DNA from: Reclinomonas americana ATCC 50394 | Taxonomy: Eukaryota | Assembly (NCBI GenBank): GCA_048213135.1 | Contig: PS015009.1 | Span: 1,736,001-1,800,000 of the forward strand | Direction: 5' to 3' | Length of the DNA stretch: 64,000 bases | Part shown: piece after piece, positions 1 through 64,000 of the stretch | How positions within the stretch are numbered: the stretch's first letter is position 1 | Layout: each line of letters begins with the position of its first letter | Program-made: the position numbers and the translations under genes | The notes under the pieces: generated by a model | Database searches by the model: none | What the model saw: the letters and a program-made list of their open reading frames with translations, nothing else | What the model was told of the DNA's origin: nothing

Positions 1-528
1 GCGTTTTTGTACCAGGGAGTCATCCCCATCGCGGTAGAGCATAGCCACCAGGCTGCTGTCTGCTTTGCCCGTTTCGGCGAGCAACACTTTGCCGGTTAAC
101 TCCAGCGAGTCGATGACCGGTCCGGTTGAAAATACATAAGTGAAATTGGTATAAGGGTTGCCTTCGTGTACATCTACAATGGCGTTGCCGAAATTAATGG
201 AGTAGGTGGTATTGGGTTTCAGCGTGTCTTTCAGTTTCACCGTTACCGTCTTCAGTTTGTAGTCCACTACCGGCGCCGTTTTGGGATAGGGTGAAACGAG
301 TACGTTCTGCTGGGCCTCTTTCACTTCCACATATTCGTCGAAAGTGAGGCTGATGCGGTTGCCGTTAAAATTGACCGATTTCAATGCAGGACTGGCACTG
401 ACCAGCCGGGGGGCGAGTGTATCCTTGGCCCCGCCTGTAGGAGCGCCAATCTGGGCGCAGCCCGGGCCGAGTACGGACAGTTGCACTAAAATAAAAACGG
501 AAAGCAGCAAGTAGAAGAAAGTCTTCAA
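1..528 (-). CDS. Ig-like domain-containing lipoprotein (runs off the left window edge)
   Basis: Manual translation from TTG at 528 (or 531): LKTFFYLLLSVFILVQLSVLGPGCAQIGAPTGGAKDTLAPRLV... Signal peptide plus Cys and the CAQ..PTGG.KDT motif typical of this Bacteroidota family. Not in the ORF track. Confidence 0.75.
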   Translation of the reverse strand, partial: MKTFFYLLLSVFILVQLSVLGPGCAQIGAPTGGAKDTLAPRLVSASPALKSVNFNGNRISLTFDEYVEVKEAQQNVLVSPYPKTAPVVDYKLKTVTVKLKDTLKPNTTYSINFGNAIVDVHEGNPYTNFTYVFSTGPVIDSLELTGKVLLAETGKADSSLVAMLYRDGDDSLVQKR

Positions 529-610
529 CAACAGTGGATTTAATTTCGGTAAAATTACAGGGTTTCTTCTATCCGCCGTCGCGGTATATCTTAATAATCC
601 TTTAAAACGG

Positions 611-3600
611 TCAGTTTTCGGGTTCTTCTTCCAGGTCGTGCAGGGCAACTGCCAGCCGGTTGTCTTTCACAAAATTGCACCAGTGACAATCTTCCTTGCC
701 GCAACCGGTATAAAAATCACGGGCCTGTATTTTTTGCCATACATCGGTGATCTGCTGTTTAACGGTTTCCATATCTGCCGGGTTGATCACGATCTTTTCT
801 TTCCGGAACTGTTTCTGTTTATCCGGTTCAATAAAGTCAAATTCCGTACTCACCACGTTCCAGTTCTTCTGATCATAATTATCGATCAGTATTTTATAGA
901 AAACGGCCTGGCGCCAGTAGTCGCCCCCATTTGGCATTTTATCATGCGGCGGTTTCATTTTTTGCAGGGCATTGTCTACGTTACCGGTTTTGTAATCCAC
1001 CACATTCACATTCCTGCTGTCAAACTCCAGTTTATCGAGTTTGCCTTTCAGCGGAATATCGTTAAGTATCACCACGCGGATGTTACGTTCTATGGCCACC
1101 ACTTTATTCCAGCTGCCGATGTACTGATCATAGTATGCCGGCAAAATAATGGAACCCTGCTCCATTCTGCGGGCAAAAGCTTCACGGGTGAAGTTCTCCC
1201 GGTGCCGGCGCATATACCAGCTGAAGTCTTCCAGAAGGACATCCGCCGGAGGGAATTCATCATTACCACTCTCCTGCATCTTCCTGAAAAAGCGCTCCAG
1301 TGCAAAGTGAATGGCACTGCCAAATTCGGTAGCTTCGCTTTTGCCTACCGGTATGCGGAGGAGGTTCTTATAATAAAAGCCCAGCGGGCAATCCAGGTAG
1401 TTGTTAAGCGCCGTTACATTCATGGAAAATTTTTCAAGCAGGCCGCTTATAAAATCTGCTTCCGCGGCCCTGATCTCCGGTGCCTGAGCGGTGAACTGCA
1501 GCATGTCGAAAACCGCCAGGTCTGCAGGATCGGTAAATACGATCTCCACAGGTAAGGGCTGTTGTTCCATGATCTCGGCAATGAACATCGAAGGTTCCTG
1601 CTCCCTGCCATCATTGCGGTAGCGGGCATAGGAGATGTATAAATATTTTTCCGCCCGGGTGATGGCTACATAAAATAACCGGCGCAGTTCCTCTTCTTCG
1701 GCGCTTTTGGCGTGTGATTCAAATAAGGTGTCGGGGAACTTATAACCGCCGCCGGGTTTTCTTTTCTTTTCCCAGCCCGATGCCGTTACGCCTGCAAAGA
1801 AAACATGTTCAAATTCAAGACCTTTGGAACCGTGCGCTGTCAGCAGGTTTACGCCTTTATCAGTACCGGATACCTGTACGAGCGGCAGGGCGATACCTTC
1901 TTTTTCCATCAGGTCGATAAGCTGGATAAAACCTTCCAGGTTAAGCGATGGGTTGCGTGCAGTTTCGGATTTAATAAAATCGAAAAGGGCGGTCAGCCAT
2001 TGCATGAGGCTCACTTTTTCAGCGCTCTCCATGATATAGGGCAATAGTCCGCCGTACTGTATCAGCCTTTCAAACAATTCCTGGAGGGTATAGTTGGTTA
2101 CATCACCAATGAGTTTTTCCAGTACGATGCCGGTACTTCGCAATTGTTCATTAATGCCCGTATCAAAAAGGTCTTTGGGCACTGCCGCGGAACGTTCGGC
2201 CAGCAGGCGGCGTATGGAGATCTCTTCATTTTTATATTTCCGGCTGTTCACTTCCACCGTCAGTTTCGCTATCTCGATGGGAGGTATATGATAAAAGTCG
2301 AAGTGCAGTATCTCAAACAGCATTTCATCTCCGCCATACGGGATGTCGTGTTCGGCATTGATGTACCGCAGCAATTGCAATATCTTCCGGATGAAAGGGA
2401 GTTCGAGGATGTTAATGTTGCGTTTGCTGTAAACGGGTATTTTTTTCAACCGAAGGTATTGCGCCAGATCTTCACCATAGCGGTTCTCTTTATAGATAAC
2501 GGCGATCTTTCCGAAAGCGACACCGTCTTTTGTCAGTTGATCGATGCTATTGCAGATATGGGCCATTTCCTCTTTGACCGACTGGTATTCGCGGATGACC
2601 GGCAGGTGTGTCAGCTCATTGATGAGTACATTGGCTGCTACCAGGTCTTTACTCAATCCTTCTATCTGTTTTACCAACCTTTCTTCATTCCGGCTGATGA
2701 GGGCTTTGGATACATCCAGTATAGGCTGCGTGCTGCGGTAATTGCCGGTGAGCACCACGGTGATGAGTTGCTGTTCATACTGGCTGGCAAACTCCAGCAT
2801 ATTTTCCACGTTGGCGCCCTGAAAACGGTAAATACTCTGGTCATCATCTCCCACAACAAAAATGTTGGGCGTTTCCCAGTAACTGATAAGCAGTTGTACC
2901 AGTCGGTTTTGTGTGCCGCTGGTATCCTGGTATTCATCGACAAGGATATACTGGAATTTTTCCTGGTACCCCTGCAGCACGGGTTTGTTCTCCTCAAAAA
3001 CGCGGATCACCCAATTGATCATATCGTCGAAATCGTAGCGGTTACGCTGCCGCATCAGTTGCTGGAAGTGATCGAACTCATTGACTGCCGCCTTTAGCTT
3101 TTCCATTTTCTCCGTCTCTTCGGCGATCTTGTCGGTACGAACATCTCCTTTTTTAAAATTACCTGTAGCCCTTTTGGCCATGTACTCGTCCCGCGTGGGC
3201 AGGTCTGCAATGTATTGCCCGATCTTTTCATTGATGAAATCCGGCGTCCAGCCTTCGCGTTTCATGACAGAAAAGAGCTGGCGCAGGTTATTGATCTCGA
3301 AGTATACATCGCCCCGGTATCTTTTTAACGGGTGGTTTTTGGGAAAACTGTCGATCAGTTGTTTGAACAGTTCGATGCTTTCCAGTTCGGATATGGCATC
3401 GAGGCTGCTCTTTTCGAAAAGGGGCAGGTTATCCTGTATCACATCATTGCAGAATGCATGGAAAGTGTAAATATTCACTTTATAGGCATCGGCGCCAATG
3501 AACTGCTGCAGGCGCCTGCGCATGGCGATGGTGCCCGCGTCGGTATACGTAAGACAGAGTATATTTTCGGGAAGGGCGTCGGTATCGAGCAGTATTTTGC

Positions 3601-3757
3601 CGATGCGTGCCGCCAGTATCTGCGTTTTGCCCGTACCTGGCCCGGCGATCACCATCACGGGACCTTCAATAGTGTCCACGGCGATGCGTTGCTGGGGATT
3701 CAGGTTGCTGTAGGTCTCACTGAATTTTTGTGCTAGTTGCTGGCGGTACTGCGACAT
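611..3757 (-). CDS. ATP-dependent DNA helicase, UvrD/PcrA family, with C-terminal PD-(D/E)XK nuclease domain
   Basis: Walker A AGPGTGKT, DEYQD, VGDDDQSIY, HGSKGLEF and YVAITRA helicase motifs. C-terminal GKLD...VVDYKTG nuclease motif. Start set at MSQYRQ (ATG 3757). Confidence 0.92.
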   Translation of the reverse strand: MSQYRQQLAQKFSETYSNLNPQQRIAVDTIEGPVMVIAGPGTGKTQILAARIGKILLDTDALPENILCLTYTDAGTIAMRRRLQQFIGADAYKVNIYTFHAFCNDVIQDNLPLFEKSSLDAISELESIELFKQLIDSFPKNHPLKRYRGDVYFEINNLRQLFSVMKREGWTPDFINEKIGQYIADLPTRDEYMAKRATGNFKKGDVRTDKIAEETEKMEKLKAAVNEFDHFQQLMRQRNRYDFDDMINWVIRVFEENKPVLQGYQEKFQYILVDEYQDTSGTQNRLVQLLISYWETPNIFVVGDDDQSIYRFQGANVENMLEFASQYEQQLITVVLTGNYRSTQPILDVSKALISRNEERLVKQIEGLSKDLVAANVLINELTHLPVIREYQSVKEEMAHICNSIDQLTKDGVAFGKIAVIYKENRYGEDLAQYLRLKKIPVYSKRNINILELPFIRKILQLLRYINAEHDIPYGGDEMLFEILHFDFYHIPPIEIAKLTVEVNSRKYKNEEISIRRLLAERSAAVPKDLFDTGINEQLRSTGIVLEKLIGDVTNYTLQELFERLIQYGGLLPYIMESAEKVSLMQWLTALFDFIKSETARNPSLNLEGFIQLIDLMEKEGIALPLVQVSGTDKGVNLLTAHGSKGLEFEHVFFAGVTASGWEKKRKPGGGYKFPDTLFESHAKSAEEEELRRLFYVAITRAEKYLYISYARYRNDGREQEPSMFIAEIMEQQPLPVEIVFTDPADLAVFDMLQFTAQAPEIRAAEADFISGLLEKFSMNVTALNNYLDCPLGFYYKNLLRIPVGKSEATEFGSAIHFALERFFRKMQESGNDEFPPADVLLEDFSWYMRRHRENFTREAFARRMEQGSIILPAYYDQYIGSWNKVVAIERNIRVVILNDIPLKGKLDKLEFDSRNVNVVDYKTGNVDNALQKMKPPHDKMPNGGDYWRQAVFYKILIDNYDQKNWNVVSTEFDFIEPDKQKQFRKEKIVINPADMETVKQQITDVWQKIQARDFYTGCGKEDCHWCNFVKDNRLAVALHDLEEEPEN

Positions 3758-4010
3758 TGGGTAAAGATACGATGCAGACCGCGGTGCTGACATAAATTTC
3801 AAATCCGCACACCCCGGAATCAACTATCATTTTTTTAAGGTTTCTGCTGTTTACAAATATTAATTTTTATAAATAAATATTTATTGCAATACGTTTAAAT
3901 TTTATTATATTTATTCTAACGTATACCTAATACACCCTGTGAAACGCCACTTTAGTAAATAAGTGGGTCGCCGAAAACACTTTCAGAGTAGGCAAAAAAA
4001 TCAACATTTT

Positions 4011-4214
4011 ATGGCAACAGTATTGTATGGCGTCGCCATCAGAAATGCATTGGCATCAAAAAACCTGGCTAAGATGAAATCTACAGCCGCCCAGGCCAGG
4101 CAAACGATCGTTGAGCAGGCAGATTTGCATGCTGCTTTGATCAAACTGGAAGATGCGATTGCAAAAATTGAGGCCAAAGCCCCCGCAGCCAAAAAAGCAG
4201 CCAAAAAGAAATGA
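4011..4214 (+). CDS. DUF1843-like (Y-X10-GDL-type) RiPP precursor peptide, 67 aa, with N-terminal LYG motif and Lys/Ala-rich tail
   Basis: MATVLYGVAIRNALASKNLAKMK...LIKLEDAIAKIE fits the DUF1843 pattern (YGVAI..A.AS[GDL]..MK...L..EIAK.E). Lies directly upstream of the radical SAM gene. Confidence 0.8.
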   Translation: MATVLYGVAIRNALASKNLAKMKSTAAQARQTIVEQADLHAALIKLEDAIAKIEAKAPAAKKAAKKK

Positions 4215-4228
4215 GTGAAGGATTGACC

Positions 4229-4259
4229 AGGGTTGCCGGTCATAGCAACCGGCAACCCT
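4229..4259 (+). terminator. Intergenic stem-loop between precursor and maturase (attenuator or mRNA stabiliser)
   Basis: Perfect 12-bp inverted repeat AGGGTTGCCGGT-N7-ACCGGCAACCCT, with only a weak U-tail. Confidence 0.6.
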
Positions 4260-4272
4260 TAATTCAAAAACT

Positions 4273-5703
4273 ATGGACAACAAACCAAGACGATATGATT
4301 TGCCCGAAGACTATGCACAGGCTGTACCCGTTCATGTAGTGTGGGAGACAACACTTGCCTGTAACCTCAACTGCCAGCACTGCGGTTCCCGGGCGGGTAA
4401 ACGAAGACCGGGAGAACTGTCGACTGAAGAATGTTTTGAGATCATCAGGCATCTTTCCATACTGGGTACACGTGAGATAACACTGATTGGCGGTGAAGTT
4501 TTTTTGCGTCCCGACTGGACACAGATCATTGAAAGGATCACCGAATCTGGGATTGACTGTTCCATGCAATCCGGTGCTTTTAACCTGAACCGGGAACGGA
4601 TAGCACAGGCAAAAAAAGCGGGGATCAAAAACATAGGCGTTTCCATCGACGGTTTAAAAGAAGTACATGATAAGGTAAGAGGAAAAAAGAATTCATTTGA
4701 CCATGCGATCAACGCATTGAGACTCCTGAAGGAATTCAACATCATTTCCAGCGTGAACACCGTTATCATGCAGGAAAATAAACACAGCCTGGATGAACTG
4801 CTTGATATTTTCATTGCTGAAGGCATAAAGAACTGGCAGGTGCAGCTGGCGGTAGCTATGGGCAACGCGGTAGATAATGAGCATTTATTGATACAGCCTT
4901 ATGAAATAAAAGACATACAGGACCGGCTCTTTCATCTTTATAACAGGGCGCTGGAACATGATGTCCTGATTCAGCCGGGTAATAATATTGGTTACTACGG
5001 ACCTTATGAGAGCATCTGGAGGCAGGCGGATATGGGCCACTGGAACGGCTGCTCGGCTGGTCATACCGCCCTGGGTATTGAAGCGGATGGAAAGATCAAA
5101 GGCTGTCCGTCTTTACCAACAACTTACTATACAGGCGGCAACATAAGGGAAATGTCGCTGACAGATATCTGGAACCATACTAAAGAATTATCATTTACGC
5201 GTTACCGCAATGCGGATGAATTATGGGGCTTCTGTAAAACCTGTTATTACGCTGATGTTTGTTATGCCGGTTGTACCTGGACGAGCCATGTGCTCTTTGG
5301 TCAGCGGGGCAATAACCCTTATTGCTACCATCGCGTGACGGAACTGGAAAAACAAAACCTGAAAGAAAGAATCGTTAAAACGGCCGGCGGCGATGGCACT
5401 TCCTTCGATCATGGTAAGTTTAAAATAGAAGTAGTTAATGAAGCCGGAGAAGTGGTGGAAACACAGATTGGTAACACGGCGCCTATCGCTGTTCCCAAAG
5501 ACACGGGCTCTTTTCGTATACCCCGCCAGCTAAAGCTTTGCCGTGATTGCAGCAAGCATGTAAAACCGGATGAAGAATTTTGCCCTTTTTGCGACAGCAA
5601 TATCGAGGAAGCCGAACAAAATTACCAGCTCCGCATGCAGGAAATAAACGAGAGCTATGAAGAACTCATGGTGATATTAGATAAGATGCACCATGCAGAT
5701 TGA
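4273..5703 (+). CDS. Radical SAM/SPASM peptide maturase, GDL-motif-peptide-associated / PlpX splicease-like
   Basis: VWETTLACNLNCQHCGSRAG (CxxxCxxC), LIGGE, SPASM cysteines CSAG...GCPSL...CKTC....VCYAGC...NNPYC, and a C-terminal CxxC-x10-CPFC ribbon. Confidence 0.88.
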   Translation: MDNKPRRYDLPEDYAQAVPVHVVWETTLACNLNCQHCGSRAGKRRPGELSTEECFEIIRHLSILGTREITLIGGEVFLRPDWTQIIERITESGIDCSMQSGAFNLNRERIAQAKKAGIKNIGVSIDGLKEVHDKVRGKKNSFDHAINALRLLKEFNIISSVNTVIMQENKHSLDELLDIFIAEGIKNWQVQLAVAMGNAVDNEHLLIQPYEIKDIQDRLFHLYNRALEHDVLIQPGNNIGYYGPYESIWRQADMGHWNGCSAGHTALGIEADGKIKGCPSLPTTYYTGGNIREMSLTDIWNHTKELSFTRYRNADELWGFCKTCYYADVCYAGCTWTSHVLFGQRGNNPYCYHRVTELEKQNLKERIVKTAGGDGTSFDHGKFKIEVVNEAGEVVETQIGNTAPIAVPKDTGSFRIPRQLKLCRDCSKHVKPDEEFCPFCDSNIEEAEQNYQLRMQEINESYEELMVILDKMHHAD

Positions 5704-6241
5704 AGAGAAGATACGCTCAACCGAATTGGCGCTTGATGCAGCAGAACTGACCATGCAATATGGTTTGCAGTCGTTTCAATACGACAGTTCAGAATTTCTT
5801 GTTGAGGTGGGAAAAAACATCAGGCTGGGTCCTGACGATGTATTGTTCGACCTGGGGTGTGGTTACGGTGAATTGCTTTTTTATCTTGCCGGAAAATTCC
5901 CGGCTGCACAATTTACCGGCATCGAAATAGTAAAGGAGCGTTTTGATATAGCTGCGGAAGCTTGTCATCTCCGCCGGGTTAACAATATCCGGTTCATACA
6001 CGGTGATATCCTGAAAGAGGACCTCTCTGCCGGTACCGTGTTTTACATCTTCAATCCCTTGTTTGAATTTCAATACCCGGTTTTGGCCAGGCGGCTGCGC
6101 AAAGTGGCGCGGGAGAAAAAGATCATGCTTATCACTGAAGGGAAAGCCTGTATTTATTTTAACCAGCTTCGGTGGCTGTCGGAAATACGATCGATCGATA
6201 ACGACAGCCTCTCGTGGATGAAGATGTATGAGAGTAAATAA
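5693..6241 (+). CDS. Class I SAM-dependent methyltransferase (DOT1-like motifs)
   Basis: LFDLGCGYG motif I, GIEI, FIHGD and VFYIFNP. Overlaps the radical SAM stop. Confidence 0.85.
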   Translation: MQIEEKIRSTELALDAAELTMQYGLQSFQYDSSEFLVEVGKNIRLGPDDVLFDLGCGYGELLFYLAGKFPAAQFTGIEIVKERFDIAAEACHLRRVNNIRFIHGDILKEDLSAGTVFYIFNPLFEFQYPVLARRLRKVAREKKIMLITEGKACIYFNQLRWLSEIRSIDNDSLSWMKMYESK

Positions 6242-6250
6242 AGCTGATCC

Positions 6251-6907
6251 TTAGCCCGGCATCCTGTTGATGTACTTCTCAATTTGTTTGATCTGGTCAA
6301 CGATCTGAGGGGTAGTGGGCTTATAACTTTTGGCTTTGCGGAAGAACTCTTTGGCAGCGCGAAACTCCCTCTTGTTCATCATAATGGAACAGAGTTGCAG
6401 GTAAGCGGCGGCGTTATTTTCATTATCGGGCAAACCGGCACGGATGGCCTGGCGGATATAACTTTCAGCCTGTTTGATATCCCCTTTTTGCATGGCCAGC
6501 ATCCCCAGCTGCAGTTTATTGGGGCCTTCAGCCTGTTTGGTGAGTGAACCACCACCCAGCGACAGGCTTTTTTTCATATGTGTTTCAGCCGTGTCGTAAT
6601 CCTGTTCCATCATGGCCAGGTTGCCTTTGAGGGTATAGTATACCGAACGAACCGGTTTAATAAGAAGACCCGGGAACCAGATAGAATCCAGCACTTTTTT
6701 AGCGCCTTCCATATCTCCATTTTCCATATGTCCCTGTATAAGACGCATGGGTCCCAGCAGGAAATGACCAACGATCAGTACTACGCCTACCAGGTACAGA
6801 ACGAAGGAAGGCCAGAAGCCGGCCTGCATATGGGTGAAAATGGCCAGGGCCAGTAACAGCAGGCCAATCCACAAACGGTACTTGATGATCGTATTTAACC
6901 ACTTCAT
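6251..6907 (-). CDS. Membrane-anchored tetratricopeptide repeat protein
   Basis: Two N-terminal hydrophobic helices followed by TPR-like helical repeats. Start set at MKWLN, with TATCTTTG promoter element upstream (6929-6936, minus strand). Confidence 0.75.
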   Translation of the reverse strand: MKWLNTIIKYRLWIGLLLLALAIFTHMQAGFWPSFVLYLVGVVLIVGHFLLGPMRLIQGHMENGDMEGAKKVLDSIWFPGLLIKPVRSVYYTLKGNLAMMEQDYDTAETHMKKSLSLGGGSLTKQAEGPNKLQLGMLAMQKGDIKQAESYIRQAIRAGLPDNENNAAAYLQLCSIMMNKREFRAAKEFFRKAKSYKPTTPQIVDQIKQIEKYINRMPG

Positions 6908-7023
6908 GAGCTCAAAAATTTGGGACGGCAAAGATAGGATTTGATTTGATTTCAGGAAAAGCTTACTTTTGCCCTCCCCGAAAAGGGGATGCGGCAGCTA
7001 TTTACATTTTTCCGCATCTATTT

Positions 7024-7095
7024 GGCCCTGTAGTTCAATGGATAGAATAGAAGTTTCCTAAACTTTAGATACAAGTTCGATTCTTGTCGGGGCTA
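7024..7095 (+). tRNA. tRNA-Arg (anticodon CCT)
   Basis: Cloverleaf: acceptor GGCCCTG/CGGGGCT, anticodon arm GAAGT-TTCCTAA-ACTTT, T-arm ACAAG-TTCGATT-CTTGT. CCA is not encoded. Confidence 0.95.
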
Positions 7096-7100
7096 CAACG

Positions 7101-7135
7101 AAAGGACAAATTGCGAAGGCAATTTGTCCTTTTTT
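7101..7135 (+). terminator. Rho-independent terminator after the tRNA
   Basis: AAAGGACAAATTGC-GAAG-GCAATTTGTCCTTT followed by a T-run. Confidence 0.85.
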
Positions 7136-7186
7136 ATTTTATCTCCGCAGCAACATCCTCTGTTGGGACGTTGCCGGATAAATAAC

Positions 7187-7633
7187 CTATTGTTTCGCGG
7201 GAGCCGCGTCTCTCGGAGTTTTACTTTTGATATTGTTACTTTCCCTGATTTTTAGCGCTGCGCCTTTACCGTAAGGGCAGTAATAATCAATGGCGTCCTG
7301 TGCGGCATTATACGAAAGATCGTATTCCACTACAGTTCCCCTGATAATTACGTTCGCTGTATGATTGTAAAAATCACGGCTGCCATAGCCACCGAAATTT
7401 CCGTACATCACATCGCCGTCATAGGTCCTTAATCCATCCAGGTTCCGGATGATGGTATAGCCATAATTGGTCTCAACTACGTAGTAACCGCAGCTATTAT
7501 TACTATACACTACTTCGCCCCGCTCCTGCGAAAACCAGTAATTATTATTCTCATATACTCTTTCCTTGGCGCAACTGGTAAATAGTGCTGCTATGAGCAC
7601 AGCTACAATTGAATAGGTAAAAATCTTTTTCAT
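7187..7633 (-). CDS. Hypothetical lipoprotein
   Basis: MKK, hydrophobic stretch and FTSC lipobox; 148 aa. Confidence 0.75.
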   Translation of the reverse strand: MKKIFTYSIVAVLIAALFTSCAKERVYENNNYWFSQERGEVVYSNNSCGYYVVETNYGYTIIRNLDGLRTYDGDVMYGNFGGYGSRDFYNHTANVIIRGTVVEYDLSYNAAQDAIDYYCPYGKGAALKIRESNNIKSKTPRDAAPAKQ

Positions 7634-7736
7634 GGTTGTTGGTTTTTAAAATGAATTATAACCATGAGATAGCAAACGACGGGCTAAGTTTGCATACGAT
7701 TTGTTAAAAACAAGCTGGCAGACCCATTGCAGTGAT

Positions 7737-7808
7737 TGGTTTGTGACCCAATAGATAGAATAGGGGTTTTCTAAGCTTATAATATATGCCTGATTCTTGT
7801 AGGAGCTG
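7737..7808 (+). pseudogene. Decayed tRNA-Arg copy
   Basis: Ungapped alignment to 7024-7095 at 48/72 identity (manual count). Stems and the TTC of the T-loop are broken. Confidence 0.7.
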
Positions 7809-8312
7809 CAAAGCGGGAATTAAAAAATCACAAGATTGATGACAGGCAGAGCCGTATTAAAACCATCCTGGGTGATAATCAATAGAGCAAACGTTCCAAT
7901 TGCTGCTATTGCTACTTTGTATAGCGTTACAATTTCATTTTGAGTTATTCCGACGGAAAGCTTGTATCGATGAAGAACGATACCTTATTACGCCTGATAT
8001 GGCACAAAGGAACAGGACTCAAACTGATGTACTACCCCATTGTGGTATTTTTTAAAATGACTTGAATCCTTTATCTTCGCTTTTGAAAACTGTAATAAAA
8101 CCAGCGTTACTCTCCCGCTCCTCTCTTTTACTGTGTTTTCTTCTTCCTTTGAATTTTCTATTGAACAATAATTGCTAATGCAAAGTACTGGATCATTGTG
8201 TAGTAATGCGAAACACATTTGATTCAATATTTCAGAAAATATGGAATTGATGAAATAAGAGCATCTGGCAGATGCATCCTAATAAATGCCTAAATATGGC
8301 GCAGACTGACTT

Positions 8313-9862
8313 ATGAGGCTAAGGTATAACCGTGTACTTCTCTGTATTCTTTCTTTTCTTCCTGTGGCAGTTTTTGCGCAGCGAACAGGCTCATTGCAGC
8401 AACCTGCTCCTGTATCGTCACCTTATGAAAAAGTACTCTCCGCTAAAAAAGACCAGGCCGTAACAAAGGTCAATACCATCAGCGCCAAAACCGACAGTAT
8501 TATCCAAAACATACAGGATGTTCCGGCCAAATACATCACCCGCATCGACAATAAGATTGACAAATACAGCAATCGCATCACCGGTAAAACGGAAAAGACC
8601 CTGGTTAAACTCAGCAAATGGGAAACAAAGATCAAGGGCCTGCTGGAAAAGGTAAGCCCGCAAACAGCGCAGAAACTCTTTGGCAACGACCAGCTCAACT
8701 TCAGCAGCCTGCTGCAAAAAATAAAGGAAGGCAAAGCCGTAGCTGATAATTACAAAGCCAAATACAACCAGTACCGCGACAAACTCAATACCAGCCTGGG
8801 TTACCTGCAACAGCAGAAAGACCAGCTGGATAAAAAACTCATCCAGCCGCTGAACAAAGCCAATCAAAAACTGGACTCGCTGGAAAAAGACATCAGCAAT
8901 GCAGAGTACGTGGAAAACTTCATTAAAGAAAGAAAAAACAATTGATCGATGAAGCGGTAAAATATATCGGCAAAAGCAAGTACCTGCAAAAGATCAACAA
9001 GGAAGCTTACTACTATGTAGAAACGCTGCGCAACTACAAAGAGATCTTCAGCGATCCGGCAAAAGCCGAAGAAACGGCGCTGAACATCCTCAATAAAATT
9101 CCGGCGTTCAAACAGTTTGTACAGCAGAACAGTATGCTCTCCTCCCTGTTTCGCCAGCCGGGCACACCCATCGACCAGTCCAGCCTCGCCGGTCTGCAAA
9201 CCCGCGCCAGCGTACAGTCGCTCATACAGGACCGTATAGTCGCCGGTGGACCGAATGCACAACAGATCATTTCACAGAACATACAGCAAGCGCAGGCTGA
9301 GCTCACCCAGTTGAAAGACAAAGTACTGAAAGCGGGTGGCAGCAACAGCGACCAGGAAATGCCCGACTTCAAACCCAACAACCAAAAGACGAAAACCTTC
9401 AAACAGCGGCTGGAATACAATGCCAACCTGCAGTTTGGTAAGGCCAACAGTTTGCTGCCCGCCACGGCCGACATCGCGTTGAGCATCGGTTACAAACTGA
9501 ACGACAAAAGCATCATCGGCATAGGCGCCAGTTACAAACTGGGTATGGGCCGCATCGACCGGCTGGCCATCAGCCACCAGGGACTGGGACTGCGCAGTTT
9601 CATCGACTGGAAACTCAAGAAGCAATTTTATGTAAGCGGCGGAGTGGAATTCAACCAGAACGCCGGTTTCAAGAATATAGAACAGTTAAAGGATTACAAC
9701 AGCTGGCAAACAGCAGGTTTGGTAGGCATCAGTAAGAAGATCGCTGTAAAAACGAAGTTCTTCAAAGGCACCAAGCTGCAGTTGTTGTATGATGTGTTCC
9801 ACAAGCAACACATACCGGTGAGTCAGCCGGTGTTGTTCAGGGTGGGGTATGTATTAGAATGA
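8313..9862 (+). CDS. Exported coiled-coil protein with C-terminal outer-membrane beta-barrel-like domain, split by a -1 frameshift at about 8933-8939 (ORFs 8313-8945 and 8942-9862)
   Basis: ORF1 has a signal peptide and coiled coil. ORF2 has amphipathic beta strands ending FRVGYVLE. One extra A in the A6 run fuses them as ...IKERKKQLIDEAV... Confidence 0.6.
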
Positions 9863-9889
9863 TGTGAATCTAAATATGGAAAATTTGTT

Positions 9890-12800
9890 ATGAAAGCAAA
9901 CGTATGCATGTGTTTACTGGCAATGATGTTGTCAGTCAGTATAAAAGCCGGTGCTCAGCAAAATGAGAAAAATATACCGTCGATTATTCCCCCATCCCCG
10001 GAAATGTCCTCACTGGGCAAGTTTATTGAGCAGCCGGTAAGTAAATACACTGGGGTGCCTGAAATTAGTATTCCTGTATATACGATAAGAGAATCCGGTA
10101 TTGAGGTTCCTGTGTCAATCAATTATCATTCATCCGGCATTAAGGTTGAAGAAATGTCTGGATGGGTAGGGCTCGGTTGGTCTTTATCAGCAGGAGGGGC
10201 AATAACCCGTTCTGTAAGAGGGTTGCCTGATGATCTTTTCTCGAAAAAAGCTAATGTGACTATCAGGCAGTATGAATGCAACACATATGAGAATGTGGGA
10301 TACCTGTACTGTGGGGCGGATATTGAGCGTATGTATAATGCTAACTCAATTCATCCCTTTGATTCACTCTGGCAGCTTGACCAAATTAGAAAGGTGGGGA
10401 TGGGAGCAAAGGATGCCGTTCCTGACGTTTTCTATTTTTCCTGCGGCAAGTATTCCGGGGAATTTATGTTTGACAAAATAGGGGACATTAATATTATTCC
10501 CCGGCAAGATTTAAAGATTACACTACAAAGACAGAACGGGAGAGAGATAATAGGTTTTACAATAGTAACACCCGACGGGCTGCAATACAATTTTAATGAT
10601 GTTGAAAGATCGACAATTACATCCAAGGGATACACTTCCCAGGTTACAGCTGATTATGGCTATGGTTCAATACAATATGCTTTAGAACATGACGGTCCTT
10701 TTTTCGGCATGACACATACCTTGTATAATAATTCTGAGTTTATGGATGTCTGTTCCGAGGGAGTAAATCGTATAACCTATAATTCATCATGGCAGCTTAC
10801 CAGTGTTGTTTCATTAAAAAATAATGCAAGGATTGACTTTAAGTATCGAAATGAAAATATTCATACGCAATCATATTCGGGAGAGTCTCTGTTTTGGTGG
10901 GATGAAACAAGAGATGAGACAGCATATAAAACTAGGTCCGCTGCATCTAGTTTTATTAAAACAAAAGTAGTTGATACGATTAAGTGGGCCTCCGGAAAGA
11001 TCATTTTTTATAAGGACGTATCGGCGAGGTTAGATATGGATGGCAGGTTCAACAATAACTATGCCCTTGATAAAATTGTAGTTCAGGATTTTAATGGCGG
11101 AATAATTCAACAGCACAAATTATACCACGATTATTTTACGAGCTTATCTTCCCCGGGTTTTCAGGATATGTCCGGAACAGATTATACTATCTTAAACCGG
11201 GCGTTCCAGAAGCGATTGAAGCTGACGGGGATAATGAAAGACGGATCGGCGCCCTATTTATTTGAATATAATACATCTACCAGCCTACCCCACAGGGCAT
11301 CGTTGGAACAGGATTATTGGGGGTACTATAATGGGAATATGTCCGTTTCAACAATGTTTCCCGTGACATATGAATACCCCGGAGAGTCAGTAAATGATAG
11401 TTCGTTTTATAATTCCACTTTATCATTCTATCCGAGAAATAACTATACCGGGATTCAAAAAATCCATACTAAGCTTACTGTTGACCGGGCGGCGAATGAG
11501 GCTAATGCACAAGCATGGATGTTAAAGAAAATAACATTCCCAACAGGAGGGATGACCCAGCTTTACTATGGTCTAAATGAGTTTTATGTGAGTGGTCAGA
11601 AGCTAAGAGGAGCCGGTCTTAGAATAGCGAAACAGGTTACATCTCCAGACGGGAATTTTCTTGCGACAACAAACATTATAAAGAATTATGATTATCATGA
11701 AAGCGGCCAGATCGTAAGTTTACCACAATTTGCAGCCATCTCTCCCAGCCTGATGTATCATAGAACCTGGTCAGCAGGATTGGGATTGACAAAAGGAAGT
11801 TTTGTCGCCTATGGCAAGGTTTCTGAAATTACGCCACTTGGCAAGGTTACGGAATCATTCTCAACGCCTGCGATGTTTGGAACCTGGAAATATGGAATTT
11901 ATCAAAGACCAATAGTTCAAAGGCTTTATCTCTCATATTATTATTCCACAACAGGCAATTGCTTAACTGTTTTTTCTCCAACCGCAAACTCAGAGTACTA
12001 CCCCAGGCCTGACGCCCCCAATTATGATTGGGCGAGAGGCCTTCCATTGGAAAGTATTACATATGATGCAAATGGCGGGATAAAAAATTGGGTAAAAAAT
12101 TTCTATACGCTAAAGAGTCATGTTAAAATCCCTAATGTCCAGGTAAGTGTTATATATACCGAAATGGAATCAACCGGTGATGGAGGCAATCCTTGCTTCA
12201 CAGGAAAACATTGCTATAATTATACAAGAACTTATAATATTTCCCCATGGATGGTATTGGATAGTACTGTTCAGTATAGTGTAGAAGGGACAGATTCCCT
12301 GATTGTATCTTCAAAACAATTATTTGAAAGCCCTTTTCACTACCAACCAACATCCATTGTAACCAAAACTTCTGATGGCAAAGTATTAATTAATAAATTG
12401 AAGTATGCTCAGGATTATTCAATATCTATGAGCGGGTTGAGCCCGGAAGTTCTGGCCATACAAGTAATGCAAAATAAAGGGATCGTATTACCGGCTCTTG
12501 AATCCTCGTCCTTTTTTAGAAAGGACGGTGTCGAATATTTAAAAGGTGCCACAATAAATACGTTCAAAGTTATTGGTAACGAAAGTATGGTTCTTCCTTA
12601 TAAGAATTATCAGGTGGAGATCAAGAAACCGGCCCTGTCATTTCTGCATTCTACCATTAGCTCCGGGACTCTCCTTGTCGATTCAAACTATAAGGAACAG
12701 CTTCTAATTGAACCATATGATGTGAAAGGAAATGTATTAAGTTATGTTTCCAAGGGTCTCAAGACATCTTTTGTATGGGGATACAACTCTACGTTGCCAA

Positions 12801-13819
12801 TTGCACAAATAGTTGGTGCACCGGTAGAAGAAGTAGCTTATACAAGTTTTGAAGACTCTTATCAAGGGAAGTTTCAGTTTTCAGGATCTATAGTTAATAC
12901 GCTGCCCGTTGTGACTGGCAATTCTTGTTATAACCTTAGTTCCGGAGCAATTTCCTGCACTTTAAATAGTTCACTGACATATATTGTAAGTCTATGGGCG
13001 ACAGGCTTTGTCCAGGTCAATAATTCCAGTCCGGTTAAGACGGGAAGGTCTGTCGGGGGATGGACATATTATGAGTACACGATAAGCGGGACTTCGTTAT
13101 TGAACATTACTGGAAATGGAAATCTTGATGAATTAAGGGTTTATCCTTTTGGAGCATTAATGACTACCTATACATTTAAGCCTCTTACAGGCATAACTTC
13201 AAAATGTGATGCCAATAATCGTATCAGCTATTATACGTATGATTTATTTGGCAGATTAGTATTAGAGCTCGACCAGGATAAAAATATCCTGAAAAAAATC
13301 TGTTACAACTATGCCGGTCAGCCTGTTGATTGTAGCTCACCTTGTACTAATATGACAGCCAACTGGCAAAACACATCAACCCCTCCCCGTTGCCAACAAA
13401 GCAGCCCTTGTATTTACACTGGTTACCAGGAACAGGAGCAAAAGGACATGAACCCCTGCAGTCCTACTTATAACCAGTTACAATGGGTAATGGCCGGTTA
13501 CAATCCATTGTCCTGCCCTGCAGGCACTAATGTTCAGATGACTTATCAAAACTTCTATTATCCCGGTTTCACAGCCACTTACACCAATGCACTTACTGGC
13601 GCTGTGTTTACTTTTCCTGTTCCGGCAACAGGTTCCGGGTTCCTGGGTTGCCTTCCCGCTGGTACTTACTATGTCAATATTGCTAAGCCAGGCAATACCA
13701 CAGTGTTCCTGTTCGGCCTGGGATGTCGCTCTATATCGGGTACTTCAGGTGGAACAAAGATCACAATAAGCGCTACTGCATGTAACCAGGTCAGCATCAG
13801 CCTGGTTAATGGAGAATAA
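9890..13819 (+). CDS. Large exported YD/RHS-associated protein with Cys-rich C-terminal domain
   Basis: Signal peptide; PPSPE..SLGKF...V..YTGVPEISIP...YHSSGIKV...GWVGLGWSL N-terminal motif; QDYWGYYNG; YTYDLFGRL YD repeat; 10 Cys in the last ~170 aa. Confidence 0.8.
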   Translation: MKANVCMCLLAMMLSVSIKAGAQQNEKNIPSIIPPSPEMSSLGKFIEQPVSKYTGVPEISIPVYTIRESGIEVPVSINYHSSGIKVEEMSGWVGLGWSLSAGGAITRSVRGLPDDLFSKKANVTIRQYECNTYENVGYLYCGADIERMYNANSIHPFDSLWQLDQIRKVGMGAKDAVPDVFYFSCGKYSGEFMFDKIGDINIIPRQDLKITLQRQNGREIIGFTIVTPDGLQYNFNDVERSTITSKGYTSQVTADYGYGSIQYALEHDGPFFGMTHTLYNNSEFMDVCSEGVNRITYNSSWQLTSVVSLKNNARIDFKYRNENIHTQSYSGESLFWWDETRDETAYKTRSAASSFIKTKVVDTIKWASGKIIFYKDVSARLDMDGRFNNNYALDKIVVQDFNGGIIQQHKLYHDYFTSLSSPGFQDMSGTDYTILNRAFQKRLKLTGIMKDGSAPYLFEYNTSTSLPHRASLEQDYWGYYNGNMSVSTMFPVTYEYPGESVNDSSFYNSTLSFYPRNNYTGIQKIHTKLTVDRAANEANAQAWMLKKITFPTGGMTQLYYGLNEFYVSGQKLRGAGLRIAKQVTSPDGNFLATTNIIKNYDYHESGQIVSLPQFAAISPSLMYHRTWSAGLGLTKGSFVAYGKVSEITPLGKVTESFSTPAMFGTWKYGIYQRPIVQRLYLSYYYSTTGNCLTVFSPTANSEYYPRPDAPNYDWARGLPLESITYDANGGIKNWVKNFYTLKSHVKIPNVQVSVIYTEMESTGDGGNPCFTGKHCYNYTRTYNISPWMVLDSTVQYSVEGTDSLIVSSKQLFESPFHYQPTSIVTKTSDGKVLINKLKYAQDYSISMSGLSPEVLAIQVMQNKGIVLPALESSSFFRKDGVEYLKGATINTFKVIGNESMVLPYKNYQVEIKKPALSFLHSTISSGTLLVDSNYKEQLLIEPYDVKGNVLSYVSKGLKTSFVWGYNSTLPIAQIVGAPVEEVAYTSFEDSYQGKFQFSGSIVNTLPVVTGNSCYNLSSGAISCTLNSSLTYIVSLWATGFVQVNNSSPVKTGRSVGGWTYYEYTISGTSLLNITGNGNLDELRVYPFGALMTTYTFKPLTGITSKCDANNRISYYTYDLFGRLVLELDQDKNILKKICYNYAGQPVDCSSPCTNMTANWQNTSTPPRCQQSSPCIYTGYQEQEQKDMNPCSPTYNQLQWVMAGYNPLSCPAGTNVQMTYQNFYYPGFTATYTNALTGAVFTFPVPATGSGFLGCLPAGTYYVNIAKPGNTTVFLFGLGCRSISGTSGGTKITISATACNQVSISLVNGE

Positions 13820-13838
13820 ATAATTAAACAAACAATTT

Positions 13839-14378
13839 ATGATACTGACAAAAATATTTACGTGTGTGTTGCTTTCCGCCCTTGCGGTGAACAGCGGCAT
13901 TTATGATTACAGTGTTCCAAAAATAGAAGGAGGCAGTCAATCTCTTGCCGTAGCGCAAGGAAAGAGAATACTGCTGGTAACCCTGCCCACCCAGCATTCG
14001 GCATCGGCGGATTCGCTCCTGTACAGCCTGGATACACTTGCGGCTGCGCACAGCTCTGCATTGGCAGTGTTCGCCGTACCTGCTTATGAAGATGGATACT
14101 CGCCATCTGTAAAGGATGACTTGAAGCAATGGTACCGGTCAAAGCTGGGCAGTTATATCACCATTACTGATGGATTATATACCCGTAAGGCGTCGGCTGA
14201 ACAGCATGATCTTTTCAAATGGCTGACGGACGTAAATCGCAATGGCACATTCGATATGGATGTGGAAGGGCCCGGGCAGCAATTTTTTATTAAAGAGGAC
14301 GGGGAATTGTATGGTATGCTGGTACCCGGAACAAAATTATGGAGCAAAGCAGTGCAGAGAACATTGCGGATGCCATAA
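13839..14378 (+). CDS. Glutathione-peroxidase-like (thioredoxin fold) exported protein lacking catalytic residues
   Basis: IYDYSV..IEG....L....GKRILLV and QHDLFKWLT resemble GPx. There is no Cys after the signal peptide. Confidence 0.6.
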   Translation: MILTKIFTCVLLSALAVNSGIYDYSVPKIEGGSQSLAVAQGKRILLVTLPTQHSASADSLLYSLDTLAAAHSSALAVFAVPAYEDGYSPSVKDDLKQWYRSKLGSYITITDGLYTRKASAEQHDLFKWLTDVNRNGTFDMDVEGPGQQFFIKEDGELYGMLVPGTKLWSKAVQRTLRMP

Positions 14379-14436
14379 AAGAATAACAAGACATTGATTA
14401 TTGAACAAGAATTGTTGGCTGATTAATTTAAATAGT

Positions 14437-17400
14437 ATGAATCACAGAATAAAAAAGGGGATCATCGCCTGGGCAGCCATATGTGCCGTACATATTTCAA
14501 TGGCACAGCGTACTGCACCAGCGGCATATCCATTAGGAACGCCGGTAAGTTTTGTGCGCACATGGGATTTGACCGCCCCGGTGAATGACGGCAACGTGGT
14601 GGACGGTAAATTATTGAAGGATGCCAAAATGACTACGGCCTATGTCGACGGGCTGGGCAGGCCATTACAAACCGTGATCAGGCAAGGTTCTTTATATACA
14701 AAAGGAGGCACGCCAACCGACCTGGTAAGTACTGTGGAGTATGATGAATTCGGTCGTGAGCGGTTCAAATACCTGCCTTATGCAGAAGCATCTGCAAGCG
14801 ACGGAGCTTTTAAAATGGACCCGTTTGCCAGCCAGGCCATTTTTATGAACCAGCAATATGGTACACAGGGCGAAATCTGGTTCTACGGGCAAAACAATTT
14901 TGAAGCTTCGCCACTCAACCGGGTAGAAAAGGCCTTGGCGCCGGGTAACAGCTGGGTGGGCAGCAACAGGGGAACAGAAGCTAAGTATTGGATCAATACA
15001 TCAACCGATAATGTAAGGATATGGACGGTGACAGATGTGTCAGGTGCTTTTGGAACTTATCAGTCTGTGGCTGCATACAACGCAGGAGAGCTTTACAAAA
15101 ATGCAGGGGTAGATGAACATGGCAAACAGGTAATCGAGTTTAAGGATAAAGAAGGAAGGGTGATCCTGAAGAAAGTGCAGCTGACCGCAACCGCTGATGC
15201 AGGTACGGGCAGCGGCTACACCGGCTGGTTGTGTACCTATTATATATATGATGATCTCAGCCGCCTGCGTGCCGTTATACAGCCCGAGGGTGTCAATACA
15301 CTCGATGGCAATGGCTGGTCCTTTTCGGGCAATACCATACTCGATGAACAGTCGTTCCGGTATGAATATGATCAGCGTGGAAGAATGACCAGGAAGAAGG
15401 TACCCGGGGCGGGCGAAGTATATATGGTATATGATAACCGCGACCGGCTGGTGATGACACAAGACGCGAATATGCGCCAGCAGAACCAATGGCTATATAC
15501 CACCTATGATGCTCTGAACAGAATGGTTGCTACAGGCCTCATCACCGATAATAACGGTTTGGCTTATCACCTTAATGCAGCTTACAACAGCACCGCTTAT
15601 CCTAACCTCGCCGGTTACACACCCGACGAGCTCACCCGTGCATTCTACGATGACTACAGCTGGCTGGGCAGCTATGGCAGCCCGTTACCAAATGCTTACA
15701 GCAACAGTTACGACAGTTATTTTTTAACGGCCTCCAACAGTACATGGCCCTACCCGCAGGCCAATGTGCAAAACAACCAGCTACGAGGTGTGGCAACTGG
15801 TTCACGTGTAAAAGTACTGGGAAGCACCACCTATTTGTATACCGTTAGCTTTTATGATGCCAAAGGGCGTTTAATACAGGTGCAGGCAACAAATATTACC
15901 GGCGGGAAAGACATTACTACTACGCAATACAGTTGGGCAGGACAACCGCTGGTACTGGTCCAAAAGCAGGAGAACGCGTCCGGTGCAGGGCAGACATTCG
16001 TTACCATAACCAAAATGACTTACGATGATTTGGGACGGGTGCTCAATATTAAAAAAGCAGTGAACGGCCCTTCTGTAACCAAGCCCGAGAAACTGGTAGC
16101 TGAAATGGAATACGACAAGCTGGGGCAGCTGAAAACGAAAAAACTGGGATTGAAAACCGGTGTTGATGAACCCGTGGAAACACTCAATTATGATTATAAT
16201 ATCCGCGGCTGGATGCTGGGTGCCAACCGCGATTACGCGAAAGACGGGAACAACAGCAATTATTTTGGTTTCGATCTGGGATATGATAAGGCCAATAACG
16301 GCATTATTGGCAACCTTACTTATTCCACCCCTCAATACAATGGCAATATAGAAGGTATGGTATGGAAAAGTAAAGGCGATGGAGAAAAACGTAAATATGA
16401 TTTTACGTATGATGCCACCAACAGGCTTACCGGTGCCGACTTTAACCAGTATACCAGCAGCGGGACCTTTAATAAAACGGCCGGGGTCGACTACAGCCTT
16501 GACAATCTTACTTACGACCGCAACGGGAACATTAAAACAATGGACCAGAAAGGCCTGTTGTTGAATACGAGTAGTTATATAGATAAACTCAGGTATGAGT
16601 ACATACCCGGTACCAACCGGTTGCAGAGTGTGTTTGATGTAGTGAATGACGCCTCCACTAAACTGGGCGACTTCCGGTTTACCAGCGGTCACCCGCAGTA
16701 TGCATTAAAAACTGCCAATACCAGCCCGGCCGGAGTAACCGATTACAATTACGACGCCAACGGTAACATGGTGACCGACTACAATAAGAATATCAAAACC
16801 ACCAGTGGTAACGGTATCGTGTACAACTACCTGAATCTGCCGGCACAGATAACCATGAAAAATGACAATGGTACCGATAAAGGCACTATTGTATATACCT
16901 ACGATGCGGCTGGCAATAAGCTGCAAAAAACGGTAAATGAAACCGGGCAACCTGCCAAAACCACTTTATACCTGGCAAGCGGGGTATATGAAAATAATGT
17001 ACTTCAGTTCCTGGGGCAGGAAGAAGGGCGCATACGCTTTAAACCCGGCGTGAGTTTAACGCCCGCATCATTTGAATATGATTATTTTGTAAAAGATCAC
17101 CTGGGCAATGTACGCATGGTGCTTACGGAGGAGCAGAAAATCGACCAGTATCCGGCGGCTACTATGGAAACGGCTGCCGCAACTACAGAAGAATTGGTTT
17201 ATGCCAATCTCCCGGAAACCCGGACATCCAAAAGCGGGATCACCGGGTACCCGTCGGATAATACAACCAGCCCTAACGATTATGTGGCCAGGGTAAGCGG
17301 GGGAGCCAATGCCGTGGATAAAAAAATAGGCCCTTCCATTACTTTGAAAGTGATGGCGGGAGATATGTTTAACGTAAAAGTGAGCAGCTGGTATAAAACC

Positions 17401-18807
17401 AACGGTGCTTCTCCCAACACCCCGGTCAGTCCTTTGCCTGATTTGTTAACAGCCCTGATCAACGGGGTTAGCGGAGCCGCCGGAGGTGCGCATGGAATCA
17501 CCCCAACCGTATTGCAGAACAGTGGTGTACTTACCCCGGGTGCTACCGGGTTCTTAAATAATCAATCGGCCAACAGCAATAGCGGTAAACCACAGGCCTT
17601 TTTAAATTGGATTTTATTTGATGAGCAATTTAAACTGGTAAGCAGCAGCAGCGGGTTTGAGCAGGTGGGCGATAATGAGGAGTTTAAATTGCATGTTAAA
17701 AATGGCCAGTCAATTGACAGGAACGGCTATCTTTATATCTATGTTAGCAACAGTACGCCTAACATCAACGTGTTCTTTGATAATTTACAGGTGACGCATA
17801 TCCGGGGACCGCTTTTAGAGGAAACGCATTATTACCCGTTTGGCTTGACGATGGCGGGGATTAGTAGTAAGGCTACCGGAATGGTTCAAAATAAATTAAA
17901 GTATAACGGAAAGGAAGAACAAAGGCAGGAGTTCTCTGATGGAAGTGGATTCGAATGGTTAGATTATGGGGCAAGAATGTATGATAACCAAGTAGGCCGA
18001 TTTTTTTCGCAAGATAGACTTGCAGAAAAAGTATTTTCACAAACTCCCTATAATTACTGTTTAAATAATCCTGCTAATAATATTGATGTCAACGGAGACT
18101 TTTCTATAAGTAATCATTACTATTATACAAACACAATGATGCAGCGCTTTGGCTATAGCAATTCTGTGTCTGACTTAGTAGGACATTATGCTTCAACTTA
18201 TGCTGATAATCCTCATGTTTTATCTTATGTAACTAGAACTGTTTTATTATGGTCTCAAGGGCAGCCATATAGAAGTGGGATTGATTATTCTGCTACCAAT
18301 AATTCACAAGACACAAAATCTGTGTATTATAGCACATGGCATTCAATGAAGGCCGATGGAGAAAATGTCACCGATGCTTTTGCAAAGCAGAGGGGGCAAG
18401 AGGCTGCATGGGATAAACTTTTTACTGCTGCAGATGAAGTAAAAAAAGTGGGGGGAATTGACAAGCTGACAAAAAATTCCAAAGGAATACAAGCGTTAGG
18501 TCAGGGGCTGCATGGATTACAAGATGCAGTGGCTCATGGCGGAGAAGATATGGATCACCATAGTAAATGGGATGATACTTTTCCGAGTTCAGCAAAGGAG
18601 AGTGAAGTAGGTATGGCGACAAAAAGTGGTATTTTGATGGTAGAGGTTTTGAGTGGAAATTATGAGCACTTAAGCTCTAATATGCAAGTAAGTTTTGATG
18701 GAATGTCCTCTGACCAATTTAAAAAAGCGATAAATGCGATTAGCGAAGGGATGAAAGTAAAGGGTATTGATAAAATTGAATTAAAAAACACTCCTAAATT
18801 ATGGTAA
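14437..18807 (+). CDS. DUF6443-type RHS repeat protein with RHS core and C-terminal toxin domain
   Basis: Signal peptide, YVDGLGRPLQT, many YD repeats, [26 protein letters not shown], and PYNYCLNNP..NIDVNG core end, followed by an AT-rich variable tip. Start set at MNHRIK. Confidence 0.92.
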   Translation: MNHRIKKGIIAWAAICAVHISMAQRTAPAAYPLGTPVSFVRTWDLTAPVNDGNVVDGKLLKDAKMTTAYVDGLGRPLQTVIRQGSLYTKGGTPTDLVSTVEYDEFGRERFKYLPYAEASASDGAFKMDPFASQAIFMNQQYGTQGEIWFYGQNNFEASPLNRVEKALAPGNSWVGSNRGTEAKYWINTSTDNVRIWTVTDVSGAFGTYQSVAAYNAGELYKNAGVDEHGKQVIEFKDKEGRVILKKVQLTATADAGTGSGYTGWLCTYYIYDDLSRLRAVIQPEGVNTLDGNGWSFSGNTILDEQSFRYEYDQRGRMTRKKVPGAGEVYMVYDNRDRLVMTQDANMRQQNQWLYTTYDALNRMVATGLITDNNGLAYHLNAAYNSTAYPNLAGYTPDELTRAFYDDYSWLGSYGSPLPNAYSNSYDSYFLTASNSTWPYPQANVQNNQLRGVATGSRVKVLGSTTYLYTVSFYDAKGRLIQVQATNITGGKDITTTQYSWAGQPLVLVQKQENASGAGQTFVTITKMTYDDLGRVLNIKKAVNGPSVTKPEKLVAEMEYDKLGQLKTKKLGLKTGVDEPVETLNYDYNIRGWMLGANRDYAKDGNNSNYFGFDLGYDKANNGIIGNLTYSTPQYNGNIEGMVWKSKGDGEKRKYDFTYDATNRLTGADFNQYTSSGTFNKTAGVDYSLDNLTYDRNGNIKTMDQKGLLLNTSSYIDKLRYEYIPGTNRLQSVFDVVNDASTKLGDFRFTSGHPQYALKTANTSPAGVTDYNYDANGNMVTDYNKNIKTTSGNGIVYNYLNLPAQITMKNDNGTDKGTIVYTYDAAGNKLQKTVNETGQPAKTTLYLASGVYENNVLQFLGQEEGRIRFKPGVSLTPASFEYDYFVKDHLGNVRMVLTEEQKIDQYPAATMETAAATTEELVYANLPETRTSKSGITGYPSDNTTSPNDYVARVSGGANAVDKKIGPSITLKVMAGDMFNVKVSSWYKTNGASPNTPVSPLPDLLTALINGVSGAAGGAHGITPTVLQNSGVLTPGATGFLNNQSANSNSGKPQAFLNWILFDEQFKLVSSSSGFEQVGDNEEFKLHVKNGQSIDRNGYLYIYVSNSTPNINVFFDNLQVTHIRGPLLEETHYYPFGLTMAGISSKATGMVQNKLKYNGKEEQRQEFSDGSGFEWLDYGARMYDNQVGRFFSQDRLAEKVFSQTPYNYCLNNPANNIDVNGDFSISNHYYYTNTMMQRFGYSNSVSDLVGHYASTYADNPHVLSYVTRTVLLWSQGQPYRSGIDYSATNNSQDTKSVYYSTWHSMKADGENVTDAFAKQRGQEAAWDKLFTAADEVKKVGGIDKLTKNSKGIQALGQGLHGLQDAVAHGGEDMDHHSKWDDTFPSSAKESEVGMATKSGILMVEVLSGNYEHLSSNMQVSFDGMSSDQFKKAINAISEGMKVKGIDKIELKNTPKLW

Positions 18808-19025
18808 AGTTTATTTTTTATATACTTTCTTTTATTATCGGAGCCATGATATATTTATTTGCTTTAGGGGGGGCTCATGGAGTTCCTTTATTTAGAATGG
18901 CTAATAAGGAAGATGTTATAATACTTTCATTGCTATGTATTTTTTTTGGAGTGCCATTAATTTTTATTATTAGAGATTTAATAAGATCGTTCAAGAAAAG
19001 ACAAAATAATAAAGCCCACAATTGA
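18801..19025 (+). CDS. Putative immunity protein with two TM helices
   Basis: 74 aa, overlaps the toxin stop, very AT-rich, two hydrophobic segments and a basic tail. Confidence 0.6.
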   Translation: MVKFIFYILSFIIGAMIYLFALGGAHGVPLFRMANKEDVIILSLLCIFFGVPLIFIIRDLIRSFKKRQNNKAHN

Positions 19026-19052
19026 AGGCTTTATTATTTAATGAAAGTGTAA

Positions 19053-19392
19053 GTACTGGAAGAGACGCATTATTATCCGTTCGGATTGATAATGGGTGGA
19101 ATATCTTCAAAGGCTGCGGGCGTTTTAGAGAACAAAAAGAAATTTAACAGCGGTAGCGAATTACAATCAAAGGAATTTTCAGACGGAAGCGGGTTGGAAT
19201 TATACGCAACAGATTTTAGAAGCCTTGACCCACAGTTAGGAAGATGGTGGCAAATAGACCCTAAACCAAATGAATCTGAAAGTCCGTATGCTGCAATGGG
19301 TAATAATCCAATTTTTAATATAGACCCATTAGGCGACACAATCACCATACCTGATGCAGTAAGAAATAATCCAGCGGCTATGGCTGCGGTAA
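19053..19392 (+). pseudogene. Orphan RHS core/C-terminal cassette, truncated by the assembly gap
   Basis: [12 protein letters not shown]...EFSDGSGLE...[12 protein letters not shown]...[16 protein letters not shown] begins right after an in-frame TAA, with no RHS body. Confidence 0.8.
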
Positions 19393-19574
19393 NNNNNNNN
19401 NNNNNNNNNNNNNNNNNNNNNNNNNNNNNNNNNNNNNNNNNNNNNNNNNNNNNNNNNNNNNNNNNNNNNNNNNNNNNNNNNNNNNNNNNNNNNNNNNNNN
19501 NNNNNNNNNNNNNNNNNNNNNNNNNNNNNNNNNNNNNNNNNNNNNNNNNNNNNNNNNNNNNNNNNNNNNNNNNN
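19393..19574. other. Assembly gap (182 N)
   Basis: Run of N. Confidence 1.
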
Positions 19575-19660
19575 ACATGGGAGCCTTGGAAGTATAAGTA
19601 CTGCAGTGTTGCTGATTATTATACAAAGGCAAAGGTTTGCTTAGTGTATCTTTTTGGTGA
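19575..19660 (+). mobile_element. Possible 3' remnant of a REP-associated tyrosine (Y1/RAYT) transposase
   Basis: WEPWKYKYCSVADYYTK, then in a shifted frame KGLLSVSFW*. Resembles the P..YKYSSA.DYY...KGLL C-terminus of that family. Confidence 0.4.
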
Positions 19661-19818
19661 TCGTTAATGCCGGGCGCTGTCCGGGTAAATTTTTTTTCAC
19701 AATTGACCCGCCAGAGCGGAACACTGACGCCAGGCAGTTTTTTTTTCATAGAGTTTCGCGGAATTGGAACGCTTGTCACAGAGAGGTGCGAAGTATAAAA
19801 ATTCTTCCAGGCAAAGCT

Positions 19819-20520
19819 TTAACCCGAAATAGCGATAAGCTTATCCATATCACGCACAATGATGATCCTGCCTTTGGTTTCTATCAGGCCAGCCTGTTTG
19901 AATTCGGAAAGTGTTCTAACAACATTTTCACGGGCAGTGCCAACAAGACTTGCAAGGTCATCCCGGCTCATATTGATTTCAACGGGCATTCCGGGTCTTG
20001 TATCAGGTTTATATTTTTCTCTGAGAACGATCAATTGCAGTGCTAAACGTTCCCGGACCGTTTTTTGAGCAAACATGGTGATGCTATTCGCCAATACGGA
20101 GAACTCGTGGCTCAGGGTTTTTAAGAGCCTCCGATTCAGCATTGGAGAATCGCTCAGCGCCTGAAAAAAATCTTCTTTAGGAATAAAAGCGATTTTTGAT
20201 TTTTCAAGTGTCGCGGCAGAGTCGGGGAAATATTCTTCGGCAAGTATCGCATGGTAGCCAACCAACTCACCTGCATTGGCGACGTAGATAATTTGCTCCC
20301 TTTGTTCTTTATCAACTTTGTATTTTTTTACCTTGCCTTCCAGGATGTAAAAAATACCGGTCGGGTATGCTCCTTCTTTAAAAACGATCTCACCTTTTTT
20401 GTAGGATTGCTCATGCATGCGGGCATATAAAAACGTCATTATTTCCTCCGGCAAATGCTCGAAAATAGATTCACTTTCAAAATTCCATTTGCTGATTGGA
20501 AAAATGCCCTTGCTGTTCAT
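19819..20520 (-). CDS. Crp/Fnr family transcriptional regulator
   Basis: cNMP-binding-like domain (GEIVFKEG...ILEGKVK...GELVG) and C-terminal HTH MSRDDLASLVGTARENVVRTL. Start set at MNSKG. Confidence 0.92.
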   Translation of the reverse strand: MNSKGIFPISKWNFESESIFEHLPEEIMTFLYARMHEQSYKKGEIVFKEGAYPTGIFYILEGKVKKYKVDKEQREQIIYVANAGELVGYHAILAEEYFPDSAATLEKSKIAFIPKEDFFQALSDSPMLNRRLLKTLSHEFSVLANSITMFAQKTVRERLALQLIVLREKYKPDTRPGMPVEINMSRDDLASLVGTARENVVRTLSEFKQAGLIETKGRIIIVRDMDKLIAISG

Positions 20521-20540
20521 GCCATTAAAAGTACTATTTA

Positions 20541-20562
20541 AAAAGTGATTTATGTCACATTT
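20541..20562. promoter_or_regulatory. CRP/FNR-type operator
   Basis: AAAAGTGA-TTTATG-TCACATTT, one mismatch from AAATGTGA-N6-TCACATTT, lying between the divergent genes. Confidence 0.7.
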
Positions 20563-20656
20563 TGAAGTGACAGGAGTTACCGGAAGGAGGAAGATAATCC
20601 TATACGTTTGCACAACGAAACAGGATTGGACTTCTGCAAATAAATGTAAGGATTGA

Positions 20657-21256
20657 ATGATCAAAGAAAGCGTACAAAAAAACAGCTCATTTTCATCTGA
20701 CGAACAACTGAATGCGTTTTACCCTGATGATATACAACAAATGGCCCGTCGTCACTGGACACCCTTGATTGTTGCGCAAAAAGCTGCGGAATTTCTTGCC
20801 ATAGGAAAGAATGTACGGATACTTGATATCGGCAGTGGTGTGGGCAAATTTTGCTTTGGGGCAGCGCGGCATCGCCCTCAGGCATATTATTACGGAATTG
20901 AACAGCGGAAAAGCCTGATCATGCATGCTGAAGCGGCGAAAGAGAAATTATGGCTCAAAAATATATCTTTTATTCACGGCAACTTTACCGCGATAGATTT
21001 CAGGAATTACGACCATTTTTATTTTTATAATGCATTCTACGAAAACCTGCGGGGAACTCCGAAAATAGATAACAGCATCGCTTATTCAGAGCAGCTGTAC
21101 CAGTATTATACTCATTATTTATTCCGGCAATTGCAACAAAAGCCATCCGGCACCCGCCTGGTGACATTTCATAGTATGGAAGACGAAATGCCTTCGGGCT
21201 ACCACCTGTGGGGAGTCGAACTGGCAGGTCTTCTGAAATATTGGATAAAAGAATAG
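20657..21256 (+). CDS. Class I SAM-dependent methyltransferase
   Basis: ILDIGSGVG motif I, GIEQ, FIHGN and FYFYN. Confidence 0.85.
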   Translation: MIKESVQKNSSFSSDEQLNAFYPDDIQQMARRHWTPLIVAQKAAEFLAIGKNVRILDIGSGVGKFCFGAARHRPQAYYYGIEQRKSLIMHAEAAKEKLWLKNISFIHGNFTAIDFRNYDHFYFYNAFYENLRGTPKIDNSIAYSEQLYQYYTHYLFRQLQQKPSGTRLVTFHSMEDEMPSGYHLWGVELAGLLKYWIKE

Positions 21257-21289
21257 TTGAACAAAACACTTAACCAGAAAAGAAAGCGT

Positions 21290-21571
21290 ATGACACTCAA
21301 CCTGGAATCATGGAAAGAGGACCTTATTACAAAGATATTATTTGCAACCACACAAGCCGAAGTGAAGGAATATGTAGATGTTACTGTTCAGAAACTTCAG
21401 CGGAGGGATCTGGAAGGACTTACACTTTCGGGTTTTACCGATACAATGCTCGAACAACTGGACGTGTTTTCTCCCATGGATGAAACTGCGCAGCAATGGA
21501 GTAATATATCTGTTGCAAAGATATTGTTCAACCGGTTGAAGAGAGACCTGGAGGCTCCTGTAAACAGGTAG
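21290..21571 (+). CDS. Hypothetical protein
   Basis: Helical ORF filling the gap within an apparent operon. Confidence 0.6.
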   Translation: MTLNLESWKEDLITKILFATTQAEVKEYVDVTVQKLQRRDLEGLTLSGFTDTMLEQLDVFSPMDETAQQWSNISVAKILFNRLKRDLEAPVNR

Positions 21572-21576
21572 ATGAT

Positions 21577-23229
21577 ATGTTTCGCCCCAAACTTTTCGAT
21601 ACGCTCAAAGGCTACTCCCGAACCCAGTTCGGAAAAGATCTGCTGGCAGGCAGCATTGTGGGGATTGTCGCATTGCCATTAGCGATAGCGTTCGCCATAG
21701 CATCGGGAGTAACGCCGCAGGCGGGGCTTTATACCGCTATCATCGCGGGGTTTATTATTTCCGCACTTGGAGGAAGCAGAGTGCAAATCGGCGGTCCTAC
21801 AGGAGCATTCATTGTAGTTGTGTACGGCATCGTGCAAATGTATGGCCTGAACGGCCTGATCACCGCGACATGTATGGCCGGTGTTATGCTTGTTTTGATG
21901 GGGTTTGCCCGTTTGGGATCTATCATTAAATTCATTCCGTATCCGTTAATTGTCGGTTTTACCAGCGCCATTGCGTTGTTGATTGCGGCCTCCCAGGTAA
22001 AGGATTTTCTCGGACTTCCCCTGCAGGCGGTGCCCTCCGATTTTATTGATAAAATCAGGGCATATGTTCATTCCGGCGGTATTAATGGATATGCAGTTCT
22101 TATTGCAAGCGTCACGGTTGCGATCATCCTTCTTTGGCCTGGCGCCAGGTATAAATTACCGGGTTCCCTTATAGCACTGCTTGTTACTACGGCAGCGGTA
22201 CAGTTGTTTCATCTCCCCGTAGAAACAATAGGCAGCAAGTTTGGAACTATTCCCTCCACGCTGCCCACTCCTGAGCTGCCGGACTTTAGCTTTGCTACTG
22301 TCAGGCACCTGATGCAACCGGCTTTTACGATAGCGATGCTGGGCGGTATAGAATCACTATTATCCGCTGTCGTTGCTGACGGTATGATCGGAGGGCGGCA
22401 CCGCTCTGATACGGAACTTATCGCTCAGGGGATAGCCAATGTGGCCTCTTCCATTTTCGGGGGTATTCCCGCAACAGGCGCTATTGCCCGTACCGCAACT
22501 AATATTAAAAATGGAGGAAGGACGCCAATCGCCGGCCTGGTTCACGCAATTGCGCTGCTTCTCATTATGCTGTGCATGGGGCCATGGGCCGCAATGATTC
22601 CAATGCCCGCGCTGGCAGGGGTGCTGGTCGTTGTGGCGTACACCATGAGTGAATGGAGAACCTTTATTTCAGTAATGAAAGGACCCCAAGGAGACACACT
22701 TGTTCTCCTGGTAACCTTCTTCCTCACCGTTTTTTTTGATCTGACTGTTGCTATTGAGATAGGACTGGTACTTGCGGTGTTTCTTTTTATGCGGGAGATG
22801 ATTATGTTTAGTAATGCCCGTTTACTTTTGAGCGAATCCCCGCTTCGCAAAGAACCAGGAGAGAGCTTTGACCGGGATACAGTTCCTGAGGGAGTAGAGG
22901 TATTTGAAATAGCAGGCCCATTATTTTTTGGAGCGGCATATAAGTTCAAGGATGCGCTGCGATATATAGAAAAACCGCCCCGTGTCCTGATCATTCGGAT
23001 GCGGTCAGTTCCCTTTATTGATGCCACCGGCATACAGGCAATGAAAGAAGTATGTAAAGACAGCAAGGGGCGTGGTATAAAGATTATTCTTTCAGAAGTG
23101 CAAAGCATCCAGGTGATGCAGGCACTCAAAAACTCCCGATTGTTATTCGCTATCGGAAAGGCCAATGTTGTTGCGAGTATGGAGAAAGCAATGGCGAGAG
23201 GGAAACTATTTCTTCTTAAAGGTGCGTAA
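21577..23229 (+). CDS. sulP: SulP family inorganic anion transporter with STAS domain
   Basis: DLLAG..VGIVALPLAIAFAIASG, QIGGPTGA, ATGAIARTA and STAS motif GPLFFGAA...IDATG. Confidence 0.95.
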   Translation: MFRPKLFDTLKGYSRTQFGKDLLAGSIVGIVALPLAIAFAIASGVTPQAGLYTAIIAGFIISALGGSRVQIGGPTGAFIVVVYGIVQMYGLNGLITATCMAGVMLVLMGFARLGSIIKFIPYPLIVGFTSAIALLIAASQVKDFLGLPLQAVPSDFIDKIRAYVHSGGINGYAVLIASVTVAIILLWPGARYKLPGSLIALLVTTAAVQLFHLPVETIGSKFGTIPSTLPTPELPDFSFATVRHLMQPAFTIAMLGGIESLLSAVVADGMIGGRHRSDTELIAQGIANVASSIFGGIPATGAIARTATNIKNGGRTPIAGLVHAIALLLIMLCMGPWAAMIPMPALAGVLVVVAYTMSEWRTFISVMKGPQGDTLVLLVTFFLTVFFDLTVAIEIGLVLAVFLFMREMIMFSNARLLLSESPLRKEPGESFDRDTVPEGVEVFEIAGPLFFGAAYKFKDALRYIEKPPRVLIIRMRSVPFIDATGIQAMKEVCKDSKGRGIKIILSEVQSIQVMQALKNSRLLFAIGKANVVASMEKAMARGKLFLLKGA

Positions 23230-23518
23230 CCGGTTTAACATATAACCAGAAAGACTTACCTGGCTTTTCGGGCCGCCCGGCAGACCGGAAGCCATTGAAA
23301 AAGGCAGCGGTCTTAACAAGGCCAATATCAGTAAAGTATACAGGACACAGGTCGGCAAACGAAAATAGAGCCCCGTCCGTTTCCCTTATCCCTTGATAAT
23401 ATAAATATTAGTTTTTATATTAGCCGATGCTCCGCCCGGAAATATTGTTTTTCCGGCAATACCCGGCAGGGCCGCAACTATTCAACACCATCTTCTTAAC
23501 CACTAAAAACATCAGCGT

Positions 23519-23899
23519 ATGAAAAAAGTGTTCGTTCTTTTTGCCGTAGTTACTATGTTCCTTTCCGCATGCAACAGTAAAGCCAAAGATGCCCAGGGTG
23601 ATCCAAAAGCCGTGGCTGAAGCCATTTTTGATGCGGCTAAAAGCGGTAAATATGACGGCCTCGCCGCACTCATCGACAGCGATGCCGACAAAGACAGTAA
23701 AATGATCACCAGTGCAGCTACCGATAAGGAAATAGCTAAATCTTTCCAGGAATACTTTTCAAAAGGTAAAGTAGTGGGCGACCCGGTGATTACGGGCGAC
23801 AATGCTGAAGTCAAAATCCTCTTCGGACCTGATGGTACCAAAGAAGAAACCTTTAATATGGTACGCAAGAACGGAAAATGGTACCTGAACTCATTTTAA
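23519..23899 (+). CDS. DUF4878-like lipoprotein
   Basis: LSAC lipobox, P..VAEA.F.A...G.Y and C-terminal MVRKNGKWYL. Confidence 0.75.
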   Translation: MKKVFVLFAVVTMFLSACNSKAKDAQGDPKAVAEAIFDAAKSGKYDGLAALIDSDADKDSKMITSAATDKEIAKSFQEYFSKGKVVGDPVITGDNAEVKILFGPDGTKEETFNMVRKNGKWYLNSF

Positions 23900-23936
23900 G
23901 AAACCCGGCTTCCGGGGTTAAAGATATTTGATTCCA

Positions 23937-23967
23937 GGCCGCTGATCTGCCCGTCAGCGGCTTTTTT
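23937..23967 (+). terminator. Rho-independent terminator
   Basis: GCCGCTGA-N8-TCAGCGGC followed by T6. Confidence 0.8.
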
Positions 23968-24045
23968 ATTACCTTTCTTTCGGGTGGGTTACCCTCTATC
24001 CATAGCTGGTATAACTTCACCATGTATCAGCATATACATACCCTT

Positions 24046-24064
24046 TTCAGAAAGAATTCAGAAT
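24046..24064 (+). promoter_or_regulatory. OmpR-family direct-repeat box (copies at 26031-26049 and 26774-26792)
   Basis: TTCAGAA-N4-TTCAGAAT with 11-bp period, just upstream of TAATTTTG. Confidence 0.65.
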
Positions 24065-24084
24065 CGCCATACTAATTTTGAGTA

Positions 24085-24759
24085 ATGAAAATACTGGTCA
24101 TTGAAGATGAAGCGGGACTGGCACAAAGCATAATCACTTATTTATCAGGTGAGCAGTACCATTGTGAACTGGCTGCCGATTTTGCAACGGCCCTGGAAAA
24201 GATTGACCTGTACGATTATGATTGTATCCTGCTTGACCTGATGCTGCCCGGTGGCAAGGGGCTTGACCTGCTGGCCGAGATCAAAAGGTTGAATAAGGAA
24301 GACGGTGTGATCATTATCTCTGCCAAAGACTCCTTTGATGATAAGATAGAAGGGCTTCGGGTAGGTGCCGATGACTACCTGGCCAAACCCTTTCACCTGC
24401 CCGAACTGGCAGCGAGGATATATTCGGTTATCCGCAGAAAAAAATTCACCAACGATAATATAGTACAGCAGCATGAACTCAGAATCGACCTGCTGGCTAA
24501 AACGGCAACTATAAATGATGTGGCCGTGGCGCTTACAAAAAAGGAGTTCGACCTGCTGTTGTACTTTGTCAGCAACAAAAACAGGGTGATCTCTAAAAGC
24601 ACGCTGGCAGAGCGGCTTTCCGGCGACATGGCCGATATGTTCGATAACCACGACTTCATCTACGCACACATCAAGAACCTGAAAAGAAAGCTTTCCGAAG
24701 CGGGCTGCCCGTCTTATTTGAAAACACGCTATGGTACAGGGTATAAATGGGAAGTATGA
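24085..24759 (+). CDS. OmpR/PhoB family response regulator
   Basis: ILVIED, LLDLMLP, GADDYLAKPF and winged-helix C-terminus. Confidence 0.95.
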   Translation: MKILVIEDEAGLAQSIITYLSGEQYHCELAADFATALEKIDLYDYDCILLDLMLPGGKGLDLLAEIKRLNKEDGVIIISAKDSFDDKIEGLRVGADDYLAKPFHLPELAARIYSVIRRKKFTNDNIVQQHELRIDLLAKTATINDVAVALTKKEFDLLLYFVSNKNRVISKSTLAERLSGDMADMFDNHDFIYAHIKNLKRKLSEAGCPSYLKTRYGTGYKWEV

Positions 24760-26030
24760 TTAAGTTGTTCAACCGTTCTCTTCGTCCCCTTCTTATATAT
24801 GCTGCTGTTGTAACCGTGGCCAGTATCCCTGTATACTACCTCCTCGTGGAATATATATGGAGAAGTGAACTGAAAGAGCATAATCGTATCGTTTCGGATG
24901 GCGTGAAACAGAACATACTTCATTCCCGGCTTTCAGGAAATGAACTGGACAGTGTAATGCGATCGCTGAATACGATCCAGCCGGGTGTATTGTGCGCTCC
25001 GGCAGCTGAGGTACGGGCAGACAGCATATATGATGTATACCGGCAGAATCTGAATTCCGCTCAAAAGGAAACCGACCGCTTCCAGGGCCTGGTCAGCTAT
25101 TTTGAAATCAACGGCCGGGCATATAGCGTTACTGTGGAAACCAATATGGAAGAGGCGAATGAAACCATCGCGGCGCTTACCCTAACGGGGTTTATCTTTT
25201 TTATTGTATTGCTCGGTGGCTTCCTGTTCATTAACCGGCGGGTATCCGGGAATATATGGCGGCCTTTTTATGGTACACTCGAAAAAATGAAAGGCTTCGA
25301 CCTGAGCAGGCAGGAGCCCATTGTATTTGAAAAAACAAACATCAGCGAATTTCATGAACTCAACGATAGTCTTTCTAAGCTCATCGCTGTCGACCTGGAG
25401 GTATATAAAAAACAAAAGGAGTTCACGGAAAATGTTTCTCATGAACTGCAAACGCCACTGGCTGTTGCGCAAACCAAACTGGATATATTATTGCAGGGCA
25501 ACCTGGTTGATGAGCAGTATGCACTGATTGATGAAGCGCAGAAAGCATTGAACCGCATCACCCGTATTAACAGGAACCTGTTGTTGCTGGCCAAAATCGG
25601 GAACAGCCAGTTCCCCGATGCAGAGCCGGTGAATGTGTCACTGTTGCTGGAACAGGCATTGTCCGGTCTTGCTGATATTGCCAATGGATACAGCCTTACC
25701 ATTGTTCCGGAGATCAGCACCAACTACCATGTTACGGCCAATAGAATCCTTACCGGTATATTACTCGAAAATCTGCTTACCAATGCCATCAGGTACAGTC
25801 CGCGGGGAAGCACTATAAAAGCGGAGTTAACTGCTTCCGGTTTAACGGTGACCAACCCGGGTACCGCGGCGCTGGATAAAACCGGCCTCTTCAAACGTTT
25901 CGGGAAAGCCTCGGAAAACCCCGGTACCGGCCTGGGATTGGCACTGGTACAGCAGATCAGTGACCGGTACGGGTGGACAACAGGTTATCGTTTTGAAGAC
26001 GGGTGCCATCATTTCTCCGTTCATTTCTGA
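24756..26030 (+). CDS. Sensor histidine kinase (HisKA/HATPase)
   Basis: Two TM helices, SHELQTPL, NLLTNAIRY and GTGLGL. Confidence 0.93.
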   Translation: MIKLFNRSLRPLLIYAAVVTVASIPVYYLLVEYIWRSELKEHNRIVSDGVKQNILHSRLSGNELDSVMRSLNTIQPGVLCAPAAEVRADSIYDVYRQNLNSAQKETDRFQGLVSYFEINGRAYSVTVETNMEEANETIAALTLTGFIFFIVLLGGFLFINRRVSGNIWRPFYGTLEKMKGFDLSRQEPIVFEKTNISEFHELNDSLSKLIAVDLEVYKKQKEFTENVSHELQTPLAVAQTKLDILLQGNLVDEQYALIDEAQKALNRITRINRNLLLLAKIGNSQFPDAEPVNVSLLLEQALSGLADIANGYSLTIVPEISTNYHVTANRILTGILLENLLTNAIRYSPRGSTIKAELTASGLTVTNPGTAALDKTGLFKRFGKASENPGTGLGLALVQQISDRYGWTTGYRFEDGCHHFSVHF

Positions 26031-26074
26031 TTCAAAATTCATTCAAAATCGGGGTGTAACTATGCAGTACAGCA

Positions 26075-26764
26075 ATGTATTCCATGAAACCTTTTTTTCT
26101 TCTCCTTAGTTTCTTTTTCTGCGGGCCGGCTTTTGCGCAGGTCCCGGATTCCGCTTACACCCGGCCGCATTACCCGCTCGGTAAAAAACAATTGTATGTG
26201 CCTGCTTCGCTCATCATCGGCGGTATACTGACCATTGACAATGGTACAGAAGCATTAAAAAAAGAACTGGCTGAAGAACGGAATGAGCACATGCCATTCT
26301 TCAAAACCCGCATTGACAATTACCTGCAGTATTCCCCCATTGCCATCGCTTATGGGCTTGATGCCATAGGTATCAAATCAAAAACGGATATCGTTAACCG
26401 CACAGCGATACTGGTGAAGGGAGAAGTCATAATGTTTGGAACCGTTACCCTCCTTAAATCGCTTACGCACCAGCTTCGTCCCGACGGAAGTACATACAAT
26501 TCTTTCCCTTCCGGGCATACCGCACAAGCATTCGCGGCGGCAACTTTTCTCAGCGAAGAGTATAAAGACAGGTTCAGGTGGATGCCATACCTGGCATATG
26601 GTATAGCAAGCTCGGTTGGATTACTCCGCATGGCGAATAACCGCCACTATATCAGCGACGTACTGACGGGCGCAGGTATTGGTATCCTGAGCATGAAGCT
26701 GTCGTACCACATGCACCAGTACAAATGGAATAAAAAAAATAAAACGTATAACACGGCGTATTAA
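26075..26764 (+). CDS. PAP2 family phosphatase
   Basis: K......RP, SFPSGHT and R.....HYISDV motifs. Confidence 0.9.
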   Translation: MYSMKPFFLLLSFFFCGPAFAQVPDSAYTRPHYPLGKKQLYVPASLIIGGILTIDNGTEALKKELAEERNEHMPFFKTRIDNYLQYSPIAIAYGLDAIGIKSKTDIVNRTAILVKGEVIMFGTVTLLKSLTHQLRPDGSTYNSFPSGHTAQAFAAATFLSEEYKDRFRWMPYLAYGIASSVGLLRMANNRHYISDVLTGAGIGILSMKLSYHMHQYKWNKKNKTYNTAY

Positions 26765-26837
26765 TGACCGTTGTTCAGAATGTTTTCCAAATCGCCTTCT
26801 AGCTTTGTATCATTATCTACATCTAAAATAACCAATC

Positions 26838-27266
26838 ATGAAAATCATTGTAATGGCCCTGGCGGCAACAGTAATAGCCCTGAGCGGCTACTCCCAGAAA
26901 ATACAGGAGAAGGATCTGCCTGTCGCTGTAAAAGAAAGTTTTCATAAAAGCTATGCTTCCGCGAAACAGGTGAAGTGGGATAAAGAGAAAGAAAATTATG
27001 AAGCCAGCTTCGACTGGAATGGTGCTGATCACTCTGTGCTGTACAACGCGGAAGGGCAAACAGTAGAAACCGAAGTGGAAATAAAAGTAAGCGAACTGCC
27101 TGCCGCGGCAAAGCAATACATGGAAACGCATTACAATGGTAAAACCATTAAGGAAGCGGCAAAGATCACGGATGCTAAACAAGTGATAACCTACGAAGCA
27201 GAGATCAAAGGAATGGATGTGTTGTTTGATGCGCAGGGCAAATTCATTAAAACGGTAAAAGACTAA
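26838..27266 (+). CDS. PepSY-like domain periplasmic protein
   Basis: Signal peptide and two repeats of LP.A.K....Y...YEA...VL(Y/F).A.G. Confidence 0.8.
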   Translation: MKIIVMALAATVIALSGYSQKIQEKDLPVAVKESFHKSYASAKQVKWDKEKENYEASFDWNGADHSVLYNAEGQTVETEVEIKVSELPAAAKQYMETHYNGKTIKEAAKITDAKQVITYEAEIKGMDVLFDAQGKFIKTVKD

Positions 27267-27291
27267 CTGAAGAAAACTAAAAGTAGAAAAT

Positions 27292-29700
27292 ATGAGATGG
27301 ATGATGATGCTGCTTTTTTTGTGGATGGCAGCAGAGCCGGTACAGGCACAGAAAATTGAAGCGACTGTTTCAGGCATGATTAAAGATAAAGCCGATCGGG
27401 CGGGAATGTCCTATGTCAATGTGCAGTTGAAAAAACTGCCAGACAGCCAGTTTGTATCGGGTACTATTTCAGACGACAAAGGAAGGTTTGCGCTTACAGG
27501 GATTAAAGAAGGTGATTATGTGCTGGAGTGTTCCTTCACCGGATATGCAACCAAAACAGTGCATGTATTTGTGGGTAAGCTGACTCCCAACATTGAGGTC
27601 CCGCTTCTTGAAATGAGCAGGGAGCAAAAAGTGATGGATGCTGTAGTAGTGAGCGCCAAACAGGAAACCGTCTCTTCCAAAATGGATAAGAAAACATTCA
27701 GCCTGGCCAATAACATCAGCCAGTCCGGCGGCTCTGTTCTCGAAGCCATGAAGAATCTGCCGGGTGTTACGGTAGGGCAGGATGGTAAAGTGCAGCTGCG
27801 TGGCAGCGATAAAATTACCGTGCTGATCGATGGCAAGCAAACGGCGCTGACCGGCTTCGGTACACAAACCGGCCTTGACAATATCCCGGCATCGGCCATT
27901 GACAGGATCGAAGTCATCAATAATCCATCGGCCCGTTACGACGCCAATGGCAATGCGGGCATCATCAACATCATCTATAAAAAAGAAAAGAAGGAAGGCC
28001 TCAATGGTAAAGCAGGGCTGACAGGCGGTTTGGGCGCTTTATGGATCAAGCAGGGTAATTATCCCGGCATCAGGCCGCAGTACCAGGCCACGCCAAAGAT
28101 CAATCCCTCACTGGCGCTGAACTACCGCAAAGGAAAGATCAATGTATTTTTTCAGGGAGATGACCTGTACACAAAAACGCTGAACAAAAACGAATTTGCT
28201 GACCGGTACTACGATAACGGCGATACCGTTCGTCAGCAGACAAAACGCAACAGGACGACCAATGTGCTGACACTTAAATCCGGGATAGATGCCTATGTCG
28301 ATAACCGGAACACACTTACCCTGGCTGGGTTGTTCAGCAGTGAAAAAATACTGGACCGTGGCGACGAACCTTTTTATAACGGCGATCTTACGAAAAGAAA
28401 CCGCTTGTGGCAGTTCCTGGAAGATGAGCTGAAAACAACCGTGACGGTGTCGGGCAGCTGGGTGCATCGTTTCCCGCAACCGGGGAGGTCCCTTTCATTG
28501 GGTGCTAATTATACTTTTCACCGGGAAGATGAGAAATACTTTTTTACCAATATCATGCCTTCCTACACCGGGCTGGACTCGTTCAAATTATTGTCGGATG
28601 AGCATGTGGCCGACATCAATATGGATTATGTACAACCCCTTCGTTACGGCAGGATAGAAGGCGGGCTTAAATTCAGGCGGAGGTACATACCCACCAATAT
28701 GCAATTCAAACCCGGGCTGAACTCGCCCCTGGACACCACGGCCGGGGGATGGGCCAATTACGGGGAAACCATACCTGCTGTGTATGGAAACTATGTTTTT
28801 GAAAATAAGCATATAGAGGCGGAACTGGGGTTGCGTGTTGAATACGTGCACCTGAACTATGAGGTTAATCCCGGGCATCGTACCTATAAAAGCGATGGCT
28901 ACCAATATACGCAGCCTTTCCCTAACCTGAGACTGGCCTGGAAGATAAATGACCGGAGTAAACTTTCTTTCTTCTATAACCGCCGGGTAGACAGGCCCAA
29001 TGAAGTAGACATACGCATCTTTCCTAAATACGATGATGCGGAGATCATTAAGGTAGGGAACCCTGCCCTGCGGCCGCAGTTCACCAACAGTTTTGAACTG
29101 GGATACAAACGTAACTGGGGGAAACCTTCTTTGTACGCATCCATATATCACAAACGCATGGAAACCACCATCACACGTATAGCCAGTACTGCACCCGGAA
29201 GTAATCTTATCTACAATGTATTTCAGAATGCGGGGCGCAGCTATAATACCGGCGCTGAATTGCTGTTCGACTGGCCGGCAGCTAAATGGGTCAACCTTAA
29301 CCTTAACCTGAATGGCTACCAGAATACGGTGGAAGGGTTTACCATCATTAATAAATACCCCATAACCGATACCATCAGTACAGCAAGGGAACAGATTGTT
29401 TCCGGGAATATTAAATTGAACGCGATGCTGCACCTGCCAAAAAAATGGGAAGGACAACTGAGCATGGTATACCTGGCCCCCGACCTGGTTCCGCAGGGAA
29501 AAACTTTTTCGCGGTTCTATATTGATATGGGGGTAAAGAAAACAGTACAGAAAGGCAAAGGAGAATTGTTTATCAATGTGTCTGACATAGCCAATACCAG
29601 CAGATTGAGAAAAGAGATACAGGGTAAAGGGTTCAGGTACATGTCTACAGACTATTATGAAACACAGGTATTCCGGGTTGGGTATATGTATAAGTTTTAG
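27292..29700 (+). CDS. TonB-dependent receptor-like outer membrane beta-barrel protein
   Basis: Signal peptide, carboxypeptidase-regulatory-like domain, plug motif LPGV...IEVINNPSARYDA.G.AGIINI, and terminal YKF. Confidence 0.88.
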   Translation: MRWMMMLLFLWMAAEPVQAQKIEATVSGMIKDKADRAGMSYVNVQLKKLPDSQFVSGTISDDKGRFALTGIKEGDYVLECSFTGYATKTVHVFVGKLTPNIEVPLLEMSREQKVMDAVVVSAKQETVSSKMDKKTFSLANNISQSGGSVLEAMKNLPGVTVGQDGKVQLRGSDKITVLIDGKQTALTGFGTQTGLDNIPASAIDRIEVINNPSARYDANGNAGIINIIYKKEKKEGLNGKAGLTGGLGALWIKQGNYPGIRPQYQATPKINPSLALNYRKGKINVFFQGDDLYTKTLNKNEFADRYYDNGDTVRQQTKRNRTTNVLTLKSGIDAYVDNRNTLTLAGLFSSEKILDRGDEPFYNGDLTKRNRLWQFLEDELKTTVTVSGSWVHRFPQPGRSLSLGANYTFHREDEKYFFTNIMPSYTGLDSFKLLSDEHVADINMDYVQPLRYGRIEGGLKFRRRYIPTNMQFKPGLNSPLDTTAGGWANYGETIPAVYGNYVFENKHIEAELGLRVEYVHLNYEVNPGHRTYKSDGYQYTQPFPNLRLAWKINDRSKLSFFYNRRVDRPNEVDIRIFPKYDDAEIIKVGNPALRPQFTNSFELGYKRNWGKPSLYASIYHKRMETTITRIASTAPGSNLIYNVFQNAGRSYNTGAELLFDWPAAKWVNLNLNLNGYQNTVEGFTIINKYPITDTISTAREQIVSGNIKLNAMLHLPKKWEGQLSMVYLAPDLVPQGKTFSRFYIDMGVKKTVQKGKGELFINVSDIANTSRLRKEIQGKGFRYMSTDYYETQVFRVGYMYKF

Positions 29701-29760
29701 TTTTACCTGGATACATTGATTTTTTGTTTACTAAATCCTTTTATATTTGGTCACCATACT

Positions 29761-30042
29761 ATGCGTGACCTTTTTTTTAATCTTTCCTTACTCATCTGCC
29801 GGATCACCCGTAACCCTGTATTTATTATAGCATACAGGAAAGGGCGGCCTCCTGTGGTAAAGGGTTCGGTGAAAAGCAGCTTTACCAGTATATGTTATGA
29901 AATACTGCAGCGGGGCGATATTAGTTCAGGTCTGGTGTTCGCTGTTAAAGGGAAGTATGGCGTCCCGGTATTAAAAACATCGGGCAGTATACCGCCACAT
30001 ATGCTCCAGCAATTAAGGAATACCTGGGGTTTCAGTAACTAA
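29761..30042 (+). CDS. Small protein, DUF3634-like
   Basis: C-terminal L..SG.IP....Q.LRN.W pattern. Confidence 0.55.
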   Translation: MRDLFFNLSLLICRITRNPVFIIAYRKGRPPVVKGSVKSSFTSICYEILQRGDISSGLVFAVKGKYGVPVLKTSGSIPPHMLQQLRNTWGFSN

Positions 30043-30056
30043 ACATCACATCCATT

Positions 30057-30893
30057 ATGTATACAGGTGTTTCAGGTCTGCTGCTTATCATTGCCAACAT
30101 CGCTTTCTCCTACCAGGGATTTAAGAATACTGCTTTTTTTGATGGGTATCAATTTGAAGTAGACGCCATCCTGCGGAATAAGGATTATAAACGTCTTTTT
30201 ACTTCCGGTTTTCTTCATGCCAACTGGACGCACCTGCTGTTCAATATGGTAACGCTTTTTTTATTTGCCGGTCCGCTCACCTTTGTCGCAGGAGAAGTTA
30301 AATTCCTGGTCATTTATTTCGCCAGCCTGCTGGGCGGTAACCTGCTGGCCCTGTTCATTCACCGCCAGCATGACGATTACCGTGCTATAGGAGCTTCAGG
30401 CGCAGTGGCGGGTGTTGTCTTCGCCTGCCTGGTGCTGATACCGGGTATGGGCGTTAGTTTTTTCGGGCTCGGTTTTGCCATACCGGGTTGGTTGTACGGG
30501 TTGGTGTATATACTGTATTCTGTTTATGGCATCAGGGCAAAAAGACATAATATTGGTCACGAAGCCCACCTGGGAGGCGCTTTAACCGGCATGTTGGTGG
30601 CTTTACTGATGCAGCCATCGGCACTCATCACTAACTACACTTTTGTACTGACCATATCCATACCCGTAGTCATCTTCCTGGCAATAATGATAGCCCGGCC
30701 TGAAGTCATACTGCTGAACATACCACTGAGGCCTAAACGGAAAGTGTATTCCATCGACCAGCAATACAATGAAGATAAACTGGCGCAGCAAAAAGAGCTG
30801 GACCGGATACTGGACAAGATTGCGGCCAGGGGCATGTCGGCACTTACTAAAAAAGAAAAAGAAACACTGAAGCAGCTCTCGGATAAAAATTAA
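30057..30893 (+). CDS. Rhomboid family intramembrane serine protease
   Basis: H....HLLFNM, GASG, HEAHLGG and C-terminal ELDRILDKI...G...LT domain. Confidence 0.93.
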   Translation: MYTGVSGLLLIIANIAFSYQGFKNTAFFDGYQFEVDAILRNKDYKRLFTSGFLHANWTHLLFNMVTLFLFAGPLTFVAGEVKFLVIYFASLLGGNLLALFIHRQHDDYRAIGASGAVAGVVFACLVLIPGMGVSFFGLGFAIPGWLYGLVYILYSVYGIRAKRHNIGHEAHLGGALTGMLVALLMQPSALITNYTFVLTISIPVVIFLAIMIARPEVILLNIPLRPKRKVYSIDQQYNEDKLAQQKELDRILDKIAARGMSALTKKEKETLKQLSDKN

Positions 30894-30956
30894 TGAAGGA
30901 GAAATAAACCTTCCTTAAAATGACGGGCTAACTGTACGCAATCCGCCTCTTCAATT

Positions 30957-31001
30957 GTCGTATTTACACCTTTTCAGTGCTCTATTGTGGCAGTATGTTT
31001 G
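30957..31001 (+). promoter_or_regulatory. Putative GlxA/AraC box plus promoter (copy at 35164-35208, minus strand)
   Basis: GTCGTATTTACACC-N23-TATGTTTG versus GTCGTTTTTGCACC-N23-TAAGTTTG. Confidence 0.6.
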
Positions 31002-31035
31002 CAATACCATTCGCATAACTTTAAAACGAAACGAT

Positions 31036-31509
31036 ATGCAAAAGATATTCCCCTGTTTGTGGTTCGACAACAATGCCGAAGAAGCCATTCAGTTGTATGC
31101 CTCAGTTTTTAACAATGTAGCCATAACCGATGTACTCCGCAATGGCCCCGGCGGTCCCGGTCCTGAAGGCTCTATCCTTACTGCCAAATTCACCATTGAA
31201 GGACAGGAATTCCTGGCGCTGAACGGAGGGCCTGTATTCAAATTTACAGAAGCCATTTCCCTTATCGTGTATTGCAATACCCAGGAAGAGATTGATGAAA
31301 AGTGGGCAAAACTTACGGCCGGTGGCGGCGAAGAATCCATGTGCGGCTGGCTGAAAGACAAGTTTGGTCTCTCCTGGCAGATCACACCGCCGCAACTGCC
31401 TAAAATGCTGCAGGATCCCGATCCCGCCAAAGCAGGTAAAGCCATGCAGGCCATGATGCAGATGAAGAAACTGGATATTGCCGCATTGGAAAAAGCGTAC
31501 AACAGCTAA
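31036..31509 (+). CDS. VOC family protein (PhnB / 3-demethylubiquinone-9 3-methyltransferase-like)
   Basis: PCLWF, ALNGGP.F.F.EAISL and CGWLKDKFGLSWQI. Confidence 0.9.
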   Translation: MQKIFPCLWFDNNAEEAIQLYASVFNNVAITDVLRNGPGGPGPEGSILTAKFTIEGQEFLALNGGPVFKFTEAISLIVYCNTQEEIDEKWAKLTAGGGEESMCGWLKDKFGLSWQITPPQLPKMLQDPDPAKAGKAMQAMMQMKKLDIAALEKAYNS

Positions 31510-31558
31510 TCCGTGCACAATATCTTCGCGTAACCTTAGCGCCCTTCCTTCTTTGCGT

Positions 31559-31600
31559 GGAGAGACCCTTCGCTTCGCACGGAGAGACCCTTCGCTTCGC
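31559..31600. repeat. Tandem 20-bp direct repeat, REP-like intergenic element
   Basis: GGAGAGACCCTTCGCTTCGC twice, separated by AC. Confidence 0.8.
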
Positions 31601-31644
31601 TCTGGGTAAAATTTGTACTTTGTAATTCTTAACCCGTAATTGCA

Positions 31645-32427
31645 ATGGCGAAATCTGTAAAAGCCGCATCACCCAAGCCTCCTGCGCTGGAAAAGATACC
31701 GGTGTTAACAAAGGATGTCACCGCTAAACATTTCATGCAAAAACTGGCGCATTACCAGTCAGACGCGGAGCTGAAAAAAATACAACGCTATTTTAAAAGC
31801 GGTGAAGGGGAGTATGGCGAAGGTGATGTGTTCATCGGTGTGCGCATGGGTCAGTTGTTCGAACTGGCCAAAGCCTTCAGCGCTATGCCTGTGGCGGAGC
31901 TGGCCAAATTGATGGACAGTCCTATACACGAAGCCCGGGCCGGCGCCATGAGCATCATGGATAAAGAATCGAGGAATAAAAAAGTGACGGAAGAAAGATT
32001 GAAGTCACTCTTTGACCTGTATATGAAAAAAATAGACAGGGTCAACAACTGGGACCTTGTCGATCTTGGTTGCCTGTACATGACCGGTCGTTACTTATTT
32101 GACAAGCCCCGGAAAATATTATACAAACTGGCCCGTTCAAAGACTATCTGGGAACGGCGCACGGCTATATTATCCACCTGTTATTTTATCCGCCAGGGCG
32201 ATATTGATGACACCATGGCCATAGCTGAACTGCTGGTGAAAGACAAAGAAGACCTCATTCACAAAGCCACCGGCTGGATGCTGCGTTTTGCCTGGGCAAA
32301 AGACCCCGGCCGGGTTACCGCTTTTCTCGACAAACATGCCGCCACCATGCCCCGCACCCTGCTGCGTTATACCATCGAAAATTTTGATAAGAAGAAAAAG
32401 GACTATTACATGGGCCTTGGTAAATAA
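31645..32427 (+). CDS. DNA alkylation repair protein (AlkD-like)
   Basis: YFKSGEGEYGEGDVFIGV, NNWDLVD, WERR and KATGWMLR. Confidence 0.9.
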   Translation: MAKSVKAASPKPPALEKIPVLTKDVTAKHFMQKLAHYQSDAELKKIQRYFKSGEGEYGEGDVFIGVRMGQLFELAKAFSAMPVAELAKLMDSPIHEARAGAMSIMDKESRNKKVTEERLKSLFDLYMKKIDRVNNWDLVDLGCLYMTGRYLFDKPRKILYKLARSKTIWERRTAILSTCYFIRQGDIDDTMAIAELLVKDKEDLIHKATGWMLRFAWAKDPGRVTAFLDKHAATMPRTLLRYTIENFDKKKKDYYMGLGK

Positions 32428-32492
32428 CTCCGCAAGTTCCGGGTTGCCCGCGCCTTTATGCCGGTATATTTTTGTGTTGTAAATTTAAAAAA

Positions 32493-33335
32493 ATGAACAC
32501 AGCACAAGAGTACCAGTACGACCGCATCGCGGAAGCCATACAGTACATACAAACACATTTTAAGGAGCAGCCCGCACTGGATGAAGTAGCAGAGCAGGTA
32601 CACCTGAGCCCTTTTCATTTTCAGCGGCTGTTTACCGAATGGGCAGGAGTAAGCCCTAAAAAATTTCTCCAGTACATCAGCGTGGAGCATGCCAAGCATA
32701 TGCTCAAAGAACAACAGGTTACCTTGTTTGATGCCGCGCTGGAAACGGGTTTGTCGGGCACCGGGCGCCTGCATGATCTCTTCATCAATATAGAAGGAAT
32801 GACACCCGGCGAATATAAGAATGGCGGCGAAGCGCTGGAGATACACTACAGCTATGCCGAAACACCTTTTGGTAATATTATGGTGGCATCTACAGCGAAA
32901 GGGATCTGTCATATGGCTTTCGCCGATGATGAACAAAAAGCATTGCAGTTATTACAGCAGCAATTTCCCCGGGCACGGTACAAACAAATGGTTGACCTGG
33001 CGCAACAGAAAGCGTTATACATTTTCACACACGACTGGAGCCGCATCGATGACATACGGCTTCACCTCAAAGGCACACCCTTTCAGCTGAAGGTTTGGGA
33101 GAGCCTGCTGAAAATACCCATGGGGCAATTATCAACCTATGGCACCATCGCGGAGCAGATCAAACAACCTGGTGCTTCACGTGCGGTAGGGTCGGCCATT
33201 GGCAGTAACCCGGTTGCTTTCCTCATTCCCTGTCACCGGGTGATCCGCTCCGGTGGCGATTTTGGCGGCTACATGTGGGGACCCGTACGCAAAGCCGCCA
33301 TCATTGGCTGGGAAGCGGCACATACACAACAGTAA
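32493..33335 (+). CDS. Ada-like AraC-HTH / methylated-DNA-protein-cysteine methyltransferase lacking the N-terminal Zn domain
   Basis: SPFHFQRLF..WAGVSP HTH, GTPFQ.KVW and the IPCHRV active site. Confidence 0.92.
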   Translation: MNTAQEYQYDRIAEAIQYIQTHFKEQPALDEVAEQVHLSPFHFQRLFTEWAGVSPKKFLQYISVEHAKHMLKEQQVTLFDAALETGLSGTGRLHDLFINIEGMTPGEYKNGGEALEIHYSYAETPFGNIMVASTAKGICHMAFADDEQKALQLLQQQFPRARYKQMVDLAQQKALYIFTHDWSRIDDIRLHLKGTPFQLKVWESLLKIPMGQLSTYGTIAEQIKQPGASRAVGSAIGSNPVAFLIPCHRVIRSGGDFGGYMWGPVRKAAIIGWEAAHTQQ

Positions 33336-33338
33336 AAG

Positions 33339-33575
33339 ATGTGGCGTCATAAAAACATGACCACGGCAAACCTGTTCCGGCTTATTCACAATGGCAGTAT
33401 ACTGCTGGCGGGCAACAAACGGTTACATATTTACGGAACACTCCGCTGCAGGTCGGGCAAAAGAATGCTTCGCGGGAACAGGGTATTCTTTTCTTCCCGG
33501 GAAGAAGCACAAGCTCTTGGTTACAGGCCCTGTGCACATTGTATGTATGCGGAATATAAAAAATGGAAACGATGA
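33339..33575 (+). CDS. Stand-alone Ada metal-binding domain protein
   Basis: IYG.L.C.SG.RM...NRVFF.....A...GYRPCAHC. Confidence 0.8.
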   Translation: MWRHKNMTTANLFRLIHNGSILLAGNKRLHIYGTLRCRSGKRMLRGNRVFFSSREEAQALGYRPCAHCMYAEYKKWKR

Positions 33576-34171
33576 ATTTATTTGATACACCGGCAACGGG
33601 AAACCTGTTGCCTTATGATGGTGAAGTAATTTATTTCGGAAGACTGCTGTCTGAAAAAGACGCCAGTCACTACCTGCGGAAATTGCTGGATGATATTAGC
33701 TGGAAACACGATGAAGCGGTGATCTTTGGCCGGCACATCGTTACCCGGCGCAAAGTAGCCTGGTACGGAGATAACGATTACGCCTATACGTATTCCGGCA
33801 GAACCAGGCAGGCCTTACCCTGGACAAAAGAGTTACTGGAGCTGAAAGCCCTGGTGGAACCTGCCACCGGCGCCAGTTATAACTCCTGCCTGCTCAACCT
33901 CTATCATAATGGCGATGAAGGTATGGCCTGGCACAGCGATGATGAAAAGATGCTGTTGAAAGATGGCAGCATCGCTTCCCTGAGCCTCGGAGCGGAAAGG
34001 AAATTCTCGCTGAAACATCGTGCCGGCGGGGAAACGCGTTCCCTGCTGCTGGGCAATGGCAGCCTGCTCGAAATGAAAGGAACCACGCAAACCTACTGGA
34101 TGCACAGCCTGCCTAAATCCAAAAAAGTGACACAGCCCAGGGTAAACCTCACCTTTCGTACAATGGTATAA
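33563..34171 (+). CDS. alkB: Alpha-ketoglutarate-dependent dioxygenase, AlkB family
   Basis: LLNLY, WHSDDE (HxD), H...K and RVNLTFR. Confidence 0.9.
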   Translation: METMNLFDTPATGNLLPYDGEVIYFGRLLSEKDASHYLRKLLDDISWKHDEAVIFGRHIVTRRKVAWYGDNDYAYTYSGRTRQALPWTKELLELKALVEPATGASYNSCLLNLYHNGDEGMAWHSDDEKMLLKDGSIASLSLGAERKFSLKHRAGGETRSLLLGNGSLLEMKGTTQTYWMHSLPKSKKVTQPRVNLTFRTMV

Positions 34172-34180
34172 TTGTTTTGA

Positions 34181-34597
34181 TTATTGCCGGGCCTTATCGT
34201 AATGCAGCAGCCAGTTATTGCCATACCTGTCGGTGAGATCCCCGAACAAAGCGCCCCAGAAGGAAATTTCCAGTGGGTGAGTAGCTTTACCACCCTCCAC
34301 AAGTTTATTATAAAAAGACCTGGTCTCCTCTTCACTGCTGCAGTTCAGCATCAGGGATACGCTGTTGCCTTTTACCAGTCCGTGCTCGGCCACCATATCG
34401 GTAGCCATCAGTACCAATCCCTCTTTAACGAGTGTACCATGCAGGATGCAGTCTTTCATTTGCTGCGGCATTTTTCCGGCAAGGGGAGATTCGCCGATGG
34501 TTTGCAGGCTGAGTTCGCCGCCCAGGCATTGCTGGTAAAAGCTCATGGCTTCGCGGCAGTTGCCATTAAAGGTGAGGTAACTATTGATCTGTGTCAT
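34181..34597 (-). CDS. VOC family protein (PhnB-like)
   Basis: YLTFNGNCREAMSFY and FWGA.FG..TDRYG.NW. Confidence 0.9.
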   Translation of the reverse strand: MTQINSYLTFNGNCREAMSFYQQCLGGELSLQTIGESPLAGKMPQQMKDCILHGTLVKEGLVLMATDMVAEHGLVKGNSVSLMLNCSSEEETRSFYNKLVEGGKATHPLEISFWGALFGDLTDRYGNNWLLHYDKARQ

Positions 34598-34608
34598 GCT
34601 TGTAAGGG

Positions 34609-35112
34609 TTACTGTTGAGCGTCGTCATAAATTTTTTGCAGCTGGTGCGTATGCCGCTGAATGTGGATCAGGGAGAAGTTAAACCACTCCAGCCGTGTGA
34701 GCTTACCAAACACAGGCAGTTCACTGTCGGTACACAACCGGGTGAGATCGGGCATATCGGCAACAGCTAGAAAATCGGCCTTAATTTTTTTCCAGGCGTC
34801 TTCCGCTTCATCCTGCTTCAACTGGCCGGATGGGATAAGGAATTCCGGCGCATTCAGTCGCTGGCTGTAATCCAGGAAAAGGTTCTCGATCACGGGTATC
34901 TTTTCCGCCGGTTCGCGGTCGCAGTCGGCGGTATTGCCGTTTGCCAGGCGGGATAGTCCGCCCGAGGCCTTGATAATATGTTCCGATACTTCCGATGCCG
35001 ACCATCCACCATAAGATGGGGGTGTATGCCATTTTTCAACCGGGAAATTTTGCACCAATAACTGCATGTCGCCGATCGTTTTTTCCGCCCTGATACTTAA
35101 TAAAGTACTCAT
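34609..35112 (-). CDS. DinB family protein
   Basis: WS..EV.EH and H..RH..Q metal-binding helix pattern. Confidence 0.8.
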   Translation of the reverse strand: MSTLLSIRAEKTIGDMQLLVQNFPVEKWHTPPSYGGWSASEVSEHIIKASGGLSRLANGNTADCDREPAEKIPVIENLFLDYSQRLNAPEFLIPSGQLKQDEAEDAWKKIKADFLAVADMPDLTRLCTDSELPVFGKLTRLEWFNFSLIHIQRHTHQLQKIYDDAQQ

Positions 35113-35284
35113 AAGAATGATTTTTTTCTGATGTGATGTCAATCTACGCGATTGATTACCACACAAACTTAGTCCCGAAAGGCCGGATCGGAAGGGTGCA
35201 AAAACGACTATTTGAGGGGTTGTTTACGACAAGTTCTTTACTTAGCTTTGTCCATACAGAACTTGTAATAAATCGATTGTTATT

Positions 35285-36262
35285 ATGAAGCACATCTCTA
35301 TCCTGGTGCCGGAAACCGCTGTTGTGGAGGCTATTGCCGATCCCCGGTACCTGTTTACCATGGTCAATAAATTCTTTGAATCAGAAGGCAAATCACCCTT
35401 GTTCGAAGTAGAACTGGTAGGCCAGTCAAAGGAGATTCGCCTGGTCAACAGCCTGTTTTCCGTACATGCTGAAAAACTGCTTCATGAGGTGAAACATACC
35501 GACCTGGTGCTGATTCCCGCCATCAGCGGCGATATAGATACAGCGCTTCACCTGAACAGGGATTTTGTGCCCTGGATCGTTGACCGGTATCATGGGGGAG
35601 CCGAAGTAGCGTCGCTTTGCATAGGCGCTTTCCTGCTGGCGGATACCGGTTTATTAAAAGGAAAGAAATGTTCCACCCACTGGTTGCATGCGACTGATTT
35701 CAGGAATATGTTTCCTGATGTGGAACTGGTAGATGGAAGTATCATTACCGAAGAGCAGGGATTGTATTCCAGCGGGGGCGCCAACTCGTACTGGAACCTG
35801 TTGCTGTACCTGGTAGAGAAGTATACCGACAGGGATACCGCTATTCTCGCCTCCAAATTTTTTGCCATTGATATCGACCGCGACAGCCAGGCTGCCTTTA
35901 TGATGTTCAACGGGCAGAAAGATCACGAGGATGAAGAGATTGCTAAGGCGCAGGATTTCATCGAGAATAATTACCAGGACAGGATCACCGTAGATCAGCT
36001 GGCCGATCAACTGGCCATTGGCAGGCGCAGTTTTGAGCGCAGGTTCAAAAAGGCAACGAACAATACCGTGGTGGAATATATTCAGCGGGTGAAGATAGAA
36101 GCCGCTAAACGCAGGCTGGAAAGCAGCCGTAAGAACATCAGTGAAGTGATGTATGAAGTGGGGTATACCGATACCAAGGCTTTCCGGGATGTGTTCAAAA
36201 AAATAACGGGTCTTACACCGATCGAGTATCGTAACAAATACAACAAACAGGCTGCAGCCTGA
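35285..36262 (+). CDS. GlxA family regulator (DJ-1/PfpI domain plus AraC HTH)
   Basis: ASLCIGAFLLA.TGLL, THW, RSFERRFK and VGY.D..AFR..FKK. Confidence 0.93.
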   Translation: MKHISILVPETAVVEAIADPRYLFTMVNKFFESEGKSPLFEVELVGQSKEIRLVNSLFSVHAEKLLHEVKHTDLVLIPAISGDIDTALHLNRDFVPWIVDRYHGGAEVASLCIGAFLLADTGLLKGKKCSTHWLHATDFRNMFPDVELVDGSIITEEQGLYSSGGANSYWNLLLYLVEKYTDRDTAILASKFFAIDIDRDSQAAFMMFNGQKDHEDEEIAKAQDFIENNYQDRITVDQLADQLAIGRRSFERRFKKATNNTVVEYIQRVKIEAAKRRLESSRKNISEVMYEVGYTDTKAFRDVFKKITGLTPIEYRNKYNKQAAA

Positions 36263-36375
36263 CCGCAGGAAGATGTATTGAATCTTTAACAGGCGATCAA
36301 CATTATCACCCACGCTCTCTTTTCCTTCCGGGATAACTGTATCTTGCAATTGCTTTACAGGAAGCACCGCCATTT

Positions 36376-37227
36376 ATGAAAGAAATGTATGTCAGTAAGG
36401 ATGCTGCCGGCCGGCTTTTGCTGCTTAAAAACGAAACCGTATTCGAGCAGCATTATCCCGGTGATGGAAAAGGACTGAGATATTACACCATTACCTGGAA
36501 CCATGGCCCCGCACAAAAGGTCATCATTGATGAGGTACAGTACGAAATGCCCGCTGGCGCAGTTCTCCCGATCATGATGAATCAGGCATTTCGTTTCGAA
36601 CACCCGGAGCAGGTGATTGCCTGGCAATTCAACCGTGAGTTTTATTGTGTTGTGAACCACGATGCGGAAGTAGGCTGTGTGGGTTTCGTTTTCTACGGGC
36701 CGCAGCCGGTGTTTTTTATTCATATCGATGAAGAAGCCTCCCGAAAAATGGAGCACCTGCTGGAACTGTTTGAAGAAGAGATGGATTCCGAAGAAGAGAT
36801 TAAAGGAGAAATGCTTCGTATGCTGCTGGTCAGGCTGATCATCAATATCACCCGCCTCGCCAAAAAGCAATACCTCGGCAGCGAGGACCCGCCAGAAAAA
36901 TTTAACCTGGTCAGGCAATACCACCTGCTGGTGGAAATACATTACCAGCGGGAACACCAGGTGCAGTATTATGCCGGGCTGCTGAACAGGTCGCCCAAAA
37001 CACTCTCCAATATTTTTTCAGTGCACAGCAAAAAAACACCCCTGCAGGTGATCCAGGAAAGGATCATACTGGAAGCCAGGAGGTTGTTCCTGTATACCGA
37101 CCTGTCGGTGAAAGAGATCGCCGCCCGCCTTGGGTTTGAGGATGTATCGCACTTCAGCCGTTTTTTCAAGAACCAGACGGCCATTAATCCCTCCGACCTG
37201 CGGAAGTCCATACAGCAGAACATGTAG
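36376..37227 (+). CDS. AraC family transcriptional regulator
   Basis: C-terminal YA..L..SPKTL...SVKEIA..LGF.D.SHFSRFFK. Confidence 0.92.
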   Translation: MKEMYVSKDAAGRLLLLKNETVFEQHYPGDGKGLRYYTITWNHGPAQKVIIDEVQYEMPAGAVLPIMMNQAFRFEHPEQVIAWQFNREFYCVVNHDAEVGCVGFVFYGPQPVFFIHIDEEASRKMEHLLELFEEEMDSEEEIKGEMLRMLLVRLIINITRLAKKQYLGSEDPPEKFNLVRQYHLLVEIHYQREHQVQYYAGLLNRSPKTLSNIFSVHSKKTPLQVIQERIILEARRLFLYTDLSVKEIAARLGFEDVSHFSRFFKNQTAINPSDLRKSIQQNM

Positions 37228-37259
37228 GGAAAAATATCCCAGTCTTCGGGAAATATGTC
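37227..37259 (+). promoter_or_regulatory. Putative AraC tandem binding sites
   Basis: GGGAAAAATATC and GGGAAATATGTC with 21-bp period, upstream of the YHS operon. Confidence 0.5.
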
Positions 37260-37313
37260 TATTCCCTGGCCACGCTATTCCCGGCAATTTTGTATTGCAA
37301 AAATCAATACAGG

Positions 37314-37742
37314 ATGCGGCTTATTTTTCTTAATCTTCTTGTCCTTTTTTCTTTTACTGCAGAAGCACAGAGCGTGAGCTATTGCAGCAAAGACGGTAAC
37401 GCAATAAAAGGGTACGACCCCGTTGCCTATTTCCTCGACGGTAAGGCAATACAGGGCGATGAAAGTTTTTCATATGAATGGAGCGGCAGCAGGTGGCTCT
37501 TTACAACACAGGCTCACCTCGACAGTTTTAAACTGGCACCCCGGAAATATGCCCCGCAATATGGCGGATACTGCGCCTATGGTGTAAGTGAGAATCACAA
37601 ATCTCCCACCGATCCGCAGGCATGGACCATCATTGACAATAAATTATACCTGAATTACAGTCCCAAAGTGAAGAACCTGTGGCTGAAAGATACAACCGGC
37701 AGGATACAGCAGGCGAACAGCTACTGGCCCTCACTTCAATAA
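37314..37742 (+). CDS. YHS domain-containing exported protein
   Basis: Signal peptide, AIKGYDPVAYF and PQYGGYCAYG. Confidence 0.88.
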   Translation: MRLIFLNLLVLFSFTAEAQSVSYCSKDGNAIKGYDPVAYFLDGKAIQGDESFSYEWSGSRWLFTTQAHLDSFKLAPRKYAPQYGGYCAYGVSENHKSPTDPQAWTIIDNKLYLNYSPKVKNLWLKDTTGRIQQANSYWPSLQ

Positions 37743-37754
37743 ATCTCAACGCAT

Positions 37755-38222
37755 ATGATCATGAAAAGAATATACCTGGCATTGCTGCTCCTGGCAGGCA
37801 CGGCTATAACGACAGAAGCCCAGCAGGCGATACGTACCCGCCATTTTAATACCGAAAAAGGAATCGCCATCAAAGGATACGATCCTGTAGCTTACTTCAC
37901 CGACAACAAGGCGGTAAAAGGGAATAAACAGTGGGCGGCCATAGCGGAAGGGGTGACCTATTATTTTTCCAGTGCGTCCCATAAAGACCTGTTCCTGAAA
38001 AATTTTTCCCGTTATGAACCACAGTATGGAGGCTGGTGCGCTTACGCTATGGGCGCCAGTGGGGAAAAAGTTGACATTGACCCGGAAACATTCAAGATCA
38101 GGGATGGCAGGCTTTATCTCTTCTACCACAGCTTTTTCAACAATACACTTACCAAATGGAATAAGGATGAAAGCAGGCTGAAGGTTAATGCCGACGCCAG
38201 CTGGACAAATATTTTTCACTAA
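37755..38222 (+). CDS. YHS domain-containing exported protein (paralogue)
   Basis: Signal peptide, AIKGYDPVAYF and PQYGGWCAYA. Confidence 0.88.
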   Translation: MIMKRIYLALLLLAGTAITTEAQQAIRTRHFNTEKGIAIKGYDPVAYFTDNKAVKGNKQWAAIAEGVTYYFSSASHKDLFLKNFSRYEPQYGGWCAYAMGASGEKVDIDPETFKIRDGRLYLFYHSFFNNTLTKWNKDESRLKVNADASWTNIFH

Positions 38223-38241
38223 CCTGTTATTACTAACTATT

Positions 38242-38652
38242 ATGAATATACGCAATATTATTTCCTGGATACTTCGGATAGCTGCAGCGGTTATCCTTTT
38301 GCAAACGCTTTACTTCAAATTTACAGGCCACCCTGAATCCGTGGAGCTGTTCAGTAAGCTGGGCGTGGAGCCCTGGGGCAGAATTGGTACAGGTATCATA
38401 GAACTGGAGGCTGCACTGCTGCTGCTCATCCCGTCAACGGTATTCGCAGGTGCGGTCATGGGAACAGGCCTCATGCTGGGTGCTATCGCGTCGCACCTGC
38501 TGGTGATCGGTATAGTATCAAAAGGAGACGGTGGTCAGTTGTTCATCCTGGCAATCATCGTGCTGGTTTGCTGCCTTATCCTGCTCATATTACACCGTGC
38601 TGCGGGCATTGCCTTGCTCAACCGGTTTACAGGAAAGAAACAATTAAACTGA
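38242..38652 (+). CDS. DoxX family membrane protein
   Basis: LQTLYFKFTG.PES..LF, EPWGRIG.G..E and MLGAI.SHL. Confidence 0.85.
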   Translation: MNIRNIISWILRIAAAVILLQTLYFKFTGHPESVELFSKLGVEPWGRIGTGIIELEAALLLLIPSTVFAGAVMGTGLMLGAIASHLLVIGIVSKGDGGQLFILAIIVLVCCLILLILHRAAGIALLNRFTGKKQLN

Positions 38653-38670
38653 TCAACAATTACTTTTAAC

Positions 38671-39165
38671 ATGATCCATCAGCAGCTAACTCACCAGCTT
38701 GATGATTTATCGGACCTCCTGCACCGGCTTAGCCCGGCCCAGTACAGCCGCAGGATACCTCATCTTGGTGATGCCAGTATAGGCGGACATACAAGACATA
38801 TTATCGAACTCATCCGTTGCCTTACATCCGCCTATGAAAAAGGGGTGATCGATTATCACAACAGGCAACGCAACCTGGAACTGGAGAGCAACAAACAAGC
38901 GGCACTGGAACAGCTGGAAGAGGAAAGAAAAAATCTCGTACGGGGCGACAAGGTTCTGCAACTCAGGCTGGAAACGGGTATTGCCGGAGAAACCATCTCC
39001 ACAACGTTTTTCCGCGAACTTGTTTATCATACCGAACATACCATCCACCATATGGCGCTCATAAAAGTGGCATTGCACGAACAGCAGTTGCAGCTTACCG
39101 GCGAGAACTTTGGTATGGCTTATTCAACAATACAATACCGTGCCCGGCAGGCGGCATCGGTCTGA
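38671..39165 (+). CDS. DinB family protein
   Basis: SIG.H.RHIIE and REL.Y..EH.IHH.ALI. Confidence 0.85.
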   Translation: MIHQQLTHQLDDLSDLLHRLSPAQYSRRIPHLGDASIGGHTRHIIELIRCLTSAYEKGVIDYHNRQRNLELESNKQAALEQLEEERKNLVRGDKVLQLRLETGIAGETISTTFFRELVYHTEHTIHHMALIKVALHEQQLQLTGENFGMAYSTIQYRARQAASV

Positions 39166-39177
39166 AAAAAGATCACC

Positions 39178-39924
39178 ATGTGTACCGTATTATTCATTCC
39201 GCTGGAAAAAAGATGTTGTTTCGTTTCGTTAAGAGACGAAGATCCTTCCCGCTCCAGGGCACTGGAACCTCAGTTGGTAAATAATATGTATGCTGCACCA
39301 ATGGATACGTTGGCTGGTGGTACATGGTGCGGGGCTGACCGGTATGGTAACGTAATCATATTGCTCAACGGAGGTTTTACGGCTCACCGGAAAAAGAGCC
39401 ATTATGCCGGCAGCCGCGGACTGGTAGTGACCCGCCTGCTGGAGAGTGAATTGCCGGTACTGGAGTGGACAATAATGGACCTCGCCGGTACAGAACCCTT
39501 TACACTTGTGGTATGGTCCGGGGGCAGGTTGTATGAATTGGTGTGGGATGGAAAACAGAAACACCGTGCAGGGTATGATCATACCACGCCACACATCTGG
39601 TCATCCTGTACTCTGTATGACGCCGCGGCCAGGCAGCAAAGAAAAACCCGTTTTACACAATGGATGAATACGATGCCGGAGATCAGCTGGCAAATGCTCA
39701 TGCAATTTTTCCGTCATGACAAGGATCAATGGAACGGGTTCATGATCAATCGTGATGGAAAAGTCTGCACACTCAGTTATACCTGTATCAGTCATTATCC
39801 CGGTTTGAAAACAATGCTTCATTATACAGAATTCGATACCGGTAAAGAGGCAGACCTGGAATTGAAGCTGCTTCCCGCAGGAGAATGTTGCCTTCATCAC
39901 CCTGTAGCCCATTACTGCATATGA
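39178..39924 (+). CDS. NRDE/TANGO2 family protein (Ntn-hydrolase-like)
   Basis: N-terminal MCT, SLRDE (NRDE variant), GGTW, LLNGG and SRG. Confidence 0.85.
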   Translation: MCTVLFIPLEKRCCFVSLRDEDPSRSRALEPQLVNNMYAAPMDTLAGGTWCGADRYGNVIILLNGGFTAHRKKSHYAGSRGLVVTRLLESELPVLEWTIMDLAGTEPFTLVVWSGGRLYELVWDGKQKHRAGYDHTTPHIWSSCTLYDAAARQQRKTRFTQWMNTMPEISWQMLMQFFRHDKDQWNGFMINRDGKVCTLSYTCISHYPGLKTMLHYTEFDTGKEADLELKLLPAGECCLHHPVAHYCI

Positions 39925-41024
39925 CTACATCATACCGGCTGAAACGGGCATGGATAAAATTCCGGCACTGGGAATACTGGCCCATGTGGGTGGTATACCT
40001 GCCGGTCAGTTTTTATTATGTCTGCCTTGCTTTAAGGGCCAGGTCATTTTTCTTTTTTTCTGCGGCTAACCCCTCTATAGAAACCGGGGGAATGTTTTTT
40101 GAAAGCAAATGGGATATTTTCAGGCTGATACCACTGCAGTATTACCCCGCTACCCTGCTGGTACACGATCAGGAAAACCGGGGTGATGTTTTCCGCGATA
40201 TACAGGAAAGGAAAATGCGTTTCCCACTGATCGCGAAACCCAACAGGGGGGAAAGAGGCTGGCGTGTGGAGATCATAAAAGATGAAGAAGGATTGCGGCA
40301 GTACCTGCATACGTACCCATGTGATTGCCTGTTGCAGGAGTACATAGACTGGCCCGTGGAGATCAGCGTGTTTTACTGCCGGGGCGTTCACGAAAAAAAA
40401 GGACGGATCACTTCCCTCACCCGGAAGGAGTTCCTGAATGTTACGGGTGACGGAGTTTCATCGCTGGCAGAACTGGTAACCCGCCACGAACGGGCTTTAC
40501 TGCAACTGGATGCTTTACAAAAGAACAAAGAGATCGATCTGCAACGGGTGCCTGCAGAAAATGAAAAAGTGATTCTGGTTCCGTTTGGCAACCATATACG
40601 CGGCGCTATGTTTCTTGATGAATGTAACGAGATTGATGAAAGGCTTTGCCAGGTGTTTGACAATATCAGCAACCAGGTACACGGCTTTTATTACGGCCGG
40701 TTCGACATTAAGTGCGAAAGCCTGGAGGCGCTTAAAAACGGGCACAATTTTTCTATCCTTGAACTGAATGGCGCGGGTGCTGAACCAGCTCATATTTACC
40801 AGCCCGGGTTTTCGTTTTTTCGGGCGCAGCGAGTGCTGGCGCAGCATTACCGTAGTATGTTTGATATCGCCAGGGCGAATCACAGGGAAGGGGTTCCTTA
40901 TATGAGTTTCCGGGAATTCCGTGAAGTAAGGGCCGCCGAAAAAAAATATAAATTGTCAGTCAATACAGCCCATTCCTCATTTATTTCTTATCCGACAACG
41001 CGGCGAGCAACACCAGCGTGGTGA
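39921..41024 (+). CDS. ATP-grasp protein, D-Ala-D-Ala-ligase-like
   Basis: FPLIAKP..GERG, LLQEYI, GNH.RGA, GRFDI and ILELNG...EP.HIY. Confidence 0.8.
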   Translation: MTTSYRLKRAWIKFRHWEYWPMWVVYLPVSFYYVCLALRARSFFFFSAANPSIETGGMFFESKWDIFRLIPLQYYPATLLVHDQENRGDVFRDIQERKMRFPLIAKPNRGERGWRVEIIKDEEGLRQYLHTYPCDCLLQEYIDWPVEISVFYCRGVHEKKGRITSLTRKEFLNVTGDGVSSLAELVTRHERALLQLDALQKNKEIDLQRVPAENEKVILVPFGNHIRGAMFLDECNEIDERLCQVFDNISNQVHGFYYGRFDIKCESLEALKNGHNFSILELNGAGAEPAHIYQPGFSFFRAQRVLAQHYRSMFDIARANHREGVPYMSFREFREVRAAEKKYKLSVNTAHSSFISYPTTRRATPAW

Positions 41025-41251
41025 TGTATTTTCCTTTTGTGTAGTACATGATTTTATGTTTTTAATGGTTATACTTTCAATTTGACGCCGCAAATTTCCA
41101 TCGTATTCATTTTTTATCCAACCGCATCCTGACTGAATTGTAGCTTTTGTATGATCAACTGTACACAGACACATTTGATGCAGCTTTCTTCCCGGTTCAT
41201 GCAGGAATAGCTGTTTTACCGCAGGAGTCGTTACTAGCTTCGGAAAAAAAG

Positions 41252-41959
41252 ATGTCTTCACCGATCATTGCACCGGCGCAAAAAAGAACCTCCCGGTTAA
41301 TAGCGCTACTCATCATTATTGTTGTTGCTGTTTACCCGTTTTTAAGGCTGGTAAAATTTCCTTTCAACCTGCCGTTGCCGGCACTTGCGGGATTGCTGGC
41401 CGTGTATATGCAGGACAGGACCATTGCCCACGCCGGTTTCCGCTCTTCCCTGTCATTGACAAAAGTGCTTAAATGGGTGGTAGTTACCTTCTTCATTATT
41501 GAACTGCTTTTTGACCTGCTGCTGCAACCGCTTGTGAACGCGGTCTTTATCGAACCGGCAGATTACTCCGCTTTTTCCTTCCTGGAGGGGAATACACCCA
41601 AATACCTGCGCTACCTCCTGTATACCTGGCTGAGTGCGGCTATCGCGGAGGAAGTGATCTACCGTGGTATACTTATTTACGCCGGAGAAAAATTGTTTAG
41701 TAAAACCTGGGCAGCAGTCGTACTGTCTTCGCTGGTGTTTGCTTCAGGGCATATTTACCAGGGATGGAGCGGCACTGCACTTACTTTCCTGTGGGGACTG
41801 GTATTCAGCGGGATTTACCTGCGATGCGGACGGAATATCATGGTGGTTATACTGGTGCATGGTTTGGTCGACAGTCTTTTTCTTACCCTGGCCTATACAG
41901 GCAGGCTCGATTATTATGTCTCTCCCTTGTCGTACCTGTACCACCTGGTTGCAGGTTAG
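41252..41959 (+). CDS. CPBP (Abi/CAAX) family intramembrane metalloprotease
   Basis: EEVIYRG, FASGH.YQG and H...D motifs. Confidence 0.9.
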   Translation: MSSPIIAPAQKRTSRLIALLIIIVVAVYPFLRLVKFPFNLPLPALAGLLAVYMQDRTIAHAGFRSSLSLTKVLKWVVVTFFIIELLFDLLLQPLVNAVFIEPADYSAFSFLEGNTPKYLRYLLYTWLSAAIAEEVIYRGILIYAGEKLFSKTWAAVVLSSLVFASGHIYQGWSGTALTFLWGLVFSGIYLRCGRNIMVVILVHGLVDSLFLTLAYTGRLDYYVSPLSYLYHLVAG

Positions 41960-42073
41960 CAGGAAGGATACACTTCATCCGCCAAATGATACGGTTCATG
42001 CACGATGCGATTGTACCCCGCCATCATCCCGTATACCTTGCATACAATTTACAACACCATAATAAGTATAGCC

Positions 42074-42661
42074 ATGCGTAAAACAATTGTAATTATTTCA
42101 GCCCTTTTTGCCTCGCTGCTGCTGGCAGAAGCCTGCAGCAACAATAACGGCACCAGCACAGCCGGTAACAAGGGGCTTGATTCTTCCGCCCTGGTAAAAA
42201 GAGGCGAGTACCTGGTCAATTCCATCGGTTGCGACGACTGTCATTCTCCCAAACGTATGGGCGAGCACGGTCCGGAAATTATCCCGGAACTGCGTTTTTC
42301 GGGTTTCCCGTCTAAAGGCACCGTACCGCCGATCGATACCAACGTAGTAAAAAATGGATGGGCATTGTTCGCTCCCGATCTTACCAGCGCTGTTGGCCAG
42401 TGGGGACAATCCTTCGCGGCCAATATCACGAGCGATGCAACGGGTATTGGCAACTGGCCTGAAGAAAATTTTATCCGTGCCATACGTAAAGGCAAGTTCA
42501 AGGGACTTGAAGGTAGCCGTGATCTCTTACCGCCGATGCCATGGTTCGCGTATAAGAATATGAATGACGAGGATCTGCGTTCGATCTACTATTACCTCAA
42601 AACAACGAAACCCGTAGAGAACGTTGTTCCCGCGCCGAAAGGGCCCGCGGACCTGAAATAG
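42074..42661 (+). CDS. c-type cytochrome lipoprotein
   Basis: AEAC lipobox, RGEYLV...CDDCH, ANIT...GIG.W and PPMPW. Confidence 0.88.
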   Translation: MRKTIVIISALFASLLLAEACSNNNGTSTAGNKGLDSSALVKRGEYLVNSIGCDDCHSPKRMGEHGPEIIPELRFSGFPSKGTVPPIDTNVVKNGWALFAPDLTSAVGQWGQSFAANITSDATGIGNWPEENFIRAIRKGKFKGLEGSRDLLPPMPWFAYKNMNDEDLRSIYYYLKTTKPVENVVPAPKGPADLK

Positions 42662-42790
42662 TAAAGAGGTGAAAGAACAAAATCCGATATCGGCAGCAGG
42701 AACCAGCCAATGGTACTGGATACAACTTCGGGTACTGTTCAGGTTACACGACCTGTATAAGAAAAACCTTTTTTTGAAAAAGTAACAGCC

Positions 42791-43717
42791 ATGAATAACA
42801 AGCCAATTATTTTAGTGACCGGCGCTACAGGCGCCCAGGGAGGCAGCGTAGCCCGGTCACTTCTTTCATCCGGACAATTTGCCGTTCGCATCCTTACCCG
42901 TAACGCTTCATCGCCCAAAGCAGCAGAACTGCAGCAGGTGGGAGCAGAAGTGGTGGAAGGAGATATGGATAACAAAGACAGTCTCATTAAAGCCATGCAG
43001 GGCTGCTACGGTGTTTTTGGTGTCACCAATTTCTGGGAACATTATGAAAAGGAATACCAGCAGGGAAAGAACCTTATTGAGGCGGTAAAGGAAAGTAATA
43101 TCAGCCACTTTGTGCTGCACACATTACCCGATTATAAAGCACTGAGCCAGGGAAAATACGCCGTTCCGCATTGCGATATCAAAGCCGAACTGGAAAGGTA
43201 TTGCCGGCAGCTCGGGCTGAAAGCCACTTTTGTACAGATCGCATTTTACTACGAGAATTTCCTCAACTTTTTCCCGTTACAGGACGCCGGTAACGGAACC
43301 TGGACTTTTGGTTTCCCGCAGGGTGATACCCCGCTGGCAATGGCGGCCGCAGAAGATATGGGACCTGTAGTGCGTATGATATTTGAACACCCGGAAGCCT
43401 ATATGAACAGGGTGGTGGGTGTAGTAGGGGCGCATGATACCTGTACCGCTTACGCGGAAACGATGAGCCGGGTATTAGGCAAAAACATAGCGTACCGGTA
43501 CATACCCCGCGATGAATATGTGACTTACGGATTTCCCGGGGCAGAAGAAATCGCCAATATGTTCGAAGTGCAAAGATTGCATATCCCCGACCGCGGAATT
43601 GACCTGATAGAAAGCTATGGATTATATCCTGCCATGCAAACATTTGCCCAATGGCTGGAACGCAATAAAACAAAATTTGAGCGGGTATTTAACCCGGAAG
43701 CTGCGTTGTTAGTTTGA
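42791..43717 (+). CDS. NmrA/HSCARG family NAD(P)-binding protein
   Basis: VTGATGAQGGSV, GVFGVTNFW and VPH.D.K. Confidence 0.92.
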   Translation: MNNKPIILVTGATGAQGGSVARSLLSSGQFAVRILTRNASSPKAAELQQVGAEVVEGDMDNKDSLIKAMQGCYGVFGVTNFWEHYEKEYQQGKNLIEAVKESNISHFVLHTLPDYKALSQGKYAVPHCDIKAELERYCRQLGLKATFVQIAFYYENFLNFFPLQDAGNGTWTFGFPQGDTPLAMAAAEDMGPVVRMIFEHPEAYMNRVVGVVGAHDTCTAYAETMSRVLGKNIAYRYIPRDEYVTYGFPGAEEIANMFEVQRLHIPDRGIDLIESYGLYPAMQTFAQWLERNKTKFERVFNPEAALLV

Positions 43718-43781
43718 TTGAACCAATAAGCCTGTATGCCCTGCCCCATGGCGGGGCATCAGGTTCTATTGTCAGACCATA

Positions 43782-43831
43782 CAATTCATTCCTGCTTTTC
43801 CTCAATTCATACCCGTACGGCCCCAATTCAT
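43782..43831 (+). promoter_or_regulatory. LytTR-type direct repeat array
   Basis: CAATTCAT at 43782, 43803 and 43824, an exact 21-bp period. Confidence 0.75.
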
Positions 43832-43880
43832 TCCCGGCCGGCAGGGCGAATGCTAAAAAGATGGTATTTTGTATAAGGTT

Positions 43881-44942
43881 ATGACAATAAGGTTGCCCCG
43901 ATATACCACCAAGGATTATTTTGTACTGGCTATCATACTGTTGCCTTACACCCTCATTATCAATACCCTCATTTTTGGTTCGTCGTATTATACAGATTGG
44001 GGCCGGTTTGGGCTGGCCACACTGGGTACGGCAATCTTCTTTGCCGGGTATTTCACTTTATGCGGCAGCATTGCCGTACGGATGAAAGAACGTTTCCCGG
44101 CGCAATCGCAAACAGCGCAGCGGCTGGGGTTCATGATCCTTATCTTCCTCATCACTACCGGCCTGGCACTCCTGCTCCTGTTCAGGGTATATGAATCCAT
44201 CCCCTTTTTTGAAGCGCCTTTTAAAGACGATAATTTTATATGGGCCTATTTCGGGCTGGGTATCGGTAACATCTTTCTTACTTTCCTGCATGAAGGCATT
44301 GCCCGATATGAAAGCTGGAAGGTGAACCAGGAAGAGAACGAACAGTTAAGGCAGAACTACCGCCAGGGCAGGCTGCAGGGACTTAAAAGCCAGGTAAACC
44401 CGCACTTTTTGTTCAACAGCCTCAATTGCCTGTCGAGCCTTATCAACGAGAATGAAGAAAAGGCGGAAACCTTTCTCAACGAAATGAGTAAAGTGTACCG
44501 CTATATGCTCCGTAATGAAGAAGACCCGATGGTGACCCTGGAAACGGAAATGAAATTCATTCATTCCTATATCTACCTGCTTACCTCCCGGTATGGCGCG
44601 GGCCTTCAATTCACGATCGATGTAAAAGACGGCGACCATAATAAATTCCTGCCGCCCCTTTCGCTGCAGATCATCATCGAAAATGCCATTACACAGAACG
44701 TTGTGAGTAAAGACCGTCCGCTGGCCATAGAAATATGGAGCGGGGATGACGACCAGGTGGTGATAACCAATAACCTGCAGCCCCGTATGCAGATTGAGTT
44801 GTATGATGCCGAGCAGGGACTGGATAACCTGGTGAACCGTTATGAACTCCTTAACCGCCGCCGTGTGGTTATTCGCGACGGCAATAAGGAAAGAAAAGTA
44901 TTTGTTCCGCTGCTGGAAAAAAAGGAGGGAGAGAAGGGATGA
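43881..44942 (+). CDS. LytS/YehU-type membrane histidine kinase
   Basis: Four TM helices, LKSQVNPHFLFNSLN and ENAI. Confidence 0.9.
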   Translation: MTIRLPRYTTKDYFVLAIILLPYTLIINTLIFGSSYYTDWGRFGLATLGTAIFFAGYFTLCGSIAVRMKERFPAQSQTAQRLGFMILIFLITTGLALLLLFRVYESIPFFEAPFKDDNFIWAYFGLGIGNIFLTFLHEGIARYESWKVNQEENEQLRQNYRQGRLQGLKSQVNPHFLFNSLNCLSSLINENEEKAETFLNEMSKVYRYMLRNEEDPMVTLETEMKFIHSYIYLLTSRYGAGLQFTIDVKDGDHNKFLPPLSLQIIIENAITQNVVSKDRPLAIEIWSGDDDQVVITNNLQPRMQIELYDAEQGLDNLVNRYELLNRRRVVIRDGNKERKVFVPLLEKKEGEKG

Positions 44943-46021
44943 AGCTGATCCGACCTCCCCGCCTGGAAGTGTTTTCCTTCCTGTTCTCCATGCCGCTTAT
45001 AGCCGTGGTGTTCAATCTTATCCTGTACAAGGAAAGGTTCTGGACCGACGCCAGGATATGGTACATTTCATATCCCCTGCTGTTCCTCTTCGGTGTGCTG
45101 TCGTGGTATTCACATGTGTTATATGATGACGCCATGGAAAAAAAATACCCCGGCCTTAAACAAACGGGCAAACGTTTATTCCACAAAGGGATGGTGTTAT
45201 TCCTGCTGATGTCGCCCAGCGTGGGGTTAATATTTTTGTGTTACGATCTTTTTCATATCCTGGGTTATGTGTTTGTATGGACCGACCTGTTCAAGGGCCT
45301 TTTCATCGGGCTTTGTGTGAACCTTGTTTTTGAAACACTGTACGAAGGTGATTATGTGTTGATGCGTTACAAAGAAAGCATGGAAGAGAACCGCAGTCTG
45401 CAGCAGTTGTCGTTGCAGGATGAATTTGATACCCTGCGCAACCAGGTAAACCCTCACTTCCTGTTCAACTGTTTCAATACACTTTCTTCACTCATTACCG
45501 TAGACAAACCCCGGGCCGAAGTATTCCTGGATGAACTGAGTAAAGTATACCGTTACCTGCTGCGCAATAACCAGGACGGGCTGAGTACGGTGGAAAGTGA
45601 GGTCAGGTTCATTGAATCCTATTACCGCCTGTTGCGCACCCGTCATGGTGAGGCCGTAGTACTCAATACCGAGATCGACAAACGTTATGGTCCCTACCTG
45701 CTGCCCTCGCTTACCTTGCAGCTGCTGGTAGAAAACGTGGTAAAGCATAATGTGCTGTCGAAGAACAAACCACTGGTGATTGATATCTTTACAGCCGCGG
45801 GTAACAAACTCATTGTGACCAATAACCTGCAACGCAGATCGCAGAAGGCACCCAGCAATAAAGTGGGACTCGACAACATCAGGGCCAAATACGACCTGTT
45901 GGGACAGGGCAATATACAGGTGATGGAAGACGACAAGAATTTTACCGTGGTGCTGCCCCTCATCTGGAGCAATGGCAATGAAAACCGCAACCTTGTTAAC
46001 CAGGAACCTAAAACCAACTGA
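44939..46021 (+). CDS. LytS/YehU-type membrane histidine kinase (second copy)
   Basis: Four TM helices, QVNPHFLFNCFN, ENVVKHN and VGLDNI. Confidence 0.9.
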   Translation: MKLIRPPRLEVFSFLFSMPLIAVVFNLILYKERFWTDARIWYISYPLLFLFGVLSWYSHVLYDDAMEKKYPGLKQTGKRLFHKGMVLFLLMSPSVGLIFLCYDLFHILGYVFVWTDLFKGLFIGLCVNLVFETLYEGDYVLMRYKESMEENRSLQQLSLQDEFDTLRNQVNPHFLFNCFNTLSSLITVDKPRAEVFLDELSKVYRYLLRNNQDGLSTVESEVRFIESYYRLLRTRHGEAVVLNTEIDKRYGPYLLPSLTLQLLVENVVKHNVLSKNKPLVIDIFTAAGNKLIVTNNLQRRSQKAPSNKVGLDNIRAKYDLLGQGNIQVMEDDKNFTVVLPLIWSNGNENRNLVNQEPKTN

Positions 46022-46022
46022 T

Positions 46023-46784
46023 ATGAAGATCCTTATTGTTGAAGACGAAGAACTGGCAGCAAAAAAACTGCAGAAAACCCTCCTCTCCATTGACCCCGAG
46101 GCAGAGGTTGCCGGTATTACGGAAAGTATCAAAAGTACCGTGGAATGGCTGGAAGACAACCCGGCGCCCGACCTGGTATTGATGGATATTGAACTGGCCG
46201 ATGGACAGAGCTTCGAGATATTTAACATGACGCAGGTAAAGAGCCCGGTGATCTTCACCACCTCTTATGACGAGTTCGCATTGAAAGCGTTCAAAGTAAA
46301 CAGCGTGGATTACCTGCTCAAACCCATTCAGAAAGATGAACTGCAGGCGGCACTGGATAAATTCAGGAAGATGAAGGAAGATAAGGCCGGTGTAAACCTT
46401 GACTCGCTGGTGAAGGAGCTGCAGCTTAAGTTACAACCGAAGGAATACAGGAAACGCTTCCTGGTTAAACATGCGCAGAAACTGGTGAGCATTGAAGTGG
46501 AGGAAATCTCTTATTTCTACAGCGACGGCCGCCTGAACTTCTTCAAAACAAACGACAACAAAAAATTTGTAGTGGATTATACCATGGATGAACTGGAAGA
46601 TATGCTTGACCCGGATAAATACTTCCGCATCAGCCGTTCTTTTTATGTGTCCATTGTTAGTATCGATAAGATCGATGATTATTTCGGTAACCGCCTTATC
46701 CTCGGGCTTAAACCAGCGGTGGAAAAAGAAGCCCTGGTGAGCCGGGAAAAAGTGACGGAGTTTAAAAAATGGATGGGGAAATAA
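46023..46784 (+). CDS. LytR/AlgR family response regulator
   Basis: IVEDE, MDIEL, DYLLKP and LytTR motif FRISRSF.V. Confidence 0.93.
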   Translation: MKILIVEDEELAAKKLQKTLLSIDPEAEVAGITESIKSTVEWLEDNPAPDLVLMDIELADGQSFEIFNMTQVKSPVIFTTSYDEFALKAFKVNSVDYLLKPIQKDELQAALDKFRKMKEDKAGVNLDSLVKELQLKLQPKEYRKRFLVKHAQKLVSIEVEEISYFYSDGRLNFFKTNDNKKFVVDYTMDELEDMLDPDKYFRISRSFYVSIVSIDKIDDYFGNRLILGLKPAVEKEALVSREKVTEFKKWMGK

Positions 46785-46855
46785 TGTGACGATGAGATGA
46801 TTTGAGAATATGATAATTAGGTTATCAACGGGGAATAATTCATTTTCCGGCAGAA

Positions 46856-49800
46856 TTACCCGATAGGAACGATCAGTTCAAGAATAGAACTGCTTTTGTG
46901 CACCTGCACATCGAATGTGGCGTTAATGGAACGCACTCTTTTTTCCATATCCTTTCTTTGCAGCATATGAGTAAGTTGCTGGAGGTCGCAGCCCTCGTTA
47001 TTCAACTGGATGGTGAACAGAAGTTTGTTCTTTTCCAGTCCCAGGTGTAACCTGCATTTGCGGGCACCTGCCTGCACCAGGCTGGCGATGGCGTCTTTGA
47101 ACAGCAGGAAGGATTCGTGCCGCAGTTTCATATTAAGGGAAAGACTGCACACCTTCTTATCGGTATGCATTTCGATATCGGTAGCATGCCGGTTATTCAG
47201 CGCGTCGATGTATTCCTTCATCCGCAGGATCGTTTTCTCCATATTGTCATTGTCCGGATCAAGGCTCCACAACATATCATCCATCGCAATGATCATGTTA
47301 TGGCTCTTGTTGTGTATCTGTTCGATGAACTCTTTTGATTTCTGGGGTTCTTTATCCGCTTTCAACCTCGCCATCTCACTCAGAATATTGATATTATTAA
47401 GTGCCGTATTTACTTCTTCATGCAGGTTGCCGGCAATATCACTCCGCATTTTTTGCATAGCGGCTTTACGTTTCATGCGTTCCCTGTCTATCCAGAACAG
47501 GATGCCCGTAACGAGCAGTACGAGCAGGCTGTAGAACCACCAGCTTCGCCAGAACGGAGGGCGCACTTTAATGATGAGCTGCGTCACGTGCTTACCCCTT
47601 ATACCTTCCGTGTCTTCTGTAAGAGCGACAAAAGAATAAGTGCCAGGAGGAAGATAGGAGTAAATGGCCTGGTTATTTTTATCAGCTACCTGCCAGGCTT
47701 TGTCGAGCGGTTCCAGCTTGTATTTAATGAGTGTAGCTTCGTTGTAGTTAAGCGTGGAGAACTCGATCAGCAATGAGTTGGCATCATGGCGGAGTACGAT
47801 CTTATCCAGCGCCAGCAGGGAATCTACACGGAGAGATTTGTTCATTACCTTGAAATCCGTGATATGAACGGGAGGTGTGGACCCACTGATGTTCATGCGT
47901 GAGGGGTCGAACACAACAAACTGGTTACTGCTGCCAAAAATGATTCTCCCATCAGGGAGTTTATGCGATGAGGCGAGTACAAAGTGATCATTGAGAATAC
48001 CATCAGCCCTGTCAAATTTTACAAATATCTTATTGTTTACATTTACGCGGAATATGCCATTGGTGGTGGACACCCACAGGTATCCCTGTTTATCGATCTC
48101 TATGGCGGTGATGTTGCCATACATGATATTCGGACCGCCCAGTGTCAGCATCATTTTACTGTATTGGTTATACAGGAAGATGCTGTTGGTATTGGAAATA
48201 ATGAGGCAACTGTCGTTGTAAGGCAGCACGCAGGAAATACCATCGCCGATCTGTTTGATCTGCCCCTCCGATTTACTGTAAATATGCTGCACAACATTGC
48301 CGGTGCGGGCGTCTATCACATATAAGCCTTCCACGGAAGTACCTATCCATACATAGCCCGTTTTCTGGTCGGCGTAGATCTTGTTGATCATAACCCGGCC
48401 AACGGAATTGTAGCGGGAGAGCCCGGCATCAAAATTCTTTTTCCCTTTTTCCCGGTCCCACCTGAATACCCCTACATGCTGCATTCCCAGCCAGAGGTTG
48501 CCGTATTTATCTTCCGCCACCTGGCGCACAGTCCTGTCTTCCAGCAGCGGCGGGTTGTGGAACTGTATTTTGTTGGTGGCCTGGTTATACTCGTAAATAC
48601 CCGGCTGTGCCGACATCCAGATGGTATTACTGTCCCGCGATTTCGTCATACTCCATACCGAATGGCAGGGTGCCGGTTCAATATTTTTTATGTTGAGCGG
48701 AAGCGGCTTCAGGTTCATATCATACCGGAACAACCCGTTGCCCCAGGTACCGGTGAGCAGTGTACCGTTGCGGGTGGTTACAAAAGACATGAGTGTACCG
48801 TCGCCGATGTTTTTGGTGATGGGATTGATATGCTGGACATTGGAAAAGAATTGCTCCTTGGGCGCAAAGCGGTAGAGTCCATTATTCCGTGTCGCTATCC
48901 ATAGGTTCTCTTCCCGGTCTTCGCAAAAGTCGGCCACAATATCATACACAATGCTCTGTTCGCTTTCATAACCATTGCGCACGAGTTCGAACCGGTTATC
49001 TTTTTCAATATAGGAGGCCAGCACTTTATAGCCCCTTACCCATATGGTACCGTCCTTCTGTTCAAGAAAGCCGCCTACTTCATTATAGGCTTTCAGTTCG
49101 CTGAGGAATTCGTAATTGGTAAGCAGTATTTTCCTGTTACGGATGTCGTAGCAATGTACATATGGAAATGCTGGTCCCCAGGTATCGAACCAGAGTCTTT
49201 TTTTACTGTCGATAAGCGGATTCGATGGCGCAGGGATCTTGGCAAACAGGTCAATGGCAGGTTCTTTTTCCAGGTTATGTCCGGGGTAGCTGAATTGCCT
49301 GGTGTCATGATTGTACACAGCAAGTCCTCCGCTCTGTAATCCCATCCAGTAGCGGCTTGTACCGGGTTCATGTACTACGTCGGTAATGTCCCAGTTCAGG
49401 GGTACCGGAATAAAGTTGGCCGCTGTGGAGAATGTATTATGCAGGCTGTCCCAGGTGGCAAATCCCCTGCCCCAGCACACATAAAAAACATTGCCCTTTT
49501 CATCTGTGTGTAGTTTTTTCTGGGTTTTCAGCCATTCGGGATTCGGCACTTTTACCTGCGTTTGCCGGAAAATAAAGGTATGGGTATCGAATATGCCTAC
49601 ACTGCCGTCGCCCATCAGCAACCAAAAATTCTTTCTTTTATCGAAGGCCAGGGAGACCACATTATTGAATGAAATACTGGTGGGGTCATTCTGCCGGTGC
49701 AGGAAAGTTTTGAAACGTGTTCCATCATACCGCTGCAGTCCACTGTTGGTGGCTATCCACATATAACCTTCCATGTCCTGTATCGTGGCATTCACCTCGT

Positions 49801-49915
49801 TCGATGCCAGTCCAGTTGCCCCGCTGTAGTGCATCGCTGAATAGATCCTTCCCGGCGGTTGGGCCCGGAGCAGCAAAGGAAGCGCCAGCAGGAGAATGGA
49901 GATAATGCGGTTCAA
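46856..49915 (-). CDS. Beta-propeller / Y_Y_Y sensor with degenerate HisKA_3-HATPase module
   Basis: Signal peptide, repeated D..G..W..T..GL blades, YSYLPPGTYSF, PPFWRSWWF TM segment and LHEE H-box. ATP-binding boxes are absent. Confidence 0.85.
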   Translation of the reverse strand: MNRIISILLLALPLLLRAQPPGRIYSAMHYSGATGLASNEVNATIQDMEGYMWIATNSGLQRYDGTRFKTFLHRQNDPTSISFNNVVSLAFDKRKNFWLLMGDGSVGIFDTHTFIFRQTQVKVPNPEWLKTQKKLHTDEKGNVFYVCWGRGFATWDSLHNTFSTAANFIPVPLNWDITDVVHEPGTSRYWMGLQSGGLAVYNHDTRQFSYPGHNLEKEPAIDLFAKIPAPSNPLIDSKKRLWFDTWGPAFPYVHCYDIRNRKILLTNYEFLSELKAYNEVGGFLEQKDGTIWVRGYKVLASYIEKDNRFELVRNGYESEQSIVYDIVADFCEDREENLWIATRNNGLYRFAPKEQFFSNVQHINPITKNIGDGTLMSFVTTRNGTLLTGTWGNGLFRYDMNLKPLPLNIKNIEPAPCHSVWSMTKSRDSNTIWMSAQPGIYEYNQATNKIQFHNPPLLEDRTVRQVAEDKYGNLWLGMQHVGVFRWDREKGKKNFDAGLSRYNSVGRVMINKIYADQKTGYVWIGTSVEGLYVIDARTGNVVQHIYSKSEGQIKQIGDGISCVLPYNDSCLIISNTNSIFLYNQYSKMMLTLGGPNIMYGNITAIEIDKQGYLWVSTTNGIFRVNVNNKIFVKFDRADGILNDHFVLASSHKLPDGRIIFGSSNQFVVFDPSRMNISGSTPPVHITDFKVMNKSLRVDSLLALDKIVLRHDANSLLIEFSTLNYNEATLIKYKLEPLDKAWQVADKNNQAIYSYLPPGTYSFVALTEDTEGIRGKHVTQLIIKVRPPFWRSWWFYSLLVLLVTGILFWIDRERMKRKAAMQKMRSDIAGNLHEEVNTALNNINILSEMARLKADKEPQKSKEFIEQIHNKSHNMIIAMDDMLWSLDPDNDNMEKTILRMKEYIDALNNRHATDIEMHTDKKVCSLSLNMKLRHESFLLFKDAIASLVQAGARKCRLHLGLEKNKLLFTIQLNNEGCDLQQLTHMLQRKDMEKRVRSINATFDVQVHKSSSILELIVPIG

Positions 49916-49986
49916 GAAAAGGTTTTATGATATCAAAAATAATAAACATGCACCGTAAGGCCAACCAGTCCGTCCGGCTGGTTCCG

Positions 49987-50106
49987 CAATTCATACGCTG
50001 TTTTCCTCAATTCATACCGTCGGACTGTTCCGTGGATAGCAGCTGTCCCAGCTGTGAGCCGTATCCGGACACGTTTACAGTTCAACCTGTTTTAGTTTCA
50101 ATTCAT
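49987..50106 (+). promoter_or_regulatory. LytTR-type direct repeats
   Basis: CAATTCAT at 49987 and 50008; CAGTTCAA at 50078 and CAATTCAT at 50099. Both pairs are 21 bp apart. Confidence 0.7.
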
Positions 50107-50155
50107 ACAAATGGCGCTTCGCGACCCGGCTGCGGAACAACAATTTTGCATCGCA

Positions 50156-50425
50156 ATGAACACGGAAAGAAAAAATATACATCACCTGGCGGGCGATACA
50201 GCCCGGCTCCTGGCGGGTACCGATTTCCGTGATGATACCGCAGCCCGTGAGGCATTGGAAAGAACAGAGCAGGCATTGGAAAAAAGCGGAACGATGCGGC
50301 AGGCCGGGCACAGGATCATCAACATCATCCGTATTCATCACCTCGCGGTAAGCAGCGGCGATAAACAATGCTTCGGCTATGCGCTGCAGAAAGCATTCCG
50401 GGAATGGATGTCACTGGCGAATTAA
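50156..50425 (+). CDS. Hypothetical protein
   Basis: Short helical ORF downstream of the repeat boxes. Confidence 0.5.
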   Translation: MNTERKNIHHLAGDTARLLAGTDFRDDTAAREALERTEQALEKSGTMRQAGHRIINIIRIHHLAVSSGDKQCFGYALQKAFREWMSLAN

Positions 50426-50471
50426 ACCAGCTTAATAATAAAAGCCATATAAAAACAAACAAAACCTTAAC

Positions 50472-51785
50472 ATGAAACATTCATTATTCGTATGCGGAGC
50501 CATCCTGTTACTGGCCAGCTCCTGCAGTAAAGATCCGGCCCCGGCTCCGGCAGAAAGCCCGCTTGCCATTACCGCACAACCATCTATTGGTGGTAACGAC
50601 CGCGATTTCGCCATGGCCATTGCCAAATCCCCTGACGGTGGTTACGTGGTGGCTGGCTATACACAAAGCACAGCAGGCGACCTGGTTACCACACATAATT
50701 CCAGCGACGCTGTGGTCATTAAATACAGCGCCAATCACGTTATGCAATGGAAAAAAGTGTATGGTGGCAGCCTGACAGAATACGCTGCATCGATTATCGC
50801 CACACCTGACGGGGGCTATATTTTCGCCGGCACCGGCAGCAGCACCAATGGCGATATGACCGGCAGCGGCGCTCATGGCGGTGATGATGTATGGGTGGTG
50901 AAGATCGATGCCAATGGTAACATACAATGGCAGAAAGCCTATGGCGGAACCCTGTCTGAAGGAGCCAGGGGAATCGCTTTATGCCCGGATGGCGGCTACG
51001 CAGTAGCCGGGTATTCCTCAAGTGTGAATGGCGACCTTACCTCCAACAAAGGAGTATACGATTGTATGATGCTCAAGATCAGCGCCACCGGTGTTTTACA
51101 ATGGCAGCGCAGCATGGGCAGCACGCAGATTGACCAGGCGAATGGCGTAGCCTGCAAACCTGATGGCAGTATACTGATGGCAGGGCAGGTACGCAAAGCC
51201 GATGGGGATGTGCTTGCCGGTAAAGGCGGAGACGATATCTGGCTGGTAAAATTCAATGCCGCGGGAGACGTACTCTGGTCAAAAACCTATGGCAGCCCCA
51301 ATAACGATCAGGGTAATGCCGTAATAGCTACCGCGAATGGTTACGTGATCTCCGGCATGGTACAGGCTGATGGTGCGGATGTTACAGGTTATCATGATAA
51401 TGGCGACGCGTGGACTTTCGCCATCGACAACAATGGCAACCTGCTCTGGCAAAAAGCAGCAGGCGGTTCTTCTTATGATGTATCGTATGCGGTATCACAG
51501 GCACAGGACGGTGGTTTCTGGATTGCGGGAATGTCGAACAGCAATGATGGTGATATGACGGTAAACCGGGGCGTGGCGGACCTTATGTTGATCAAGCTGA
51601 GCAGTACCGGTCAGTTGCTCTGGCAAAAAAATATGGGTTCATCATCTACTGACCAGGCGCAGGGTGTCATTCCGTTCGGAAGCAGGGGGTGCATTGCAGT
51701 TGGCGCGGTAACCGATAATGACGGAGATGTGAACACCAGTAAGAACCCCGGTAACTACGATATGTGGATGCCGGTAATACAATAA
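50472..51785 (+). CDS. Beta-propeller repeat lipoprotein
   Basis: ASSC lipobox and about 7 repeats of W.K.YGG...D.A......DGGY..AG. Confidence 0.85.
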   Translation: MKHSLFVCGAILLLASSCSKDPAPAPAESPLAITAQPSIGGNDRDFAMAIAKSPDGGYVVAGYTQSTAGDLVTTHNSSDAVVIKYSANHVMQWKKVYGGSLTEYAASIIATPDGGYIFAGTGSSTNGDMTGSGAHGGDDVWVVKIDANGNIQWQKAYGGTLSEGARGIALCPDGGYAVAGYSSSVNGDLTSNKGVYDCMMLKISATGVLQWQRSMGSTQIDQANGVACKPDGSILMAGQVRKADGDVLAGKGGDDIWLVKFNAAGDVLWSKTYGSPNNDQGNAVIATANGYVISGMVQADGADVTGYHDNGDAWTFAIDNNGNLLWQKAAGGSSYDVSYAVSQAQDGGFWIAGMSNSNDGDMTVNRGVADLMLIKLSSTGQLLWQKNMGSSSTDQAQGVIPFGSRGCIAVGAVTDNDGDVNTSKNPGNYDMWMPVIQ

Positions 51786-51806
51786 TCAGTAAAACAAAAG
51801 TATAGC

Positions 51807-52655
51807 ATGAAACCAAATTCATTACAACCGCTTATTACCAGGCTGAGGATATGCACCATCGCGTTCATCCTGGTGATCATCAGCCTCATCCTTTTCTCAT
51901 TTACTGTGAGCAGGATTAATGAGGAGTTTTTCAAACAACTGGGCATCAGTAAAACGGAAGGGGATAAAAAAATCGTCAACAGTATACTCGGTGGCTACCT
52001 TGACGCCTATGGACTGAAAAACGCGAAGAATATCGCACTGGGTAACCGTACAGCCGTGACCAAAGACCTGCTGGTCTATACCCGCCAGTATGTGGGCTCG
52101 CCTGCTTTCCGGAATGAGTACCTTACCCTTAAACAATCGAATAAACCTGTGCAGCCGGAAACGCCCGAAACGCCGGAGCAGATGCGCAGCAATATGATCA
52201 AACTGGCGAAAGAGGGAGTGGAACAATCGGAAGCCGGCCTGAAAAAAGCCGATCCTCAATTCAAAAAAATATTTGAGGATGCTGTAACCTATGCTAAAAA
52301 GAACCTGCAGCAGGCTGAAGATCCCAACAATAAATTCCAGTTGTCGTATAAAAAAAACTACGAACAATTATTAAAGACGCACCAGGAAACGATCAAACTC
52401 AGCCTGGAACACTGGGAAAAGGAATATCCACAGGATCATATGTTATTTGTAAAACAGCGACTGCAGCAATTTCTTGATGAGACGAAAGGAATAGAATATA
52501 CTGCAACCACCTTCAGCAGGAATGGTAAACAGTATTTCACCGATCCGCAGTACGAACGTAAAAGCAATCGCTGGAAAATGGCTTACCGTGCCGGGAAGGA
52601 AGTGGTGGAACCCGCCAGGGAATTCGTTCAGCAGTGGCTGGAAACGATCCGGTAG
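51807..52655 (+). CDS. Hypothetical exported or membrane-anchored helical protein
   Basis: N-terminal hydrophobic helix; 282-aa ORF co-oriented with its neighbours. Confidence 0.7.
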   Translation: MKPNSLQPLITRLRICTIAFILVIISLILFSFTVSRINEEFFKQLGISKTEGDKKIVNSILGGYLDAYGLKNAKNIALGNRTAVTKDLLVYTRQYVGSPAFRNEYLTLKQSNKPVQPETPETPEQMRSNMIKLAKEGVEQSEAGLKKADPQFKKIFEDAVTYAKKNLQQAEDPNNKFQLSYKKNYEQLLKTHQETIKLSLEHWEKEYPQDHMLFVKQRLQQFLDETKGIEYTATTFSRNGKQYFTDPQYERKSNRWKMAYRAGKEVVEPAREFVQQWLETIR

Positions 52656-52686
52656 AAGATACGGTTAAGAAATATTTGAAAAAGCA

Positions 52687-52710
52687 AAGCGCCCTTTTAA
52701 CGGGGCGCTT
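52687..52710. terminator. Stem-loop between convergent genes
   Basis: AAGCGCCC...GGGCGCTT. Confidence 0.6.
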
Positions 52711-52819
52711 CACTTTTGTATGCTCCTGTGGGAGCCGGTGTATTGCTATTGCCTGTCTGTTGATTCTCTTTAATTATCTTCTGCCTGGTATTGAAACATT
52801 ATGCTGTGATAACAGTTCA

Positions 52820-53086
52820 TCAGGACAGCGCTTTTTTCATGTTGGCCGCTTCGTCTTTGCCCCTGTGCAGCAGGGCTTCTGTTTCTTCTTTGGCACTGTG
52901 GAATTTAGACGCAATGCCGTCAACGAGGTTGTTGTATTTGTCCTTGATAGCGTCTTTCAGGTCGCCGGCTTTACCGGAAATTTTCTTCCTTGTAGAAGAG
53001 CCCTTATCTGGCGCAAATAAGATACCCAATACTGCACCGGCTGCCGCACCTAATAAGATACCTTTTGCCAATTTCGCGTTACTCAT
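52820..53086 (-). CDS. YtxH domain protein
   Basis: GAAAGAVLGILFAPDKG..TR. Confidence 0.9.
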   Translation of the reverse strand: MSNAKLAKGILLGAAAGAVLGILFAPDKGSSTRKKISGKAGDLKDAIKDKYNNLVDGIASKFHSAKEETEALLHRGKDEAANMKKALS

Positions 53087-53127
53087 AGTCTTAAATTTTT
53101 AGCGTTTAAAAATGATTATTGATCAGT

Positions 53128-53607
53128 TCAGGAAAAATCGAATTGCCTGTAATGTTGAGAATTGAACATTTCTGAAAAAAAGTCCATGATCCTCGTTTTG
53201 AATGATGATGTATGCTGCAATAACTTATTCTCAAAATATTCAACATGCATCATCTTCAGTTTAATCAGAACGATATTGTCATTTATACCGTGGTGGGTGT
53301 GTAACCTGGAAGCATGGTCAGCAGGATCATCCTGCACAATGGATGCTTTTCCACCGATGCATAAGCGGTATGCACCCCCCTTCTGATTGTAATCGAGATA
53401 TGCGTAAAAGTGCTGATCAATATTTTTCGCATAGTTCCCGTTGCATGATGTGAAGAACCATATGTTACCATCGTCTTCGGTTTTTATGGTGGAAATAATA
53501 TTATGTGGCAGTTGTAATTCGGAATCCATTTCAGGTCTGAACATCGCAATCCTTGTTTCGCCGATCTTCCGCTGGAGGAAGAGGAGGTGGTCTTGCTGAA
53601 GTGCCAT
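53128..53607 (-). CDS. Pyridoxamine 5'-phosphate oxidase-like / general stress protein
   Basis: KI.E.RIAMF, DDGNIWFF and I.GKA.IV split-barrel pattern. Confidence 0.7.
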   Translation of the reverse strand: MALQQDHLLFLQRKIGETRIAMFRPEMDSELQLPHNIISTIKTEDDGNIWFFTSCNGNYAKNIDQHFYAYLDYNQKGGAYRLCIGGKASIVQDDPADHASRLHTHHGINDNIVLIKLKMMHVEYFENKLLQHTSSFKTRIMDFFSEMFNSQHYRQFDFS

Positions 53608-53996
53608 AAGAATGAATTTTTGGTGATGAATTACTTCTGACGGTAATAAAACAAAACCCGAACCAATCCATTTTCAGCGTGCCATACGGCCTGAACAACC
53701 TCCTTTTTGTAGAATTTATTCCTCGGACTACGGGAAAGAGGGTGTGGCTTATCCTTTTTTCTACACGCATTTCCTTTGTAATAATTGGACAGCATCCTGT
53801 ATCAATACACCGTAAAGTAAACCGGGGGATCAATTTCCTTAAACCCGGTAACCCGGCAGGATATGGATTTCTGTCTGGCCGGCTGTTGTAAAGCACTAAT
53901 GATCAACTCATATAATATGCTTACAATCATTTATTTGTTTTCATTGAATTCCTCGTTCTTGCAGATACACATTAAAAGCCGTAATTTTTGAACCCC

Positions 53997-54026
53997 GGGC
54001 AACCCAAAAGCTCCTTTTTACGATTA
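53997..54026 (+). promoter_or_regulatory. Putative ECF sigma promoter (copies at 57391-57417 minus and 58890-58919 plus)
   Basis: GGGCAACC-N16-CGATTA. Confidence 0.7.
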
Positions 54027-54046
54027 CAGATGACAAATACCAGGAT

Positions 54047-54631
54047 TTGCTTTCAGCAGAAGAATTAAGTCTGTACATCAGGGGCTGTACCCTGAACCAG
54101 AGAGAGAGCCAGAAAAAAATATATAACTCTTTCTACGGGTATGCTATGTCGGTATGTGATTGCTATGCCGACAATGAGGAAGATGCCGTTGAAATACTGA
54201 ACGACGGATTCCTGAAAATTTTCAAAGAGATACACCGCTACAAACCGGCTTATGCCAACGAGATCAATTCTTTCAAAGGTTGGTTGCGTAAAATAATGGT
54301 ATATACCGCCATCGACCACTTCAGGAAAAATCAGAAGCACCGTGTTGTAGGTGAGCTGGATGTTTCGCTGGTGTATACCCCCGTACAGGAAGAAGACGGA
54401 CTGGATAAATTGTCGTATGATGAGATCATCCGTTTCATCCAGAACCTGTCCCCTGCTTACAGAACAGTGCTCAATCTCTTCATCATAGAGGGATTCAGCC
54501 ATGAAGAGATTGCCAAACAGCTGGACATTTCGGTAGGCACTTCCAAATCGAACCTGGCTAAAGCGAGAAAACAATTGCAGAAAATATTATCTACTCAAAA
54601 TAAAACCGCTCAGATAAAAAATGTTGGATGA
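54047..54631 (+). CDS. ECF RNA polymerase sigma factor
   Basis: DA.EILNDGFLKIF, F.GWL.KI, and region 4 EGFSHEEIA..L.IS.GTSKSNL.KAR. Confidence 0.95.
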   Translation: MLSAEELSLYIRGCTLNQRESQKKIYNSFYGYAMSVCDCYADNEEDAVEILNDGFLKIFKEIHRYKPAYANEINSFKGWLRKIMVYTAIDHFRKNQKHRVVGELDVSLVYTPVQEEDGLDKLSYDEIIRFIQNLSPAYRTVLNLFIIEGFSHEEIAKQLDISVGTSKSNLAKARKQLQKILSTQNKTAQIKNVG

Positions 54632-56225
54632 AGAAATGGACGATATCATAAGGGAGGCGGCCAGCAAACACCACCCGGCCTATAACGATACGGCCTGGGA
54701 GAAAATGCAGCAGAAACTCGATATACATCTTCCGCAAAAAGACGACAGGCGGAGGTATATCTACTGGCTATTGCTTTTCCTGCTTTTGAGTGGCTCTGTA
54801 TTCACGGGCCTGTTGTTCTATTATAATAACAGTGAAAAGAATAACAGGCAACAACTCGCTGCTGATAAAATCAATGCCCCGGCATCTCAAAACCAGGCAC
54901 AGGGAACATCAACACCTTCAGGCATTACTGGTACAACTGCAACGGGGAACAATAACACCGGAACAGATCAACAACCTGCGGATAATAAAGGGACCGCACC
55001 TCCCTTGCCTAATACCGGCACTGGCAGCCAGCACAAGGCAAATACACCGGCAGATGTCCATAATAATACTCTACCTGCCGATCCTAACCAGTTTGCAGGA
55101 AAAAATAATATAGTACCGGTAACGGGTACACGCAACGGTGCTGTTGTTAACGGAAAGTCTTACAGGAAAAGAAAAGGGCAACTTAATATGTCGGTGATTG
55201 CCCCGGGACAATTGACCGCCACCGACCCGGCCACCGGTGAGGAAAAACTGTACGATCCCGCCGGGAAGCGAAAAGTAACACAACGCGGCCGCACCCGTAT
55301 GCAGGTGAATGCGCCCCAGGTTATTGCTGATAAAAATAACAAACCGGGAAAGAAGAAAAACAAGGGAAAGCCCGTTGGAGAAGAAGAGATGAACGGGGAG
55401 CCGGTTACTATAGCCACTACGCCTGTTGATCCCACTACTTACCAGCAACATGCGGAGAAAGAAAACACATCCAAACCTGGCACTGAAGTGCTTACCAATA
55501 ACACTCCCGAAGAAAATAAAAAGGAAGAAAAAGAGATAACCAAAGAAGAGCCAAAGAAAACCGACAGTGCGGAGAAGAAAGTGACAGTTTCCAGTAAGAA
55601 ACCCGAAGAGAAGAAAAAGAAAGGATTTGGTAATAATTTCGGCATTACGGTATCCGCCGGTGCCGACATGAGTTTCATTACCCTGAGCAAACCCGGCAAA
55701 GCCACATTTATTTATGGTGCCGGACTAAGCTATGATTTTGCCAAATGTTTTACCGTGCAGGCAGGGTTCCTGGTCTCTAAAAAAATATATACCGCTCTGC
55801 CGGATCAATATGAGCAGGGAACAACTTATCCCTACCTGCAGGACATTGACGCCGTTTGTAAGGTGTACGAGATCCCCGTAAGCATTACTTATCGTTTCGC
55901 GGAAAAGAGGAACCACAATTGGTTTGGCGGCGTTGGCCTTTCTTCCTTTATTATGAAGAAAGAAGATTACGATTACAATTATAAATATCCCGGGGGGCCG
56001 GTTTATCAATACAGGTATTCATATGCCAATGAGAACAAGCATTACTTTTCCGTACTCAGCCTTTTTGCGGGCTACCAGTACAAACTGAGTGATCGCATCT
56101 CATTTATGGCAGGACCTTATTTCAAACTTCCTTTGGGTGGAGTAGGAGCCGGGAAAATAAAACTGAACAGCGGGGGTTTGTTGCTGACGGCAACGGTTAA
56201 GCCATTCGCGAAGAAGAAATCATAA
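54621..56225 (+). CDS. Putative anti-sigma factor with TM helix, long low-complexity linker and C-terminal outer-membrane beta-barrel
   Basis: Overlaps the sigma stop. Short cytoplasmic AWEKMQQKLD segment, one TM helix, N/T/P/K/E-rich linker and YEIPVSITY-type barrel strands. Confidence 0.75.
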   Translation: MLDEEMDDIIREAASKHHPAYNDTAWEKMQQKLDIHLPQKDDRRRYIYWLLLFLLLSGSVFTGLLFYYNNSEKNNRQQLAADKINAPASQNQAQGTSTPSGITGTTATGNNNTGTDQQPADNKGTAPPLPNTGTGSQHKANTPADVHNNTLPADPNQFAGKNNIVPVTGTRNGAVVNGKSYRKRKGQLNMSVIAPGQLTATDPATGEEKLYDPAGKRKVTQRGRTRMQVNAPQVIADKNNKPGKKKNKGKPVGEEEMNGEPVTIATTPVDPTTYQQHAEKENTSKPGTEVLTNNTPEENKKEEKEITKEEPKKTDSAEKKVTVSSKKPEEKKKKGFGNNFGITVSAGADMSFITLSKPGKATFIYGAGLSYDFAKCFTVQAGFLVSKKIYTALPDQYEQGTTYPYLQDIDAVCKVYEIPVSITYRFAEKRNHNWFGGVGLSSFIMKKEDYDYNYKYPGGPVYQYRYSYANENKHYFSVLSLFAGYQYKLSDRISFMAGPYFKLPLGGVGAGKIKLNSGGLLLTATVKPFAKKKS

Positions 56226-56333
56226 ACGATCACACCGGCGAAAGGAAGATGAAACACCAGTCATACATGTGCTTTATTCATGTGTTTTTAAAAGGACTCT
56301 ATGAAAATAATGCCATAACAGTGATGAACATCA

Positions 56334-56364
56334 AAAGGCCCGTCCAATATTAAGACGGGCCTTT
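56334..56364. terminator. Bidirectional terminator
   Basis: AAAGGCCCGTC-N9-GACGGGCCTTT between convergent genes. Confidence 0.8.
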
Positions 56365-56387
56365 GATTGGGATGGAGAGCGAACGGT

Positions 56388-64000: not shown

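Follow-up and report, generated by a model that had tools for sequence, protein, structure and literature searches.

Three genes in the same orientation, closely linked and partly overlapping, lie at positions 4011-6241 of the window (the whole 64-kb stretch of DNA analysed here). The features referred to below are:

611-3823, minus strand: UvrD/PcrA-like helicase (flank)
3824-4010, plus strand: AT-rich intergenic leader, probable promoter region, GC 0.30
4011-4214, plus strand: precursor gene, ATG at 4011, stop ending at 4214, 67 aa, PF08898
4229-4259, plus strand: hairpin in the spacer between the precursor and radical SAM (rSAM) genes, 12-bp perfect stem, 7-nt loop
4273-5703, plus strand: rSAM/SPASM enzyme gene, 476 aa, PF04055 and PF13186, best model TIGR03913
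5693-6241, plus strand: class I methyltransferase gene, 182 aa, Methyltransf_25, Methyltransf_31 and DOT1
6251-6931, minus strand: TPR membrane protein (flank)
24747-26027: PorY-family T9SS sensor kinase, 395 bits, cutoff 350

This arrangement, including the helicase and TPR flanks and a very AT-rich leader, had been proposed in a preliminary description made from the sequence alone, and all of its coordinates and features were found in the sequence; GC is 0.30 over 3800-3999 and 0.43-0.52 inside the cassette. As was also pointed out there, the cassette has neither DUF1842 nor a protease or exporter next to it, and family scans of the next genes on either side identified no protease or exporter family. 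The PorY-family T9SS sensor kinase (395 bits) and the closest relatives of the rSAM enzyme, which are from Bacteroidota, agree with the Bacteroidota origin suggested for this DNA, and the composition of the window gave no sign of a foreign island.

The first gene encodes the expected 67-aa peptide starting with M-A-T-V-L-Y-G. The same first seven residues are present in homologues, for example one in locus L001, which supports the ATG at 4011 as the true start; the program-made list of open reading frames places the start at a GTG at 3963. The HMM check recommended in the preliminary description identified the peptide as a DUF1843 protein, with a score against PF08898 above the gathering cutoff (49.9 vs. 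23.3 bits, E 5e-13) and profile positions 2-52 of 52 aligned to residues 5-55. It can be aligned to 23 Bacteroidota homologues, and a profile made from 24 Bacteroidota precursors detected this single DUF1843 ORF within the 64-kb window. The peptide has no leader and no double-Gly site, its C-terminal tail is rich in Lys and Ala, and its sole Tyr-Gly is in L5-Y6-G7, so that an X-Tyr-Gly site, as expected of a spliceotide gene, is found beside a splicease-like rSAM gene, with the precursor stop 58 nt before the start of the latter. In the AF2 model (mean pLDDT 72) helices span residues 2-16, 19-33 and 37-56, and L5-Y6-G7 is thus predicted to sit at the N-terminal end of a three-helix DUF1843 domain. 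With only four residues before the site and no adjoining protease or exporter, the gene does not resemble that of a classical leader-dependent RiPP.

Peptides of the Y-X(10)-GDL family have, as the NCBIfam/TIGRFAM name says, a conserved Tyr followed by 10 residues and then Gly-Asp-Leu. The assignment of the window peptide to this type is borne out by PF08898, with the literal pattern altered: Tyr6 and the 10-residue spacing are retained and residues 17-19 read K-N-L, while most relatives in the same clade have N-D-L at this position. Among DUF1843 paralogues in other loci, many have Tyr-Ala and a few have His at the site, which argues against a strict X-Tyr-Gly rule. In Proteobacteria, DUF1843 is found fused to DUF1842, a folded beta-barrel whose crystal structure has been determined (PMC10994174). 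In the papers covered by our search of the literature on DUF1843, PF08898, DUF1842 and GDL, no link to splicing was found; besides the DUF1842 structure, the matches concern induction by quorum sensing or in stationary phase, in Chromobacterium and Burkholderia (PMC12114271, PMC12322963).

The 476-aa product of the second gene contains the three motifs by which it had been placed in the TIGR03913/PlpX splicease group. It matches PF04055 (100.4 bits) and PF13186 (37.7 bits), and has a CxxxCxxC motif and a SPASM domain with seven auxiliary-cluster cysteines. In 12 clade members C30/C34/C37, C260, C278, C321, C324, C330, C334 and C351 are invariant, as are Cys 423/426/437/440, the last four in a C-terminal extension (approximately 386-476) formed by a CxxC...CxxC zinc-ribbon and a helix. 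The best enzyme model is the TIGR03913 equivalog (GDL motif peptide-associated rSAM/SPASM maturase), with 542.9 bits over residues 2-456 (cutoff 591.75), followed by TIGR04103 (nif11-class peptide rSAM maturase 3, PlpX type), which covers no more than residues 21-385 and gives 431 bits (cutoff 725); the third-ranked rSAM/SPASM family model reaches 169 bits and all others score at or below this value. The proposed group is therefore well ahead of any other, but both scores, strong as they are, remain under the curated cutoffs, and a function assigned to this enzyme is consequently assigned across a subfamily boundary. The same holds for four other members of the clade, all below the TIGR03913 cutoff (518-539 bits), while the scores of six enzymes outside it, belonging to other clades or phyla, are 610-1049 bits. 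In an rSAM tree of 71 rows, from which five incomplete rows of less than 400 aa had been excluded, the window enzyme groups only with Bacteroidota enzymes among the rows compared, and the branch parting these from 55 others has an SH-aLRT of 100. Sequence comparison thus places the rSAMs of these loci in a clade of their own just under the TIGR03913 cutoff.

The methyltransferase ORF overlaps the rSAM gene by 11 nt, through which it is translationally coupled to it. Besides Methyltransf_25 and Methyltransf_31, its product matches Pfam DOT1 (30.0 bits, cutoff 23), and its best PDB profile matches are 5fa8, an aKMT (E 3.9e-12), 9ne1, a bacterial DOT1L, and 5jwj. The AF2 model (mean pLDDT 90) gave 5fa8 (6.1e-10), 5bxy, which is labelled as an RNA methyltransferase, and 9ne1 as top Foldseek matches, with alpha-keto acid C-methyltransferases of the MrsA type at rank 10. 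The closest solved relatives are thus protein lysine N-methyltransferases of the aKMT/DOT1 type, with which it shares about 18-20% identity; with the NCBIfam aKMT equivalog it reaches 35.6 bits, the cutoff being 200, and generic methyltransferase models give higher scores. The motif Y/F-N-P-L-F/Y contains a nearly invariant Asn. A single-sequence search, limited by its word index, gave three relatives only, and an Atlas look-up generic methyltransferase clusters only. No single target residue emerged when precursors of methyltransferase-bearing loci were compared with those of loci that lack the enzyme. Gln28 and Gln36 are typical of the clade and K21 is common, a pattern in which any link to methylation is confounded by phylogeny. 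Prediction of a complex between methyltransferase and precursor, run without folded controls, gave a score of 0.02 and a mark of 0.34, values that neither support nor oppose binding.

The cassette is not confined to the window. Nine related Bacteroidota loci have one to three short leaderless DUF1843 genes and an rSAM gene, and in eight of them the same methyltransferase (E 1e-37 to 1e-44) is encoded directly downstream of the latter, at -13 to +5 nt. The exception is L001, with precursors and rSAM, in whose genome no methyltransferase was found with that of the window as query, which makes this protein dispensable to the core reaction. Culturable carriers of the cassette include Flavobacterium and Mucilaginibacter. 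Of 401 Bacteroidota genomes sampled evenly, three have rSAM orthologues (approximately 60% identity), one of them the genome on which the sample was centred, and methyltransferase orthologues (E <= 1e-82) are found in the same three only, the next best match being 5.9e-21. Within this sample the methyltransferase travels strictly with the rSAM. The neighbourhood survey that had been suggested therefore supports its place as a part of the cassette. Across phyla, 66 of 68 loci (67 fetched loci and the window) have DUF1843-like ORFs next to the rSAM, and in other GDL-type loci the position of the methyltransferase is occupied by a carbamoyltransferase, a B12-rSAM or another methyltransferase, with which a role in tailoring of the peptide fits. 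A single precursor, previously regarded as a mark of a variant, is just one end of the copy range of one to three in related loci. The architecture belongs to a recurrent Bacteroidota clade rather than being a one-off, and the cassette can be described as a rare variant, from Bacteroidota, of a peptide-modification system already known.

Between the precursor and rSAM genes, the 58-nt spacer contains the hairpin at 4229-4259 (inverted repeat I3), with an MFE of -26.8 kcal/mol (z -5.9); none of 200 shuffled sequences folds as well. A comparable hairpin is present in the same spacer in all 10 clade loci, and the changes seen in relatives at 4239-4248 are nearly all in the loop (4241-4247), only the closing pair of the stem being affected. 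It is likely an attenuator or a transcript-stabilising element. One sigma-70-like site is found at 3884-3911, although in the scan for sigma-70 promoters and terminators sites were no more frequent than expected by chance. In a relative approximately 96% identical, RNA-library contigs from two runs of one study begin at 3938 and 3945 while contigs from DNA runs extend further upstream, a weak hint of where the leader transcript may start. RNA-library contigs of this close relative span the cassette, which weakly suggests that it is transcribed there, DNA carry-over being possible in this one study. In one RNA run, short contigs over the precursor had a word depth of 1295-4810 vs. 223 for the remaining cassette, a contrast without value as evidence since contig depth cannot rank genes.

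On balance, the probable explanation of these data as a whole is that the three genes are an operon for the post-translational modification of a small protein, and that the cassette represents a Bacteroidota subclade of DUF1843/Y-X10-GDL rSAM systems, sisters of the PlpX tyramine spliceases. Known spliceases excise tyramine at X-Tyr-Gly sites, LYG included, to give protease-inhibiting ketoamides (PMC11626197, PMC11414181, PMC9811515), the hallmark being that C8H9NO (-135.06 Da) is lost and an alpha-keto-beta-amino residue formed (PMC11626197, PMC9811515). As summarised in papers citing it, the survey of Scott et al. (2022; Chem 8:2659) comprised 939 predicted and 27 tested systems, with types defined by enzyme tree and precursor, and this clade may already be among them. 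From the gene content, families, conservation, co-occurrence and hairpin described above we infer the chemical steps and the fate of the product as follows. Most likely, judging from sequence, tyramine would be excised at L5-Y6-G7, leaving a Leu-type alpha-ketoamide, and the same protein would be N-methylated by the methyltransferase. The rSAM/SPASM enzyme would remove the tyramine equivalent from Tyr6 and the backbone would be rejoined, converting Leu5 into an alpha-keto-beta-amino (ketoamide) residue; recognition could come from the folded helices, and perhaps from the zinc-ribbon and helix extension of the enzyme, so that neither a leader nor a separate Y protein would be needed. The aKMT/DOT1-like methyltransferase would then N-methylate the precursor, most likely on Lys, with Gln or the N-terminus as possible sites. 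Given that no protease or exporter is linked to the cassette, the modified product probably remains a small protein, its N-terminus four residues away from an electrophilic warhead, a cleaved and secreted peptide being probably not what the cassette makes. The hairpin would probably keep the precursor mRNA in excess.

The cassette shares with the GDL/TIGR03913 systems the best enzyme model, whose match over residues 2-456 includes the zinc-ribbon extension, the DUF1843 substrate gene directly upstream, and the Tyr with its 10-residue spacing to the turn motif. It differs from them in an enzyme under the equivalog cutoff and in a separate clade, in precursors of 55-67 aa without DUF1842 and with the site 5-7 residues from the N-terminus, in the change of GDL to N-D-L in most relatives and K-N-L in the window, and in a dedicated aKMT/DOT1-like methyltransferase. 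The latter is missing from the proteobacterial loci examined, with the exception of L058, where a distant homologue is located upstream on the opposite strand. Tyramine spliceases include PlpX/PcpX (type I, with a Y protein) and RhaX/RasX (type II, without it). Like them, the window enzyme is an rSAM/SPASM protein, with TIGR04103 as second-best model, and has an X-Tyr-Gly substrate, in this case the LYG reported for RasA and PlpXY (PMC11626197, PMC10533398); the system is binary, with no separate Y protein, as in the non-cyanobacterial types (PMC11414181). Unlike them, the enzyme falls short of membership in score (431 vs. 725), its substrate lacks an N-terminal leader and has its putative recognition part after the site, the enzyme has about 90 extra C-terminal residues with the zinc-ribbon and helix, a methyltransferase is associated, and splicing is in this case a prediction. 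The best profile and fold matches of the methyltransferase are to aKMT (aKMT4) and DOT1, and like these it has a class I fold of minimal size, about 160-190 aa, whereas identity is only around 18-20%, the aKMT model scores 35.6 against 200, and the putative substrate is a RiPP-like small protein.

Other interpretations were considered. The enzyme might act on the DUF1843 Tyr by a different reaction (a cross-link, C-beta modification or epimerisation) with no ketoamide formed, as the scores under both equivalog cutoffs, the Tyr-Ala and His variants in paralogues and the extension of about 90 residues left uncovered by the PlpX-type model would allow. We consider this rather unlikely, because the PlpX-type TIGR04103 is second-best at 431 bits while other rSAM/SPASM families reach 169 at most, and the exact L-Y-G is kept, a triplet that is spliced in RasA (PMC11626197) and is named as a native site of PlpXY (PMC10533398). 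Moreover, the Gly gives no atoms to the bond formed (PMC9811515), and Tyr-Ala sites need not exclude splicing for that reason. That the methyltransferase acts elsewhere, on the excised tyramine-derived by-product, on the enzyme itself or on RNA, appears very unlikely: L001 does without it and the near structural match 5bxy is labelled as an RNA methyltransferase, the fold alone not fixing the substrate, but it co-occurs strictly with the rSAM, to which it is translationally coupled, and its nearest characterised relatives are protein lysine N-methyltransferases; the carbamoyltransferase, B12-rSAM and other methyltransferase at the same position in other GDL-type loci also speak for the peptide.

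Alternatively, the cassette might make a classical secreted RiPP, in which a short fragment, N-terminal or other, is cut off after modification and exported, the genes of the protease and transporter lying elsewhere in the genome. Processing genes of RiPPs are often unlinked, which favours such a route, as does a warhead placed just four residues into the protein. Spliceotides also count as RiPPs, and PCAT exporters serve some of them (PMC10885120). We nevertheless regard this as unlikely, given that the leader and double-Gly site are absent, that the DUF1843 part is a predicted three-helix domain, fused in Proteobacteria to the beta-barrel DUF1842 (PMC10994174), and that no protease or exporter family was found in the flanking genes or after the cassettes of the clade loci scanned, which are followed by a GT2 gene in L001 and L002 and by a gene with no family in L004.

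The small modified protein that we favour as product could also be taken further, to a folded three-helix mini-protein with an N-terminal tetrapeptide ending in a Leu-type alpha-ketoamide and with methyltransferase chemistry new to this RiPP class, although so specific a reading is quite unlikely. Such a molecule might serve as a protein-borne, gene-encoded reversible covalent protease inhibitor or as an electrophilic handle, and the methyltransferase might tune it by N-methylation or, in a bolder version, C-methylate the enolisable beta-carbon of the ketoamide and lock its configuration. By analogy, the zinc-ribbon and helix of the enzyme would be the natural counterpart of the engineered splicease-helix fusions described in PMC11414181.

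Apart from spliceases, no route to backbone beta-amino ketoamides in ribosomal products is known, and these enzymes are under development for protein engineering and protease-inhibitor discovery (PMC11414181, PMC10533398, PMC11626197). The clade described here would offer a natural system of very small size, in which a substrate of about 55-67 aa with no leader is modified near its N-terminus, an enzyme possibly equipped with an activating element of its own, and a dedicated methyltransferase with putative chemistry on the spliced protein. Should the enzyme not splice, it would mark a functional boundary of the splicease family. DUF1843 proteins, long unexplained, are annotated in many Flavobacterium genomes, and could now be tied to a concrete, testable modification.

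The cassette comprises three co-oriented genes, confirmed in the window sequence at 4011-6241, and lies, as stated in the preliminary description, between helicase and TPR genes, both on the minus strand:

611-3823, minus strand: UvrD/PcrA-like helicase gene, flank of the cassette
4011 (ATG) to 4214 (stop), plus strand: precursor gene, 67 aa (ORF and homologue starts)
4273-5703, plus strand: radical SAM/SPASM enzyme (rSAM) gene, 476 aa (ORF)
5693-6241, plus strand: methyltransferase gene, 182 aa (ORF), overlapping the rSAM gene by 11 nt
6251-6931, minus strand: TPR membrane protein gene, other flank

The precursor ORF starts at GTG 3963 in the ORF list, but the true start is likely ATG 4011, because homologues begin a few residues ahead of the Tyr and one of them, in L001 (L-numbers designate loci of related rSAMs fetched from other genomes), opens with the identical seven residues. 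The AT-rich leader is indeed present (187 nt; GC 0.30 over 3800-3999 versus 0.43-0.52 within the cassette), and the composition of the region gave no sign of a foreign island. A Bacteroidota origin is supported by a T9SS sensor kinase of the PorY family (395 bits against a cutoff of 350), encoded with an OmpR-type response regulator at 24085-26027 (plus strand).

Radical_SAM and SPASM domains were found in the enzyme, whose best NCBIfam models are TIGR03913 (Y-X10-GDL peptide-associated maturases; 542.9 bits) and TIGR04103 (PlpX-type maturases; 431 bits), with the next family at 169 bits. The two models previously proposed are therefore the top ones, but both scores are under the equivalog cutoffs (591.75 and 725, respectively). 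Since TIGR03913 aligns to residues 2-456 and TIGR04103 to 21-385 only, the C-terminal segment of ~90 residues, which contains an invariant CxxC...CxxC pair and a terminal helix, is characteristic of the GDL-type branch. The family to which the enzyme belongs is sizeable, 7035 of 8000 scored candidates reaching E <= 1e-20, and a pattern scan with one genome per species gave at least 67 confirmed loci, distributed over Pseudomonadota, Acidobacteriota, Bacteroidota and other phyla. In an iterated profile search of 68 loci (67 among the matches listed, plus the window), DUF1843-like ORFs adjoin the rSAM in 66, none being found beside it in L055 and L059. A tree of 71 rows was built, leaving out five truncated rows under 400 aa and using six distant Bacteroidota rSAM/SPASM paralogues as outgroup. 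The window enzyme clusters with nine Bacteroidota rows, including Flavobacterium, Mucilaginibacter and a Crocinitomicaceae bin, and a branch with SH-aLRT 100 divides this group from 55 other GDL-type enzymes, among which the Saprospiraceae locus L043 is placed. Because the further clade members tested also score under the TIGR03913 cutoff (518-539 bits, four of four), while non-members reach 610-1049 bits (six of six), the clade is, judging from these sequences, a sister subfamily without a name in the NCBI model. Public names of its members are limited to 'radical SAM/SPASM domain-containing protein' and 'DUF1843 domain-containing protein'.

The methyltransferase had been proposed as part of the cassette, and its distribution bears this out. 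When the nine clade loci (L001-L005, L013, L057, L074, L076) were compared, orthologues appeared in eight (~40% identity, E 1e-37 to 1e-44), starting -13 to +5 nt relative to the end of the rSAM gene. In the remaining one, L001 (Flavobacterium sp. PS2, 7619-8536), which has two precursors and the rSAM, a family-2 glycosyltransferase located 194 nt downstream replaces it, and the window methyltransferase as query gave no match in that genome at E <= 1e-5. Of 401 Bacteroidota genomes, sampled evenly, three had rSAM orthologues at ~60% identity, one of these being the centre genome of the sample, and six more held only paralogues (33-36% identity). The methyltransferase profile matched at E <= 1e-82 in exactly those three genomes, adjoining the rSAM; the next best match was 5.9e-21, and 17 of the 401 genomes reach 1e-10. 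Judged by these sequence matches, the system is rare among Bacteroidota, and its enzyme and methyltransferase travel as a pair. More remote relatives of the methyltransferase are encoded close to GDL-type rSAMs in L066, L043 and L058, upstream and on the opposite strand in L066 and L058. Other tailoring genes occupy the downstream slot elsewhere, namely a SAM methyltransferase (L009), a carbamoyltransferase (L010) and a B12-binding rSAM of ~676 aa (L047), and L052 and L063 have ORFs of matching size at that position.

Family searches identified the third protein as a class I SAM methyltransferase. The first matches of a 12-sequence profile were the archaeal lysine methyltransferase aKMT (5fa8, E 3.9e-12; 5jwj) and bacterial DOT1L (9ne1), followed mainly by N-methyltransferases; some RNA methyltransferases and cyclopropane fatty-acid synthases also appear. 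AF2 modelled the protein confidently (mean pLDDT 90), and the top Foldseek ranks of the model are aKMT, 5bxy and 9ne1. A near-invariant Asn is located after strand 4 in a Y/F-N-P-L-F/Y motif, which we take to resemble the (D/N)PP(Y/F) and NNF motifs of amino-methyltransferases. Our best guess for the activity would be N-methylation of a protein side chain.

The 67-aa peptide proved to be a DUF1843 protein (PF08898, 49.9 bits versus a cutoff of 23.3), the domain beginning exactly at Leu5. Its AF2 model (mean pLDDT 72) has helices at residues 2-16, 19-33 and 37-56, with L5-Y6-G7 at the beginning of helix 1, preceded by four residues, K17-N18 (the GDL position of the family) in the first turn, and the second turn (34-36) immediately before Q-A-D-L. 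This leaderless layout is common to all clade precursors (site at residues 5-8, total 55-58 aa), to which the window precursor adds a Lys/Ala-rich C-terminal tail. It retains the canonical Leu-Tyr-Gly; Tyr-Ala occurs at the site in many DUF1843 paralogues, and His replaces Tyr in one L013 copy. The single precursor had been regarded as a trait of the variant, and one copy is present here, but this is one end of a range, since loci hold one to three.

Several other arrangements were observed among these substrates. DUF1843 paralogues of the same locus carry different sites, of Pro/Met-Tyr-Gly or Leu-Tyr-Ala type, in L002-L004, L057, L074, L076, L013 and many proteobacterial loci; in proteobacterial trios, crude motif calling gives mostly Pro-Tyr-Gly for the short copy and mostly Leu-Tyr-Ala for the DUF1842 fusions. 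Acidobacterial (Pyrinomonadaceae) precursors (L006-L008, L010, L011, L050, L061) have a Lys/Ser/Thr-rich N-terminal extension ahead of Tyr-Gly, unlike the Lys-rich C-terminal tail of the window precursor (4176-4211) and two of three Saprospiraceae copies (L043). Each substrate of Lysobacteraceae and Undibacterium is a single protein containing two or three tandem DUF1843 domains (L021, L028, L039, L041, L042, L044, L046, L049), and the Undibacterium-type loci (L039, L041, L042, L044, L046) have another DUF1843 gene on the downstream side of the rSAM.

A perfect 12-bp hairpin is found at 4229-4259, in the 58-nt spacer between precursor and rSAM (-26.8 kcal/mol, z -5.9; none of 200 shuffles folds equally well). 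All 10 clade loci examined have a hairpin of -16.4 to -26.8 kcal/mol in this spacer, with a U-run after it in Flavobacterium, and four spacers between precursor copies give folds of -9.5 to -10.9 kcal/mol only. In a ~96% identical relative, nearly all differences within 4239-4248 are in the loop (4241-4247), touching only the closing stem pair. A hairpin downstream of the precursor gene is the usual means by which RiPP systems hold precursor mRNA in excess. RNA-library contigs of the relative (two runs, one study) span the cassette from 3938 and 3945, and contigs from DNA runs extend further upstream. These contigs are a weak hint of transcription and of a 5' end ~70 nt before the start codon, given possible DNA carry-over in the RNA libraries; a loose end on one of them at 3938-3945 resembles a sequencing adaptor.

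Published work shows splicease rSAMs cutting a tyramine equivalent out of X-Tyr-Gly and forming a new bond between C1 of X and C1 of the former Tyr, which yields an alpha-keto-beta-amino residue (PMC9811515, PMC11414181). Other papers report splicing of LYG in RasA, inhibition of Ser/Cys proteases by the ketoamides (both PMC11626197) and LYG as a native PlpXY site (PMC10533398). The likeliest reading, from family resemblance, is that the rSAM would convert Leu5 into a ketoamide and the methyltransferase would N-methylate the same protein. The precursor has no leader and, as previously noted, no protease or exporter is linked to the cassette (family searches of the flanking genes in the window), and hence the product would probably remain a small folded protein. 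The C-terminal extension of the enzyme may stand in for the leader helix or Y protein of other systems. Non-cyanobacterial systems need no Y protein (PMC11414181). In Proteobacteria, both quorum sensing and entry into stationary phase switch on the DUF1842/DUF1843 operon (PMC12114271, PMC12322963), a pattern that would fit a physiological rather than antibiotic role, with nothing direct on the Bacteroidota clade.

The cassette is a real feature, whose chemistry we infer throughout from family resemblance. It belongs to a known kind, rSAM maturases with DUF1843/Y-X10-GDL substrates, relatives of the spliceases. At the sequence level, what sets the clade apart is that its enzymes fall outside the curated model, its precursors are minimal and leaderless, a methyltransferase of aKMT/DOT1-like type is dedicated to it, and an attenuator-like hairpin is conserved. 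As to its being an undescribed variant, no paper among those searched describes these features, though the survey of Scott et al. (2022) may cover the clade. The type of system is already established, and annotated genomes contain further cases of the variant.

Elsewhere in the window, a 1468-aa DUF6443/RHS-repeat protein (14401-18804, plus strand) is encoded downstream of a 1309-aa ORF (9890-13816, plus strand) without Pfam family at E <= 1e-5 or NCBIfam family at E <= 1e-30; the pair looks like a polymorphic-toxin-type locus, unconnected with the cassette. A second small class I methyltransferase (20657-21253, plus strand; 199 aa), beside a Crp-family regulator and 14 kb from the cassette, is distantly similar to the cassette methyltransferase (34% identity across 94 residues).
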